The notes under the pieces: generated by a model
What the model was told of the DNA's origin: nothing
The model's database searches: none
Seen by the model: the letters and a program-made list of their open reading frames with translations, nothing else
IMG/VR virus record: IMGVR_UViG_3300037264_006254
Span: 1-61,812 of that record
Reading direction: 5' to 3' (one strand)
Source of the DNA: a virus
Lineage: Duplodnaviria; Caudoviricetes
DNA: 61,812 bases
Shown here: positions 1 to 61,812 of the stretch, one piece after another
Position numbering within the stretch: the first letter of the stretch is position 1
How the letters are laid out: the number at the start of each line of letters is the position of its first letter
Made by a program: the position numbers and the translations under genes

Positions 1-103
1 CATCTCAGACGTCCGAAGCGTAGCTTCGACGGGGCGCCAGGCGTAGACCCGGCCACGAACCCACACATCAGTTCAACCCCGTGACCGGAAAGGTCAAATT
101 CAA

Positions 104-1813
104 ATGGATCGCAACAAGATCGCAAACCTCTCAGACCTTCGCACCGAGGTTCTCGAGGAGCTCGACACCGAGCTTCGCGAGGAGTTCGCTGAGAAGCGTA
201 CCGAAGAGCTCACCGTCGAAGGTGTGACTGAGCGCGTCGAGCTCGGCGAGGCCATCAAGGCCGTTGCCGAAGAGCTCGCCGACCGCAAGGCCGCCGAAGA
301 GGCCACGCCGGCCCCGTCTGAAGAGGACCTCGCTGCCGCTGCCGCTGCCGCCGATGCTCTCGTCGATGAGGCCACCCCAGCTGAGGCCGCTCCGGCCGAG
401 GCTGAGCTCGCCGTCGAAGAGGCTGCCCCGGTCGAGACTGCTCCGGAGGCTCCGGCCGCCGAGGACATCGTTCCAGAGGCTCTGGCCCCTGAGGCCGTCG
501 CTGCCGCCGCCGACATCACGCCGGCCTCGGTTGAGACTGACCTCGAGGTTGCCGCCGGACCGCTCACCGCGCCGGCCAGCATCACCGCGGGTGGAGACAT
601 CCCATCGGTGACCGCCGGTTCGCCACTGGCGGACATGAAGGCAGTCTCCAACGCCTTCGTCGCCCGTCGCAGTGCCTTCCGCGGCCTCTCCAAGGAAGGT
701 GATGGCGAGCAGGTCGTCGTCGCCTCCATCCGCGCCGACTACCCTGAGGAGCGCAAGCTTCACAGTGGCGAGCTCGAGCGGAACATGGAAAAGATCGAGG
801 ACGCAGCCGGATCGGACGCGCTTGTCGCTTCCGGTGGTCTGTGCGCCCCGCTCGAGCCGTACTACGGCATCCAGGTCATCAGCCAGGCCGCGCGCCCGGT
901 TCGGGATGCTCTTCCGAAGTTCGGCGCCGACCGCGGTGGTGTCCGGTTCCTTCCCCCGCCGGTTCTGAGCGACGTTAACGACGCCATCGGCGTCACCACG
1001 GCCGCCCAGGACGTCGGTCCGTATGGCGACACGGAGGGCGACACGCCCTTCAAGCCGTGTCTGCACGTCGTCTGTGGCGTAGAGGAAGAGGTCACGGTCT
1101 CGGCCATTCACCGTTGCCTGACCTTCGGTAACTTCGCCGCCCGTACCTACCCGGAGCAGGTCGAGGCGTGGCTCGCGCTCGCCATCGCTGCGCACGCACG
1201 TCGCGCAGAGACCCTGATCCTCGATGCCATCGATGCGGCAAGCATTCAGACCACCGCGGCTGCCAGCTACTCGGCCGTTCGGTCCCTGCTTCCGCAGATC
1301 GACCAGGCGGTCGCGGCCTACCGGTCGCGCAACCGCACGGCGGTTGGCCTCAAGCTTCGCATCCTCCTCCCAGAGTGGAGCAAGTCCCTCATCCGGGCGG
1401 ACTTGGCGCGCAGCTTCCAGGGCAACGACCTTGACCCGTTGGGTGTCTCCGACGCCCAGATCGGTGCCTGGTTCACCGCCCGCGACGTCGTCCCGTCGTT
1501 CTACCTCGACACCGCAACTGGTGCCGGTCAGGTGTTCGGCGCTCAAGGCGCGGGCGTGCTCACCGCATTCCCGTCAACCGTCGTCTGGTATCTCTTCGTT
1601 GAGGGAAGCTTCGTCTTCCTCGATGGTGGGACCCTGGACCTCGGACTCGTCCGCGACTCCACGCTCAACCGGACCAACGACTACCAAATCTTCGCGGAGA
1701 CCTTCGAGGCCGTCGCGTTCTTCGGTATCGAGTCCGTCAAGGTCACAAGCACGGTCTGCCCGAATGGCGTTCGCTCGCCTGAGGCGACCGGGGGCCCGAA
1801 GCCCTGCGCTTGA
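104..1813 (+). CDS. Major capsid (hexamer) protein with Ala/Glu-rich N-terminal scaffold-like region
   Basis: 569 aa; LVASGGLCAP..PYY and LDGGTLDLGLVRDSTLNRTNDYQIFAETFE motifs resemble cluster-B-type actinophage capsid hexamer proteins; GGAAAGG SD upstream. Confidence 0.85.
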   Translation: MDRNKIANLSDLRTEVLEELDTELREEFAEKRTEELTVEGVTERVELGEAIKAVAEELADRKAAEEATPAPSEEDLAAAAAAADALVDEATPAEAAPAEAELAVEEAAPVETAPEAPAAEDIVPEALAPEAVAAAADITPASVETDLEVAAGPLTAPASITAGGDIPSVTAGSPLADMKAVSNAFVARRSAFRGLSKEGDGEQVVVASIRADYPEERKLHSGELERNMEKIEDAAGSDALVASGGLCAPLEPYYGIQVISQAARPVRDALPKFGADRGGVRFLPPPVLSDVNDAIGVTTAAQDVGPYGDTEGDTPFKPCLHVVCGVEEEVTVSAIHRCLTFGNFAARTYPEQVEAWLALAIAAHARRAETLILDAIDAASIQTTAAASYSAVRSLLPQIDQAVAAYRSRNRTAVGLKLRILLPEWSKSLIRADLARSFQGNDLDPLGVSDAQIGAWFTARDVVPSFYLDTATGAGQVFGAQGAGVLTAFPSTVVWYLFVEGSFVFLDGGTLDLGLVRDSTLNRTNDYQIFAETFEAVAFFGIESVKVTSTVCPNGVRSPEATGGPKPCA

Positions 1814-1837
1814 TCCTTCATAACTAGATAACCCTGA

Positions 1838-1888
1838 GAGGGGGCGGTAGCTGGGATAGCCTGATTCCGGCTACCGCCCCCCTCTTTT
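1838..1888 (+). terminator. Intrinsic terminator after the capsid hexamer gene
   Basis: 18-bp stem GGGGGCGGTAGCTGGGAT / ATTCCGGCTACCGCCCCC (two G-U pairs), then CTCTTTT. Confidence 0.8.
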
Positions 1889-1910
1889 CGCTAGGAACCG
1901 AGATAAAAGC

Positions 1911-7190
<5,280 letters not shown>

Positions 7191-7191
<1 letters not shown>

Positions 7192-8294
7192 TGCGCCTCC
7201 ACCTCGTTGGACTGCCCTACAGCAAGACCACCACGGATTTTGTGACGTGCGCCTTCACCAACAAAGTGGTGTCATTCGCACGGATGATGATGGCCGCCGG
7301 ACACGAGGTCTACCTGTATGCGGCCGACGAGAATGATGCACCGTGCACCGAGCTAATCCCCATCCTCACCGACGAGGAACGGGTCGAATGGTTCGGAGAA
7401 TGGAACCTCGCCGCTCTCCCCGGCGCGTTCTCGTTCGATGCGAACTATGTCGGGTGGCGCACATTCAACGCCCGGGTCGTGGGCGCGATCGCCGAACGAG
7501 CGGAACCCCGCGATATCATCTGCCTGTCGATGGGGACGGCGCAACGATCGGTCGCTACCGCGAACCCATCCCTGCTCACCGTTGAGTATGGTGTCGGCTA
7601 TCCCGGCGTGTTCGCGCAGGCTCGTGCCTTTGAGTCGTACGCGTGGGCACATCATCTTGCCGCCAAGGAATGGGCTCAACCCACTGATGACGCGCGTTGG
7701 TTCGATGCGGTGATTCCCGGCGGATTCGACCCTGATCATTTCCACACCGACACAAAGGACGACTATCTCCTATTCGTCGGTCGTCTGATTTCTCGAAAGG
7801 GTCCTCACATCGCTGGCGAAATTGCCAAGCGAATGGGTCGTCGCCTGCTGCTTGCCGGTCCCGGTTGTAAGGCCCAAGGCCCCGGTTGGGTGGAAGCCGA
7901 GGACGGAACCCGCATCGAAGGCGATGTGGAACACATCGGTCCGCTCAACATCAAGGAACGTGCTGATGTTATGAGTCGCGCGACCACCCTCATCGTCCCA
8001 ACCATCTACCTCGAGCCCTTCGGTTGTGTGGCCGTAGAGGCCATGATGTGTGGCACACCGGCCGTCGCTAGCGATTGGGGCGCCTTTACTGAGACCGTCC
8101 AAACAGGTGTGTCGGGCTATCGATTCCGGACCCTCACTCAGGGAGTTCAAGCTGTTGAGCGGGCTGAAAAGCTTCATCCGGCTAAAATACGCGCCTATGC
8201 CATGGCTAACTACTCTCTAGAAACGGTGGGTGACCTGTATGATCAATGGCTCAACACCGTTTACACCCTTTACGGGCCGGGATGGTACGCCTGA
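7191..8294 (+). CDS. Glycosyltransferase, GT-B fold, GT4-like
   Basis: LLFVGRLISRKG and EPFGCVAVEAMMCGTP (EX7E) motifs; TGATG overlap with upstream gene. Confidence 0.9.
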
Positions 8295-8479
8295 TGGCTG
8301 CCTTCACGCTAAGAATTTCTACTCTCAGGGGCGGTGATATCCTTCGTTTCGGTGCTGTCCCACCTCCAAGCACTGACCCAGGCCCACTCTTGCCTCTCGG
8401 CACAAGGTTGCTTCAGATTCAAGGACTACATACCCGGCTAATTCAAGTTCAAGGGCCACGTACCACGAGGTTCGTCTAA
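8294..8479 (+). CDS. Hypothetical protein
   Basis: TGATG and TAATG overlaps at both ends. Confidence 0.5.
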   Translation: MAAFTLRISTLRGGDILRFGAVPPPSTDPGPLLPLGTRLLQIQGLHTRLIQVQGPRTTRFV

Positions 8480-9621
8480 TGGCAATTCCCGTCAAGGTCA
8501 ATCATAATGCACTCGCACCCCCCTACTCTGTTCAACTCTTGGACGGTTGGGGCAATCCACTTGACTTGACCGGTGCCACCTCCGTCACATTCGAGCTCGC
8601 TGAGCCTGATGGTGATCTAAAGGCCAGTGCCCCAGCCACAATCGTTGACGCCACGAACGGCATCGTAAAGCACCTCTGGGCCGTCGGTGACACAGACACC
8701 CTGGGTCTCTACTTCGCTCGCTGGATCGTTGTCACGATCGCTGATGGGCCGCTAAGCTATCCCAGTGAGGTCGGCGACCTCGTTGAGGTCGTGGCCGGCC
8801 CGACTCATAACTTCATCCAGGGACCTTGCTCCCTTTGGACGACGGTCGCGAACGTACGAGACTGCTGCTCCGTCGCCGCGTCGACGGGTATCTCTGACGA
8901 CACGATTCTCACCTACATCGACCACGCCAGCGACCTGCTCTACACACTTTCCGGGCGTCAATTCGCGGGCTCTTGTCAAGAGACCGTTCGGCCGTGCGCC
9001 AAGAACGTCTGTGGCAATCCCGGCTTCTTCTCGGGTTGGGGCGCCGGCATCTCCCAGATTCCCTACGTCTCTGACCCAAGCGCCTACCCACCACCTGAGT
9101 GCGGTTGTGGTCGAATGCGCAAGGTTGACCTTGGCTTCTGGCCGATTCTTGCGGTCAATGAGGTGAAGATCAACGGCGTCGTCATCGATCCCGACACATA
9201 TCGAGTGGATGAGAATCGCTATCTCGTCAGTCTCGCTGGGCCCGCTCCCGACTATGAACAGGACGGCTGGCCGCGCTGCCAGTATCTCGATCGCCCAGAC
9301 ACTGAGGATGGAACCTGGAGCGTCAACGTAACGTACGGCATTGAGCCACCGCCAGCTGGTGTCGCGGCCGCAACTACACTCGCGTGTGAACTGCTGAAGG
9401 CCTGCTATGGGGGAGAATGCAATCTTCCGGGACGCGTAACAAGTGTCAATCGGCAGGGCATTTCCATGACAATGATTGATCCCTCGGCCATCAAAAATGG
9501 GCAAATTGGACTGTACGATGTGGACCTGTTCATTCAGACCTACAACCCGAAAAATACACGCAGCCGAACCCTCGTTTGGTCGCCCGATCTAGACATCGGC
9601 TCTTGGCGAGCCGGCACATAA
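8479..9621 (+). CDS. Head-to-tail adaptor with N-terminal BppU-like domain
   Basis: N-terminal DLTGATSVTF...DATNG.V...W..GDT domain; C-terminal AS..LY.LSGRQF.G.C..TVRPC, LACEL.KAC and VTSV.RQGIS motifs of actinophage adaptors. Confidence 0.7.
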   Translation: MAIPVKVNHNALAPPYSVQLLDGWGNPLDLTGATSVTFELAEPDGDLKASAPATIVDATNGIVKHLWAVGDTDTLGLYFARWIVVTIADGPLSYPSEVGDLVEVVAGPTHNFIQGPCSLWTTVANVRDCCSVAASTGISDDTILTYIDHASDLLYTLSGRQFAGSCQETVRPCAKNVCGNPGFFSGWGAGISQIPYVSDPSAYPPPECGCGRMRKVDLGFWPILAVNEVKINGVVIDPDTYRVDENRYLVSLAGPAPDYEQDGWPRCQYLDRPDTEDGTWSVNVTYGIEPPPAGVAAATTLACELLKACYGGECNLPGRVTSVNRQGISMTMIDPSAIKNGQIGLYDVDLFIQTYNPKNTRSRTLVWSPDLDIGSWRAGT

Positions 9622-9673
9622 CTCATCAAGCGCGAGAGCTGATTCTCGCAAAAACAGAAGGTAAGGTTCTCCC

Positions 9674-10348
9674 ATGGCTCAGGACGGCTGCTTCCAGTCA
9701 TTCTTCGTTTGCGCAATGCGTGTCACTCGTCTTTCGAGTACTGGCGCGCCATTGACCGGTGTAAATGACGGCTATCTTGCCAAGGCTCCGGTCATGGTGA
9801 CGGTTACGCCTGATCGTGAAACGGGTGTCGAGCTCACCGCCCAAAACGGTTGCGGTGCCCTCTGCGCTTATTACAAGCAGCAGGACCAGCTGAAGAAGTA
9901 CGACATCAACTTCGAGCTCTGCGACCTCGATAACGAACTGATTGAGATTCTCACGGAAGAGTCACTCATCACGGTGGTTGGTGAAACGGTCGGTCGCGAG
10001 TTCCGTCGAGTTGGCGCCTGCCAGACTACTCAGACCGTCGGTGTCGCTCTCGAATTCTGGTCGAACCGCTGGGACAGCTGCGCGCCGCCGACTGGCGCCG
10101 CCGGTGCAAGCCCATACTGGCACTGGTTCTTCCCACGCGCTTACCTACAGGTCGGTGAGACCACCATGGAGAATGACTTCATGAAGGTTCCGATCGAGGG
10201 TTACCTGCAGGAAAACCCGAACTTCGATGCGGGTGTGTGGACGGAAAACCCATTCCCGGCCGCGGCCGCGCCTCTGCTCTCTATGGGAGCCGTCATAGAG
10301 GACTCAAGCATTCCGACCGCCGCCTGCGGTTACACGCAGCCAACCTGA
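9674..10348 (+). CDS. Major tail (tube) protein
   Basis: MRVTRL, NGCG..C, ALEFWS and YWHWFFP motifs of cluster-B-type tail tube proteins; position. Confidence 0.75.
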   Translation: MAQDGCFQSFFVCAMRVTRLSSTGAPLTGVNDGYLAKAPVMVTVTPDRETGVELTAQNGCGALCAYYKQQDQLKKYDINFELCDLDNELIEILTEESLITVVGETVGREFRRVGACQTTQTVGVALEFWSNRWDSCAPPTGAAGASPYWHWFFPRAYLQVGETTMENDFMKVPIEGYLQENPNFDAGVWTENPFPAAAAPLLSMGAVIEDSSIPTAACGYTQPT

Positions 10349-10358
10349 GTCTAAGCCC

Positions 10359-10763
10359 GTGATTACCGGGCTAGATGATTGGACGCGAGACCTGGCGAAA
10401 CACATCGTTGCTGATGCGTCGGATCAGGTCATGAAGGACATGCGTTCGAAGGCACCAGTCAAGACCGGTGAGCTTCTTACATCGGGCTACGGCCCGATAT
10501 TGGATGTCGGTGGTAATGACGGCATCTACGCAGCAAAAGTTGGCTTCGATGCGCCTCAAGCTGATTACACAGACTTGGGCACTCAACCGCACCTAATTGT
10601 GCCATCAACTCAGCGACGTCTACGATTCTTTTGGCCAGGAGGCCCAGAGGGACCGGGCTACTACTCCTTCAGTCACGTCAACCATCCAGGATACGATCCT
10701 CCGGGGCACTGGTTCTCAGACATCGTGGACCGGTGGGAAGACTACGTTCAGAGTGTCGTCTAA
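10359..10763 (+). CDS. HK97 gp10-like neck/tail-completion protein
   Basis: APVKTGEL..S, GTQPHLI.P and VNHPG motifs. Confidence 0.7.
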   Translation: MITGLDDWTRDLAKHIVADASDQVMKDMRSKAPVKTGELLTSGYGPILDVGGNDGIYAAKVGFDAPQADYTDLGTQPHLIVPSTQRRLRFFWPGGPEGPGYYSFSHVNHPGYDPPGHWFSDIVDRWEDYVQSVV

Positions 10764-11266
10764 TGCCAATCACAACGCCAATCACAACGCTCTACCAACC
10801 ACTAGCTGATTTGCTGGCGGACGTGGTGGCGGACCTTACCGACAATGGGCAATACCTTCCTGACCGACAATATGTCTCTCATAACGCACCGGCCTGGGAC
10901 TGTGAGCTACTCACGACCCACTGGGAACGCGTCGCGTTGCAAGATCGTGCTGATGCTCCGGGCTCGCATCGCGCGCGCGTCGCCGGCACACGCCAAGAGA
11001 TTGCGTGCATCATCACATACATCATCTGCGTGCCCACGGGTGACGACGCCAACCCACTTCCCGATACGGCACTGCTGAATGACTCTGCGGAGACGATCGT
11101 CAACGCCGGCTGGGTGACCTATCAAGGTCTAACATGTCGGTTCTTCAACAAAACACTTTTGACCGACCAGCGTTTTCGTATCACGCACTTTGGGCAGTTG
11201 CAGCCGCTGGGGCCGCAGGGCGGCATGGGCGGTTGGCGACTTCAACTCACAGTGGAACTTTCGTGA
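10763..11266 (+). CDS. Putative tail terminator
   Basis: TAATG overlap; PAWDCE and PLGPQGGMGGW motifs; position. Confidence 0.55.
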   Translation: MPITTPITTLYQPLADLLADVVADLTDNGQYLPDRQYVSHNAPAWDCELLTTHWERVALQDRADAPGSHRARVAGTRQEIACIITYIICVPTGDDANPLPDTALLNDSAETIVNAGWVTYQGLTCRFFNKTLLTDQRFRITHFGQLQPLGPQGGMGGWRLQLTVELS

Positions 11267-11409
11267 CATGGATTCGCATTCGACCGCGAGTCAACTGGCA
11301 TCACGGTCTCTACCAGATCGGCGAGTGCTACGATATCGAGGAGACGGAAGAGGTCTTGGCTTGCATTCGCAGCGGACTCTTGGAACACATTCCGTATACA
11401 TCCAAATGA
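11263..11409 (+). CDS. Small hypothetical protein
   Basis: GTGA overlap with upstream stop; 48 aa. Confidence 0.4.
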   Translation: MTWIRIRPRVNWHHGLYQIGECYDIEETEEVLACIRSGLLEHIPYTSK

Positions 11410-11457
11410 CGAGGCACCCTGCCTGGTACGATCCCATGAAGCAACGAGGGGACTCAC

Positions 11458-11811
11458 ATGTCAAATCAGGACTACGAGCTGAAGACAGACGGCACGGCCG
11501 TCTTCCACTTCGACGACATCACACGGACTCTGAAGCGACCGACGCTTCGGGAGTACCGGGAGCTGGTCGAGTCGTTGGGCAACCTACGAGACGAGCTGAT
11601 CGAGGCTTCGGGAGGAGACACCGAGGTCAACGTTCCAGTGAAGCTGCAGTTCGACAAGCTGCTCGGCTGGCTAGACGAGGTCTGTCAGACTTTGAGCGGC
11701 GAACCGCTCCCGGACGAGGACTCACTTCCGCCGTGGGTGTTGTCGCCTCAGATCGCCGGCGACCTAGTAACACACTGGTCCACGATCCCTTCTCACCGTG
11801 GCGGCCGCTGA
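11458..11811 (+). CDS. Tail assembly chaperone (G-like)
   Basis: Acidic 117-aa ORF with GAGGGG SD, upstream of the tape measure gene. Confidence 0.65.
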   Translation: MSNQDYELKTDGTAVFHFDDITRTLKRPTLREYRELVESLGNLRDELIEASGGDTEVNVPVKLQFDKLLGWLDEVCQTLSGEPLPDEDSLPPWVLSPQIAGDLVTHWSTIPSHRGGR

Positions 11812-12146
11812 GCCCAGGCGAAACCGCCCCTGAGTCTGCGGGCACAAGCACGGCGGCTCAGAGCCCCCTTCACGGGACCATATTGGGACGATGTGGTGAA
11901 CTCTATCGCGCTCTCCTAAAGGGCGGTATCGATCCCGTCGTAGCGGACCTTCTTGAGCTATGGCAAATTGCTGAACTGTTTCATAACCCTGAGACGTCAC
12001 CGAAGGACAAGTCGGACGACCTTCTTCGCGCGCGAGCTCATGCCGGTGTCGCTGCCGGGGATAACGCCGCAGAGGACTTTGTCCCAGAGATTCCGAATGT
12101 AAGCCAGCAGCAGGTTGACGGATTGATGGCGGCGTTCAATGGCTAA
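11780..12146 (+). CDS. Tail assembly chaperone extension (T-like), open in the -1 frame
   Basis: -1 frame is open across the end of the G ORF to 12146 (..ADLLELWQIAELF..); no obvious own start; start coordinate approximate. Confidence 0.5.
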
Positions 12147-12167
12147 GAAGAAGGAGGTGATCTAGCA

Positions 12168-15100
12168 ATGGCCGAGGCCGTACTTGAGCTAGATATTTCT
12201 CCGGCGCTTAGCGCTATCGACGATATTGATGAGGCATTTAGTCGAATCACAGCTGACCTTCAGTCGAACCTTGACGACGCGTTCTCAGGACTAAGTGTCG
12301 ACCTGCCCGACGTTGCAAGCACGACGAGTGACATCGGGCAACTCAACAGCGCGCTTGATCAGACGTCCTCCGCTACAGGTCGAGCATCCTCGAATATGGC
12401 CAACTTCGGTTCTTCTACCGGAATTGTTGAGAGTGCTGTTTCACGTCTTGGTGGCGTTCTACGTGGAGGCATCACGGCAGTTGCTGGCTTCACCGCTGGA
12501 TTTGTCGGCATCGCGCTGACCAAGGGAATTCAACGCCTCACGACCATTGAGGATTCGGTTGCCGCCTTGACCATCTCCCTCGGCTCCGCTGCCCAAGCTG
12601 GGCAGTTCGTTAACGATATCCTCGCGGTGGTGAAAGGAACGCCATTCAACCTCGATCAATTCGTTGAGGCCGGTAAGAATCTTGTCGCATTCAACATCGA
12701 TGCCGCGAAAGTTCCGACTGTTATGCGGGCTATCGGTGAGGCGGCGTCGGCGTCTGGTCGCGGCGCTGAAGCGGTTGATCAGTTGACCTACGCTCTCGGA
12801 AAAATGGCCTCACAGGGTCGCGTCGGGCTAGATGAGATCTACACCCTTCAGGCCAGCGGTGTCCAAGCGCTTGAGATTCTTGCTGATGGTTTCGGTGTGA
12901 CAACTGAAGAGATTCGCAAGATGATCTCAGATGGTGCCATCCCGGCCGATGAGGCCATTGACATACTGTCCGACGGTATTCTCCACGGTACGGCTAACGT
13001 TCGAAGCCTTGGTGGGTCGATGGAAGCTCTCCGCAAGACCCTCTCCGGATCGTTCGGTGGTATGCAGGCAGCTATGGCGCGATTCGGTGCGGCTATCGTA
13101 GGTCCGTTCATGGGCCCGTTGACGGCCGCCTTCCGAGGTATCACAGACCTCATCGACACGTTCAACCCCAAGATCACAGAGTTCTTCACGAAGATCGCCA
13201 ATTCAGCCGTGACGCAGAAGTTCACTGCCTTTTTCACAGACTTGCCCACTCGCATCCAGCCGGTGCTCGATCTCTTCAAGAAGCTTGGCCCTGCTATCGG
13301 ACCGATCGTTGGGCTGATTGCCTCCATTGCCTCCATGCAACTCAAGAGTGCACTCGGGCCGCTCGCATTTCTCGTCCCGGGCATCGGCCCACTCGTCGCG
13401 ATCTTCGCCGGCCTTGCCGCGACCTCACCGGAACTTCGAGGTGCCCTTGCTGATTTGGGTGCGACTCTTCTTCCGCTTCTCAAGGATCTTGTAGGCGGTT
13501 TCCTCCCCGCGCTCGCGAAGGTGGCGGGGTGGCTCGGCACGGCGGCAGCGGCGGTCGTCAATTTCATCAACAACGGCATCAAGGGGCTCGTCCCCGCTCT
13601 CTCAGACTCGTCAAGTTGGTTCGGTCGAGTAGCGACGATTATCAAGGATGACGTCATCGGCGCATTTGACGCGGTGGTTGACTTCGTGCAGGCGGTATTC
13701 GTTCCCATTTGGGACAAGATCAAGGAGGTCGTAAGCAATGCCACCGAGGCGGTAGGCGGGGTGCTAGAGAGCTTTGGCATCGACACTGAGACCCTTGCCG
13801 CGAGCCTCATTGAGGTCGCAGGTGCGACCGGCGTAGCGCTGGTTGGCTTCCAACTTCTCAGCCCAGTTATCGGGGCCATCACCGGAATATTCGAGGGGTT
13901 GAGTGCGGTCTTTGGCCTTATCGCGGCCAACCCGGTCGTTGCGATCATCGCCGGTCTTGCCATTGCATTTTTTCTCGCCTATCAAAACATCGAACCCTTT
14001 CGCGAGGCTGTTGATGGTCTCGTTGACACGCTTGTCAATGTGTTTGCACCAGTTTGGGAGGAAACCGTCCTACCCGCCATGCGGGCGGCCTGGCAGTGGA
14101 TTCAAGACAATCTCATTCCGATTCTGAAAGAAATCCCTGCTGTCGTTGGAGACATCGTTGATGATCTTCAGGAGAAGTGGGAGATCTTGAAGGGCATCTT
14201 TAGCGGAGACCTTGAGCTGAAGGTTGGTGAGGGCGGTGGGGCGCTACAGGCTATTGGCGACAGCTTTGACGTGGTAGCTGAGGCCGGTCGCGCATTGGGT
14301 AGAGGTGTGGAACTTGTGACAAAGGCCCTGGGGCCCCTTTTCGAGAAGGTAGGTAGTCAAATCGCACCGATTATGGCGCGCCTTGGTGAGAAGTTCGATG
14401 AGATAGCCCCAAAGCTCGTCAAGATCGAAAAGGTTATGATCAAGGTCGTCGATCAGGCTCTTCTTCCATTCAAGATTGGCCTCGCCGCAATCGCCTCATC
14501 AGGTGAGCTTGTCACGACCGTCTTGAATTCTCTTTCCTTCGTCATAATTGGTGTCATTGATGTCATCATCGGCGCCATAAGCCTTCTTATTGATGTGCTT
14601 ACCGGCGATTGGGCCGCGGCCTGGGACGATGTGAAGCAGATCGTCGAGGGCGTGTGGAATGTCATCAGAGGTATCATTGATCTTGCGCTTGGCCTAATCC
14701 TTATTGCCATCCGCGGAGTACTCGCGGTGATAAGCGCGCTTTGGGGAGCTGCCTGGGACGCCATCGGCGGTGTCATTACAGGAATCTGGAACACGATCAC
14801 AAGCGTCATCACGGGAGCTATGAATGGAATCTGGAGCGTGATCACTGGTGTCATAGGCATGATCATGGCGATATGGAGCGCTGGCTGGAACACACTCACG
14901 TCAGTTGTCAGCGGGGCCTGGAACACGGTGACCTCTGTCGTTAGCGGCGCCATTAGCGGCTTGTGGACCATTGTCACAAGCGGTATCAACAACATCATCA
15001 GCTTCTTTGGTGGAGTCGGCGAAAGTATCGGTAGCGCACTTGGCGATCTTGCCTCCATTATCGCCGCACCCTTCAAAGCTGCGTGGAACTGGATCGCAGA

Positions 15101-15437
15101 AAAGTGGAATAGTATCGCGTTGCCAAAGATTCACGTTCCTGGCACGGACATCGATATTGGTGGCGGCGGCCTTCCGAAGCTGCCTATAATATTGCACCAA
15201 GGGGGTATCGTTCCGGGCCCAATTGGTAAGGAAGTGCTTGCACTGTTGCAAGCTGGTGAACGCGTCGTTCCCATCGGCGATGCCGGTACGACATCAACCA
15301 GCAACATCTATCAAATCCAGATGCCTGTGACAATTCAAGCCTATGACGGCATGGACAAGAACGATGCTGATGAGCTAGGTGCGGCCGCGGGGGCCGCCGG
15401 CGCTCGTGAGATTCGCGCTGTGATCGGAGCTCTCTAA
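12168..15437 (+). CDS. Tape measure protein
   Basis: 1089 aa; TPFNLDQ..A tape-measure domain, Trp-spaced repeats, C-terminal HQGGIVPG...LLQAGERV; AAGGAGG SD. Confidence 0.93.
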   Translation: MAEAVLELDISPALSAIDDIDEAFSRITADLQSNLDDAFSGLSVDLPDVASTTSDIGQLNSALDQTSSATGRASSNMANFGSSTGIVESAVSRLGGVLRGGITAVAGFTAGFVGIALTKGIQRLTTIEDSVAALTISLGSAAQAGQFVNDILAVVKGTPFNLDQFVEAGKNLVAFNIDAAKVPTVMRAIGEAASASGRGAEAVDQLTYALGKMASQGRVGLDEIYTLQASGVQALEILADGFGVTTEEIRKMISDGAIPADEAIDILSDGILHGTANVRSLGGSMEALRKTLSGSFGGMQAAMARFGAAIVGPFMGPLTAAFRGITDLIDTFNPKITEFFTKIANSAVTQKFTAFFTDLPTRIQPVLDLFKKLGPAIGPIVGLIASIASMQLKSALGPLAFLVPGIGPLVAIFAGLAATSPELRGALADLGATLLPLLKDLVGGFLPALAKVAGWLGTAAAAVVNFINNGIKGLVPALSDSSSWFGRVATIIKDDVIGAFDAVVDFVQAVFVPIWDKIKEVVSNATEAVGGVLESFGIDTETLAASLIEVAGATGVALVGFQLLSPVIGAITGIFEGLSAVFGLIAANPVVAIIAGLAIAFFLAYQNIEPFREAVDGLVDTLVNVFAPVWEETVLPAMRAAWQWIQDNLIPILKEIPAVVGDIVDDLQEKWEILKGIFSGDLELKVGEGGGALQAIGDSFDVVAEAGRALGRGVELVTKALGPLFEKVGSQIAPIMARLGEKFDEIAPKLVKIEKVMIKVVDQALLPFKIGLAAIASSGELVTTVLNSLSFVIIGVIDVIIGAISLLIDVLTGDWAAAWDDVKQIVEGVWNVIRGIIDLALGLILIAIRGVLAVISALWGAAWDAIGGVITGIWNTITSVITGAMNGIWSVITGVIGMIMAIWSAGWNTLTSVVSGAWNTVTSVVSGAISGLWTIVTSGINNIISFFGGVGESIGSALGDLASIIAAPFKAAWNWIAEKWNSIALPKIHVPGTDIDIGGGGLPKLPIILHQGGIVPGPIGKEVLALLQAGERVVPIGDAGTTSTSNIYQIQMPVTIQAYDGMDKNDADELGAAAGAAGAREIRAVIGAL

Positions 15438-17674
15438 TGGCGGTATTGAATCCTAGTGTTCCGCGCGGGGTTGGTCTCGAATGGTGGGTCACTCGCCAGC
15501 CGAATTACGTCTTTGGTTCACCGGTTCGAGGTATCGGCGGTGAGATGACTGTCGCGTCAATCATCGACGCGAACCAGCTCGCCTTCTACCAGACCACCGC
15601 GCCCGGAGGTTCTTCTCCCGCTCAGGCCGGCGCTGTGCTTGTTTCCAATCTTGAGAACACGGGTGGGACACAACTAACCGAAGTTTACAACACGTTTGCT
15701 GATTCACTTTCAACCCTGCCCACGTCAGGCTGGCTAGACCTTCCCAACCTTGCGAGCTATGCCACCAATCCAAATGTGTTGATCATTCTTCCGGCAGCTG
15801 ACTTTGCGCGTCAGAACATGACCGGTGTAAGTGATAACACGAACCTTTACGCCAACGTCGATGAGGCGTTCCCCGCGACCACGACCGCGGACAACAATCG
15901 ATTCAATCCAAGCGCGGCCGGCTGCTATTGGAACTGGTTTACGAATAACACAAACGTACGCCGTAAGCTCAGCGGACGTCGTATCGTCGCTGTTCAAATC
16001 ATCGCATCACTACACGCCGGCAATGTCAACTATGCCGCCATCACACCCTACATTGGCATCAATGTTCGAACTCCGAACTACGCCAATCCCGTCGGCTACT
16101 TCCCGGCGTCACCGTGGATTAGCACGGGCATCAACCCGTCCTATTACGTGTCCACCTGGCTCGTCAACCCAGCAACGGGAATCCCATGGTCAATCGCAGA
16201 CATCGAGGCGTTCGCTGCCACTAGCGCCGGTAACAGTGTCTCACTCAATTCACCATTTGGTTTTGCGATTCTCTACTCGACAAACCTGCTCATTTGGACG
16301 GTAGATGAGAATCGCATTGGCCGTGGCTCGGTCAACAACACAACACCGGCCGGGCAGTGGAACACGATGGTGCTCAACACGCCGGACTACTACAACATGC
16401 TCTGGACAGACGAGGCTGACTTCGAGAGCAGCGTCGGCGATTGGACTGGCACCCTCAACTGCTCGGTCACATCGTCGCTGACCTTTGCCAAGGTCAATAC
16501 CCACTCACTACGTCTCTCGTCGACGGCCGGCGGCAACATGACCGCTACCTCTGCCACCGGTACGGGCGGTGTTCCGGTCACGGCCGGCAAGATCTACGCG
16601 GTTGCAGGTTGGATTCGTACCGGTGTTTCGGCGCGAAGCACCGGGTTGAATATTCTATGGTATGACGCGACGGGTGCCTTTCTAAGCACAACCACGGGTG
16701 CGACATCAAACGACTCCACGACCTTTGTGCAGTACAAGGTCACCGGTACCGCACCCGCAAATGCTCGATACGCGGCTGTTCAGATCGCAGTAGCAGCGAC
16801 TGGCGGCGCCGCTGAGCTGCACTACATCGACGCTGTCATGATGATTGCGAACACGAGTGACGCAACGCTTGCCACAACCGGCGGAACCTTTATTGCCGGC
16901 GGCTCAGCACGTGGTACGGTTCCTCTTCTTGTCGGTGAGGTGTTCACAGTCATGCACTCACCGGCGACCAACGCCTCAGCGATCGCGGCTCTCACGGATG
17001 ATGAGTCAACGATGGTTCCGGGAACGACGCAGAACATCTATGACATCGTCACGGACGCTACCGGTCTGATCACTCAGACACCGCAGCTTACAAACGTCAT
17101 CCCAGCGATGCTGATTCGTAGCAGCACCAACACCTATCCCGTCGGCACTCAGCCATACACAGAGATCATCGGCGAAGAGGTATTTGGCGCCGCTGCTGAT
17201 TTCAGTTCACTTGGCACAGTGGTTGAGCAGCTCTTTACCGTTGGCACGGCTAAGGTCTTCGGGGCACTTCAAGTCGTGCTAAGTGCCTCTAATGGGCTCG
17301 TCGATGATCTCATTGTTTACATCAAGCGTGACTCCGATGACGTCATCATGGCAACCGTCACAATTGCAGCAGCCGATCTAGTCGTCGGATCGGAGGACGC
17401 GAAGCAGCGAGTTCGGGTGAACTTCTCACCTGTTTATCTTGCTGCCACCGTCTACTATCTTCAATTTGTAAGTTCATCTTTCGCCCCATGGTACGTGTGG
17501 GGTCTTGACTCAAACGCCACGAACACACTCGGTACGCCGGGCAATGCCACCGGCTACGACGGAGCGACCTCATATGAGACCGCCGGCGGTGTGGTCGCGA
17601 CTGATGCTGATGTCATGGCGATGATCACAGCCGTTCCGCCGGCACCTGATCTCTTCGCGGTGGTGACAATATGA
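15437..17674 (+). CDS. Minor tail protein with CBM4/9-like carbohydrate-binding domain
   Basis: Follows tape measure; DFE...W...SLRL...VPVTAG..Y...W beta-sandwich pattern. Confidence 0.65.
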   Translation: MAVLNPSVPRGVGLEWWVTRQPNYVFGSPVRGIGGEMTVASIIDANQLAFYQTTAPGGSSPAQAGAVLVSNLENTGGTQLTEVYNTFADSLSTLPTSGWLDLPNLASYATNPNVLIILPAADFARQNMTGVSDNTNLYANVDEAFPATTTADNNRFNPSAAGCYWNWFTNNTNVRRKLSGRRIVAVQIIASLHAGNVNYAAITPYIGINVRTPNYANPVGYFPASPWISTGINPSYYVSTWLVNPATGIPWSIADIEAFAATSAGNSVSLNSPFGFAILYSTNLLIWTVDENRIGRGSVNNTTPAGQWNTMVLNTPDYYNMLWTDEADFESSVGDWTGTLNCSVTSSLTFAKVNTHSLRLSSTAGGNMTATSATGTGGVPVTAGKIYAVAGWIRTGVSARSTGLNILWYDATGAFLSTTTGATSNDSTTFVQYKVTGTAPANARYAAVQIAVAATGGAAELHYIDAVMMIANTSDATLATTGGTFIAGGSARGTVPLLVGEVFTVMHSPATNASAIAALTDDESTMVPGTTQNIYDIVTDATGLITQTPQLTNVIPAMLIRSSTNTYPVGTQPYTEIIGEEVFGAAADFSSLGTVVEQLFTVGTAKVFGALQVVLSASNGLVDDLIVYIKRDSDDVIMATVTIAAADLVVGSEDAKQRVRVNFSPVYLAATVYYLQFVSSSFAPWYVWGLDSNATNTLGTPGNATGYDGATSYETAGGVVATDADVMAMITAVPPAPDLFAVVTI

Positions 17675-19494
17675 CAATTCAGAAGGCTCTCATCACGTGG
17701 GAGGCCGACAACATGCTCAGTGAGCAACAGTCGAGTCTCGAGCTGACACTGGGCAATGGCTGGTTAGCCCAGACTAACAACACAGCCACCACGCAGGCTC
17801 TAGCGGCCGCACTTGACGGGACAAAGGTTCTTCAGCTGAGCGCAACCGGCGCCGGTAACATGAGCGTGTGGACCACTGAGCTAGATGATGTGCCCGTTGT
17901 GTCTGGGCTGACCATCTCCGCAAGTGGCTTCTCCAGAACCGCCGTATCGGCGCGCTCAACGCGTCTCAAGATCTTTTTCTATGACAAGAATAGTAACCTT
18001 CTGGGCACTAGCCTGACGGGCACTAGCGTGGCCGACTCAACTACCGTGTGGACTCGTATCACAGTCACGGGAACGATCCCGACCTTCGCCGCCTACGCAC
18101 GTCTTGTCTTCGAGGTGATATCGGCTGGCGGCGCCGCTGAGCTGCACTACCTCGACGTCGTATCTCTGTATGTCGGTGCCTTGACCAGTAACTTTCTTTA
18201 CTACACCGCCGCGCATGTGTCCGCCCCCGACACCGGCCCCACAGGTCTCTCACTCAGTGGTAACATGGATCTGCAGGCAGAGATCGCACTACCTGACTGG
18301 ACACCTGGAACAACCACCGAGGTGATTGGGAAATTCAATGCGACAGGCAACCAGCGGTCGTATTTGCTACGAGTCACGACGGGTGGACTGCTCTCGTTCT
18401 TGTGGAGCAACAATGGCACAGCAGTCAACACGATCAACAGCACACTTGCTGTGCCGATTTCTAACGGTGAGCAGCTCTGGGTACGAGTTCTCTTCGAGGC
18501 AAGCAACGGTGGTAACAACATCGCCAAGTTCTACTATTCATCCGATGGTGAAACATGGACCCAGCTTGGCACGACGGTCACGACCGCCGGTGTCGCCACA
18601 ATCTTTGACAGTACCGCGCTCTTCACCGTCGGCTCTCAGGACGGCACCACCACCGGTGCAATGGTCGGTGGTCGGATCTACAACGCACGCGTCTATGCTG
18701 ATCTGCTCATGGTTGACGAACGTGCGAATTGGAGCATGGAAAGTCTCGCCCTCACGGCGACGACTGTCACTGACGCCTACGGCAACATCCTCACGCTGAA
18801 CGCTCCCACCAACATCCTCTCTGAGTGGGAGGTCGGAACTGGTGATGTCTTCGACTTCTACTCGATCGAGCGCAGTGATGACACGGAAGGTTACCTGCCC
18901 ATTGCCGCCATCGATTCCATGCTGGTTACGTCGTTCGATGACTGGGAGGGTAGGCGCAACACACTTGCCTCCTACCGCATGCGAATCATTCTACAGGACG
19001 GGTCCGCCAGCGCCTACACGGAGATTGACACCGCTGAGTCGCTACTCGAGTTTTGCGGCTACCAGTTCACAACGAATGAGGACCCGACTCTCAATCTCGA
19101 GTACTTCGATGAGCCCGATCGCGTTTATGGATTCCCGGACCCAGTCGAGGAGTGGGAACTCTACAATCGTGACTATGCCGTCGTTTACCGTGGTACGGAA
19201 AACCGGGGTGATGTCTTTACGATCGATCTGTGGCTCTACATGAGCGGAACACCAACTGCCTACAACGTGCCCACAGCGCTCACGGGACGTCAAGCCTTCG
19301 CGGCGTTGAAGACCCTTGTGCAGGCTCGCGTTAGCTATGTGTGTGTGCTCGATCAGGATGGCAACCGCTGGCTAGCTGCCCTGTTGATGGACGGCTCAAA
19401 GGCCACGCGAAAGGAACCGAGCGGCAAGTATCTCTTCCCTGTTCGCGTTCGTCAGACGAACATCCTTCCAAGCACGCCATCAGTTGACCCGTGA
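17671..19494 (+). CDS. Minor tail protein with CBM-like and LamG/concanavalin-like domains
   Basis: N-terminal domain is paralogous to that of the previous gene (GGAAELHY.D); FYYSSDGETWTQLG motif. Confidence 0.65.
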   Translation: MTIQKALITWEADNMLSEQQSSLELTLGNGWLAQTNNTATTQALAAALDGTKVLQLSATGAGNMSVWTTELDDVPVVSGLTISASGFSRTAVSARSTRLKIFFYDKNSNLLGTSLTGTSVADSTTVWTRITVTGTIPTFAAYARLVFEVISAGGAAELHYLDVVSLYVGALTSNFLYYTAAHVSAPDTGPTGLSLSGNMDLQAEIALPDWTPGTTTEVIGKFNATGNQRSYLLRVTTGGLLSFLWSNNGTAVNTINSTLAVPISNGEQLWVRVLFEASNGGNNIAKFYYSSDGETWTQLGTTVTTAGVATIFDSTALFTVGSQDGTTTGAMVGGRIYNARVYADLLMVDERANWSMESLALTATTVTDAYGNILTLNAPTNILSEWEVGTGDVFDFYSIERSDDTEGYLPIAAIDSMLVTSFDDWEGRRNTLASYRMRIILQDGSASAYTEIDTAESLLEFCGYQFTTNEDPTLNLEYFDEPDRVYGFPDPVEEWELYNRDYAVVYRGTENRGDVFTIDLWLYMSGTPTAYNVPTALTGRQAFAALKTLVQARVSYVCVLDQDGNRWLAALLMDGSKATRKEPSGKYLFPVRVRQTNILPSTPSVDP

Positions 19495-20681
19495 CCCAGG
19501 TTTCGACTCTCACCGCCGATGACATTCTCGACCTTGCCTACAACGTGGGTGAGGTTCAAGCGACGCAGCGATTCATTCTAAAGAATCAATACCTTCAAGA
19601 GATCGGTGAGCTGAATCCGGTCGCATCATCAAGCATCACAATCAACGCCAACATTGACCAGGCAATCAAGCGTACTCTTCAAGGGTTGCAGCTTGACCCG
19701 GTTGATACGAGCAACATCAATGTCATCAGCGATCGTGTAGAAGTTCGTTGGGTGATTGCTGCGCCGGCCGGAGAGGTGGAGTACCCTGCGGGCACATTTC
19801 TCTTTAGCGACTCAAACCGCCCTCGTACATCATTTGGATCATGGATGAAAGGCACGATGTATGACCAAACCGTGGTGATCAATCAAGGGATTTATGGGAG
19901 CTTTGCCGTGAACACCGGCGCGCTCGTCATGAGTCAAATTTCCTACCTTGCCGCACAGGTTGGTTTCGTTGAGGACATGATTGAGATTGACCTTTCGAGC
20001 GTAGCAACGATCGCTCCCATTGCTTGGAAAAGCGGTACGAGTCGCTACAAGATCATGTCAGAGCTGTGCCAACTTGGTGGTTATTACCCGCCATACTTCG
20101 ACAACCGGGGTATTCTCCGTATTCGTCGTGCACCGGCTACCCTTGACGACGCCGTTGTTGATCATCGCTATAACGCCTATCAGAGTCGAATGATCGCTGA
20201 CACGATCGTAGAAAGTGACGATCTTATTGATGCACCTAACCGGTACGTTGTGCTGAATACCGGTGCGACGGCGACAGAAATTGTCGGAGTCTATGATCTT
20301 CCCGACGCGGCACCACAGTCCTACTTCAACCGTGGTTTCTATGTGGTGAAGCAGATCGATCATCAGGGAATCGAAAGCGCAGACCAGGCGAACTTGCTCG
20401 CGCGGCAGGCCGCGTACACTGACTTCGAGAACTACAGTTGGGTTACTTTTGACGGTACACCAGACCCACGTCACGATCTTTTTGACATCGTGGAGTACCT
20501 CGGCAACATCTACTACGAGGTAGGTTGGAAGCTCAAGCTGAGTCCCGGGGGTCCACATAGCCATCAGCTTCGTCGCGTCTACACGGATGAGCCTGCGGTG
20601 ATCACACCGCCGGTCATCTACGGTTCCTTCCTCTTGGACAACGCTACATTCGGGCAAATTGGACACAACAGGCTCAGTTAG
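19491..20681 (+). CDS. Minor tail / baseplate hub protein
   Basis: YFD.RG.L, PNRYVV and PDPRHDLFDIV motifs of actinophage minor tail proteins. Confidence 0.65.
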   Translation: MTQVSTLTADDILDLAYNVGEVQATQRFILKNQYLQEIGELNPVASSSITINANIDQAIKRTLQGLQLDPVDTSNINVISDRVEVRWVIAAPAGEVEYPAGTFLFSDSNRPRTSFGSWMKGTMYDQTVVINQGIYGSFAVNTGALVMSQISYLAAQVGFVEDMIEIDLSSVATIAPIAWKSGTSRYKIMSELCQLGGYYPPYFDNRGILRIRRAPATLDDAVVDHRYNAYQSRMIADTIVESDDLIDAPNRYVVLNTGATATEIVGVYDLPDAAPQSYFNRGFYVVKQIDHQGIESADQANLLARQAAYTDFENYSWVTFDGTPDPRHDLFDIVEYLGNIYYEVGWKLKLSPGGPHSHQLRRVYTDEPAVITPPVIYGSFLLDNATFGQIGHNRLS

Positions 20682-20688
20682 GGATCAC

Positions 20689-21141
20689 ATGCCCTCAGTT
20701 AAGACAGTAGACAATGGTATGACTCTCGACCCGGCGGCACGTCTCGCAGTCTCCGATCATGCACCGGCAGAGTGGCTTCCACTCGTCACACTGAGCATGC
20801 GTGGGCAACAATGGGCTACACCGCTTGGCATCGCAGAGACACCGGTTCACGCGCGTGTTGATGCCGGCCGCTGGATCGCCGAGTGCGCCGGTTGCGACAC
20901 GGCGTCTTGGGTCACACCGACCGACCCGCGCCTGTGGTGCACTGAATGCGAGAACGTTCGGGTAATGGGACGTTGGGTGCCGGTGCAGTTTCCTCCACCG
21001 GCATTGCGCGAAGAGTGCGAACGTATTCTTGCTGTTCGTACGCCGGCGGAGCAATTCTGGTTTCCCGACCGCGAGACCGCGATCGATCTAATGGGTGAGA
21101 ACGTCGGACGACTTAGTCTTCCACCGTTTGAGGGCTATTGA
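20689..21141 (+). CDS. Hypothetical protein with two CxxC motifs
   Basis: GRWIAECAGC...LWCTEC. Confidence 0.6.
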   Translation: MPSVKTVDNGMTLDPAARLAVSDHAPAEWLPLVTLSMRGQQWATPLGIAETPVHARVDAGRWIAECAGCDTASWVTPTDPRLWCTECENVRVMGRWVPVQFPPPALREECERILAVRTPAEQFWFPDRETAIDLMGENVGRLSLPPFEGY

Positions 21142-21692
21142 TGGCGACGACTTTTGCCACGCCCAAGACCTGGGCTCTTGGAGATGTTCTCACGGCCGCG
21201 GAGATGAATCTCTACGTTCGTGATAACACCTCATGGCTGGGAACGGACAAACCAATGGTGCGCGTCGTTCGAACAACGAGTCAGGCCGTCACGTCGAGTG
21301 TTGAAACACCAGTTATCTTCGATTCACAGGCATCGCCGTTTTATGACAATCAGAATCTGTGGGATGCTGGGACGCCAGATCGCTTTACGATCCCTGCGGG
21401 AATGGCAGGCAAGTATCTTATGGTGGGCGGTTTGGCATTTTTTGCCCTTGCTGGTACAAGTCGTATCGCATTCTGGCGTCTTGGTACCACACCGGGTGTT
21501 GGACAGATCGGACGTGTCTCAGTCACGGGAAGTTCCATCACAGAAACACAAGAGTGCACGACCATCTATGACCTTGTTGTCGGCAACACCATGCAGTGGA
21601 CGGGGTATCAGGATAGCGGTATTGGCTTGGCCTTTCTTGCAGACGGCTATGCCTCACCCCTCTATGGCGCCATGGTTTGGTTGGGCACCTGA
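21141..21692 (+). CDS. C1q/TNF-like tail-tip protein, paralog 1
   Basis: PKTW..GD.L...N.Y.RDNT.WLGTD.P N-terminus; FD...D...W...RFTIP..G.Y C1q-like pattern. Confidence 0.65.
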   Translation: MATTFATPKTWALGDVLTAAEMNLYVRDNTSWLGTDKPMVRVVRTTSQAVTSSVETPVIFDSQASPFYDNQNLWDAGTPDRFTIPAGMAGKYLMVGGLAFFALAGTSRIAFWRLGTTPGVGQIGRVSVTGSSITETQECTTIYDLVVGNTMQWTGYQDSGIGLAFLADGYASPLYGAMVWLGT

Positions 21693-22225
21693 TGTCTACC
21701 TCCTTCATTGCGCCGAAGACCTGGGCGGTTGGTGATGTGTGGGGCACCATCGACATCAACACCTACGTTCGTGATAACACTTCGTGGCTAGGAACGGATA
21801 GGCCACTTTGTCGAGTACGCCGCACTACCGATCAAGCCGCCGCAGTCAACACTCCGACACCCATTTCATACGACACGATTGTTTTTGACACACAGCATAT
21901 GTGGAACTCACTCAACCCCACGCGTTTCATCGTACCGACGGGCTTGGATGGCAACTATTTGCTGATCGGGCAAGTCAAGACATCATCCGGAGCCGGCACA
22001 GTCAGATACGCCTATTGGGAGAAAAACGATGCGATCCCCGGGGTTCAACGCGTCGCGGTTCAATCACTTAATCAGAACAATCAAGACCAACAGGCAAGCA
22101 CGATGGTCCGCCTTTCAAGTGATGACTATGTACAGTTCCTAGTTTTTTCAGATGTTGCTGTCAACGCCCAGGGTGATACCGCCGTTACCCCAAATGTAGC
22201 CTGTCTTGCCTGGATGAGCACCTAA
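21692..22225 (+). CDS. C1q/TNF-like tail-tip protein, paralog 2
   Basis: Same architecture as paralog 1; TGATG overlap. Confidence 0.65.
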   Translation: MSTSFIAPKTWAVGDVWGTIDINTYVRDNTSWLGTDRPLCRVRRTTDQAAAVNTPTPISYDTIVFDTQHMWNSLNPTRFIVPTGLDGNYLLIGQVKTSSGAGTVRYAYWEKNDAIPGVQRVAVQSLNQNNQDQQASTMVRLSSDDYVQFLVFSDVAVNAQGDTAVTPNVACLAWMST

Positions 22226-22767
22226 TGGCGACGACCTTTACGACCCCAAAAACCTGGGCCTTCGGTGACGCACTAACCGCCGTTGACACCAATCTTTACA
22301 TTCGTGACAATACGAAATGGCTTGGTACGGACAAGCCAGCATGCAGCGTTAAGAGAACATCGGTGCAAACTCTTACCACTAACACGGAGACTGGCATCGA
22401 TATGACCACCTCTGTGTATGACAATCAAAACCTTCATAGCACCGTCACGAACCCATCACGCTATACGATTCCAGTGGGAATGGGTGGTAAGTATCTTATG
22501 ATCGGTGGGCTAGTATTCGTGCCGAACGCGACCGGCTACCGGGTGGCGTATTGGCGCATCAACGGTGGCGGCACGCTTGCCGGTCGTATTGACCTTGCGG
22601 GATCTGCGACAACACAGCACATGATCTCAGACGCTATCTATCAACTTGCCGCCGGTGACTACGTCGAGTTCAATGGCTTTCAAACCTCCGGCGGAGGCTT
22701 GGATGTACAGGCTGACAACACCACTACGACCGTGCTAGCCGCTACATTGACCTGGATTGGAACCTGA
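22225..22767 (+). CDS. C1q/TNF-like tail-tip protein, paralog 3
   Basis: Same architecture as paralog 1; TAATG overlap. Confidence 0.65.
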   Translation: MATTFTTPKTWAFGDALTAVDTNLYIRDNTKWLGTDKPACSVKRTSVQTLTTNTETGIDMTTSVYDNQNLHSTVTNPSRYTIPVGMGGKYLMIGGLVFVPNATGYRVAYWRINGGGTLAGRIDLAGSATTQHMISDAIYQLAAGDYVEFNGFQTSGGGLDVQADNTTTTVLAATLTWIGT

Positions 22768-23486
22768 TGTCACCTCTAAAGCCGTCATCAGCGACCAAGC
22801 TCAGCCATGAAGATCTCGTTGCGATTGCCCGTGCGACGGCCAAGCTCGCGGGCGGTGGAAACCCATCTCTCCAACCTGGCACGGTCGTCGGCTACGACAA
22901 CACCCGCGGCGACACGCAGATTCATCTTGATGGTGATGAGGCTGGCTCAGTCATGATCGCATCCAACCTTACCTCGAGCTTTCTATTCGGGGGCCAACGC
23001 GTTATGATCGCGTTCTACCCACCACGGGGTACCTTTGTCATTGGGATGATTCCGCCGGTCGCCGGAGCGGGAACCTGGACGAACAGCCAGAGCATTCCCA
23101 TCAACGCGTACACATCGATCTCATGGCTGACTGAGCTTCAGGATTCGAGTGGCTACATCAACACGGTGACTGCTCCGACCTTAATCACGATCCCTCAGGG
23201 GATGGCCGGCACCTACGCCGTAACGTTCACGGTCTTCTACTCAGTCTGGGTCAGTGCGACGGTCTCAGGCTGTGCGCTCGCTGCCATGGTCAATGGCGCC
23301 AGCATCGCGACCACTCCCTACCGCACGAGCACCGGTGGTACGGGGCAGGCTGTGCTCACATTCCTCCGCCAGTTTGCGTCAGGTGATGAGATCCTCTTCC
23401 AGGCACGTCAAGACTCAAGCAACCCGACGACAGGTGATTTCCGTCTCGAGTTGATTCGTCTCGTTCCGAGTCTCTTCCTTGAGTAA
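22767..23486 (+). CDS. Minor tail protein (spike-like N-terminus plus C1q-like C-terminus)
   Basis: GTVV...LDGD...GQRVMI....VIG N-terminus; ITIPQGMAGTY...F.SGD.I C-terminus. Confidence 0.5.
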   Translation: MSPLKPSSATKLSHEDLVAIARATAKLAGGGNPSLQPGTVVGYDNTRGDTQIHLDGDEAGSVMIASNLTSSFLFGGQRVMIAFYPPRGTFVIGMIPPVAGAGTWTNSQSIPINAYTSISWLTELQDSSGYINTVTAPTLITIPQGMAGTYAVTFTVFYSVWVSATVSGCALAAMVNGASIATTPYRTSTGGTGQAVLTFLRQFASGDEILFQARQDSSNPTTGDFRLELIRLVPSLFLE

Positions 23487-23525
23487 GGTACAGTCAGAAG
23501 CAACACGCTTTCTCGGAGGATTCAC

Positions 23526-23834
23526 ATGAATGACGTCATCCAACTCACCCCACAAGTCGTTGCCATCATCGCCGGAGTGGTGATCCCCATCCTTACCGGA
23601 CTCGTGACGAAGCTCGGCACCTCCTCAAAGACGAAAGCCGTCATCGCCTTCGCGCTCTCTGCGATTGCCGGCGCTCTTGCCCCAGTCATTGCTAATGGTG
23701 ATTTTGTCGCACAGACATTTCTCATCTCGGCCGCCACGGTCTGGGTCATCGCTACCGCCACCTACTTTGGCTTCTACCAACCGACGGGTACGACGGACGC
23801 TGTACAAGCTAAGACTCAGAACTTCGGCATTTAA
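23526..23834 (+). CDS. Holin
   Basis: 102 aa, three hydrophobic segments, G.VIP.LTGLVTK and Y.G...PTG motifs of actinophage holins; GGAGG SD. Confidence 0.75.
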   Translation: MNDVIQLTPQVVAIIAGVVIPILTGLVTKLGTSSKTKAVIAFALSAIAGALAPVIANGDFVAQTFLISAATVWVIATATYFGFYQPTGTTDAVQAKTQNFGI

Positions 23835-23852
23835 GAGACCTCTGAGAAGATC

Positions 23853-24227
23853 ATGCTAGCCGAAGCCCCACAAGTCATCATTGATGCCGGTGCCATCGCA
23901 CTGGCGATTACGGGCATCATCACTTGTGTTGTGCTTCTCTCACGTCTTCGTATCGTTCGATGGTTCGTTCGAACTCTTGTTGGCACCCCAACGTCTCGAT
24001 GGTTCCGAGAAAACGTCAAACATGTGATAGCCGAACACTATGATGATGTCATCGCCCCGAAAGTCGCGGACCTTACTAGTGGGCTTGAGTATGTGTCATC
24101 AGAGCTGAAGACAAATGGTGGCACCTCAATCCGCGACGTGGTGCACCGTACCGACAAGACTGTCCATGAAATTCAGAAGACACTCACTCACAATGCAGAA
24201 CGACTCGACACTCTTGAGCGTCGTTGA
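23853..24227 (+). CDS. Membrane protein (lysis-cassette associated)
   Basis: N-terminal TM segment; EL..NGG.S..D motif common in actinophage genes next to holins. Confidence 0.6.
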   Translation: MLAEAPQVIIDAGAIALAITGIITCVVLLSRLRIVRWFVRTLVGTPTSRWFRENVKHVIAEHYDDVIAPKVADLTSGLEYVSSELKTNGGTSIRDVVHRTDKTVHEIQKTLTHNAERLDTLERR

Positions 24228-24233
24228 ATCTCG

Positions 24234-24288
24234 GACCGGCTCGAGCGGGTGTCGGTCCGTCCCCCGCCCAGGCGCCCGCTCGCCGGTC
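24234..24288. terminator. GC-rich hairpin between convergent gene blocks
   Basis: GACCGGC..GAGCGGGTG / CGCCCGCTC.GCCGGTC inverted repeat; no strong U-tract. Confidence 0.55.
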
Positions 24289-24289
24289 T

Positions 24290-25690
24290 TCAATCGGTGA
24301 TCATTGTTTCCGGCTCATCAAGCAGCAAGTTGCGCGCCGCCTCGAGACCTTGTTGGTAGCTGTGGTCCTGATTACCATACTCATACCGCCAGGCGCCGAA
24401 CCGACCGCGGCTTAGCACACCTCGCTTTCGAAGCTGAGGTTGAAGCACCGCTAGGGCTTCTACTCGTCCCGGAGTCGGGACAGGGTACGCGTATGGAAGG
24501 TGTTCCGCCCAGAGGCTGAGCGTCTCTGTGTCCCAATTGCAATGCTCCGCGATGTCGAGCTCCACAAGTGACTTGATGCAGCGCTCGAAGAGAACATCGC
24601 GAGGAGGTATGACCTCATTTGCAGTGAACGCGATCTCACACATGTAGCCGACGGCGGGGCCTGTCCCAACGCGGTCGCGATGGCGTGTCATGGGCGCATT
24701 GGCCTTGGCGTATTTGGTGAAGTTCGTGACTCGGTAGAATGGTATCTCATCCCGCGGTTGCGGGTAGTAGGCCCAGCTCCAGTCGGGCAGGCGCGTCTCT
24801 GCGAAACCGACGCCGATGACCATGACCTGATTGTGACGGAGCTTCATGGTCTCGAGAAGATTCTGTCCCTTGTGCAAGTCACTTTGCTCGATGAGTTGAT
24901 TCAGTGGCATCGTGCTGATTAGCTTGTCGTAGGTCGTGGTGCGACCGTCCGCGAAGTAGATGACACGCCGGCCGGTGTCGATACGAACGGTGCGAGCGTC
25001 ATAGATGATGGGGTTTCGCAGCGTCTTCGCGACTCGTCGCCAGATCTCACCCGTGCCACCAGCGGATGGGAAGCTGAACATGGAGTTCGGACCCCACGCC
25101 TTCTCTACCGTGCCGTGTGTGAGGTTTCGCAGCACAGCCTCGAGGCTGGGCTCTGAGACCCGCTCTGCCATCCAGTCACTGCTCATCTGATCGGGTGGGG
25201 TAGCCCATACCTTGGCGTTGTAGGGACCCATGAAGTGTTGATAGGCTCCTCGGCCGAATGCTCTGATTGCCCACGACTGGAAGTCATCGCCCTGCGGGTC
25301 ATCAGCACCGCGCGTAATCATGCCCTTGATGACGTCATACGCCATGTCGGGCGGCATGTCACTTGGGTGGTTCTGAAACGGGTACGGGACCTCACGGTAG
25401 TCAGTCTGTGCTGAATCGCAGACGAGAATGTGACTGGAGCGGTCATGCCGCTCAATCTCATCACCCATGACCTCTTCGAGGACGTGATCGAACTCACCGA
25501 AATGACTGAAGACGACGTGACCGCCCTTGTCCCAGGTGAACCCAGCTGGGTCAACCTTGCTTCCGGCAAGACCGCCGGCGGTGCGGCTCGCCTCGAAGAG
25601 CTGATATTCGGTGTGGCCGAGCTCATCGAGAGCGCGCGCAGCACCGAGGCCGGTTGGTCCCGCACCGAGGATGACGATGCGATTGCTCAC
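24290..25690 (-). CDS. FAD-dependent UDP-galactopyranose mutase-like enzyme (eukaryote-type UGM motifs)
   Basis: GAGPTGLGAA, GGHVVFSHF, VPYPFQN, PYNAKVW, W.AERV, WGPN..F.FP..GGTG.IW, PFYRVT, SRGRFGAWRYEYGNQDHS; GTG start overlaps the GT stop. Confidence 0.8.
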   Translation of the reverse strand: MSNRIVILGAGPTGLGAARALDELGHTEYQLFEASRTAGGLAGSKVDPAGFTWDKGGHVVFSHFGEFDHVLEEVMGDEIERHDRSSHILVCDSAQTDYREVPYPFQNHPSDMPPDMAYDVIKGMITRGADDPQGDDFQSWAIRAFGRGAYQHFMGPYNAKVWATPPDQMSSDWMAERVSEPSLEAVLRNLTHGTVEKAWGPNSMFSFPSAGGTGEIWRRVAKTLRNPIIYDARTVRIDTGRRVIYFADGRTTTYDKLISTMPLNQLIEQSDLHKGQNLLETMKLRHNQVMVIGVGFAETRLPDWSWAYYPQPRDEIPFYRVTNFTKYAKANAPMTRHRDRVGTGPAVGYMCEIAFTANEVIPPRDVLFERCIKSLVELDIAEHCNWDTETLSLWAEHLPYAYPVPTPGRVEALAVLQPQLRKRGVLSRGRFGAWRYEYGNQDHSYQQGLEAARNLLLDEPETMITD

Positions 25691-26733
25691 CTTGCAGCAC
25701 GTTTCATCGCGTCGCTGATCGTTTGATCTGCGTGTTCCCGCGACCAATAGTGCTGATAGATCGCGATTTGCTGCTGGCGACCGAGCTCCCAGAGCTCATA
25801 GTCACCGAGCTGCTCGATTTGTTCCGCGGTCTGCTGAAACGCGGGACCGAGCACGCCGGCCTCAGCTGGATCGCCCAGGATCACACTGCCAGTGGCGGCC
25901 GTGTAGTTGTAGCGAATGCGCCACCAGCCCGATCCCATGAGACGCGTGTAGCGAGGTGAAAGCGTGCCCCAGTTTTGTGAGGTTCGGTCGAGAACCTCCT
26001 GCTCAGTAACGCGCTCAGCCTTGAGCTTGCGGGAGCCGAGATACATGACCGGCCACTCGATCCCTTGTTTGTTCACCCACTTGTCCTGGGGTGAAAGCGC
26101 CGCGCAGATCCACTGGCGATTTCTGTCGGAGCTCAGCTCCGGCAGAATCTTGCCGTCGAAGGCATATGGGCTGTAGTCGACGCAGGTAAGCTGCTCCGCA
26201 GTTGCTGGGAGAGCCTCTGTGAACTGGCTGTGGTCACCCCAAGCAAAAGCGGGCAGGATACCGGCCCAGTGCAGTGGCCAGGGGTCTCGGAGGCGTTGAG
26301 CGCCGTACATGAGCTGATCGTGATATAGATCACAAGTCTCATCATCTTCCTTGTGGTAGAGACGAGCCGCATCCGTGCCCTTACCGATGGTCTTGTTGAG
26401 GTACCAAGGATGAGTTCCGAGCGTACGAAGGTGGCTCATTTGGGAACTCATCTGCCAGTCTGATTCATACAGCAAAACCGGAGTGTCGTCCTGCTGAGCG
26501 ACCCACAGCATTCCGAGAACGCCGTGTCTGGTGTTGAAGGAAAGGGCCTGGTTGAGCACGCCGATGATGAGGTCGTAGCCGCTGAGGTCCTCACCGACGC
26601 TGACGCGCCGCTGCTCAAGTGTGCCGATCCGACGGGCCGCGTCGAGAAGGGGCTGATCCATGTTCCAACGAATGGCATCACGCTTGGCATCGCCACACTC
26701 GCGGGCTGACATGCCGGTGTAGAGGATTTTCAC
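25687..26733 (-). CDS. Putative DNA glycosyltransferase (GT-B, T4 BGT-like)
   Basis: MKILYTG N-terminal strand; C-terminal WGTLSPRY..GSGWWRIRY...GSVILGD resembles the BGT-type second domain; lies in the nucleotide-modification operon. Confidence 0.55.
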   Translation of the reverse strand: MKILYTGMSARECGDAKRDAIRWNMDQPLLDAARRIGTLEQRRVSVGEDLSGYDLIIGVLNQALSFNTRHGVLGMLWVAQQDDTPVLLYESDWQMSSQMSHLRTLGTHPWYLNKTIGKGTDAARLYHKEDDETCDLYHDQLMYGAQRLRDPWPLHWAGILPAFAWGDHSQFTEALPATAEQLTCVDYSPYAFDGKILPELSSDRNRQWICAALSPQDKWVNKQGIEWPVMYLGSRKLKAERVTEQEVLDRTSQNWGTLSPRYTRLMGSGWWRIRYNYTAATGSVILGDPAEAGVLGPAFQQTAEQIEQLGDYELWELGRQQQIAIYQHYWSREHADQTISDAMKRAAR

Positions 26734-27023
26734 TCTGATATCTCAAGAAGCTCGATGACGGTACGACCCCGATCATAGTGAAGCACGGGATCAATGATGT
26801 ATTGGCCCTCGAGATTACATGCCTGCACTTGAAACGACGGCGCCGTGTCAGTGTTCCACGTCGCGGCCTCAAATTCTTCAAGACAAGCGACGAAGTGCTT
26901 TTGCCACTTTACCGGCATCGATTGAAGTAGCGAACGGTTGAGCACGAGGTAGTTAGAGTAGCTGAGACCGAACATGAGGTGAATCGGCTCAGAATCGTTA
27001 GAACAGACGCGACTGACCTTCAT
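26730..27023 (-). CDS. Hypothetical phage protein
   Basis: 97 aa; GTGA overlap with GT; FGLSYSNYLVL.RSLLQSMP..WQ. Confidence 0.6.
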   Translation of the reverse strand: MKVSRVCSNDSEPIHLMFGLSYSNYLVLNRSLLQSMPVKWQKHFVACLEEFEAATWNTDTAPSFQVQACNLEGQYIIDPVLHYDRGRTVIELLEISE

Positions 27024-27029
27024 GCCTAG

Positions 27030-27040
27030 ACTATATCAGC
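27030..27040 (-). promoter_or_regulatory. Extended -10 promoter (TGaTATAGT), probably leaderless
   Basis: Minus strand reads GCTGATATAGT-ctaggc-ATG (start 27023). Confidence 0.55.
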
Positions 27041-27041
27041 T

Positions 27042-28427
27042 CTAGAACCTGGGATTTTCGGCCCATTCAACGTACTCTGGGACGCCGGGGCGAGCGTCGA
27101 TCTCTTTGGTGAGCGCGACCGAACGCGAGTCACCCTCAGAGCCATCCTTCTCACTGCGATACCTCTTGAAGTCGTTGCTCACGTCGAGCTTGTACTCCCG
27201 ATCACCGATGAGGTCACCCCGCCACTCACCCGGGCTACCATCGAGGGCACGCTTAATCCACCCACCGACCCAACGACCGCACGGCACAGTCACGGCCTTG
27301 CCATATACGGCTTGACCGCCGCCTTGTGTGTAGGAGTCGAGCTGCCAGGCGTCGGGGAAGCCCATGATGCGAGCGGCCTCACGGTAGGTGAGGGTACGGT
27401 CCTGCCACGGGTGGATGATGCACGTCAGCCCATTGCCGGCGAGCACCCGCCCGATCTTCTCACGCTTCCACCGTTGCGGCTGGTAGACACCGCCCTGAAA
27501 GTCGGTTCGGAGACAGGTAGCCTGAGCCTTCGCGTCCCAGCCCTCTGGGAACTGACCTCCGGTCGCGTCATAGTGACGCTTGATCACATCGACCATCTGT
27601 TGGCCGGGAGCCCACTCTCCGGTAGAGAGCGCGGCGGCTACCCTGCTGAAATGCCCCAGCTCGCGGCCGGTCTTATCACCGTAGGTCATCAGGCCATCCA
27701 CCTCGCCGCTTTTGTTACGGTAGGGTGCGGCCCAAGAGGTAGCTGATCGTGCGTAAGCCAGTGGACCCCACTCCTCGATCGGCAGATCAAGATCGCCGAT
27801 CGCCATCTCGATCGTCGGGACACCATGCTTGAGAAGTGGTGTTTCGATACCAAACGGAACCTTGCTTAGCACGAGGAAGTACCGCCGACGCACTGAGCAA
27901 CCACCCACGGACGCGGCGTTGTGAAACGTGTGTGTCAGTGTGTACTGCTCGCCGGTGAGCTCCTCGAGGTGATTCCGAAGTGCGAGCATGAGACTGTGAC
28001 CGCCCTTTGGTGTGTCTTTTCCAGCTCCCTGCACTGACTCCATTACCACGATCGTCGGGCCCAGACCGTCGTTCACACGGGCGGCAAGTTCCATTGTGAT
28101 CCACATGCAGGAGTTAACGGGAGCGTCGGCGCCGCGATAGTCCTTGCGCCCTCCACCTGCGTTTCCAGCACGGACGGACATCAAGCTGAACCCGGAACAC
28201 GGCGGAAGTGAGGCAACGACGCTGATGTCGTTCAATGGCTCCCACTCTGCTGGCATTCCGATTTGATAGTCCCACTTCTTACCGAGTAGTTCGCGGTTCG
28301 CGTCGCACTGAGCGATTCCGAAACCACCCTTTTGTTCATATCTCCGTTGAAGCTCCAATCCAGATTGAACGAGACCGAGATCAAGACCTCCGCCAAAAGT
28401 CTGGCAACCCACGTACTTGTACTTCAT
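27042..28427 (-). CDS. Divergent DNA cytosine-C5 methyltransferase-like protein
   Basis: Motif IV PPCSGFS, VI ESV, VIII RRRYF, IX RTLTYREAARIMGFP, X GKAV; motif I degenerate (CQTFGGG). Confidence 0.8.
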   Translation of the reverse strand: MKYKYVGCQTFGGGLDLGLVQSGLELQRRYEQKGGFGIAQCDANRELLGKKWDYQIGMPAEWEPLNDISVVASLPPCSGFSLMSVRAGNAGGGRKDYRGADAPVNSCMWITMELAARVNDGLGPTIVVMESVQGAGKDTPKGGHSLMLALRNHLEELTGEQYTLTHTFHNAASVGGCSVRRRYFLVLSKVPFGIETPLLKHGVPTIEMAIGDLDLPIEEWGPLAYARSATSWAAPYRNKSGEVDGLMTYGDKTGRELGHFSRVAAALSTGEWAPGQQMVDVIKRHYDATGGQFPEGWDAKAQATCLRTDFQGGVYQPQRWKREKIGRVLAGNGLTCIIHPWQDRTLTYREAARIMGFPDAWQLDSYTQGGGQAVYGKAVTVPCGRWVGGWIKRALDGSPGEWRGDLIGDREYKLDVSNDFKRYRSEKDGSEGDSRSVALTKEIDARPGVPEYVEWAENPRF

Positions 28428-28849
28428 CAGTCCCATCCCTCAGATTCAGGTTCATCAGTTGCATTGCCGTTCTCGTCTTTGTTGGTTTCGGCTTCATAAA
28501 GACCGGCTTGGCGCGAACGGTTGACCTGTTGCTTCGCCGCATAGCGAGCTGATAGCTCATCATCGCTGAGACCAAGTGCGCAGGCGAGATTAGCGACGAA
28601 ATGAAGCACGTCCACCAACTCCTGCACTGCACGATCACGGTGGATGACTTTACCTCGATCCGCGACCCACGGCTTCCAGCTCGGTACCTCCGCGAGAAAC
28701 TCACCCAGCTCAGCCACCAACGCGGTTACGTTCCACGTGATGTAGTCAGCTAGCTCCACATCCGGAAGCAGGTCAACATTCACGTCGAATGCCTCACGCT
28801 GAAGGCGACCGGTCTCCTCAAGCCAAGAGCCGAACATCGGCGCGGTCAT
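28427..28849 (-). CDS. All-alpha dCTPase/dUTPase (T4 gp56 / dUTPase_2-like)
   Basis: E..E...E..WKPW...ELVDVLHF...Y..K...N..RQ..Y. Confidence 0.8.
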   Translation of the reverse strand: MTAPMFGSWLEETGRLQREAFDVNVDLLPDVELADYITWNVTALVAELGEFLAEVPSWKPWVADRGKVIHRDRAVQELVDVLHFVANLACALGLSDDELSARYAAKQQVNRSRQAGLYEAETNKDENGNATDEPESEGWD

Positions 28850-29517
28850 TAGAACGGCGGCTCAGGCGCGACACCGGGCTGGATGGTAGCCGGCGGAGCC
28901 GGCGGAGCCGGCGCGGCCGGTGGGACCGGCACCTCAGCAACCGGCGCCGCGGGTGTCGGGGTCGGGGCGGTAGGAGCAGGCGGGGCCGCCGGTGGGGCGG
29001 GCGGGGCGGGGGCCACCGGCGGCACCGGCGCCTGCTGAGGAGTTGGAACGGGTGGGGGTGGAACCGCACCGACTTGTGCCGGAGGTATCGAGCTGAACGC
29101 GGCAGCAGGCTGCACATCATCCACATCGACAGTCGGCTTGTTCTTGTACGAACCGATGCTGGTGGTGAAGACCGCTGTGCGATCGGTGAGCGCCTGCGCT
29201 ACGGACTCGATCGCCGGCTGGGTATTGAACCAGTCGCCGGTGAGACCGAATGCAGCCATGTGACGGAAAAAGATCGCCATTGAGTCAGCGCTCTCCGGAC
29301 TGATGACGAAGTTGTTCCAGATGGTCTTCTTCGCGTGAGGACCTTCCTCGATCTTCGCGCGGACCTTGATCATCTGCTTCTGCCCGTTGCTGCAAGGCTT
29401 GACTTCTGCTTTGGCGATGCGAACGAGATAGTCACCCGCCGGGACGGGAGTGGTATCGGTCGGGATGTCCGACTTCTCCGCCTCCGCCTGCAGCTGTGCC
29501 CAGTTGAACTCACTCAT
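28849..29517 (-). CDS. DUF669-like ssDNA-binding protein with Pro/Ala-rich tail
   Basis: PVPAGDY.V.I..AE...I.EG......IW.N; ends EPPF; next to Sak4-like ATPase. Confidence 0.7.
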   Translation of the reverse strand: MSEFNWAQLQAEAEKSDIPTDTTPVPAGDYLVRIAKAEVKPCSNGQKQMIKVRAKIEEGPHAKKTIWNNFVISPESADSMAIFFRHMAAFGLTGDWFNTQPAIESVAQALTDRTAVFTTSIGSYKNKPTVDVDDVQPAAAFSSIPPAQVGAVPPPPVPTPQQAPVPPVAPAPPAPPAAPPAPTAPTPTPAAPVAEVPVPPAAPAPPAPPATIQPGVAPEPPF

Positions 29518-29528
29518 GAATAAACCTT

Positions 29529-30272
29529 TCAGGTGTTGGCGTCGATGACCGCGAGCATCTGCTCGAGATCTGGGTTCTGAATCGTCGGACCGTAGTGTAC
29601 CGTCAATGCGTTGGTACGGTCTTTGGCGTCTAGATCTCCAAGTGGAGCGATGAGCATCTGCCGGTTTAGGTTCCCATCCGGGTCCGTGGCGACGTAGAGG
29701 TACCCCACCACGTCGATAAAACCGGGCAGGGTCAACGCGAGCTGTCCCTTGACAAGGGGGCGAAACTTTCCATCACGGAAGTGAGTCAGGGCGATGAGCA
29801 TCACACACTCAAGCGGCCTGGTCGGGTGGTAGAGCAGGTCGCGCAGTTTGCGAATCTGATCTTCCATGACCCGGAGGACCGTGCCCCAGTCCTGCTGATT
29901 GGGCTGCTCGATGCCACTGGTCTGGTCGATGGCTCGCTTCTGCAGCTCAGTCAAGGAGTCGACGACGACGCTGCGGAACGGGTGCTGACCCGAATTGAGC
30001 CAGTTGTACGCCAGTGACATGGTGTTGAAGTCCCGAGTAAGGATAATGCACGTTACCCACTCGACTTCCTCAATCTCACCGGTCGGGGTCTTACGACCAA
30101 AGCCCGGTTGCGGTGGGGCCTCCATATCGGGATTCCAATAGACCTTCTGACCCGGGATGAACCGGCTGCCTCCCTCACAGTCGAGGATGAGACGATACGC
30201 CGGTGCGGTCGCGCCTAGCCAGGACTTTCCAGTTCCCGGCTCGCCGTGTACACAGATAGAAACACTTCTCAC
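29529..30272 (-). CDS. AAA_24 / Sak4-like recombination ATPase
   Basis: Walker A GEPGTGKS; VVVDSLTE; DVVGYL. Confidence 0.8.
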   Translation of the reverse strand: MRSVSICVHGEPGTGKSWLGATAPAYRLILDCEGGSRFIPGQKVYWNPDMEAPPQPGFGRKTPTGEIEEVEWVTCIILTRDFNTMSLAYNWLNSGQHPFRSVVVDSLTELQKRAIDQTSGIEQPNQQDWGTVLRVMEDQIRKLRDLLYHPTRPLECVMLIALTHFRDGKFRPLVKGQLALTLPGFIDVVGYLYVATDPDGNLNRQMLIAPLGDLDAKDRTNALTVHYGPTIQNPDLEQMLAVIDANT

Positions 30273-31268
30273 TCAGGCCTCCCCGCCTTGTTCCGTGGAC
30301 ACAGTATCACGTTCTGGAGACACCGGCTCGCGGTGGTGCTCATGCGGATCACACTCCTCAAAGCTCGTCATGAGGAGGTGTTCCGGGTCCGCGTGCGGGT
30401 CGTCGAACAATGGGCAGACGTGGAAGAAGTCACAGCTCCACGTGCAGTCCGGGGCCGGCGTTGGGTACGCGACCGCGGTGATCCCTTTCTCATTCTCGTC
30501 GAGACACCGACGCTCGAACTCAAGCATGTCCATGATCTCGCAGTAGAGCCGATTCCAGAACTGACGAAGCTCCGCGTCGCTGACGTAGACGTCGTAGTCG
30601 CGGAAGAAGGGCGGCTTGGCACGCGCGGTACGCTTGCTCTTCTTGAGCATGCGATACCTCTGAAGCCGAACCGGCTCGCCGCCAAGTACGCGCCGGATGA
30701 GCGCATACATGCGAAACTGCTCATCCATCGGCAGCGTCTTCAACGGCTCGTCGAGAGACCCGACCGTCTTGAAGTCGACGAAACCCTCAGCCGACTCACC
30801 GCCGGTCATCGCAGCACTGGCAAGCATACCTCGAAGGTCGAGCTTGCCGATGAGCTTGACGCTGGGGACTGGGCTCTCACACTCAATGTGCTCCTCCACG
30901 CCGAGAATCTGAAGACCCACATCACTGCCTTCATCCTCGAGCCATTGGAAGTAGCCCTCGACCATGGCGACCGCCATGTCGTGTTCTTTGGTAATTTCCT
31001 TCCGCGTCTCATCGAAGTCCTCTGGCGTTACAGCCAGCTCATCGTCGCGAATCTGCTCGAGACACGCGATCGCGTCCTCGAGGCCTGCTGATTCACCTAG
31101 AAGGATCTTCTCGTAGTAGCATTGCAATGCGGCATGGACGCGGGTGCCGAGCTGGCGCGCGCCGGTGAACTCCAGGCGCTTCTTCCGCAGCCGTCGCACA
31201 TATGCAAGCCAGTACTTCCGCCGACACCGCTTCCACGTCTTGATCTGAGAGTTTGAGACCTCGTTCAC
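30273..31268 (-). CDS. Cas4-like PD-(D/E)XK exonuclease
   Basis: SNSQI..W..C.R.Y, G..VH, GKLD, VDFKT, Q...Y, C-terminal C.W.CDF...C. Confidence 0.85.
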   Translation of the reverse strand: MNEVSNSQIKTWKRCRRKYWLAYVRRLRKKRLEFTGARQLGTRVHAALQCYYEKILLGESAGLEDAIACLEQIRDDELAVTPEDFDETRKEITKEHDMAVAMVEGYFQWLEDEGSDVGLQILGVEEHIECESPVPSVKLIGKLDLRGMLASAAMTGGESAEGFVDFKTVGSLDEPLKTLPMDEQFRMYALIRRVLGGEPVRLQRYRMLKKSKRTARAKPPFFRDYDVYVSDAELRQFWNRLYCEIMDMLEFERRCLDENEKGITAVAYPTPAPDCTWSCDFFHVCPLFDDPHADPEHLLMTSFEECDPHEHHREPVSPERDTVSTEQGGEA

Positions 31269-31501
31269 GGTGCGTTTCGCAGGTCGTAGATCGAGTCCCA
31301 CCCGCCCACAGGCGTGCCGCCAAACTTCTCCCAGATGTCGGAACGAAAAGCGACATATTGAACCTCGATATCGCCGACACGCGCCGCCGCCTGATAGAGC
31401 TGATCCCAACTGACACCGTGCTCACGGCCCCAACGAATCAAGTCTTCATCCTCACCGATGACCGCCACGTGCGAACGGGTGAAACCCGGTACCTCTTCCA
31501 T
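31265..31501 (-). CDS. Hypothetical protein
   Basis: 78 aa; GGAGG SD; GTGA overlap. Confidence 0.6.
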   Translation of the reverse strand: MEEVPGFTRSHVAVIGEDEDLIRWGREHGVSWDQLYQAAARVGDIEVQYVAFRSDIWEKFGGTPVGGWDSIYDLRNAP

Positions 31502-31535
31502 TTGGCCTCCCAGCCTTTCTCTAGAGCCTCCCAGA

Positions 31536-31574
31536 GAGGCGGCGGGCCAAGACCAACAGAACTCCCGCCGCCTC
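31536..31574. other. 11-bp inverted repeat after the helicase stop
   Basis: GAGGCGGCGGG ... CCCGCCGCCTC; possible terminator or processing hairpin. Confidence 0.45.
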
Positions 31575-31582
31575 CAGGGACC

Positions 31583-33328
31583 TTACTTGAGAAGCATCTT
31601 CAAGCGATCACGGTCGCGAACGACCTCCTCCAAATTTTCACGCTTTTCCGCTAGCAGCTCGAACACCCGGTCTTCCATCGTGTCCTGGGTGACCACATCG
31701 ATGTAGAGAAGCGTCTTGGCCTGCTGGCCGTAACCGCCGATGCGGGCCTTAACCTGCTCAAACTCGATATTCGAGGTCGGGCGGTTGAGGAAGATCATGA
31801 TGGAAGAGCGGTTGAGAGTGATGCCCTCACCACCTGCCTTCGACTGAAGGAGCATAACGCGAAGTTGTCCCTCCTGAAAGCGGGCCATGAACTCCTCGCG
31901 CTCATCCGTGTTGATTCCTCCGTGAATCGCGCCGAAGGGGATCTTTGCCTTCTCGAGACGCGCCTCAGCAAGCTTGAGAAGCTTACGACTGGGACTGACA
32001 ACCACCACGGGCTCTGCCGTGTCGATATCGCTGAGCCCATCCATGAAAACGTCGAGCTTTGAGCTGGGATCGGTCAGGTCGACCGACCCATCCTCCTCGC
32101 CGGGGGCGAAGGACGCGCTGGCGAGCTGAAGCAGGCGGGTCATCTTGGTCAGTGGGTTCCAGCCGACAACCTCCTCACCGTTCTCCATCTCAGCCAGGAG
32201 CTCGTCGCGCATCTTGTTGTACGCCTTGCGCTCCTTCGGTGTGAGCTCTACATCCCAGCGTTCCCATACCTCAGGCACACTGAGACCGACCTCCTTCTGG
32301 GTACGCCGCATCATCCGAACGTCCAGGGTCTTCCGTAGCTCCGCCTCATTGGCGGGGTTGAGACCGACAACTTGAAGCCCACCAAAGACGTTCCAAGTGA
32401 GCGCGCAGTAGCGGTCGAGGTACTTGGAACGGGCCGGCCACTCCGTCGGGTCGATGAAGTGGAGGATACTCCAGAGGTCATCCGGTGCCTTGGCGATCGG
32501 CGTGCCGGTGAGCGCCCAACGACGACGAGCCTTGGCGCTCGCGGCCCAGGTAGCGCGGGTCTGCTTGGCCTTCGGGCTCTTCATTCGGTGCGCCTCATCG
32601 GCGATGACGAGACCCCACTCGCGATTGAGTTCCTTCGTTTCCTTCTCCTTGTCGGAGAGGCGGACTGAGCCATAGGGTGCGAGTCGACTGTGGAGGCGAA
32701 CTGATTCCCAGTTCATGATAACGACGTCGAGCTCCTCGGCGTCCAATGCGACAAAGATCTTGCGACGAACGCTGATGCTGCCCTTGACCACAGCCACACG
32801 AAGGCTGGGCGCCCACTTGTTGAGTTCTCGCTTCCAGCTATTCTTGACAGAGTTGGGTGCGATGACAAGAACGGGGCCAAGATCGTCGGCGGCGTGAAGG
32901 TCGCGCATGGCGACGGCGGCCTGAATGGTCTTGCCCAACCGCATCTCGTCAGCGAGAAGTCCGCTGTTGACAGTCTTGAACCACTCGGTTCCAATCCGTT
33001 GGAATGGCTCTTGGTTTGGATCACCGGGAACGTCACCGGCGGTGCGAAGCGCGAGGGCCGGTGCGATCCACCGATCACGGTCTTCCTTGGCCCAGGTGGT
33101 GAGTTGTGGGCCAATACGAAGCCGATCATTGAAGATACCACGAAGAGCGTGGCAGGCAACCCACGAAAGTGGGACGCGCCAAGTTGAGGACTCACCGTGC
33201 CAGCGAGTGCCGGGCACCATCTTGACCTTCTCCTTGTCGGAGAAGTCGGACCAGATGACGATCTCGTCCGGGCTGAACTGGCCGGGCGTGTACCGCTCGA
33301 TGCTGATCTGTCCGGGAAGGCCGGTCAC
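31583..33328 (-). CDS. SNF2-family helicase
   Basis: LLADEMRLGKT, DEAH, LTGTP, GGEGITL; start uncertain (33328-33352). Confidence 0.9.
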   Translation of the reverse strand: MTGLPGQISIERYTPGQFSPDEIVIWSDFSDKEKVKMVPGTRWHGESSTWRVPLSWVACHALRGIFNDRLRIGPQLTTWAKEDRDRWIAPALALRTAGDVPGDPNQEPFQRIGTEWFKTVNSGLLADEMRLGKTIQAAVAMRDLHAADDLGPVLVIAPNSVKNSWKRELNKWAPSLRVAVVKGSISVRRKIFVALDAEELDVVIMNWESVRLHSRLAPYGSVRLSDKEKETKELNREWGLVIADEAHRMKSPKAKQTRATWAASAKARRRWALTGTPIAKAPDDLWSILHFIDPTEWPARSKYLDRYCALTWNVFGGLQVVGLNPANEAELRKTLDVRMMRRTQKEVGLSVPEVWERWDVELTPKERKAYNKMRDELLAEMENGEEVVGWNPLTKMTRLLQLASASFAPGEEDGSVDLTDPSSKLDVFMDGLSDIDTAEPVVVVSPSRKLLKLAEARLEKAKIPFGAIHGGINTDEREEFMARFQEGQLRVMLLQSKAGGEGITLNRSSIMIFLNRPTSNIEFEQVKARIGGYGQQAKTLLYIDVVTQDTMEDRVFELLAEKRENLEEVVRDRDRLKMLLK

Positions 33329-33540
33329 TGGTGGCATTCCGGGCGACCGCAAGAGGCCGTGATGCGACCGATATCGGCCGGGGTGGCATCAACGACCTCA
33401 CGCTCACACCAGCAGGTGACCTTAAGTGTGGCCTTGGGCTCACGTCGCTTGTGGGCGCCAGCGGTGCTGGTGATCGTGTCAGCGGCGAGAGTCGCGGTTG
33501 AGCTGATGCGACTGGCGTTGTGACGTGAGCGCAGCTTCAT
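33325..33540 (-). CDS. Small hypothetical protein (Cys-containing)
   Basis: CWCE...SCGRPEC; overlaps neighbours. Confidence 0.5.
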   Translation of the reverse strand: MKLRSRHNASRISSTATLAADTITSTAGAHKRREPKATLKVTCWCEREVVDATPADIGRITASCGRPECHQ

Positions 33541-33680
33541 CAGAGGGCCCAAGCCGGTTCACCTGAGTAATCCGTGACCTCGAGGGGACAGAGACCGCCA
33601 CCGGGATAGCCGTGACCGAGCGCATCGCAGATGTTGCAAGTCGGGCCCCACGTACGCGGTGACGGCCGGTGCTCAGTCAT
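33540..33680 (-). CDS. Small hypothetical protein
   Basis: MTEHRPS..CNICD..GH; TGATG overlap. Confidence 0.4.
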   Translation of the reverse strand: MTEHRPSPRTWGPTCNICDALGHGYPGGGLCPLEVTDYSGEPAWAL

Positions 33681-33912
33681 CGCGATCGGCCTCCCGTTGG
33701 GCGGCCGCGGCGGGGTGGCACCGATGCTGCACCGCTGCGCGCGTCGCCCGTTCTCGAGTCGGGTAGCCGATCTCGAACTCGTGGCCGTAGCCCCAACAAC
33801 CGTCGCATTCGATGATCCAGAGACCGCCGCGTGCGAGCCACGCATCCTGGTGATAGCGGACGAGCGTGACTTCGGTGGGGATATATGGGCCGGTGCCACG
33901 CATCTTGGTCAT
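33673..33912 (-). CDS. Small hypothetical protein
   Basis: GGGAGG SD; W.IECDGC...H.C. Confidence 0.5.
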   Translation of the reverse strand: MTKMRGTGPYIPTEVTLVRYHQDAWLARGGLWIIECDGCWGYGHEFEIGYPTRERATRAAVQHRCHPAAAAQREADRDD

Positions 33913-34034
33913 CGTCGTGCCTCCCTTGCTTGCTGCCATGCCCGCCCATCCCAACCTTCTTCGTAGTACTCTTCTTCGATCGCTGCTTCCATGTGATGCT
34001 CCTGGTAGTTGCGGCTTCTGTAGCCGATGCCACC

Positions 34035-34048
34035 ATTGTATCACACTT
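34035..34048 (-). promoter_or_regulatory. Extended -10 promoter AAGTGTGATACAAT
   Basis: Identical 14-mer at 43484-43497. Confidence 0.6.
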
Positions 34049-36086
34049 GGAGGGTCAGCTGTTTCAACTTCAACGGCGTGGGGCCTGAGATCTCACAGGT
34101 GTCGTTGTTGCAGAAGAGCTCACCGGCCGCATCCTCACCGTGGCGGTAGACGTCGGTCAAGCGCAGCCTCTCGAGGCCCTCCGTGGTGCTCTCCCAGGTC
34201 TCTTCCGTGATCGACTCATACGGCATCTGCGCGTACGCCCCACCCTCTAGGATCGGCAGGAAGGACATCGACTTGAGCTGGCCGTCGAAGCTTCGCAGGA
34301 GCGGGCCGAGCTGATTCTTCTCGTCCTCACGGAATGTGAAGGTGGCTGAGACCTGGTTGTCCGCCCAGTGGCGTTGCATCAACGCGGCGAGGGCGACCTT
34401 CTCCCAGACCGATACCTCTTTGCTGGAGCGGCCGGCCGGGCCACGAGTCGGGAAGGACACGACGACCGTGTTGTCTGGGTCCATGACGTCGGGCTCGATG
34501 TGGTATCCCGCTGCCTTGATGGCGCTGAGCACGAGCTCGTCCTGGCGAAAGCGCTGGCGACGAATGTAGGTCGACTCCTCCGGCCAGTGAACGCCCGGCC
34601 ACACGCCTGCCAAGAGAGAAACCGTCCCCGACGGTTTCACACTCGTCGTCTTGATCGACTCACGAACACCGAGCCACTCCGAGTAGCGCCGGTCGCGCTC
34701 CTGCACGGCGTCGTATCCCACATCCATCCACTCCCGCAGCTCCGTCCACCCGTTTCGCTCAGCGAACAGTGCGACGCCGGAAGCGGAGCAGCCGATCCGG
34801 CGGTTGCGCGCCATGACCTCATTTGTCTCCGGCCAATGCGTCGGCAGCAGGGTCACTGCCTTCGCGTAGAGGTATGCGTGCTTCAAGGTGGCGACGTAGT
34901 CGTTCAGGTTCTCACAGTTGGTCGGGAACGTCTCGACGAGGGTGCAACACTCATCCGCCTCGAGCGACTGCTCGCCACACGGATTCGTTCCGACGACGCG
35001 GTGGTCTACCCCGGTCGGGGCGTCGCCGAGTCTGCCGTGAGAGCGCGCCAGGTCAAGGAAGATGAGACCAGGCTCACCGTTCAGGGCGATGGACTCGATG
35101 AGGTGATCGTGATCAGTGCCGACGGCCGTGATGACGGAGTTGTTGGACAGGAACGCCCACCCATCCGGGCCGCAGCGGTCCGGGTTGACCTCTGGGTCCT
35201 TGAGGTGGAGGAACTCCTCGTTGTCGACCGGGCCGAGTGCGATCTCTGCTGATCTGCGAACGTTGCCGGCGACGACGCACTTGCCGATCAGGTTCATGAT
35301 GTCCGTGATGTCCGTGACCGTCAGAGTCTCGCCGGCGCGATGCTCAAACAATGAGGTGATCGACTCGTGGAGGCGCTTCAGCGGGCCGGGACCGGAGGCG
35401 GTGCCGCCGAAGCCTCGGATCGGCTCGCCGGCCGGCCGAATGTCACCGTAGTCGAAGATCGGAAGACCGTGCCCATTCGTGAGATATGCGCGAAGCAGCT
35501 GGTCGACACTGGCGGTCCAACCCTCGCGTGAGTCCGCGATGACCGTGGTCTCGAACTGGCGTACCGGCTTTTGGATCATGAGCTTTCCCGCGCCATCCAC
35601 GTCAAAGCCGACACCGATGCCGAGCATGCTCATCTCCATCAGCCTGGTGAAGGGCCGGGTGGGCACGCGCGGGCCAAGGTGTGCGGTGCTCACGAACGCA
35701 CAGTTCTGCAGCGCGGCGCTACCGTTCTTGCTGATGAACTCCGTGCCCATCATCCAAAGGCCGCGACCCGGTGGAAGCCACTTGAAGTTGAACATGCGGT
35801 CGAACGCGTCCTCCGCGCTTCGCGCCGCCTTCACGCCATTCCACGGCGTTCGATTCTTCGCGCAGTGGTCCTTCAGGATGGAGTAGTAGCCCTCGACCAC
35901 GCGACGGCAGGTCTCATGCCACCGCTCCTTGGTTCCGTTGGCCTTGAGTCGCGAGTACTTGGCGAGGTATGTGAGCTCACCGAGTGTGTTGCCGCCGCCG
36001 GTTGGGAAGCCCCAATGAACGGCCTTGCGTGCGTATCCCTGGACGAAGTCGTCGGACAGATTGAACGAGAGATGCTCAGCAGGCAC
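34041..36086 (-). CDS. nrdJ: Class II (adenosylcobalamin-dependent) monomeric-type ribonucleotide reductase
   Basis: PPGRGLW, LQNCAF, GNVRRSAEI, TNPCGEQ, TSVKPSGTVS, C-terminal FC..D.C. Confidence 0.92.
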   Translation of the reverse strand: MPAEHLSFNLSDDFVQGYARKAVHWGFPTGGGNTLGELTYLAKYSRLKANGTKERWHETCRRVVEGYYSILKDHCAKNRTPWNGVKAARSAEDAFDRMFNFKWLPPGRGLWMMGTEFISKNGSAALQNCAFVSTAHLGPRVPTRPFTRLMEMSMLGIGVGFDVDGAGKLMIQKPVRQFETTVIADSREGWTASVDQLLRAYLTNGHGLPIFDYGDIRPAGEPIRGFGGTASGPGPLKRLHESITSLFEHRAGETLTVTDITDIMNLIGKCVVAGNVRRSAEIALGPVDNEEFLHLKDPEVNPDRCGPDGWAFLSNNSVITAVGTDHDHLIESIALNGEPGLIFLDLARSHGRLGDAPTGVDHRVVGTNPCGEQSLEADECCTLVETFPTNCENLNDYVATLKHAYLYAKAVTLLPTHWPETNEVMARNRRIGCSASGVALFAERNGWTELREWMDVGYDAVQERDRRYSEWLGVRESIKTTSVKPSGTVSLLAGVWPGVHWPEESTYIRRQRFRQDELVLSAIKAAGYHIEPDVMDPDNTVVVSFPTRGPAGRSSKEVSVWEKVALAALMQRHWADNQVSATFTFREDEKNQLGPLLRSFDGQLKSMSFLPILEGGAYAQMPYESITEETWESTTEGLERLRLTDVYRHGEDAAGELFCNNDTCEISGPTPLKLKQLTLQV

Positions 36087-36125
36087 GGATCCTCTTAGGA
36101 TTTTGGGGCGGGAAAGGTTCTGATC

Positions 36126-36707
36126 TTACAGCAGCTGTGTCTGGGCAATCCCGCACGTTGCGAAGAACTCGGCAGTTCGTTGAGGTTCCCGGTCTCGGTC
36201 AGCCTCAGTAATGCGATACACGACGCGAATGAGCCCACTGTTGGAGAGATTCTTCGCGCACCCGAAACACGGGCAGCTGGTTACGTACGCCGTTCCGCCG
36301 ATGAGACACTTATGATCAGCGAACACCAAGGCGTTGACCTCAGAGTGAACAGACACACAATCATCATACGAAAGTGAGCCGCCGGTCTTTGCTCGCTCAC
36401 AGAAGGTATCGCAGGTCTCATTTGCGTCGAGCAATCGCTTGGCGCCGATTCGTTCGTACTCAACACGAAAACCGCCCGGCGGTCCGTTATAGCCGGCGGC
36501 AATGAGCTGATTGTCCACGGACACGAGCACACAACCTGCTCGGCGCCGCACACAGCGACTACGAAGCGCGATGGTGTCGGCCACGGCCATCCACGTCTCA
36601 TCCCAAGTCGGTCTTAGCGACACTTGAGCCGGCTCTTGCTCGGTTCCGTCAGGGTTCATGTGGTCGTGGTGCATAGGAAGTCGTCTTACAGAATCTTCGT
36701 CGGCCAT
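36126..36707 (-). CDS. dCMP deaminase
   Basis: RPTWDE, GYNG, HSEVNA, PC..C. Confidence 0.9.
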   Translation of the reverse strand: MADEDSVRRLPMHHDHMNPDGTEQEPAQVSLRPTWDETWMAVADTIALRSRCVRRRAGCVLVSVDNQLIAAGYNGPPGGFRVEYERIGAKRLLDANETCDTFCERAKTGGSLSYDDCVSVHSEVNALVFADHKCLIGGTAYVTSCPCFGCAKNLSNSGLIRVVYRITEADRDREPQRTAEFFATCGIAQTQLL

Positions 36708-36862
36708 CGTCGCTGCTCCCAGAGTGAGGTGCGTACGCGTAGAGAGGTGAACGTCCGTTCGATCTTGATCAGGCCCTGCACCAGTGTGGCACGAAGGAAC
36801 CTACGCTGCCAGGGCGTGTGAATGACTTGTGTGACCTTATCTGACTCATTCGCTACATCCAT
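36686..36862 (-). CDS. Small hypothetical protein
   Basis: Fills the gap between resolvase and deaminase genes. Confidence 0.3.
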   Translation of the reverse strand: MDVANESDKVTQVIHTPWQRRFLRATLVQGLIKIERTFTSLRVRTSLWEQRRWPTKIL

Positions 36863-37307
36863 GATCCCCCAATCGAATGAGCTTATCCTTCGCCAGGCGA
36901 TAGCAAAGGTGTCGCATTGCATCGTTCGCGTGACCCTTGCCCTTGGTATGGTATCCCAACGTCTTCAGACGTGAGTCGGTAAACAGATTCATCACGTCGG
37001 ACGGCGCCTGCAGCGACATTGGCTCAACACCGTGAATTCGCGCGAGGTATCGGCAGACGCCAATCACCCCCAGAGCTTCCAATGATCCCGCGGTTGATGA
37101 CTTGATTGTCCGCATGGAGATGGTGAACCTCTCCACGATGAGAATCGTTAGCGGACCCCAAGCCTCGAGTGTGTTGTTCAACCAGTCTTCGAAGGACTCA
37201 GACTTCGCTTGATCCGCGTTCACACGGTGGACGACACCATTACTTGTCTCCGCCCACGCGAAGCCGGTGTGAGGGCCGGGGTCAACCGCGACGTAGAGTT
37301 GATTCAC
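36846..37307 (-). CDS. RuvC-like Holliday junction resolvase
   Basis: VAVDPG..TG, IVERF, H..DA..H. Confidence 0.75.
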   Translation of the reverse strand: MNQLYVAVDPGPHTGFAWAETSNGVVHRVNADQAKSESFEDWLNNTLEAWGPLTILIVERFTISMRTIKSSTAGSLEALGVIGVCRYLARIHGVEPMSLQAPSDVMNLFTDSRLKTLGYHTKGKGHANDAMRHLCYRLAKDKLIRLGDHGCSE

Positions 37308-39040
37308 TTGCTCCACCGGTCCATCGGCTGCGACGCGTCCACCGCGAGCGGAACCTTGAAGTTGGTGCGGTCTTCCATCGCGGGGATCGCGCGGGCACGC
37401 ATTTCGAAAGCCTCATCAGTCGGTACCTCCATGATAACTTCGTCGTGAACCGGCAAGCGCAGGGTCGGACCGAGCTCCACAAGATCAAGGTTGACCAATG
37501 CGCGCTTGAAGACGTCGGCAGCCGTGGCCTGGATCAGGAAGTTGACGCCGGCGTACAGCCGATCGTTGTCCACCACGAGCCGTCGGCCGAACGGCGTGCG
37601 AACCCACGCCTTGCCCTCTTCCTTCAGGCGACCGCGCATGACCTCCTCGAGATCATGCTGAAACTTGGTGGCGCCGGGAAACATGATCTCATACTTTTCA
37701 TAGAACGCCTTGCCCTCTGCCTCACTGATGCCGGCGGTCTGTGCGAACTTCCGCGACCCACCGCCGAACACACGGCAGAAGTTGGCGCTCTTCGTTACCT
37801 GATACTGAGCCCTCGAGGGCTCAGCGTCGCCGAGATCGTACACCTCTTGTGCGACGATCGTGTGAAGACTGTAGCCCGCCCGAATCCGTTCGATCATCTG
37901 CTCTTCATTGGCGAAGTGCGCGAACAGCCGCATCTCCACCTGCTCGAAGTCGATGCTGAGGAGCTTGTGATCGTCGCGCGGGATGAACGCGTTGCGAACG
38001 ACGTCACCGCGCGGGAGAGTCTGCAGCGCCGGTTCCGTGATCGACATGCGACCGGTTCGAGCGCCGACCTGGCGGATCATCATGTGAAGCACGTCACCGT
38101 CACGAAGCTCCAGGAAGTTCTTGAAGTACGTGTTCGCGATCTTCTGGGCCTTCCGTGTGTTGAGAACGGCGGCGGCGAGAGGGTGTTCGAGAGCCTCTAG
38201 CACCTCCATATCCAGGCGCAACGCACCGCCCGGAGTTCGGCTGGTGAGCTCCACCCCGTCCCGTGTCAACCGGCCGGTCACGTCCTTGTTGGAGCCGGGA
38301 TGGACGCCGTACTCTGACTGGCACCAGTGCTGCATCTGTTCGTGATATGCAATCAGGCGCTCGTACTTGGTCTCGCAGTACTCCACATCAATACGCGCGC
38401 CGGTCATCTCCATGCCGAACAGGACAGAGGAGGTGGCACGTTCGAGGTCGTACATGCTCTCCATGCCGAGCTCACGCACCTGAGGTATCATCAACTCCCA
38501 GAGCTGAGCCGAGAGGATCGCGTCAAGCGCACCGTACGCCCAATAGGCAGGCAACTCGATCGGGACGGTCTTCCACGTCCATTTGTTCTTGTTCATCGCC
38601 TCTTGCAGCATCGCCTCACCGGCGACTGCGTTCGGGTCGATGAGTCGGGCTGCCAGGTTCTTCAGGCCGAGTCGCTCATTCGGTGCGAGCAGGTGGGCCA
38701 GGAGCATGGTGTCGTGAACTTGGTCGGTACCGAGTGTGATGCCGGTGTACTGCGCGAGGTATCGCTGGTCGAACCTGACGTTGTGACCGACGATCGGTCC
38801 CTCATAGTCGCGCAAACACTCCTTGACCAGGCCCTTCCAATCGTCGAAGGGAATTGACCAACCCGTCTTGGCGTCGCCGAACTGCACGAGGCGAAGATTT
38901 TCTCTCCACCAAAAAAGCCCTTCTGTTTCGGTATCAAACCCCAAAACTGGACGTCGCTCTCCCAACCATCTCTTCATCATCATTGCGTCCTCAACACACG
39001 TCACAAGATGGACTTTGACATGCTCAAGTGGACTACCCAC
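37304..39040 (-). CDS. polA: DNA polymerase, family A, with 3'-5' exonuclease domain
   Basis: DTET, HNVRFD, TGRMS..EP.LQ, DFEQVEMR, K..NF, QATAAD, VHDE. Confidence 0.93.
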   Translation of the reverse strand: MGSPLEHVKVHLVTCVEDAMMMKRWLGERRPVLGFDTETEGLFWWRENLRLVQFGDAKTGWSIPFDDWKGLVKECLRDYEGPIVGHNVRFDQRYLAQYTGITLGTDQVHDTMLLAHLLAPNERLGLKNLAARLIDPNAVAGEAMLQEAMNKNKWTWKTVPIELPAYWAYGALDAILSAQLWELMIPQVRELGMESMYDLERATSSVLFGMEMTGARIDVEYCETKYERLIAYHEQMQHWCQSEYGVHPGSNKDVTGRLTRDGVELTSRTPGGALRLDMEVLEALEHPLAAAVLNTRKAQKIANTYFKNFLELRDGDVLHMMIRQVGARTGRMSITEPALQTLPRGDVVRNAFIPRDDHKLLSIDFEQVEMRLFAHFANEEQMIERIRAGYSLHTIVAQEVYDLGDAEPSRAQYQVTKSANFCRVFGGGSRKFAQTAGISEAEGKAFYEKYEIMFPGATKFQHDLEEVMRGRLKEEGKAWVRTPFGRRLVVDNDRLYAGVNFLIQATAADVFKRALVNLDLVELGPTLRLPVHDEVIMEVPTDEAFEMRARAIPAMEDRTNFKVPLAVDASQPMDRWSK

Positions 39041-40328
39041 GCTTCTTGATCAACTTCCGCACGGCATTGATTGCTTCTTCCGGTTCGTCGAGGCGCTGCT
39101 TGATGACCTCGAGAATGTCCGCCGGTGTGATCTTACCGCCCCGCAGGGCAGGCACTTCCGTGGGAAGCTGCGCCAACTCGAGCAGTTTGACGAGCTGGTC
39201 GTCGGTGAGGTATCCGATCTCCTCGACCACGTCAGCGCGACCGGGACGGATGAGTGCGGCGTCGAGAACGCTGATGTCGTTCGTGGTCATGATCGTGATG
39301 AGACCGTGTGGTGTGACGATCCCGTCGAGCGCGTTGAGCAGCGCGGACAGACTGATGCCCCGCGCCTTGTCATCACGAGTCTTGGCGCCGTGCACCACAT
39401 CGATGTCCTCGAGGAGAAGCAGACCCTTCGCCGGCACAGCGTTGACGATGTCGATGAGGTTTGCGTCACTGTCAAGTGAGCTAAGCGAGACGTAGTGAAC
39501 GTCGAGAGCAAAGTGGGTGCCGAGGGCGCGAGCCAGGCTGGTCTTACCGGTGCCGGGCGGCCCATGAAAGAGATACCCACGGTGCCAGGGAAGTCCGAGC
39601 ACGTCGTACCGCGCCTCATTATCGAAGAAATGTTGAAGGTCAGCGACGAGCCGTTCCTTCTGTTCTTCCGGGAGGACAACCGTCTTGAGATTTCGCTTCG
39701 GCAGGTCGGATCGTGTCTGCCAATCGCCCCATCGTGTCGTCATGAGCAGGCGTGGTTCGCGCTTCTTGACGAGCGTCAGGCTGAGTCGTTCGAGCTCACT
39801 GAGCACAGAGTCGCGGCCAGCAACGTCACGCGCGGTGAAGGTGATGATCTCTTCCTTGCGGGTGAGTGCAGTATTGGCGTCAGTTCGTGTAGTCTTGTCC
39901 TCTTGGTTGAGATTGATCTTGACCTTGTGGCCGGAGATGCTCACCGTCTGTTCCTTCGAGCCATCGAAGAAGACATGAAGAGACGACGGCGGCGGCTCTG
40001 GGCTGTCAAGCCACTCGGAAAGCGATGTTGTGCGGCTGCGGTAGCGAACTGCGATCGAGCGAAGCTTGCTCTCCGGCACCTGCTTCATGAGCCACTCACG
40101 CACAACGTCATAGAGCTCATCGTCGCCGGACACGGACACGACGAACTCAGTTTCGGTGCGACGCTGATCCGCGAACTGCTTGTAGGTCTTCCACGCTCCC
40201 AGCGCGACGAAGTACGCCGTGGCTCCGCGACGAACGTGCTTTGAGTACTTGCCATCGATTGCGGCGGAGATGAGAGAGTGAGGGAAGAAACTGACCGGGT
40301 TGCTCGACCCTTCGAGCGGGTTGCTCAC
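39033..40328 (-). CDS. BCS1-like AAA+ ATPase
   Basis: PWHRGYLFHGPPGTGKTS, LEDID, LSALLNALDG, MTTN, LDAALIRPGR.D. Confidence 0.85.
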   Translation of the reverse strand: MSNPLEGSSNPVSFFPHSLISAAIDGKYSKHVRRGATAYFVALGAWKTYKQFADQRRTETEFVVSVSGDDELYDVVREWLMKQVPESKLRSIAVRYRSRTTSLSEWLDSPEPPPSSLHVFFDGSKEQTVSISGHKVKINLNQEDKTTRTDANTALTRKEEIITFTARDVAGRDSVLSELERLSLTLVKKREPRLLMTTRWGDWQTRSDLPKRNLKTVVLPEEQKERLVADLQHFFDNEARYDVLGLPWHRGYLFHGPPGTGKTSLARALGTHFALDVHYVSLSSLDSDANLIDIVNAVPAKGLLLLEDIDVVHGAKTRDDKARGISLSALLNALDGIVTPHGLITIMTTNDISVLDAALIRPGRADVVEEIGYLTDDQLVKLLELAQLPTEVPALRGGKITPADILEVIKQRLDEPEEAINAVRKLIKKRG

Positions 40329-41212
40329 TCATCCTCCTGATTGACCCAATACTTTCGAAGCTTGTCGAGGTACCAGGACTCAGCGTGATTGAACGAACCT
40401 GGCTTCACGCCCTTGACCTTTCGGCCGGCGGCGACGTCGAGAACGTAGCGAGCACGCTCTGCGATCTCAGCCCACGTCATTCCCGGCGTGCCGATACCTC
40501 CCGGCAGTTCCGGTGGTCGTTCCGGGATGTTGGTCGGCTTTAGGTAGTCGAGGATGCCGACGTCGCGCTGGTAGAGGTGAAAGGACGTGGCGTGGTGGTG
40601 GTACGGGCCGCACGGAACGCGAAGCGCGTTGGCCATCGACATCTGCAGCTGGGTGAACTGAAAGAAGTCATAGCTCACGCCCCAGATCACATCGTTGGAG
40701 CGCATGTGGGTGTGGAGCTCGAGCTTCTGATCGCGGAGCATGAACTGAAGATAGATCGTGCACGGCAGGTCGCGCGGTGCAACCGGGACTGATCGGTCGT
40801 AGTTGGCGTCCCAAATGTTGGCCACCGCCTGCCGCGTTGTTTCGTCAGTGAGGAGAAGTGCCTCGATGTCATTGAGCTGCCAGCGCAGGCGTGGGCCGTA
40901 GGCACCGTGAAGCGCGGAGCCGTCCATGAAGTCCTTGAATCGCGGCTGCACCCGCTTCATCAAGTCAGGGTCGGTGACCCCACCGATGAGCTGAAGCGCT
41001 TCGGCAGCGGCGATGCCGAGATTGAGCTTGCGACCGACGCCAACGGGAAGCGAGTCGATGGGATCGTTGAGGGTGATTGACACATCTCGAAGTTCATAAG
41101 TCACCTCTCCCCTACACTTCACAGGCTTGCCTTCTTCTCTTACCCACTGGACAAGAGAGGGATAGTCATCACGAGCATTTTCCATAATGATGTCATGTCT
41201 ACCGAAGCGCAC
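40325..41212 (-). CDS. Thymidylate-synthase-family enzyme, dCMP-type (probable dCMP hydroxymethyltransferase)
   Basis: GAYGPR, TRQA, DLPC, MRSND..WG..YD, SFHLY; Asp at the position of E. coli ThyA Asn177. Confidence 0.8.
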   Translation of the reverse strand: MRFGRHDIIMENARDDYPSLVQWVREEGKPVKCRGEVTYELRDVSITLNDPIDSLPVGVGRKLNLGIAAAEALQLIGGVTDPDLMKRVQPRFKDFMDGSALHGAYGPRLRWQLNDIEALLLTDETTRQAVANIWDANYDRSVPVAPRDLPCTIYLQFMLRDQKLELHTHMRSNDVIWGVSYDFFQFTQLQMSMANALRVPCGPYHHHATSFHLYQRDVGILDYLKPTNIPERPPELPGGIGTPGMTWAEIAERARYVLDVAAGRKVKGVKPGSFNHAESWYLDKLRKYWVNQEDE

Positions 41213-41296
41213 GTTTGCGTTCCCATCTTTTCACTTGGGCAAAGGCGCTCATATTTTGCGCTTGCCGTTTGATGTCGGTTGTGTGTGAGTCTGATC

Positions 41297-42250
41297 TCAC
41301 ATGCTCTCCAAGAGTCGTGTGTAATCAGCGATGGCGTCATGGTGAAATCGACGCCAGTATTGAGGGTGCGCGATGGCCGATGCGAAGACGCCGGTCTTCT
41401 TTGTCGCAACCTGCGCCTTCTTGCCCAGTGCGACGATGCGTGGGACGTGGTACATGCTGAACGCGCTGATGAGCGCGCGAAGGTCAACCGGTGACCCATC
41501 GCGCTCGAACGCGTTGACGATGCCGACGTTCCAAGGGTTGTACCGCCGCATGCCGAGAACGGCGCGAATGAGGTACGAGCCGCTCGAGTTCGCGTACGGT
41601 GGGAACGCCGCGAGATGCTGTGGGTACGTCGGATCATTAACGTTCGGTGCATCTCCGATGAGGAGCACGTCTGGAGCATGTGGGCCGACGTAGGATCGGG
41701 TGATGGACAGCGCATCCTCAGTCAGAGCTTGACGACGACGGGCAGCGGCGATCACAGCGGTGGGTGTCACCTGCCTTTCCTTAGGCAGAGTGGTATCGAT
41801 GGTGTGAGTGAGTGAGGGAGCGTTGGCCGCGATGTCAAGGAACATTTTCCGAGCCCGACCAACATCCTCACCTTGGAGATAGTCTTCCCCGCGGGAGTCG
41901 TAGCGGGTAAGCAGCTCCTCCAGCGAGGCAGTCACATGGATGGTGATTCCGCCGCGTGAGCGGAAGAACTGCTCGAGGTGCCACCATGACTCGGGCGAGA
42001 GACCGGGATCATTGCGATAGAGCTGTGGGTAGACACACTCACCCCAGTGTAGACGATCCGTGATGACGTGATCGAATGGCGGCTTCTGAGCGTCATCGAT
42101 TGTGAGTTCATACTCAGCAAGTGGGTGCTGTTGCGGTTGCGAAAAGTGAAGTGGCAGCACCATGTCGCGGTGTGACTCGAGCCAGGCGCGAAGCACACCT
42201 GCAGCGGTGCTCTTGCCCGCCAAGTCTACGCCCTCAAAGGCTATCAGCAT
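41297..42250 (-). CDS. dNMP (thymidylate-type) kinase fused to UDG-like domain
   Basis: FEGVDLAGKST, ITDR...GE.VY; C-terminal VLLIGDAPN, SG.YL, IVALG..A, HPQY. Confidence 0.75.
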   Translation of the reverse strand: MLIAFEGVDLAGKSTAAGVLRAWLESHRDMVLPLHFSQPQQHPLAEYELTIDDAQKPPFDHVITDRLHWGECVYPQLYRNDPGLSPESWWHLEQFFRSRGGITIHVTASLEELLTRYDSRGEDYLQGEDVGRARKMFLDIAANAPSLTHTIDTTLPKERQVTPTAVIAAARRRQALTEDALSITRSYVGPHAPDVLLIGDAPNVNDPTYPQHLAAFPPYANSSGSYLIRAVLGMRRYNPWNVGIVNAFERDGSPVDLRALISAFSMYHVPRIVALGKKAQVATKKTGVFASAIAHPQYWRRFHHDAIADYTRLLESM

Positions 42251-42521
42251 TGGATACCTCTCCCCCGCATGCCGCATATCCCGCGACATCAACCCACGTG
42301 TCCCAATGGTCCGGTGTCTCCATGAGCCGACCGAGCTTGACCGCGATCATAACAAGCGCGACATCAGTCACGGTGAGCTGTTCTCGCAGTTTGTCACCAA
42401 GTACCGCGCTCATCAGTTCAGCAATTCGCTCAAAGTTCTTACCCGGTGGGCCGTAGGCTTTGTCGCGCGGACCCTCGATGACGGCCTTTGCCTCATCAAG
42501 AATCACACCACGAATGCTCAC
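42234..42521 (-). CDS. DUF6378-like small phage protein
   Basis: G.R...YG....F..IA...DVAL.M..VK..R...H.D.WVD.AGYAAC. Confidence 0.75.
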   Translation of the reverse strand: MSIRGVILDEAKAVIEGPRDKAYGPPGKNFERIAELMSAVLGDKLREQLTVTDVALVMIAVKLGRLMETPDHWDTWVDVAGYAACGGEVSNADSL

Positions 42522-43093
42522 GTAAGAAACACCTGACGTTCGGGAAGGGTGATCGTGTAGAGCGCGGCCTTCCAGAGATGGTGATGAGCGATGTGAAGAG
42601 CGTCATTCTCCTGAATGAGTGTGAACTCATCGATTGACACACCGTTCACATCGAGAATGGGGATGTGGTTTCGTAGTGCCGTGTCGATTTCGCGACGAGC
42701 ACCCTGCGAGAGCAAGCAACCGGGAGTGATGATGAGGTATGCGGCGAACTCCTTAATGACCGCGTCCCACAATTCGCCATAGGCGCTGGCGTTGTTTCGC
42801 CAGTCAGGCACACCCAGTGCCGCCGGATTCAATATCGGAAGTTTGTGACAGGGGCGCAGTGCCTTGGCCCAGCCGTTGGCCGCGTCGACGTTCGGTTCGT
42901 AGACATCACACTTCCAATCATCACCGGAAGTGTCACGAGTTGTGAATGGGTCGACGCCAAGATGCGATGCGAGAAAGACCTCACGCGGTCCCGTAGTTAT
43001 CGGGCAGCTCATGTACGCGACTGACCCGTCGTTTCCAACGAGAGCGTGCAACATATTGACGAGTGAGTGGTGCGTGTCGTCAGGCAAGATCAT
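42518..43093 (-). CDS. Nucleoside 2-deoxyribosyltransferase-like (DUF4406-like) protein
   Basis: YMSCPITTG, NPA, S.GA..E...A....IP. Confidence 0.55.
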   Translation of the reverse strand: MILPDDTHHSLVNMLHALVGNDGSVAYMSCPITTGPREVFLASHLGVDPFTTRDTSGDDWKCDVYEPNVDAANGWAKALRPCHKLPILNPAALGVPDWRNNASAYGELWDAVIKEFAAYLIITPGCLLSQGARREIDTALRNHIPILDVNGVSIDEFTLIQENDALHIAHHHLWKAALYTITLPERQVFLT

Positions 43094-43436
43094 CCTCCAA
43101 GTCGAGAAGGATGTCATACAAATCTTCCGCGTATTCCACGAACTCACCCTCACCCTCATTGCGAAGAACCTTCTCCGCGTCTTTGATAAGTCGCATCGCG
43201 CGTTTGATGGCAGCCTGTCGTGCCTGTTGCTTCGCCTCATCGGGCGAGAGAACGCGAGCCTCAAAGTTGTCGCGGTCGGCATCACTGCGCTTGACACTTA
43301 CGCGCTTGCCCGAGTCGCGAGCCGCGGCGATAAGACGACGACGCACGTCACCAACCGTCTGATCTTCTTCGAGGCGAAGTAACGCCGTTCCCGTGTCGTT
43401 CAGCTCGCGAACAAGATCGGCTTGTGTCTTACCCAT
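43080..43436 (-). CDS. Hypothetical protein
   Basis: GGAGG SD and own upstream promoter motif. Confidence 0.6.
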   Translation of the reverse strand: MGKTQADLVRELNDTGTALLRLEEDQTVGDVRRRLIAAARDSGKRVSVKRSDADRDNFEARVLSPDEAKQQARQAAIKRAMRLIKDAEKVLRNEGEGEFVEYAEDLYDILLDLEDDLA

Positions 43437-43483
43437 GACTCTGGGACCTCCCTGGTCCGGTGCGTTGGGTGTTGTGAGTTTGA

Positions 43484-43497
43484 ATTGTATCACACTT
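43484..43497 (-). promoter_or_regulatory. Extended -10 promoter AAGTGTGATACAAT
   Basis: Heads the kinase/TS/AAA/polymerase gene run. Confidence 0.6.
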
Positions 43498-44064
43498 CTA
43501 CGGATTGAGCTTTTGGTCCGCGTAGAACGCTCCCCTGATCTCAGGGTGGGTATGAACACGGAGATTCGCACCGAGACTGAGCCTGCGGCCGCCGTGTACC
43601 TCAGTCACACCGTGCCAGGAGCTATCACTCATCTCCCAGATCACGAGCTTACCGGGCTTCGGCGAGATGAAGATCTCGTCGTCGAAAGAGAGTGCGCCAC
43701 CAACCGTCTCAGTGAGGTAGAGCTGAAATGTGTGTGTGCGACATCCGAGGTTGCGATCGATGTGCAGGTCGGACACATCACCCTCAAGCATCTGAAACGC
43801 ACCACCGTATCGCAGATCAATCATGGGTATGCCGGTCGTCTCGACCGCGATGGCGATCGCCTGGTCGAGCACGTTCCAACACACTTCAGGGAGCTTTGCA
43901 TATGGGAGCCATGGGCGGAGACGAACCCGTCGTCCCTCAGGGCGAGGTTTGGTATCATTGCCTTCCCACAGCACACTCTCAGGTGTCGGCAGCGAGTCAC
44001 GAGCCGCGGTGATGAACTCCTCGTGGACCGCGTTCTCGACGATCCAGTGGCGGGTGGTGGTCAC
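43498..44064 (-). CDS. 2OG-Fe(II) dioxygenase (prolyl-4-hydroxylase-like)
   Basis: H.D (LHID), LYL...GG.L, P.PG.LV, WHGV, R.S. Confidence 0.8.
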   Translation of the reverse strand: MTTTRHWIVENAVHEEFITAARDSLPTPESVLWEGNDTKPRPEGRRVRLRPWLPYAKLPEVCWNVLDQAIAIAVETTGIPMIDLRYGGAFQMLEGDVSDLHIDRNLGCRTHTFQLYLTETVGGALSFDDEIFISPKPGKLVIWEMSDSSWHGVTEVHGGRRLSLGANLRVHTHPEIRGAFYADQKLNP

Positions 44065-44267
44065 CGTATGTCCCACCATTGCTCGGCCATGAAAGCAAGC
44101 ACACCGATCGTGAGAAGACCGAAAATGACGTTGACGGGAAACATGATCCACGGCGTCACGCCGATTCCCAGGTTCATGTCATGGAATGCCGCGACCCACG
44201 CCCAGATGTTCGCTGTCGCGAAGGCGATGACCACGGCAAGGCACGCGCAAATCCAGGACACCCTCAT
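44061..44267 (-). CDS. Small membrane protein
   Basis: Two hydrophobic segments; overlaps neighbours. Confidence 0.55.
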   Translation of the reverse strand: MRVSWICACLAVVIAFATANIWAWVAAFHDMNLGIGVTPWIMFPVNVIFGLLTIGVLAFMAEQWWDIR

Positions 44268-44467
44268 CACTTGTCTATATTCAGAACGCAGAGCGCGACC
44301 TGCTCCGGTACTGCCTTCTTGCAGGCGGCGACCTTCGCGATCTTGACCTGGTGGTCGCGCTTCGAGTTGTGGTAGGCGTTGTCGAACCCGTAGACCAAGA
44401 GCATGACGGTGCAGATGACGACGCCGACGGAGATGATGGCGGTGCGGATCGTGTTGTGGAGGTTCAC
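44267..44467 (-). CDS. Small membrane protein
   Basis: One TM segment. Confidence 0.55.
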   Translation of the reverse strand: MNLHNTIRTAIISVGVVICTVMLLVYGFDNAYHNSKRDHQVKIAKVAACKKAVPEQVALCVLNIDK

Positions 44468-44724
44468 TTCTCACTCTTTTCGTACTTGAGCGCCAGGAGC
44501 TTCAAGAGGCTGATGAGCCCGAGTGACTGCCAGAAGCTCAGCGTCCCGGTGACCGTCTCCGGCATGATCGTGCCGTGGAAGATCCCGACGATGAGCATCA
44601 ATGCCCAGGCGCTGGTGGCGACGAGAGCTGCGATGAGCAGGGCGAGTCCGAGAAAGACGGCGCCTGCGCCGGTGCTACGCTTTGGCGCAGACCATGCAAA
44701 TGGGTCACTGGTTGAGGTGCGCAT
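44464..44724 (-). CDS. Small membrane protein
   Basis: Two TM segments; GGGG SD. Confidence 0.6.
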   Translation of the reverse strand: MRTSTSDPFAWSAPKRSTGAGAVFLGLALLIAALVATSAWALMLIVGIFHGTIMPETVTGTLSFWQSLGLISLLKLLALKYEKSEK

Positions 44725-44824
44725 GTGTTTCCCCCTTCGTCAGCCGATTTGGCAGACGTGTCACTTTAACACGCTCTCAAACCGATGTGCGGTAAGATGC
44801 TGCAACCCTTTGTTTGCAGGCTCT

Positions 44825-47344
44825 CTAGGGAGTCCAGTCCCCCGGCTGCGCCGGCTTGCCGGCGGTGAGCTCGGGCTTGAGCTGAACGCCTTCGTAGACC
44901 TGGAAGCCGCCGGTGCCGCGCTTTCCACGGTAGTGGGTTCGCATGTGCTGGCTGAACTTCTTCGAAGTGACCGGTTCACCCTCACCGGCGCGCTCTGCCC
45001 ACTGCTCATAGGCGAGATAGACATTCTTGCGAGTGAGCTTTGCGCCGGCCGTGTCCTGCAGACACTCGCGTCGGAACGCACTGAACCAATCCTCACGTTC
45101 GCGCTCCCCAGACAGCATCTCTGCGACCGACGACGGCATGACCAGCCCGCGCTTGTAGTACGACTGCGCGCCCTCAAGTAGCCACTCAAACACGGCCTCA
45201 CGGTCAGTGTGAATCTGTCGCTTAAGCTCCAGCGGATTCAATGTCCCGGCGGCACCGGGTGCAAATCGATTTGTGAATGGCAGCAGCCGCATACGCGACC
45301 AGAGCGCGTCGCCGACTTCCGCTACCTCGGGAAGGTGATTGGTCATAAGAACGAGAAACGCACGGTTGTGAAACATGTAGCCGTTGGAGTACATCGGCCT
45401 AACCGATAGCGCGTCGAGTCCCCCAGATGTGAGAGTCTTGATGATGTCATCACGATATCGGTCACCGGGACGAGTCTCTCCGATGACGGCAAGTCGGGCG
45501 CCGGGTAGCGCTCGTGCCTGGAGGTTTCGGTCATCGATGTGCTGGCCGCGTCGTTCCACGATCAGCTGCGGGTTGATCTCAACACCGAAGTCACCGAATG
45601 CCTCGCCCAGCGCCTCGAGCGCGGATGACTTGCCACTTTCCTTGTCCCCATGACAGATAAGAAACGAGCGTTCTGCACCGCTACCGGTGAGCGCGTAGCC
45701 GAAACAGCGCTGAGCCCACTCTTGTATTTCATCATCCGGCCACCACGCTTGAACGAGTCGGTTCCAATAACGAAGTGGGTCAGGCACCTCACTGAAGCGA
45801 AGATTGAATCGCTTCATTACGAGGTCCTCCGCGATGAGCTTTCGAACCGGCACGGCCTCGAGGCCAACGGCCCGAACTTGCTGATATTGCCACTCTTCCG
45901 TGAAGTGAACACAGTCGCTCGCTTCGAGCGGATAGAGCTCGGGTATCGCATCAAAGTCATCGTGATTTGCCTGAAGTGACGCTTGGCGAGAGGCGTGTCG
46001 AAGTGCCACCTCATATGTATCCTCCGCCCTCGCGTGCCATTGCATCACTTGTTCGAGCGTGTCAAGATCGTCCTGAAAGTACGCCGGCACGCTGTTGATT
46101 GTCGCCTGCATAAGCGTCGACATGTGAACCCGCGTGTCGTCGTGAACCCACAGCCCACTTCGGCGGTCGAAATAGTGCCAGCCGTTGTCGTGTTCAAAGC
46201 CGGGCAGGAAGCGAACGTACTCACCGTGTTGAAGCACGAACAAGCGCGCGCAACCGACGGTTGTAAGCTTGAACTCTAGCGGCAGCCCTCTCTCATCGAG
46301 AAGCTGTTGCTCTCCCTCCTTCTCGACGACGACGACCGGCTCTACCGCGGGTGGTTGATGGACAACGCCTGCGAGGTGTTCATGAAGCACAATCGGTGCG
46401 GTTTGTTGTTGTTGCGCGATCCACATTTTCTGCTCAGGTGAGAGGGTCTGCTCCTCTCTCCCGGCCTCGTAACGACCGTAAACGTTGCGAATGATGCGAT
46501 CGACGTGCGCCGGTGTAAACTCATCACCGGGCGGCTGGTCCATTACGTTAGGTCGTGACAAGATCGCAACGAGTCGCTGCCGTGCCTCAATCTCACTTAG
46601 GTTCATACCTCGATATTTTGAGACGAGTCTAAAGACGGTGTGATCACGTGCCCCGCTGGGAATACGTGCCTGCCCACGCTCAAGTGCCGAGAGATTCACA
46701 GACTTGTCAACGCTGCCCGTGTCACCATAGACCCCACGCGCGTCCCGCAAGAGGTCAAGCAATGGGTCGCCGGCCTGCAGTGTGATAATTGGTGATCTGT
46801 CCGTTACGACATAGGTGGCGCCGCTGTAGTGACGTGAACCTGGACCAACCGCCTGCTTTCCTGAGGTCCCTTGCAGGTCAACACCGTCACACAACTTGGC
46901 GCCGACCGGCGGCTCATCAGGCGGAAGACGGAGATAGTAGTGAACGTCGCCGGTGAATGTACCGTCCAGGCGTTGGCGCCCAACCGTTAGGGTGGCCGGC
47001 AGGCTCGCGCTAACCTCGGCAAGACAACTCGCTAGGCACTCTTCGCCGCCGTGCCGCACATCCACATCGATGACAACTAGATTTCCCGATGGCTTTCCGC
47101 AAACGATGCCAAGATTGTAGATGTCGGCCTCATCGGCAAAGGTAGCAAAAGCACGGTCGGGATCGGTGGTCCAGTTGGATGTCCAACCCACATCTACTGG
47201 GTGTTTTCCCGGGTTCGGGCAGTCGTGACCCAGGAAGCAACAACACGCCGCATCGTGGTCTGTGGCTGCGGTGGTTTCCGGTGCCCAGAGCCTGATGACG
47301 GCAAGACCGCGTTCAGCGGCAGCTCGAGCAAAGTGTTCAATCAC
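44825..47344 (-). CDS. Bifunctional primase-polymerase / D5-like SF3 helicase
   Basis: C.C...C.NPGKHP, N.GI.CG, VIDVD, H.Y, PGSRH.SG..Y; GYALTG, G...SGKS, TNHLP, A.W.R...PF. Confidence 0.9.
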   Translation of the reverse strand: MIEHFARAAAERGLAVIRLWAPETTAATDHDAACCCFLGHDCPNPGKHPVDVGWTSNWTTDPDRAFATFADEADIYNLGIVCGKPSGNLVVIDVDVRHGGEECLASCLAEVSASLPATLTVGRQRLDGTFTGDVHYYLRLPPDEPPVGAKLCDGVDLQGTSGKQAVGPGSRHYSGATYVVTDRSPIITLQAGDPLLDLLRDARGVYGDTGSVDKSVNLSALERGQARIPSGARDHTVFRLVSKYRGMNLSEIEARQRLVAILSRPNVMDQPPGDEFTPAHVDRIIRNVYGRYEAGREEQTLSPEQKMWIAQQQQTAPIVLHEHLAGVVHQPPAVEPVVVVEKEGEQQLLDERGLPLEFKLTTVGCARLFVLQHGEYVRFLPGFEHDNGWHYFDRRSGLWVHDDTRVHMSTLMQATINSVPAYFQDDLDTLEQVMQWHARAEDTYEVALRHASRQASLQANHDDFDAIPELYPLEASDCVHFTEEWQYQQVRAVGLEAVPVRKLIAEDLVMKRFNLRFSEVPDPLRYWNRLVQAWWPDDEIQEWAQRCFGYALTGSGAERSFLICHGDKESGKSSALEALGEAFGDFGVEINPQLIVERRGQHIDDRNLQARALPGARLAVIGETRPGDRYRDDIIKTLTSGGLDALSVRPMYSNGYMFHNRAFLVLMTNHLPEVAEVGDALWSRMRLLPFTNRFAPGAAGTLNPLELKRQIHTDREAVFEWLLEGAQSYYKRGLVMPSSVAEMLSGEREREDWFSAFRRECLQDTAGAKLTRKNVYLAYEQWAERAGEGEPVTSKKFSQHMRTHYRGKRGTGGFQVYEGVQLKPELTAGKPAQPGDWTP

Positions 47345-47595
47345 TCTTCAACGTCTTCGAGAATCGGGCCTGAAAACACACCCAATGTCGAGTCCGGTGC
47401 CATGATGTGAAGTCGTTGAAAGCCGGGCGCGTGATCGTGATCAACGATCTCGACACTGACGTAGGAAAGCCATTCCCAATCAACGACACGATGACTCAGC
47501 GCCGCACGCCCAACATCTTCACGCGGCTGACGGTGATAGAGACTCTTGCTCTCATCGAGAAGCCAGATGCTGCTCTCCGTTGTGATGCGTCTCAT
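47341..47595 (-). CDS. Hypothetical protein
   Basis: Overlapping start/stop chain. Confidence 0.55.
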   Translation of the reverse strand: MRRITTESSIWLLDESKSLYHRQPREDVGRAALSHRVVDWEWLSYVSVEIVDHDHAPGFQRLHIMAPDSTLGVFSGPILEDVEE

Positions 47596-47828
47596 GTGAT
47601 CGCCTCGATGACGCCTTGATAGCAAGTCTCAGCGGCGCCACGATGTGCGGCGCCGGCGAAACGTCGGGTGTGAATGCCGCCGAGACGGGTATGAATGGTG
47701 ACAGTACTATGTTCGAGAACAAACGGCTCTGGGTCGTTCGTCACAAAATAGGTGTCGTGGTTGACAAGGGTAACGCTTTCGATTGCGTTAGCGATGACAC
47801 ATGTGTCACCGTGCCGGAGTGTTTTCAT
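47592..47828 (-). CDS. Hypothetical protein
   Basis: ATGA overlaps. Confidence 0.5.
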   Translation of the reverse strand: MKTLRHGDTCVIANAIESVTLVNHDTYFVTNDPEPFVLEHSTVTIHTRLGGIHTRRFAGAAHRGAAETCYQGVIEAIT

Positions 47829-48016
47829 GAGTTTTCTTGGATTTTGCTAAGCACTGCTACCACACTTACGTTGATGTATGAATGAGCCTCATGCAGAGAA
47901 CGCTGTATCTCGCGTAGCTCATCTGTGCTCAAGTCTTCATTTTCGAGGGCTTTAAGAATCACATCATGTAGTACCTCAGCGGTATCTACAACGACATTTG
48001 TAAGAGGGTGGCTCAT
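47825..48016 (-). CDS. Hypothetical protein
   Basis: ATGA overlap; lower GC. Confidence 0.5.
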   Translation of the reverse strand: MSHPLTNVVVDTAEVLHDVILKALENEDLSTDELREIQRSLHEAHSYINVSVVAVLSKIQENS

Positions 48017-48096
48017 GTTCGGCCCATCAGTCGAGTGAAGGCAGGCACTTTATGTCTCCCGATCGGGTCGAGTTGAGGGGGTTGGGGGCGTCGCGC

Positions 48097-48789
48097 TCAC
48101 TTCGGCTCGAAGACGCCGTAGTAGGCAGTGCCGTAGCAGGCGTTCTCACCCGTCATCTGCTCAACTATACCTCTTCCGCCGTACCACGCGTCAAGCAACT
48201 CAGCGGTGAGGGTGTGAGGGTGCCCATTGCAGGGAGGGACGTTGAGCCACTCGAACACGCGGATGACCGGTGCGAGTCGTTTCGCGTTGTCGATGATGAC
48301 CTCAGGGTGGTCGACGTGCTGGAGGCAGTTGTAGATCCACACCTCACTGAACTGCTCGGGCTCTGTGAGCGTCTCGCCCTTCATGACGTACGGCTCGATG
48401 CCCGCCTCGTAGTAGCGGTCGTAGACCCACGGCGGGTAGTCGCACGGATCGGCAACGACACGCCGGCTCGCGTGAACGACCTTGAGCAGGAGACTGACCG
48501 GGCCGCCACCGATGTCGAGAATCGACTTGCCGTCGGCGCTGTAGACCGGCCAACGCTCGTTGCCGGTCGGGTCGGGAACGACGATGAGGCCCATGCGGTG
48601 GGCGTAGCTGATCTGCTTCGCCTCTTCCGCGAAGGTGTTGGTGCAGCTGTCCCACCACGTCGCTTCCCACGCCTGGTGCTGGTCCCAGGTCCAGGGAGCT
48701 GGCTGCTGCTCTGTCCCGTCGGGGTTCATGTGGTCGTGGTGGGTTGAGAGGCGAACGACTTCTGCTGCCTCTTCGTCGGTGATTTTCAT
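48097..48789 (-). CDS. Class I SAM-dependent methyltransferase
   Basis: ILDIGGGP motif I, ADP, NCLQHV..P. Confidence 0.8.
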   Translation of the reverse strand: MKITDEEAAEVVRLSTHHDHMNPDGTEQQPAPWTWDQHQAWEATWWDSCTNTFAEEAKQISYAHRMGLIVVPDPTGNERWPVYSADGKSILDIGGGPVSLLLKVVHASRRVVADPCDYPPWVYDRYYEAGIEPYVMKGETLTEPEQFSEVWIYNCLQHVDHPEVIIDNAKRLAPVIRVFEWLNVPPCNGHPHTLTAELLDAWYGGRGIVEQMTGENACYGTAYYGVFEPK

Positions 48790-49205
48790 AGTGGCCTTTC
48801 GATGACTTCGAGAATGAGTCCGGTGGTGTTGCCGGGGTTGTCCTTGACCGCCTCTTCGACGGCTCGCAGGCGGTTCGTGACCCGTTCCGCGCGAATGCGT
48901 TGTTCCTCAAGCACATCCTGAAGGTCCGCCGCCGCGCGCATGTACTCAGTGACGACCTCACGAAGCTGGTTCTCAAGACGAGACCGCCACTTCTTCTCTG
49001 TCTCAAGAAGGCAGAGCACACAGTGTTTGAGATGCAGATCGGCGTAGATGTGCCGCTCGTGCTCCTCTTGAAGCGCCTCTTGAAGCCAAGAGTAGGCATC
49101 CTTGATGTACTCCTCGCGGGAGAGTTCCTGGCAGGCGTCGCAGGTAAGATATGACTCACCCTCATGAACTAGGACGTAAGTGCCGTGGCAAACAAAGAAC
49201 TTCAT
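48786..49205 (-). CDS. Hypothetical protein (CxxC motifs plus coiled coil)
   Basis: CDAC, CVLC; ATGA overlaps. Confidence 0.55.
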   Translation of the reverse strand: MKFFVCHGTYVLVHEGESYLTCDACQELSREEYIKDAYSWLQEALQEEHERHIYADLHLKHCVLCLLETEKKWRSRLENQLREVVTEYMRAAADLQDVLEEQRIRAERVTNRLRAVEEAVKDNPGNTTGLILEVIERPL

Positions 49206-49435
49206 GGGCACGCCTCGAAGTAGATTGGTAGATTGGTGTCGTCCGCGTGGTACCTCGTGAGCTTTCGACAAAGCTCGTCGCGTGCCTTCTCGGGTGTGTT
49301 GCCGGTTCCGCTGCAGGTGAAGTAGTCTGGACGAGTCCACCACACTCCGACGAACCGAACCTGACGTGTCGCACGGTAGCGGCAGTGAGTGGTATCCCAG
49401 AGGTAGACCTCAACCTTGATGCGGCTCTTCATCAT
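49202..49435 (-). CDS. Hypothetical protein
   Basis: G.G.TPEKA motif; overlaps. Confidence 0.5.
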   Translation of the reverse strand: MMKSRIKVEVYLWDTTHCRYRATRQVRFVGVWWTRPDYFTCSGTGNTPEKARDELCRKLTRYHADDTNLPIYFEACP

Positions 49436-49923
49436 GCCTTCTTACCCTTCGCCTTGACGACCGTGACGTCGTAGCCGAGTTCCTTCAGAGTCTCAAGTGC
49501 GTCGGCAGCGCTAGCGACACACTCACGAAGTCGGCGTTGCCGCTGAACGTCGGCCTCACGCTTCTTCCGGTCTGCGGCGTATCGAGCCTCCGCCTCACGT
49601 CGACGACGAGCCTCATTCTTCTTACGCTTCTCGAACCCGGCGATCACATCACGCTGATCCTTGGTCGTGGGCATCTGAATACTACCCTTAACGCAGACCT
49701 TGTAGTCGCCGTGATTTGGAATCTGCGCAAGCAGCTTGACCGCCTCAGTGAGGGACTCGGTGGTCAACTCGAAATCGAGCTTGTAGGTCTTCAGGGTGTC
49801 AGGCAGGCTAACCTTCCCATTCTCCCAGTAGTTCTTCCCCTTCGGGAACCTGAACTTGACATTCGCGATCTTGAGAAGAGGAAAGGCCTTGGCGATGAGA
49901 CCGGAGCGCGGGTAGGACTTCAC
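49432..49923 (-). CDS. Hypothetical basic protein
   Basis: GTGA overlap; phage-like codon usage. Confidence 0.55.
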   Translation of the reverse strand: MKSYPRSGLIAKAFPLLKIANVKFRFPKGKNYWENGKVSLPDTLKTYKLDFELTTESLTEAVKLLAQIPNHGDYKVCVKGSIQMPTTKDQRDVIAGFEKRKKNEARRRREAEARYAADRKKREADVQRQRRLRECVASAADALETLKELGYDVTVVKAKGKKA

Positions 49924-50222
49924 TCTGCCTTCTCCCACTCCGTCGCGATGAGGATGGTGTTGACGTCGGCGAACTCGCAGAGGAGTTCCCACGACATCGG
50001 GGTGGACCGGGATGAGTGTGGCCTTAGGCTCGGGTACCAAAGGCCGTTCGCGAGGATCGCGGTGTATGAGTAGTGAACCTCCCGGATCGTGACCTCGAAG
50101 TAGACGACCGGGTTCAGGTCGCCGAGGATCGGCTCCGGCTCCTTCGGGAACGACTCGAGCTTTGCGATCTCGGCTCGCATCTCAGTGATCTTGATCTTGA
50201 GGTTCTCGATGCTGTTTGACAT
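49920..50222 (-). CDS. Hypothetical protein
   Basis: GAGG SD; Y.Y.AI...G.WY...W..L pattern. Confidence 0.6.
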   Translation of the reverse strand: MSNSIENLKIKITEMRAEIAKLESFPKEPEPILGDLNPVVYFEVTIREVHYSYTAILANGLWYPSLRPHSSRSTPMSWELLCEFADVNTILIATEWEKAE

Positions 50223-50485
50223 GGTGGCTGGTTTCCTCTCTGAGACGGCCCAGTTGCCGTTCTCGAACGGGTAGTAGATGTGGTGGAGACGATCGGTGAT
50301 GCGGAAGGCGCAGGATGGCGGGGTGGAGCTCGCCGTAGCCAAACGGACCCTCGTGAAGAACTAGCGAAAGCACGAAGCAAATCTCGATGGGGTCACCGAT
50401 GCGACACTGCCGCACAGAGCAGAAGCGTGCGTCGAGAGTGATTGTGTTGTTGTCTTCGTCGACGAACTGGAAGGCGTTGGGCGGT

Positions 50486-50854
50486 TCAGAAAGGGACAAT
50501 GCCGGCCTCCTTCTCGAGGTAGTCCGCGATGACCTTGAAGTTGGCCTGACTCGCATCGTTGAGGTAGACGCACTCCTCGCGAACGTGGTAGGGAAGGCCG
50601 GTCAGGCGCTTCCAATCCTCGTCGGGAATGATCGAAGCAGTGACGTCCCTGCCGAAGTTGTAGGCGATCGTGTCGCCGAAGCGCGTGATGTCAGGCGCGA
50701 TCTCACAGGCAACACCGAGACAGCAGTAGAAGTCGTGACCGATGATCGGACGACGAAGCCCGCCGCTACACTGGCGATACTCCCCCGAGCGGAGCGCGGC
50801 GATCCAGATCTTGACGAAGGCGAGCTGTTCGGCGTTCACGTCCGTGACTGGCAC
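50486..50854 (-). CDS. Hypothetical phage protein
   Basis: WIAALRSGEYRQ..G.L...CCLGVAC...LND...F..IAD.LE; AAGGGAGG SD. Confidence 0.7.
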   Translation of the reverse strand: MPVTDVNAEQLAFVKIWIAALRSGEYRQCSGGLRRPIIGHDFYCCLGVACEIAPDITRFGDTIAYNFGRDVTASIIPDEDWKRLTGLPYHVREECVYLNDASQANFKVIADYLEKEAGIVPF

Positions 50855-50883
50855 GGTCCCTCCCTTGGGAACGAGGTGGCGGT

Positions 50884-51297
50884 AGTGATGCAACGAAAAC
50901 TGTATCACAATTTGCATCACTTCGATTCAAGGTCATCCGACCCGGTTGGTGAGGCAGCCGAGGCCTTCGAGGCCGAATCGGCCGGGAAAGTTGGGCGGCG
51001 ATGCCGTGGGCGACTTGAGAAGTGCCTGGTAGCGGGGCACATTGCGAGACTTGAGCTTTACAAGTGATGCAACGGTTTTTGAAGAAGGCCTGGTGGGGGT
51101 TCATGGAGTGATGCAACGGGATTTGGAGTGATGCAAGGAGTGACGCTCCCTCGGGCTGTTTGGCCTGGTCAGGGTTCATGGAGTGATCTAGTGATCTTAC
51201 TTTCTAACCTTTGTGTATGAGAAATTAGAAAAGAGGTATTGATAGTTGGTTTCTGGTAGAGAAATGTAGATTAAGGGTTTTGCATCACTACATCACT
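50884..51297. repeat. AGTGATGCAA repeat cluster with AT-rich tract (putative origin/operator region)
   Basis: Direct copies at 50884, 51063, 51107, 51127; inverted at 50912, 51280; partial copies at 51139, 51182, 51190, 51290; AT-rich about 51195-51280; lies at the strand switch. Confidence 0.75.
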
Positions 51298-51458
51298 TCT
51301 CAAAATCCGGCGGTCGTTTCGTTTTGTCGGTTCAAACCGGTTCGTTTTGCCGTTTTGGGCCGTGGTGAGTATTTGGTGTAAACTGTTCCTTGTTAGGAAA
51401 TCTCACTTGGGCTTGGCCGTTCTGGCTGAGGGTGGTGGGAGACTTGAGTGGTTGAAAT

Positions 51459-51755
51459 ATGACAGAGACACTTGGTTTGATTCGCCGACCCAAGGCGACG
51501 TGGGGCGGGCGCTGGTCTGGCCCACTCGAAGACTTGGTCGCGGCGGGTGCGCTTGACGACGCGGAGTGGGTCGATGTTGTCGACTACGCCGGCACTGTCG
51601 CGTATCAGGTCGCGCGAACGTTGAACCTGGCCGCGGAGCTGCAGCGGCTCGCGGACCGAGCGGTGGGTGTGACTGATAGGTCGGCCTCACTTGAGTTCGC
51701 ATCTCGTCGCGAGACCGCGAATCGTTCGGTTCTTCTGGTCCGCATCGGCGCGTAA
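51459..51755 (+). CDS. Hypothetical protein
   Basis: First ORF of the rightward arm. Confidence 0.5.
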   Translation: MTETLGLIRRPKATWGGRWSGPLEDLVAAGALDDAEWVDVVDYAGTVAYQVARTLNLAAELQRLADRAVGVTDRSASLEFASRRETANRSVLLVRIGA

Positions 51756-51953
51756 ATGGGCAACCTGTCGAGAGCGAAGCGACGACAAGCCGCCCGCGAG
51801 AAGACCCGGACGTCGGGGGTTGAGTCTGGTTCCGGCCCAAATCGGACAGACCTACGTGCCCTTGGTATGACCGGACGAGGTCGCTGGCGAAAACGTGTGA
51901 CTGGAGATTGGACGCGGGAGGAGCGGCTCGCACCGGAGCTGGAAAATGAGTGA
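51756..51953 (+). CDS. Hypothetical basic protein
   Basis: Abuts upstream stop. Confidence 0.4.
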   Translation: MGNLSRAKRRQAAREKTRTSGVESGSGPNRTDLRALGMTGRGRWRKRVTGDWTREERLAPELENE

Positions 51954-52131
51954 CTTTCAGATCGCTGAGGAGGATCTGGCAAAACGAGCTCCCGTGGCGA
52001 CCGACTCTCATCTGGAGAGAGCTGTGGCCTTTCTCGGGCTATCGCGACGGGAGTTGAACGATCCCACGTTGCGATTGGCAGCTTGGAACTCAGCTCAGAC
52101 TCTGGCCTACATTGAGTCGACTCAAGCATGA
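51946..52131 (+). CDS. Hypothetical protein
   Basis: GGAG SD; overlaps. Confidence 0.5.
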   Translation: MSDFQIAEEDLAKRAPVATDSHLERAVAFLGLSRRELNDPTLRLAAWNSAQTLAYIESTQA

Positions 52132-52418
52132 AAATGAAACAGAAGTCACTCCCGCCCGCGCCGCCTCAACCGCCGGCAGGCGGCTTTGGTTGGGATGATG
52201 ATGGCTTCGCTGGTTGTGTGGGAGATGGAACACCTCGGATCAACTGCGGGATCGTGGTCTCGGGGATCGCTGGATGTGGATCACCGGTGTGCGACACACA
52301 CGCTTCCTGGCATGACTTCTGTGTGAACGACAGCCGCGGTGACGGGTGCTGTGCCGTGAAGGTTAGACTGGCGAAGTACCGTTCGCGGAAGGCCGCGTTC
52401 GGAGATGAAGGAACCTGA
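52128..52418 (+). CDS. Hypothetical Cys-rich protein
   Basis: ATGA overlap. Confidence 0.45.
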   Translation: MKMKQKSLPPAPPQPPAGGFGWDDDGFAGCVGDGTPRINCGIVVSGIAGCGSPVCDTHASWHDFCVNDSRGDGCCAVKVRLAKYRSRKAAFGDEGT

Positions 52419-52424
52419 GATGAA

Positions 52425-52607
52425 GTGGTGGGGCTTGCCGGCGAAGGAGAAGCTGTTGTGAACAGAGCGAAGTGGCATGGGCTTCTGTGGGTGTTGTTCG
52501 GGTTCTGGATGCTCATGACTAAGGACTGGACGGGGTTTTGGGCGTGCCTGGTGATTTCGGGAGTCTGGGCGGCAGCAAACTGGATCGTGGAAGAGTTGTC
52601 GGAATGA
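52425..52607 (+). CDS. Small membrane protein
   Basis: Two Trp-rich TM segments; start may be 52458. Confidence 0.55.
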   Translation: MVGLAGEGEAVVNRAKWHGLLWVLFGFWMLMTKDWTGFWACLVISGVWAAANWIVEELSE

Positions 52608-52765
52608 CCCTGATTGAGGCGCAGGCGAAACTTTCGGTTGTTCGACGTGAGGAGCTCTTGGCGGAGGAGAGGTTTGAGGCGGCTCAAACTGAGTTGGCTC
52701 GACAGAAGCGCTTGGTGTCGGAGGCGATTGCTGATGTTGCTTGGGCTAGGGCAAGAGGACTGTAA
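52604..52765 (+). CDS. Small coiled-coil protein
   Basis: ATGA overlap. Confidence 0.5.
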   Translation: MTLIEAQAKLSVVRREELLAEERFEAAQTELARQKRLVSEAIADVAWARARGL

Positions 52766-52826
52766 AAGAACTCACACCTAGGATCATGCACACTAGGATG
52801 CTGCATCAAAGAGGTATGGTCGAGAA

Positions 52827-53312
52827 GTGGATAATCTCGATGTGATGCACGATGCAACCCGGTACGCCCTAGCACTCGCGACCCAGGACAAGCACGCTGC
52901 GGTGGGAAGAGATTCCCGCATCTGGGGCGTTCAGTGCCAATCTCAGACCCACGCCGGAGCACGTTGCAAGAGGTTTGCGGCGACTGGGTGCTACGTCTGC
53001 AAGAAGCACGGAGCTCAGATCCCGGTAGTGCGAGAGGCCGGCCGTGCGAGATTGTCACGTTTGTCGCTTTTGGCCGTTTTGACCCTTGAGGACCTTTTGT
53101 CCCTTTCGTCCGAAAGCGACGCGTCAACGAGGCTCGCGACTGCGAAATACATCATGAAAATCTCAGGCTTTTCCTCAAATAAAGGCCGTCGAACGCACCG
53201 TTCAGAGGATAAAGCGCTGAATCCAGGGCCTGAAATAGGAGAATTGGTCCAAAATGGCGAGGAAGTGGATGAAGAGCTCGAATTGCTCCTCCAGAAGCTG
53301 AAAAAAGCCTGA
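52827..53312 (+). CDS. Zn-finger (C..C..C..HG) protein with helical domain; possible terminase small subunit-like
   Basis: CQSQTHAGARCKR..CYVCKKHGA; LEDL...RLATAK.I. Confidence 0.5.
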   Translation: MDNLDVMHDATRYALALATQDKHAAVGRDSRIWGVQCQSQTHAGARCKRFAATGCYVCKKHGAQIPVVREAGRARLSRLSLLAVLTLEDLLSLSSESDASTRLATAKYIMKISGFSSNKGRRTHRSEDKALNPGPEIGELVQNGEEVDEELELLLQKLKKA

Positions 53313-53387
53313 AAACAGTGAAAAAGGCAAAAAAGACCAAAAACGCGTTTTTGACGAAAAAGGCCGTTTTTCGGCCCGGAGGTGAAA

Positions 53388-54239
53388 ATGTCACAATATG
53401 ATGAAGAGGGCCCGAAGTGGTATGAGGACGATGATGCCCCTCCCGAAAGCTGGGACGACCCCCTGATTGGTGAAGGGGCCCCTTCGGGAGGGTCAGGGGT
53501 ACCTCGCGCCCTAGGGGCAGGGCCCCTGAATGACGACGCTGTGCCAGCGCCGAGGGCGGGGGAAGACGCACTCACACTCGCCCGTGAACGGGTTCGTTCC
53601 CTCGTGCCCGCTGCGGTAGACGTCTTGGAAGACCTTATGGAGACGGGCGCACAACGAGTGAGACTTGGTGCGGCAAAGGAAGTGCTCGATAGAGGTGGGT
53701 TGCCAGCAAGGCAAGAAACTCACGTCAACATTGATGTGACCATGGATGAGCAGATTGAGAGATTGCTTCGCTCCCTCTCAGAGCGGAATGCGGGGGTGGG
53801 TATAGAAGATGCCGAGGTAGTTGAAGTGGAAGATGCCGGGGTAGGTACAGAGTATGGGGTACGTGGGGATGGTAGGTGGGGGTCCCTGGAGGGTAGTGGT
53901 GGGGTAGATAGCAGGGGCCCTGCCGATATGAAGGAGGATTCAGGGGCCCTGATTGTGGAGGGGTCAGGGGTAGCAGGGGTAGGTAGTAGGGGTACCGAAG
54001 ACCAGGGGCCCCCTGAGGAAGGGGCCCTGAGGGAAGGGGTAGATGCAGGGGTACTGCCGGGGAGGGCCACAGCGGGAGTAGAAGAGCAAGGGGGTGGGGA
54101 GGGTGTACCCCTGAGTGTAGTAGGCAAGGGAGTAGGAGAGTATGTACGCACACCCTCAGAGGGAGAGAGTGAGAGGGAGAGGGGAGAGAGGCTACTAAGA
54201 GAGGGTGCGACATGGCAAGCACACCCTCATAAAGAGTGA
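53388..54239 (+). CDS. Hypothetical protein, terminase-small-subunit-like helical core with Gly/Glu-rich tail
   Basis: A.DVLEDLM....VRLGAAKEVLDRGG; GGAGG SD. Confidence 0.5.
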   Translation: MSQYDEEGPKWYEDDDAPPESWDDPLIGEGAPSGGSGVPRALGAGPLNDDAVPAPRAGEDALTLARERVRSLVPAAVDVLEDLMETGAQRVRLGAAKEVLDRGGLPARQETHVNIDVTMDEQIERLLRSLSERNAGVGIEDAEVVEVEDAGVGTEYGVRGDGRWGSLEGSGGVDSRGPADMKEDSGALIVEGSGVAGVGSRGTEDQGPPEEGALREGVDAGVLPGRATAGVEEQGGGEGVPLSVVGKGVGEYVRTPSEGESERERGERLLREGATWQAHPHKE

Positions 54240-54391
54240 CCCCCCTTAGAGTCATTCACTCAATTGTGTGTGAGTGTCTGATTTGTATTCAAAGAAACCT
54301 TTTGTCCAGTCTGTCCCGAAAAGTCAAATCGTCCGAGCGTTCGAGCCAGGGAAGCACTACCCTCCTCAAATTTTTGGGGACTTGATGACCC

Positions 54392-54402
54392 TGTGATATA
54401 GT
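54392..54402 (+). promoter_or_regulatory. Extended -10 promoter TGTGATATAGT, probably leaderless
   Basis: ATG at 54409 follows the -10 by 6 nt. Confidence 0.6.
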
Positions 54403-54408
54403 GTCGCC

Positions 54409-54702
54409 ATGACCCCCGACATCGCTCTCCCTCAACCTCCCGGCCCTGCTCGAGGTCGCTTGAGCCTCATCTACATCCCCGACGACCAGCTGACTCCCTC
54501 GGCACTTCTCGAGCGGAAGCACAACCGGGTCATGCTCGGCTGCGGGCTTTCGTCAGGCTGCACCTTCAAGCTCAGGGTCGACCAGCTCGAGCACATCATC
54601 GAGCTTGCGATTGATGAGGGCCGGGGTCAGTCGCTTTCGGACGAAAACATTTGCCGGCTGTTCCATGCAGTCGGCGTCATCGTCAGAGAGGAAGACGTGT
54701 GA
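54409..54702 (+). CDS. Hypothetical protein
   Basis: Leaderless promoter geometry. Confidence 0.55.
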   Translation: MTPDIALPQPPGPARGRLSLIYIPDDQLTPSALLERKHNRVMLGCGLSSGCTFKLRVDQLEHIIELAIDEGRGQSLSDENICRLFHAVGVIVREEDV

Positions 54703-54914
54703 ATTTCCAGGATCTTCTCGCGAAGACTCTCAGCACCGCGGAAGAGCAGCGCCGGCAGATGGAGCTGACTCTCGCGACCGTCTCGAGCCGGCCCAAGTCC
54801 ACATGACCTAATCCCCCATGGGGTAGGATTGTTTCTTCCCCCAAAAAATGAGAGGTCTCTCCTGTCATGTCCCATCTCATCGCCGAGGCTTCGCATGGGA
54901 GAACTGGAGGCACC

Positions 54915-55145
54915 ATGACTGACGAGCTAGCCGAATGGGAACGGTCAGTGGAATGCGCCGCAGCGTCCATCACCCTCCAATCCGCCGATCTTCGTAGCCT
55001 AGTGGAACGCTGTCGCCAACTGGAAGCCGCGTTGGAACGCATCGCCACAGGCACTTGGAATAGGTGTCCTGAGCGATTCACAACATTCAACGTCCGTCAG
55101 TTCGCACGCAAGGCCCTATCCGCCGACAAGGAGGCGGGCTCCTGA
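54915..55145 (+). CDS. Hypothetical protein
   Basis: GGAGG SD. Confidence 0.55.
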   Translation: MTDELAEWERSVECAAASITLQSADLRSLVERCRQLEAALERIATGTWNRCPERFTTFNVRQFARKALSADKEAGS

Positions 55146-55225
55146 GGTGGCACCGACCCACCCTCACCCTGTTGTTATGCGCGGTTATGGCGCTGTTCCT
55201 GACCGTTGAGCAATGGGTCGCCTGA
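55142..55225 (+). CDS. 27-aa hydrophobic peptide with probable CTG start
   Basis: AAGGAGG 7 nt upstream; CTGA and TGATG overlaps; LRWHRPTLTLLLCAVMALFLTVEQWVA. Confidence 0.4.
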   Translation: MRWHRPTLTLLLCAVMALFLTVEQWVA

Positions 55226-55593
55226 TGACTGACCCGACCCCCGACCCGATCGACCCGATCGAAGCGATCAAGGAACGAGTCGAGTTGTCGAAGATCGACC
55301 GTGACGTTGAGCTATCCGAAGACGACATCGACACCCTGGTAGCTGACCTGGAAGCCGAACGGGAAGCGCACGCAGCCACACGAGAGGAACTGCACCAGAC
55401 GATCGTTGAGTCCAACACCGCGGTAGCTCGTCTACAGACCGAGCACGCAGCCACACGACGCGAGAACGATCGGCTTGTCGCGGCGATCAAGAACATGGGA
55501 GTGATCGTCGCACTAAACGAGCCTGGCTTAGCTGTTCAGCTTGTGCTCAACGCGGCACGTCAGGCGGTTCTGTTGGGAGGGTCCGATGACTGA
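55225..55593 (+). CDS. Hypothetical coiled-coil protein
   Basis: Starts MTDPTPDPI. Confidence 0.6.
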   Translation: MTDPTPDPIDPIEAIKERVELSKIDRDVELSEDDIDTLVADLEAEREAHAATREELHQTIVESNTAVARLQTEHAATRRENDRLVAAIKNMGVIVALNEPGLAVQLVLNAARQAVLLGGSDD

Positions 55594-55741
55594 CCCGACC
55601 CCCGACCCGATCGAAGGCTCCGACCTGCTCGGCAAGATGCAAGCTCCCGCCCTTCTCACACCAGAGGAACCCTGGTATTCGCGGCTCTGTTTCGCGTGGA
55701 CGAGCCGCAAGGATCCTTCGCCAGAGGATGCGGGCTCCTGA
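55586..55741 (+). CDS. Small hypothetical protein
   Basis: GGAGG SD; starts MTDPTPDPI. Confidence 0.45.
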   Translation: MTDPTPDPIEGSDLLGKMQAPALLTPEEPWYSRLCFAWTSRKDPSPEDAGS

Positions 55742-56292
55742 GGTGGCACCGACCCATCCTCAGCGTGTTCGCCGCGGTGCTCGTGGTTGTTTGCGCGGGC
55801 GCGACGCTCCGGCTCACTGACACCGACGCGCGGGAACCGGTACCGAGACGTCGGCTGGCTGACCGAGCCAGCACTCTAGGACCACAACAGGCGGCAGGGA
55901 GCAGTCTCGAAGGAATCAACACGGCGATAGCACAGATCAACGCAGCAGCCGCGCAAGTGGCGCTCGAACAACAAGCCGCACTTGACGCACAGCAGATTGC
56001 AGAGTCGGTCTCGGCCTCCGAAGTCTCCGACTCTGCGGTCGATTGGGACGCTGTCGCCCAATGCGAACGTGGCGACGAGGATTGGAACTCGAATCACGGC
56101 CCGATTTACGAGGGCAAGCTGGGGTTCGCCCGTTCGTCGTGGGATGCGTACCGCGACGACACGATGCCGGACAACGCCGGCGATGCGACTCGAGAGCAAC
56201 AGATCATCGTCGCCGAACGGATACGCGAGGTGAACGGCGGTGGGCTTCGAGGCGCGTGGGGATGCTGGGAGTACGGTGGGTTGGGGTACTGA
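55696..56292 (+). CDS. Resuscitation-promoting factor (Rpf)-like transglycosylase with N-terminal signal/TM
   Basis: WDAVAQCE..W..N.G..Y.G.L.F..SSW..Y...A..ATREQQI.VAE....G...AW; true start may be CTG 55738. Confidence 0.85.
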   Translation: MDEPQGSFARGCGLLRWHRPILSVFAAVLVVVCAGATLRLTDTDAREPVPRRRLADRASTLGPQQAAGSSLEGINTAIAQINAAAAQVALEQQAALDAQQIAESVSASEVSDSAVDWDAVAQCERGDEDWNSNHGPIYEGKLGFARSSWDAYRDDTMPDNAGDATREQQIIVAERIREVNGGGLRGAWGCWEYGGLGY

Positions 56293-56310
56293 GTCCCCCC
56301 ACCGTTCGAG

Positions 56311-56323
56311 GACATGATATAAT
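56311..56323 (+). promoter_or_regulatory. Extended -10 promoter GACATGATATAAT
   Basis: Near-identical motif at 57501 and 58080. Confidence 0.65.
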
Positions 56324-56434
56324 GTTCTCAATCAATCAAAACCACACAGGGAGTGTGAACATGCAAAACCTTACAGACGCCCTTCAAGGGATCATCTGGG
56401 CGGCAGCGTCCACGATCGCAAGGAAGATCTGACC

Positions 56435-56623
56435 ATGGCGACCGTTCTGATGGCACGCTGCATCATCTGCCGCACCCTTCGGAACCACGAGGAACTCATC
56501 GAGGTTCGCGGGAAGGCTCTGACCCGCACCGTCATCTGCAACGACACGGAAGTCTGCGAGGCCGTCCGCATCGCGCAGGACATCGTCGATGACGCCTTCA
56601 TCGCAGAGAGGTTCCGGGCATGA
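56435..56623 (+). CDS. Small Cys-containing hypothetical protein
   Basis: CIIC...CND...C. Confidence 0.5.
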   Translation: MATVLMARCIICRTLRNHEELIEVRGKALTRTVICNDTEVCEAVRIAQDIVDDAFIAERFRA

Positions 56624-56784
56624 ACCCCGACCCCCGCACCGACGAGTCCGGCCGCCTCCCGGCCCGGACCGAACCTCGGTTCCCGACCGCCGATCCGAAG
56701 TACGTTCCGATGAAGGTCGTCATCAACAGGGACGGCACGCGGAGCTTCCGCTGCCCGCCCCGCCACCTTCGGAACGGGTGGTAA
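56620..56784 (+). CDS. Small hypothetical protein
   Basis: ATGA overlap; GAGG SD; 54 aa. Confidence 0.4.
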   Translation: MNPDPRTDESGRLPARTEPRFPTADPKYVPMKVVINRDGTRSFRCPPRHLRNGW

Positions 56785-56819
56785 GTCATGGCGCTCACCG
56801 ACGAGCTGGAGGTCAGTCG

Positions 56820-57515
56820 GTGAAGCGTTTGAGCTGCCCGACCTGCGGCTCGGGCGCGCTCGCTCCCGAACGGCCACGGCGAGACGACGTACGCCGCTAC
56901 TGCCTCACCTGCTCGGCGAGTAGCGGGCGGCTCGTCGAACGTGAATGCCCAGCGCTAGACCGTCAACGGGCGGTGACGAGTGAGCGGGCCGCGGCGAGAT
57001 CATCGGCGAAGGCGGAGCGGGATCGAGCGAAAGCCGCGGAGCGTCACACGCTCGACGACGGGACCGACCTCCTAGCGTTCGCCCGACGCATCTGGGCGCT
57101 CCCGGCGCTCAGGGCAGAACGACCGCGCGGACGTCGCTTTCCGGAGATCACCTGGCGTCGCGGGCACGGACGGTGGACGTCGGGTACGTGTTGGGTCGAG
57201 CAGGGCCGCGTCGTCGTCACCATCGGAGCCGAGCAATACCGTGCGCCCGAGGTCGTGATCCACGAGCTAGTCCACACCGCGCTGCCGTCGGACACCCATC
57301 ATTCCCGCCGCTTCTGGTCCGTGCTCCGGGCGGTCGCGACCGAGGCATGGCCGGAGGTCGCGTTCGACTGGCAGACGGCACCCGCGCGCGGGTGGGCGCT
57401 CGACGACTACATCCAGAAGCGTCTCGGACCGCCGTCGGCACGGTCCACGATCAACACGACCCACGCCGGGGCGGCACCCGATGTGTCTACGGCTACTGGA
57501 GACATGATACAATAG
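56820..57515 (+). CDS. Zn-ribbon plus SprT/zincin-like (HExxH) protein
   Basis: CPTC, CLTC; VIHELVH....HH...FW; GGAGG SD. Confidence 0.65.
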   Translation: MKRLSCPTCGSGALAPERPRRDDVRRYCLTCSASSGRLVERECPALDRQRAVTSERAAARSSAKAERDRAKAAERHTLDDGTDLLAFARRIWALPALRAERPRGRRFPEITWRRGHGRWTSGTCWVEQGRVVVTIGAEQYRAPEVVIHELVHTALPSDTHHSRRFWSVLRAVATEAWPEVAFDWQTAPARGWALDDYIQKRLGPPSARSTINTTHAGAAPDVSTATGDMIQ

Positions 57516-57561
57516 GGTCTACACCCAAACACACGACTCAGGGAGAGCACGTGGAAACGAA
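57499..57561 (+). repeat. Promoter-SD-start cassette, copy 1
   Basis: GAGACATGATACAATAGG...(AC)3GACTCAGGGAGAGCACGTGGAAACGAA. Confidence 0.8.
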
Positions 57562-57751
57562 TATGACCGGCAACTTCCTCCGCACCCTCGCCGACTTCGT
57601 CGACGCCCTCGACGGCGTTCGCGACAAGGTCGAGCACGAACGTCGAGGTGAAATCCAGATCGGTGATGTCGAGGTCTTCCAGGACGGCGAGCTTGTCGGC
57701 AAGCTGGTCGATCCCGCCGGTCTCGGCTGCTCCTACGAGCCGGCGTCATGA
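57551..57751 (+). CDS. Hypothetical protein
   Basis: GTG start inside cassette copy 1. Confidence 0.55.
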   Translation: METNMTGNFLRTLADFVDALDGVRDKVEHERRGEIQIGDVEVFQDGELVGKLVDPAGLGCSYEPAS

Positions 57752-58086
57752 GCGAACGTGCCCCCGTCGCCGGCGTCTGTGACGCGGTCATGGAAGCGCT
57801 GGACGCGAACGTCGAGCTGAACGGCCCGTTCTGGATCGACAAGCTCAACGCCTTGGTCCTGGCCGCCCATCCGAAGATGCGGAAGGCGAGCATCATCGTC
57901 GCGGCGCAGTACATCGCCCGTGTCGAGGGTCTCATCGAGGAGCCGACCAGCCACATCAGTAAGCGGGCGTGGACGCTGATCGGAACGCTCGAGGATTGGC
58001 AGGCCGTTCGCCTGACTCAGCGTGGCGCGTCCGACCGTTGGGTGTCGAGCTGGGGGAAGCGTGACTCGGCCGACTCCGAGACATGA
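57748..58086 (+). CDS. Hypothetical protein
   Basis: ATGA overlap. Confidence 0.55.
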   Translation: MSERAPVAGVCDAVMEALDANVELNGPFWIDKLNALVLAAHPKMRKASIIVAAQYIARVEGLIEEPTSHISKRAWTLIGTLEDWQAVRLTQRGASDRWVSSWGKRDSADSET

Positions 58087-58152
58087 TACAATAGGTCGAC
58101 CACCCCAACACACACACACACACACGACTCAGGGAGAGCACGTGGAAACGAA
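58078..58152 (+). repeat. Promoter-SD-start cassette, copy 2, with (AC)9 microsatellite
   Basis: GAGACATGATACAATAGG...(AC)9GACTCAGGGAGAGCACGTGGAAACGAA. Confidence 0.8.
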
Positions 58153-58274
58153 GCAGACCGGCTACACACCTTGACACCGAGTATGCGGAATGGGCTACGG
58201 ACGTGGACAACTGGGGGTCGTCTCATAGGCGTCACCCATCAAACTGACTACCCACAACCAGAGAGGAAGACAGA

Positions 58275-58619
58275 ATGACATACGACCACTTTCATAGCTT
58301 CGTTAGCCAGGAACTAGAACGATGGAAGACGACGAGAGGCGAGGTACTCACCCAGCAAGACGCGTGCTCCATCGCGTTCGTCCTTGACGCGGCGAACGGA
58401 TCAGCCCACGTGGAATGGGTTGACGATGACGGCCGCCACCTGCGAGGCACGGCGCGACACGTTGTTACTGACTCCGAATCGGCCAATTTCCTACGGGCCG
58501 ATGAGGATGTCCGCGGGTCGCTGCTACGGATAACAGAAGTGCGGGGATTCGACGTGTACATTCCCATGGCCGATGTAGTGGACAAGCTCCAGCGCGGATA
58601 CTTAGGCCTCACCCCATGA
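58275..58619 (+). CDS. Hypothetical protein
   Basis: GAGGA SD. Confidence 0.6.
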   Translation: MTYDHFHSFVSQELERWKTTRGEVLTQQDACSIAFVLDAANGSAHVEWVDDDGRHLRGTARHVVTDSESANFLRADEDVRGSLLRITEVRGFDVYIPMADVVDKLQRGYLGLTP

Positions 58620-58690
58620 ACCAGGCGACCCTGACGACATCGGGTCGATCGCCGCTCCCGCAAACCAACACAACCAGAGAAGGACTAACC

Positions 58691-58951
58691 ATGCGAAACG
58701 ACTACTACGGTTCCCACAAATACGACTCTCCGTTTACCGCCTTCCTAGACCAGAACGATACCTACTCGGCTGAGACAGGCGATGTTGACTCACCCACAGG
58801 TTGGGTCGGTCTTGTAGGTCGCAACATCGTCACACACGACACCCAGGGTTTCGTGACAAGGTACCGCTTCACGACAATCACCCACGCAGCTCAAGCGTTC
58901 GCAGACCTTGACACCGAGTATGCGGAAAACGGCTTGACATGGGAGGACTAG
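58691..58951 (+). CDS. Hypothetical protein
   Basis: AAGGA SD; ETGDVDSPTGW...D.QGFV. Confidence 0.6.
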   Translation: MRNDYYGSHKYDSPFTAFLDQNDTYSAETGDVDSPTGWVGLVGRNIVTHDTQGFVTRYRFTTITHAAQAFADLDTEYAENGLTWED

Positions 58952-59033
58952 CGCACATCCACGACATTCTGGGAGGTATAGCCTGGGTCGCACTCGCGAC
59001 TCTGGTTCATAAGCTGGACCCGAAAGGAACACG

Positions 59034-59723
59034 ATGAAACGCTTCCTCATCCTGGCTACTGTGGTAGCCATTCTGATCCTGACCACAACCGCACGTGCGG
59101 CAGCCACAAAGCCACCAGAACACCGAGTAACCATCTGTCATGCGACGCCACCAGATACCGCCACAAACGGTTGGATCACGATTACGGTCGATGTAGCCTC
59201 GGCGGGCTATCAACATGCGGAACATCAATCGGAACATGACGCGGACATCATCCCGCCATACACCTATGAGACCACTACCTTCGCGGGTCAGGGCAATCAG
59301 TCGATCCTTGCCAACGGATGCAAGCTCATACCAACCGCGCCGCCAGTGGTAACCACCACCACAAGTACGCTCCCTGAGCAGCCAGTGGTTACCACCACCA
59401 CAAGTACGCTCCCTGAGCACACTTGTGAACAACTGGGAACGTGCACAGTAGACATCGGCGACCCTGCCAAAGCCTACCAAAACACCGTCCCAAACGCTCC
59501 CGTTTCGCCTGTTTGTACGGAGGATATGCCATGCTGGAATTGCTCGACCATGGGCAATCGCATTTGTGGCAAGACAGTCTCACTAGCTGAGACGGGAAAC
59601 TCGCGGTGGGTGCTTGGTGCAGAGGTGCTTATAGGTATGTTCTGCCTATGCGTCGGACTCTTCCTGGCACTCGACCTGTGGCAGGACGAGGGTCCCGACG
59701 ATCGCGACGGGTGGCGCTTCTGA
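59034..59723 (+). CDS. Secreted/surface protein with signal peptide, Thr-rich repeats and LAETG plus TM
   Basis: MKRFLILATVVAILIL..ARA; VTICHAT; 2x PVVTTTTSTLPE; LAETG followed by hydrophobic helix. Confidence 0.7.
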   Translation: MKRFLILATVVAILILTTTARAAATKPPEHRVTICHATPPDTATNGWITITVDVASAGYQHAEHQSEHDADIIPPYTYETTTFAGQGNQSILANGCKLIPTAPPVVTTTTSTLPEQPVVTTTTSTLPEHTCEQLGTCTVDIGDPAKAYQNTVPNAPVSPVCTEDMPCWNCSTMGNRICGKTVSLAETGNSRWVLGAEVLIGMFCLCVGLFLALDLWQDEGPDDRDGWRF

Positions 59724-60172
59724 TGACCACGCGACTTGTGTATGTCAAACTCCAGTGGATCCTTGACTATTGCTCTACCTGTGACTGGAGCCATATCTGG
59801 TGCGATGAGCACGAATACTGCGATTCTGACTTACGCCGAGATCGCATTAGGGCCAGGAAGGCGCACCATCGCGACGTGGAGCTAGTGCTCGATCTCGCAC
59901 TCGGCTCGGGGGAGTGCGACGACATAGAAGAGAGTATGCGATCCCAGGGATGGGATGCAAGTAGGCCCATCTGTATTAGCTTCATCTATGAGATGTATGA
60001 GGGAATGCCGACTATCTGCGATGGTCACCACCGTCTGGCGCTCGCGTGGGATATGGGCCTAGACCTAGTGCCTGTGCTCTTCACGAACACCCGCACCGCG
60101 CGATCCTCGCAACGGGGGCACGCGGTAGGGCCAGACCGAGGCTACATCCCTCTAGAACAACTTTCAGCGTAG
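59723..60172 (+). CDS. ParB/sulfiredoxin-like domain protein
   Basis: ES.R.QGW...PI...ICDGHHRL..A...G...VPV. Confidence 0.7.
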   Translation: MTTRLVYVKLQWILDYCSTCDWSHIWCDEHEYCDSDLRRDRIRARKAHHRDVELVLDLALGSGECDDIEESMRSQGWDASRPICISFIYEMYEGMPTICDGHHRLALAWDMGLDLVPVLFTNTRTARSSQRGHAVGPDRGYIPLEQLSA

Positions 60173-60234
60173 CTGGAATGCAATGCTTGACATCCATGCA
60201 ATGATGTTTAGACCACCGACCGAGGGAGACACTA

Positions 60235-61038
60235 ATGGACATTGCCAAACACTTGATCAAGCAGGGTCCGATCGATCCCGACGCGATGAGCATAAGCGAC
60301 GCACAAGCGTTGTGGGCCCATCATAGGACCCAGAACGGATACGGGCCCAAAGCACCGCTACTGACGCCTCCAGACGCCAATGCGAAATTCCACAAGACAC
60401 CCGCGAAAGTGTACGGCCTATCCCTGGCACCCGATAAAGCATCGGGACATCAGGCTTGTAGGTACTCGACCCCCGAATGCCGTTCGGGATGCGTAGCCTT
60501 CGCAGGACACGGTGAAATGCCTAGCGTGATCAGGGCTCGAATCTCTAAGACCGAGTTTCTTCGACTGCAACCTCAAGCATTCGTGACCATTCTGGGCCAC
60601 GAGATTAGCAAGGCGGCGGACAAGCACGGCGACACGCTGCGAGTCAGGCTAAATACGTTCTCCGACCTTCCATGGGAAAGCATCGCACCCGCCTTGTTCG
60701 TGACACGTGTCAAGTTCTACGACTACACAAAGTGGCCTATGGGATCACGTCTAGCTCCTGGGAACTACAAGCTCACGTACAGTGTGAGTGAGAACACGAA
60801 AGAGTCGGAAGCTCGCAACCTGCTCGCCGCGGGTCACAACATCGCAGTCGTGTTCGACACGCTGCGAGGTCAAGAACTGCCTAGCACGTGCTACGGGGTT
60901 CCTGTGGTTGACGGAGATCTATCGGATGATCGCACGTATGACCCTGCCCGCGTTGTTGTCGGGCTAAGGGCTAAGGGCAGAATGCGCAAGGTATCGGGCA
61001 ACATGGTTCACCTAACAACACACAACGGAGGTATATGA
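60235..61038 (+). CDS. GP88-like phage protein (CxxxxxxCxxxC, radical-SAM-like)
   Basis: LSLAP..ASG...C.....C...C....G.G; VRLNTFSDLPWE; FYDYTK; DGD.SD.R..D....VVGLRAKG. Confidence 0.7.
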   Translation: MDIAKHLIKQGPIDPDAMSISDAQALWAHHRTQNGYGPKAPLLTPPDANAKFHKTPAKVYGLSLAPDKASGHQACRYSTPECRSGCVAFAGHGEMPSVIRARISKTEFLRLQPQAFVTILGHEISKAADKHGDTLRVRLNTFSDLPWESIAPALFVTRVKFYDYTKWPMGSRLAPGNYKLTYSVSENTKESEARNLLAAGHNIAVVFDTLRGQELPSTCYGVPVVDGDLSDDRTYDPARVVVGLRAKGRMRKVSGNMVHLTTHNGGI

Positions 61039-61163
61039 CAATGATGCACTGCAGACACGACAGGCTACGGGTGATTGACGTTGCCGATAATGGAGACGTT
61101 GTCGCCTACTGCGACGACTGTGGACGCACGGTTAGGTGCGATGACGAAGGGAACCGCGAATGA
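61035..61163 (+). CDS. Small Cys-containing protein
   Basis: GGAGG SD; C.H...CDDCG. Confidence 0.45.
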   Translation: MTMMHCRHDRLRVIDVADNGDVVAYCDDCGRTVRCDDEGNRE

Positions 61164-61372
61164 TGCAGAACAGTGAATCCAGGAAGCGACACGAACCCGC
61201 GCCGCTGAAGGACATCACAGGCGAGGATTATGAGGCGGGTTGGCTAGCGGGCTGGACGGCGCACTCCATCATGTTCCCGCCCAAACCTGCGGTGAGGCCA
61301 GAGGTTGTCGCAGAACGTCAGACACAGTTCCTGGCTTTTGTCCAGGACCTCAGCAAAGGCGGGTCGATATGA
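61160..61372 (+). CDS. Hypothetical protein
   Basis: ATGA overlaps. Confidence 0.5.
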   Translation: MMQNSESRKRHEPAPLKDITGEDYEAGWLAGWTAHSIMFPPKPAVRPEVVAERQTQFLAFVQDLSKGGSI

Positions 61373-61542
61373 ATCCACGAGAACTAGAGCGACGGGTCCG
61401 AAAGGAATGCCTAGACATTGCAGAGAGCAACGGCGTTACCTGGCAGGAAGCTTGCGCCATCGTGGACGAGGCTATGGACTGGCCAGAGGGAACAGCTCAG
61501 CGCCATGCGTCGAGCAAGAGCGCGTGCGAGACTGGACGCTGA
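61369..61542 (+). CDS. Hypothetical protein
   Basis: ATGA overlap. Confidence 0.45.
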   Translation: MNPRELERRVRKECLDIAESNGVTWQEACAIVDEAMDWPEGTAQRHASSKSACETGR

Positions 61543-61605
61543 CCCGTGGAACGTGCACACGCCGAGACTCACCGACCCATCCCGACCCTACTGGAAGAAG
61601 GATCT

Positions 61606-61812
61606 ATGAACTTAGATAATATCTACATCCATAAAGGCGGCAGCGAGACGATCGACGGTAAGCCGTGTGTGATGAACTTGGTGCACGCGGCGTGGCTGAT
61701 CGAACAGCACGGCTCGATCACCCAGGCGCTGACGGACCAGCCCGTCTGCACCGAGAATCTGATCGCTAAAATCGCGATCAGAGTAAACGATCGACTGGCC
61801 GACGAGGATCGC
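61606..61812 (+). CDS. Hypothetical protein, truncated by window end
   Basis: AAGGA SD; CVMN.V...TDQP.C....IA...ND.L.D..R. Confidence 0.55.
   Translation, partial: MNLDNIYIHKGGSETIDGKPCVMNLVHAAWLIEQHGSITQALTDQPVCTENLIAKIAIRVNDRLADEDR

Follow-up and report, generated by a model that had tools for sequence, protein, structure and literature searches.

We find that one gene of the window (the whole stretch of phage DNA analyzed here, 61,812 nucleotides) encodes a member of a large subfamily of the C5-methyltransferase fold in which, as read from alignments, the catalytic residues are kept while residues on the cofactor side of the pocket are replaced throughout the family. One of these replacements puts a lysine in the place of the motif X asparagine, and we call the proteins Lys-type. 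Their genes occur almost always together with a thymidylate synthase (TS) homolog carrying the signature of 5-hydroxymethyl-dCMP synthases. The enzyme probably carries out a reaction other than ordinary DNA methylation. The reading that we favor, with confidence a little short of even, is that it is a virus-specific, neofunctionalized form of the C5-methyltransferase fold that serves as a core DNA-level part of a cytosine-replacement system and catalyzes an altered group transfer.

The coding strand of the gene is the minus strand (27042-28427/28436); the plus-strand reading of 27042-28427 was rejected, its translation being riddled with stops. Two ATG codons could serve as the start, at 28436 (464 amino acids) and at 28427 (461 amino acids), and the second is the more likely one. 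It shares one base with the TGA stop of the MazG-like ORF (cTGATGaag), a GAGGG lies 11 nt 5' of it, and a database copy of the protein (P0002, 461 amino acids) starts at the same ATG. An earlier, sequence-only reading of this DNA had let the gene end at 28427, which is this second ATG of the longest ORF. The same reading described the gene as coupled to a dCTPase: the start/stop overlap is there, while the partner can be assigned as far as MazG-like, and a search for its specificity through solved relatives gave no usable sequence match. The glycosyltransferase (GT) and UDP-galactopyranose mutase genes, of which the methyltransferase gene was said to lie just upstream, are both found downstream of it, after an ORF of 97 amino acids. 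In public records the gene is annotated as a methyltransferase or methylase. No DNA near-identical to the window was found in the phage collection searched, and the hosts are probably Actinobacteria.

Coordinates of the features discussed in the text (positions in the window; residues in the numbering of the 464-amino-acid translation)
Feature	Position	Strand	Basis or remark
Lys-type C5-methyltransferase-fold gene	27042..28436	-	Longest ORF, 464 aa from ATG 28436; PF00145, 47.5 bits
Codon of Cys80	28197-28199	-	
Codon of Cys110	28107-28109	-	
Codons of Glu133-Ser134	28035-28040	-	
Codons of Arg183/Arg185	27882-27890	-	
Codon of Lys380	27297-27299	-	
Motif CQTFGGG	residues 11-17		
Motif PPCSGFS	residues 78-84		
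Motif ESV	residues 133-135		
Motif SVRRR	residues 181-185		
Motif REAARIMGFPD	residues 352-362		
Motif GKAV	residues 379-382		
MazG / all-alpha NTP pyrophosphohydrolase-like gene, 140 aa	28427..28849	-	PF08761, 46.4 bits; MazG/dUTPase_2-like
97-aa ORF between methyltransferase and GT	26730..27023	-	No Pfam match; phrog_3527 and others, unknown function
GT-B fold glycosyltransferase, 348 aa; candidate DNA hmC glycosyltransferase	25687..26733	-	AF2 pLDDT 76.4
UDP-galactopyranose mutase, long eukaryote-like form	24290..25747	-	E 1.4e-85 to 3uka/4dsg; 485 aa as longest ORF, true start may be later
dCMP deaminase	36126..36707	-	
Thymidylate synthase homolog with 5hm-dCMP-synthase signature	40325..41212	-	Asp at E. 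coli L143 and N177, Asp169 kept
Thymidylate-kinase-like nucleotide kinase, 331 aa	41297..42292	-	PF02223, 33.1 bits

The AF2 model of the enzyme (pLDDT 88.6, pTM 0.90) matches DNMT1, MET1, ZMET2, M.HaeIII, and 3g7u (Foldseek E 1e-13 to 1e-17). The Pfam profile PF00145 is matched above its cut-off of 22 bits over residues 73-392 only, and the NCBIfam profile for dcm (TIGR00675) scores 25.3 bits, below its cut-off of 100.65. With an E-value limit of 1e-30 we collected 240 cluster representatives of the Lys-type subfamily (clusters at 50% identity). In the databases searched here, its members are found only in viral or metagenomic records; a scan of one genome each of 185,579 species gave no close cellular relative, the best match being 26% identical. 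The family thus appears to be restricted to viruses. The literature yielded no biochemical data on any member.

The Lys-type enzymes share with canonical C5-methyltransferases (M.HhaI, M.HaeIII, DNMT1/MET1) the fold and the order of motifs I-X, together with the nucleophile of PC, the motif VI Glu, the motif VIII RxR, and the motif IX RE. All motif strings listed in the sequence-only reading are present in the translation, and its description of the catalytic PC and motif IX as intact extends to motifs IV, VI (Glu), and VIII (RxR). These residues are kept across the family as well: the nucleophile Cys80 in 246 of 248 non-gap positions (PPC motif), Glu133 in 260 of 261 sequences, and Arg185 in all 266. 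The differences lie elsewhere, with GK for GN, ESV for ENV, PCS for PCQ, QxFxGG for FxGxGG in motif I, and a motif VIII lacking its Gln. In the alignment to solved methyltransferases, Lys380 falls on N304 of M.HhaI (GNSV) and on the Asn of GNAV in M.HaeIII and ZMET2, Ser134 on M.HhaI N120 (ENV), Ser81 on Q82 (PCQ), and Ser181 on the motif VIII Gln; in motif I, F18 falls on Gln and G20 on Phe. In M.HhaI numbering, the surroundings of C5 and of the transferred group therefore differ in three residues (Asn304 to Lys, Asn120 to Ser, Gln82 to Ser), where the equivalences are those of a profile alignment to M.HhaI and M.HaeIII and the pocket geometry is that of the sequence alignment alone.

How constant are these replacements? 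Among 266 family sequences the motif X residue is K in 255, R in 3, and Q, S, and M in one each (5 gaps), and the motif VI residue is S in 255, C in 3, T in 2, and A in one (5 gaps). Asn occurs at neither position, and the motif X Asn is absent among the 240 clusters as well. Such counts (0 Asn in 261 sequences) indicate that the substitutions are not chance and that the Lys and Ser are held by selection. Most of the elements that bind a nucleotide cofactor remain in place: 234 of 238 sequences have Gly at the position of G16, and E34, the counterpart of the ribose-binding E40 of M.HhaI, is Glu in 206 of 246, which suggests that an adenosyl cofactor is still likely. Position 58 (M.HhaI D60) is Q or E in most sequences. 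The residue flanking motif IV gives LPPC in the window and mostly NPPC in the family. Beyond the canonical motifs, a near-invariant NxCMW block follows motif IV and a GDRExxIDV hairpin is conserved at the C-terminus. The region between motifs VIII and IX, which usually varies in sequence-specific methylases with diverse targets, can be aligned across the family, with D215, W235, G248, and W275 invariant.

A further difference from the canonical enzymes is the tie to hm-dCMP synthase genes. These synthases are recognized by Asp or Glu at the position of E. coli L143, Asp at N177, and a retained Asp169 (PMC13326640). The TS homolog of the window, with the motifs RDLPCT...MRSND...SYD, has the CMP hydroxymethylase MilA as its best solved relative (9.6e-18), and its Asp at the N177 position agrees with the Asp-type TS named in the sequence-only reading. 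That reading asked whether the ESV/GK clade always occurs together with such a TS and with the GT of the window. For the TS it does: of 45 related viral records, 44 contain a TS-family gene, as do all 29 of those that are at least 90% complete and the four cultured phages checked. The Asp143/Asp169/Asp177 signature is found in 30 of 30 TS relatives examined, and, as read from the alignments, the TS of the four cultured phages carry it as well, with Asp at N177. The particular GT of the window, in contrast, occurs in 14 of 83 loci. Homologs independent of TS genes, which would have spoken for a free-standing enzyme, are not what we see. The near-total co-occurrence ties the enzyme to the 5-hydroxymethylcytosine (hmC, 5hmC) system and sets it apart from an ordinary free-standing methylase of restriction evasion. 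The link to the hmC system drawn in the sequence-only reading is borne out in this way, whereas the two explanations it offered, partial substitution of cytosine or action on hmC, are not told apart by sequence.

Around the gene, the MazG-methyltransferase pair is constant and the sugar genes vary. A tblastn search places MazG upstream in 67 of 83 loci and clustering does so in 72 of 80; the MazG stop falls within -122..+30 nt of the methyltransferase start, taken from the longest ORF, in 48 of 71. In the span from -7 to +6 kb, 65 of 80 loci have some cluster of sugar or GT-like genes, with the methyltransferase constantly at the end of the variable cluster. The pattern speaks for the base, and against any one particular sugar, as the target of the enzyme. 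The adjacency to MazG sits within a conserved replication module (PolA-SNF2-exonuclease-AAA_24-SSB), so it could partly reflect shared ancestry and not shared function. There are also phages, such as LuckyBarnes, with a TS and a GT and, by annotation only, without MazG or a Lys-type enzyme; the enzyme is thus not required for hmC glycosylation as such. In the window, the 348-amino-acid GT-B protein has no match by sequence and is assigned from its AF2 model, for which Foldseek gives SenB, Gtf3, and the T4 beta-glucosyltransferase 1qkj (TMq 0.56). The only 2OG-Fe(II) oxygenase of the window (PF13640) was considered as a partner and rejected, as it is found in one of 46 records.

We propose that the replacement system would consist of the 5hm-dCMP synthase, the nucleotide kinase, the MazG-like pyrophosphohydrolase, and the Lys-type enzyme, to which glycosyltransferases and sugar-nucleotide enzymes would be a variable add-on. 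A cytosine-type base would be flipped out of the phage DNA and held by Glu133 and Arg183/Arg185 while Cys80 attacks C6. The chemistry at C5 would then take place in a remodeled pocket, in which Lys380, Ser134, and Ser81 may accommodate and bind a polar or anionic group and not a bare methyl. The substrate would most likely be cytosine that was incorporated unmodified. In such a mop-up role the enzyme would be the DNA-level partner of MazG, which would act on the nucleotide pool, and the genome would end up free of plain C. In support, family members are fused to other domains (FkbM, Methyltransf_23, and FtsJ-like class I methyltransferase domains, and once a 5-hmdU-DNA-kinase domain), as would suit a product or substrate that undergoes further processing on DNA. 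That the motif X residue can set which group is transferred has precedents in CmoX and in engineered enzymes (see below). Points against the proposal include the methylation with SAM that an engineered enzyme with Lys at motif X still performs (M.MedI N377K, see below). If MazG is an efficient dCTPase, scant unmodified C remains as a substrate. Moreover, no donor besides SAM came to light, and the carboxy-SAM (Cx-SAM) synthase CmoA has no match in the window and 45 relatives.

It is useful to set the system beside that of T4, whose hmC genes encode the dCMP hydroxymethylase gp42, the dNMP kinase gp1, the dCTPase gp56, and the alpha- and beta-glucosyltransferases. Both have a TS homolog with Asp at L143 and N177 and a retained Asp169, a nucleotide kinase, and an all-alpha NTP pyrophosphohydrolase, and the GT-B protein of the window resembles the T4 beta-glucosyltransferase. 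To our knowledge T4 has no C5-methyltransferase-fold enzyme, whereas here such an enzyme is the regular fourth component, with its gene adjoining that of MazG. A C5-methyltransferase-fold gene clustered with DNA glycosyltransferases is also known from the phage pathways that combine a C5-methyltransferase, a TET/5mYOX enzyme, and a GT, and, as far as these are described in the sources cited, the end product is presumably glycosylated 5hmC in both cases (PMC8256090; bioRxiv 10.1101/2023.12.21.572611). In the window phage, however, the TS homolog produces 5hmC at the level of the nucleotide, so that a methylation step is unneeded to create the hydroxymethyl. The Tet_JBP profile (PF12851) has no match in five records (the window and four complete relatives), and it is silent in control genomes too, which makes the negative a weak one.

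An alternative that we regard as doubtful takes 5hmC in DNA, or an activated derivative, as the substrate of the enzyme. After addition of Cys80 to C6, the 5-CH2-O group, bound by Lys380, would depart, and the resulting exocyclic methylene would receive a nucleophile or the group would be exchanged. Such a reaction would parallel, on cytosine, the substitution steps known from thymidine hypermodification. C5-methyltransferases can remove or derivatize the hydroxymethyl of 5hmC in vitro, a smaller Ser81 and Ser134 with a Lys near C5 would suit a 5-substituted base, and the strict co-occurrence with the 5hm-dCMP-synthase-type TS would be expected. The fusion to a 5-hmdU-DNA-kinase domain (P0256) would also agree with it, and in one locus with a dCMP-type system (L040) a 5-hmdU DNA kinase gene neighbors MazG and the methyltransferase. 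The kinase is rare, however (two of 46 records); it was rejected as a general partner and cannot explain Lys380 family-wide, and no relatives of P0256 were found in viral contigs. Most of the family retains the cofactor loop and the ribose-binding Glu, which a cofactor-free substitution could do without. The co-encoded GT-B enzyme would also lose its acceptor if the hydroxyl were replaced, and no candidate for supplying the nucleophile is conserved beside the gene.

It seems unlikely, too, that the Lys-type clade transfers a hydroxymethyl, or another oxygen-bearing one-carbon group, to cytosine C5 and so makes 5hmC directly in DNA. Here Cys80 would activate C5 of unmodified cytosine in phage DNA, Lys380 would activate or carry a one-carbon electrophile, e.g., an iminium, comparable to the methylene-tetrahydrofolate of thymidylate synthase, and co-encoded glycosyltransferases, kinases, and O-methyltransferases would then decorate the 5hmC. 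Such phages would have two independent routes to 5hmC, the TS homolog in the nucleotide pool and the Lys-type enzyme on DNA.

Could the protein simply be a SAM-dependent 5mC methyltransferase directed against host restriction, with Lys and Ser as quirks of the lineage and the TS and MazG linkage as inherited synteny? The Pfam match, the intact catalytic motifs, and the public annotation are what one would expect of such an enzyme. The engineered enzyme M.MedI N377K still methylates DNA with SAM (>99% protection; PMC12015181), so a Lys at motif X is compatible with plain methyl transfer. The lack of any Asn at motif X argues against this explanation, as do the low dcm score, the invariant residues between motifs VIII and IX, the absence of family members from the cellular genomes scanned, and the near-total co-occurrence with the Asp-type TS. 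We consider it rather improbable.

The closest precedent for GKAV, which the sequence-only reading had missed, is by analogy a basic residue at motif X that comes with a different donor. In CmoX of Synechococcus phage S-B43 (PDB 8YF3), Arg350 occupies the position of M.HhaI N304 and contacts the carboxymethyl of Cx-SAM (PMC12783734), and M.MpeI N374K and M.MedI N377K acquire carboxymethyl transfer (PMC12015181). Both CmoX and the Lys-type enzyme are phage-encoded members of a hypermodification pathway with a basic residue for the motif X Asn. The Lys-type enzyme might accordingly be a natural C5 carboxymethyltransferase, or use another anionic SAM analogue, leaving a carboxyl handle that the fused class I methyltransferases would esterify in some relatives. 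Its Lys occupies the very position through which CmoX and the engineered enzymes gain the use of Cx-SAM, and the fusions to class I methyltransferase domains are recurrent. The comparison does not carry far, however. The CmoX study recognizes its enzymes by an SPPC motif, Arg350, and CmoA in the genome, and gives 4257 CmoA genes alongside 5615 CmoX candidates (PMC12783734). The window has LPPC with Lys380, the family mostly NPPC with Lys in place of Arg, and the family profile scores 71 bits with M.HhaI and 23.6 bits with CmoX (8yf3), a weak similarity. The CmoA profile (TIGR00740) matches neither the window record (87% complete) nor any of 45 related records, including 29 complete ones; a Corynebacterium control genome is likewise without a match. 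The hosts are likely actinobacterial, and CmoA and CmoB are described as mainly proteobacterial, with no significant match in M. bovis BCG (PMC6063277). The Methyltransf_23 domain, fused or stand-alone, matches UbiG/Hen1-type O-methyltransferases best, with weak scores; the idea that it is a hidden CmoA-like cofactor synthase is unsupported, and it looks like a generic O-methyltransferase. The Lys-type loci lack the context of a CmoY-type ligase and nearly always carry the TS-type hm-dCMP synthase, a pairing not described for CmoX systems (PMC12783734). An hmC genome would moreover offer scant substrate, and we think this reading quite unlikely. That the protein is a non-catalytic base-flipping or DNA-binding module presenting modified cytosines to tailoring enzymes would agree with its fusion to several different tailoring-type domains and its constant place at the end of the sugar clusters, but the near-invariant Cys, Glu133, and Arg183/Arg185 are those expected of an active enzyme, which makes this very improbable.

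Few DNA enzymes have been studied as thoroughly as the C5-methyltransferases, in which the motif X Asn is a fixed feature. In the laboratory, its change to Lys gave carboxymethyltransferases that are now used in enzymatic methylome sequencing, and in 2025 a natural Arg version, CmoX, was shown to initiate a new class of phage DNA hypermodification. The Lys-type proteins are a third, large natural group, which combines a fixed Lys with changes at two more pocket residues and with genomic partners from the hmC pathway in place of a Cx-SAM synthase. Its cultured carriers include the Gordonia phages GMA2, Phendrix, GodonK, and Sixama and the Micrococcus phage Kurnik. The literature yielded nothing on the DNA base composition of GMA2, Phendrix, GodonK, or Kurnik, and these phages make the question of the reaction directly testable. 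If the enzyme transfers a group other than methyl or acts on hmC, it would represent a new phage DNA reaction and a scaffold for DNA-labeling tools. If its role is limited to methylating cytosine that escaped replacement, it would provide a DNA-level back-up layer in cytosine replacement that is absent from T4.

Translation of the plus strand of 27042-28427 gives stops throughout; the minus strand holds one long reading frame with two candidate ATG starts. The second, at 28427, shares one base with the TGA of the upstream ORF (cTGATGaag), has GAGGG 11 nt 5' of the ATG, and is where an identical database protein (P0002, 461 amino acids) begins, so the interval 27042-28427 proposed in a sequence-only reading fits a minus-strand gene that starts at the second ATG. 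Every motif string quoted there is present: CQTFGGG (residues 11-17), PPCSGFS (78-84), ESV (133-135), SVRRR (181-185), REAARIMGFPD (352-362) and GKAV (379-382). The observation of a divergent C5-methyltransferase, here called the Lys-type enzyme, is confirmed. Its claimed coupling to a "dCTPase" stands as an overlap with the upstream gene, but the product of that gene is a MazG/dUTPase_2-like pyrophosphohydrolase (no solved relative found by sequence), and "dCTPase" was an inference.

The enzyme matches Pfam DNA_methylase (PF00145; 47.5 bits, residues 73-392) and phrog_116, "DNA methyltransferase" (1.7e-28), and scores 25.3 bits against the NCBIfam dcm model, whose cut-off is 100.65. An AlphaFold2 model built from 33 homologues is confident (pLDDT 88.6, pTM 0.90), with DNMT1, MET1, ZMET2, M.HaeIII and the prophage methylase 3g7u as Foldseek neighbors (E 1e-13 to 1e-17). 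The residue equivalences in the table come from a profile of 33 homologues aligned to M.HhaI and M.HaeIII over motifs I-VIII and IX-X; in a single-sequence search, GNAV of ZMET2 likewise pairs with GKAV. We also aligned 266 sequences (the window protein, 120 word-index hits and representatives from an exhaustive profile search). Position 380 is Lys in 255, Arg in three, Gln, Ser and Met in one each and Asn in none (five gaps); position 134 is Ser in 255, Cys in three, Thr in two, Ala in one and Asn in none (five gaps). Asn108, Cys110, Met111, His169, His342 and Trp65 are near-invariant and peculiar to the family.

Features of the Lys-type enzyme, its neighbors and its relatives (residues numbered in the 464 amino acid form)
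Feature	Location or protein	Strand	Remark
Lys-type enzyme gene	27042..28436	-	single long ORF, 464 aa
MazG homologue	28427-28849	-	
UDP-galactopyranose mutase, long form	24290-25747	-	chain matches, E about 1e-85
97-aa ORF	26730-27023	-	between methyltransferase and GT
AAA+/BCS1-like ATPase	39033-40328	-	between TS homologue and PolA
TS homologue	40325-41212	-	
Thymidylate-kinase-like protein	41297-42292	-	
2OG-Fe(II) oxygenase, PF13640	43498-44151	-	217 aa
5-hmdU-DNA-kinase-like gene	L040 (record G020) 8577-11245		directly before MazG and Lys-type methyltransferase
Methyltransf_23 gene beside kinase and TS homologue	L117 10016-14226; also L122, L124, L125, L132		loci without Lys-type enzyme
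Long "thymidylate synthase", then two glycosyltransferases	LuckyBarnes (L214) 14010-17174		517 aa, about twice normal length
Nucleophile	Cys80		M.HhaI Cys81
Motif VI	Glu133		M.HhaI Glu119
Motif VIII	Arg183/Arg185		RxR of M.HhaI
Presumed ribose-binding residue	Glu34		M.HhaI Glu40
Replaced	Lys380		M.HhaI Asn304
Replaced	Ser134		M.HhaI Asn120
Replaced	Ser81		M.HhaI Gln82
Replaced	Ser181		Gln of M.HhaI motif VIII
Motif I, shifted	Gln12, Phe14		M.HhaI Phe18, Gly20
FkbM-type fusions	P0129, P0234, P0141		
Methyltransf_23 fusions	P0159, P0178, P0207		
FtsJ-like class I methyltransferase fusion	P0127		
5-hmdU DNA kinase (HMUDK_hel) fusion	P0256		once
Intein (Hint/LAGLIDADG) inside the enzyme	P0221		

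The exhaustive search, over 1.84 billion representatives, returned 240 proteins at E<=1e-30; relaxing the threshold to 1e-10 raises the number to 2,261, and to 1e-3, to 10,292. The clade is thus sizeable and separate from the bulk of C5-methyltransferases, and judged by its sequences we take it to be a distinct subfamily. Among the prokaryotic matches listed for a single generic pattern (one genome per species, 185,579 species), none exceeded 26% identity, which is suggestive of cellular genomes having no close relative. In a phage collection, only 15 of 50,697 records carry a relative (31-34% identity); since these are Gordonia phages, one Micrococcus phage and one "Actinomycetia" phage, the host is probably actinobacterial. 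We found no publication on the clade in open-access PMC and bioRxiv.

Is the phage equipped to replace cytosine? The best solved relative of the TS homologue is the CMP hydroxymethylase MilA, and the protein has Asp at the positions of E. coli L143 and N177 and keeps Asp169, bearing out the earlier call of an Asp-type TS. PMC13326640 gives this combination as characteristic of T4-type 5hm-dCMP synthases, dTMP synthases carrying Leu143/Asn177 and 5-hydroxy-dCMP synthases D169N. On this evidence the phage is equipped for nucleotide-level substitution of 5hmC for C. The described neighbors of the Lys-type gene are all on the minus strand. Farther upstream lie genes for SSB-like DUF669, AAA_24, a PD-(D/E)XK nuclease, an SNF2 helicase, class II ribonucleotide reductase, dCMP deaminase, PolA, an AAA ATPase (Micrococcus phage Kurnik has one at the same position), the TS homologue and the thymidylate-kinase-like protein. 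Downstream are the 97-aa ORF, which matches C-terminal parts of the longer families phrog_3527, phrog_10794 and phrog_33008, then a 348-aa protein and UDP-galactopyranose mutase. The 348-aa protein, for which no family was found at sequence level, models as a GT-B fold with matches including SenB, Gtf3 and T4 beta-glucosyltransferase. The mutase matches 3uka, 4dsg and further chains that bear the title UDP-galactopyranose mutase (E 1.4e-85), which we take to be the Aspergillus and Trypanosoma enzymes, i.e., eukaryote-type; Pfam gives Amino_oxidase/NAD_binding_8 only and no GLF domain. In Actinomycetia phage DSL-LC01, the corresponding cluster contains a mutase of the short GLF type. The window phage is presumably also equipped to add galactofuranose. 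The PF13640 oxygenase occurs in the window record alone among 46 related records and so lies outside the conserved system.

We fetched 80 viral loci with relatives of the enzyme (31-44% identity). Of the 45 records searched over the whole contig, 44 contain a TS-family gene, including all 29 that are at least 90% complete; the sole exception is rated 64% complete. Asp143, Asp169 and Asp177 occur together in all 30 TS loci returned (26/26 by a cruder extraction that left out four loci). To put this in proportion, the window TS has matches at E<=1e-3 in 1,062 of 50,697 phage records. All four cultured phages checked (GMA2, Kurnik, Phendrix, DSL-LC01) have a TS-family gene and, on our reading of the alignments, the same signature and a methyltransferase with GK and ESV (ECV in DSL-LC01). 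Immediately upstream, 67/83 loci have a MazG homologue by tblastn and 72/80 by clustering. Among 71 loci with both genes, the MazG stop falls -122 to +30 nt from the longest-ORF methyltransferase start in 48; in 13 the two lie 31-300 nt apart and in 10 they are separated by >300 nt. Between the SSB gene and MazG sits a variable set of sugar-type genes: 53 loci have a 456-aa protein without family, 29 a GT-like 356-aa protein and 22 NAD-dependent epimerases, and the set further includes nucleotidyl transferases and APH-type kinases. At least one of seven counted sugar/GT clusters occurs in 65/80 loci, and none in the other 15. The proposed check, whether the clade always accompanies an Asp-type TS and this GT, came out positive for the TS but not for the GT, whose type occurs in only 14/83 loci. 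The constant unit is TS and kinase, farther away, with MazG and the Lys-type enzyme, while the sugar chemistry varies. The region is a conserved replication module across loci, so part of the MazG-methyltransferase adjacency may be inherited order. Brevibacterium phage LuckyBarnes is a counter-example: its annotation shows a TS and two GTs and lacks both MazG and methyltransferase. Its long TS is possibly a fused pathway variant.

We tentatively favor the view that the Lys-type enzyme is neofunctionalized and belongs to the core of the hmC system, working at the DNA level. It would retain the covalent Cys-C6 mechanism and an adenosyl cofactor in a remodeled pocket. Its most likely substrate is cytosine left unreplaced, in which case MazG would serve in the nucleotide pool and this enzyme, as its partner, on DNA. 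The earlier interpretation, an enzyme repurposed for hmC or partial substitution, is supported in part, namely in its tie to the hmC pathway.

An enzyme working on 5hmC itself, or an activated form of it, is unlikely. The fusions among database representatives (P0126-P0256) link the Lys-type enzyme with tailoring, on DNA, of a base that bears a hydroxyl or carboxyl group, and are compatible with more than one reaction. As a separate gene, the 5-hmdU DNA kinase occurs in 2/46 records. In L040 it ends a cluster of GT-like, class I methyltransferase, GT-like, UDP-glucose dehydrogenase and epimerase genes; its position beside MazG and the methyltransferase, in a record with an Asp-type (dCMP-type) TS (L097), suggests a 5-hydroxymethyl-cytosine DNA kinase. 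Other viral contigs have stand-alone Methyltransf_23 homologues beside TS, kinase and ThyX genes. These homologues resemble generic O-methyltransferases and may represent an additional component, so far undescribed, of hydroxymethyl-pyrimidine pathways. L117 adds ThyX, and L117 and L132 add dCMP deaminase. Several Lys-type members have a C-terminal tail, by eye a candidate winged helix.

The motif X Asn position is a determinant of the transferred group. A Lys fixed at this position, together with a pair of smaller residues next to C5, suggests that a polar or anionic group lies near C5, where either the cofactor or the base could carry it. A natural DNA cytosine hydroxymethylase, with Lys380 carrying or activating a one-carbon unit, is distinctly unlikely. 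So is an ordinary 5mC methylase, which we rate a little lower still. In its favor, M.MedI N377K keeps SAM methylation (PMC12015181); against it, the family has Asn at neither position 380 nor 134. That variant is reported in the same source to transfer carboxymethyl ~360-fold better than wild type (kcat/KM 14.52 vs 0.04). In the phage DNA cytosine carboxymethyltransferase CmoX, as the CmoX paper presents it (PMC12783734), the motif X residue is Arg350, which touches the carboxymethyl of carboxy-SAM (Cx-SAM) in the crystal structure; R350N is dead, and its authors liken Arg350 to engineered M.MpeI N374K. The Cx-SAM explanation nevertheless fares badly, and a carboxymethyltransferase of this type is improbable here. 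The profile of CmoA (TIGR00740) has no match in the window record (61,812 bases, 87% complete by CheckV, G+C 58.8%), in any of 45 related records or in an actinobacterial control genome; the CmoX survey lists 4,257 CmoA genes alongside 5,615 CmoX candidates (PMC12783734), and PMC6063277 describes CmoA/CmoB as largely restricted to proteobacteria and reports that M. bovis BCG lacks a significant hit. The family profile scores M.HhaI at 71 bits but CmoX at 23.6, and the clade departs on both counts from the SPPC and Arg that mark CmoX (PMC12783734). A non-catalytic module is very improbable, Cys80 being kept in 246/248 non-gap sequences, Glu133 in 260/261 and Arg185 in 266/266. The Lys-type enzyme is directly testable in cultured Gordonia and Micrococcus phages.
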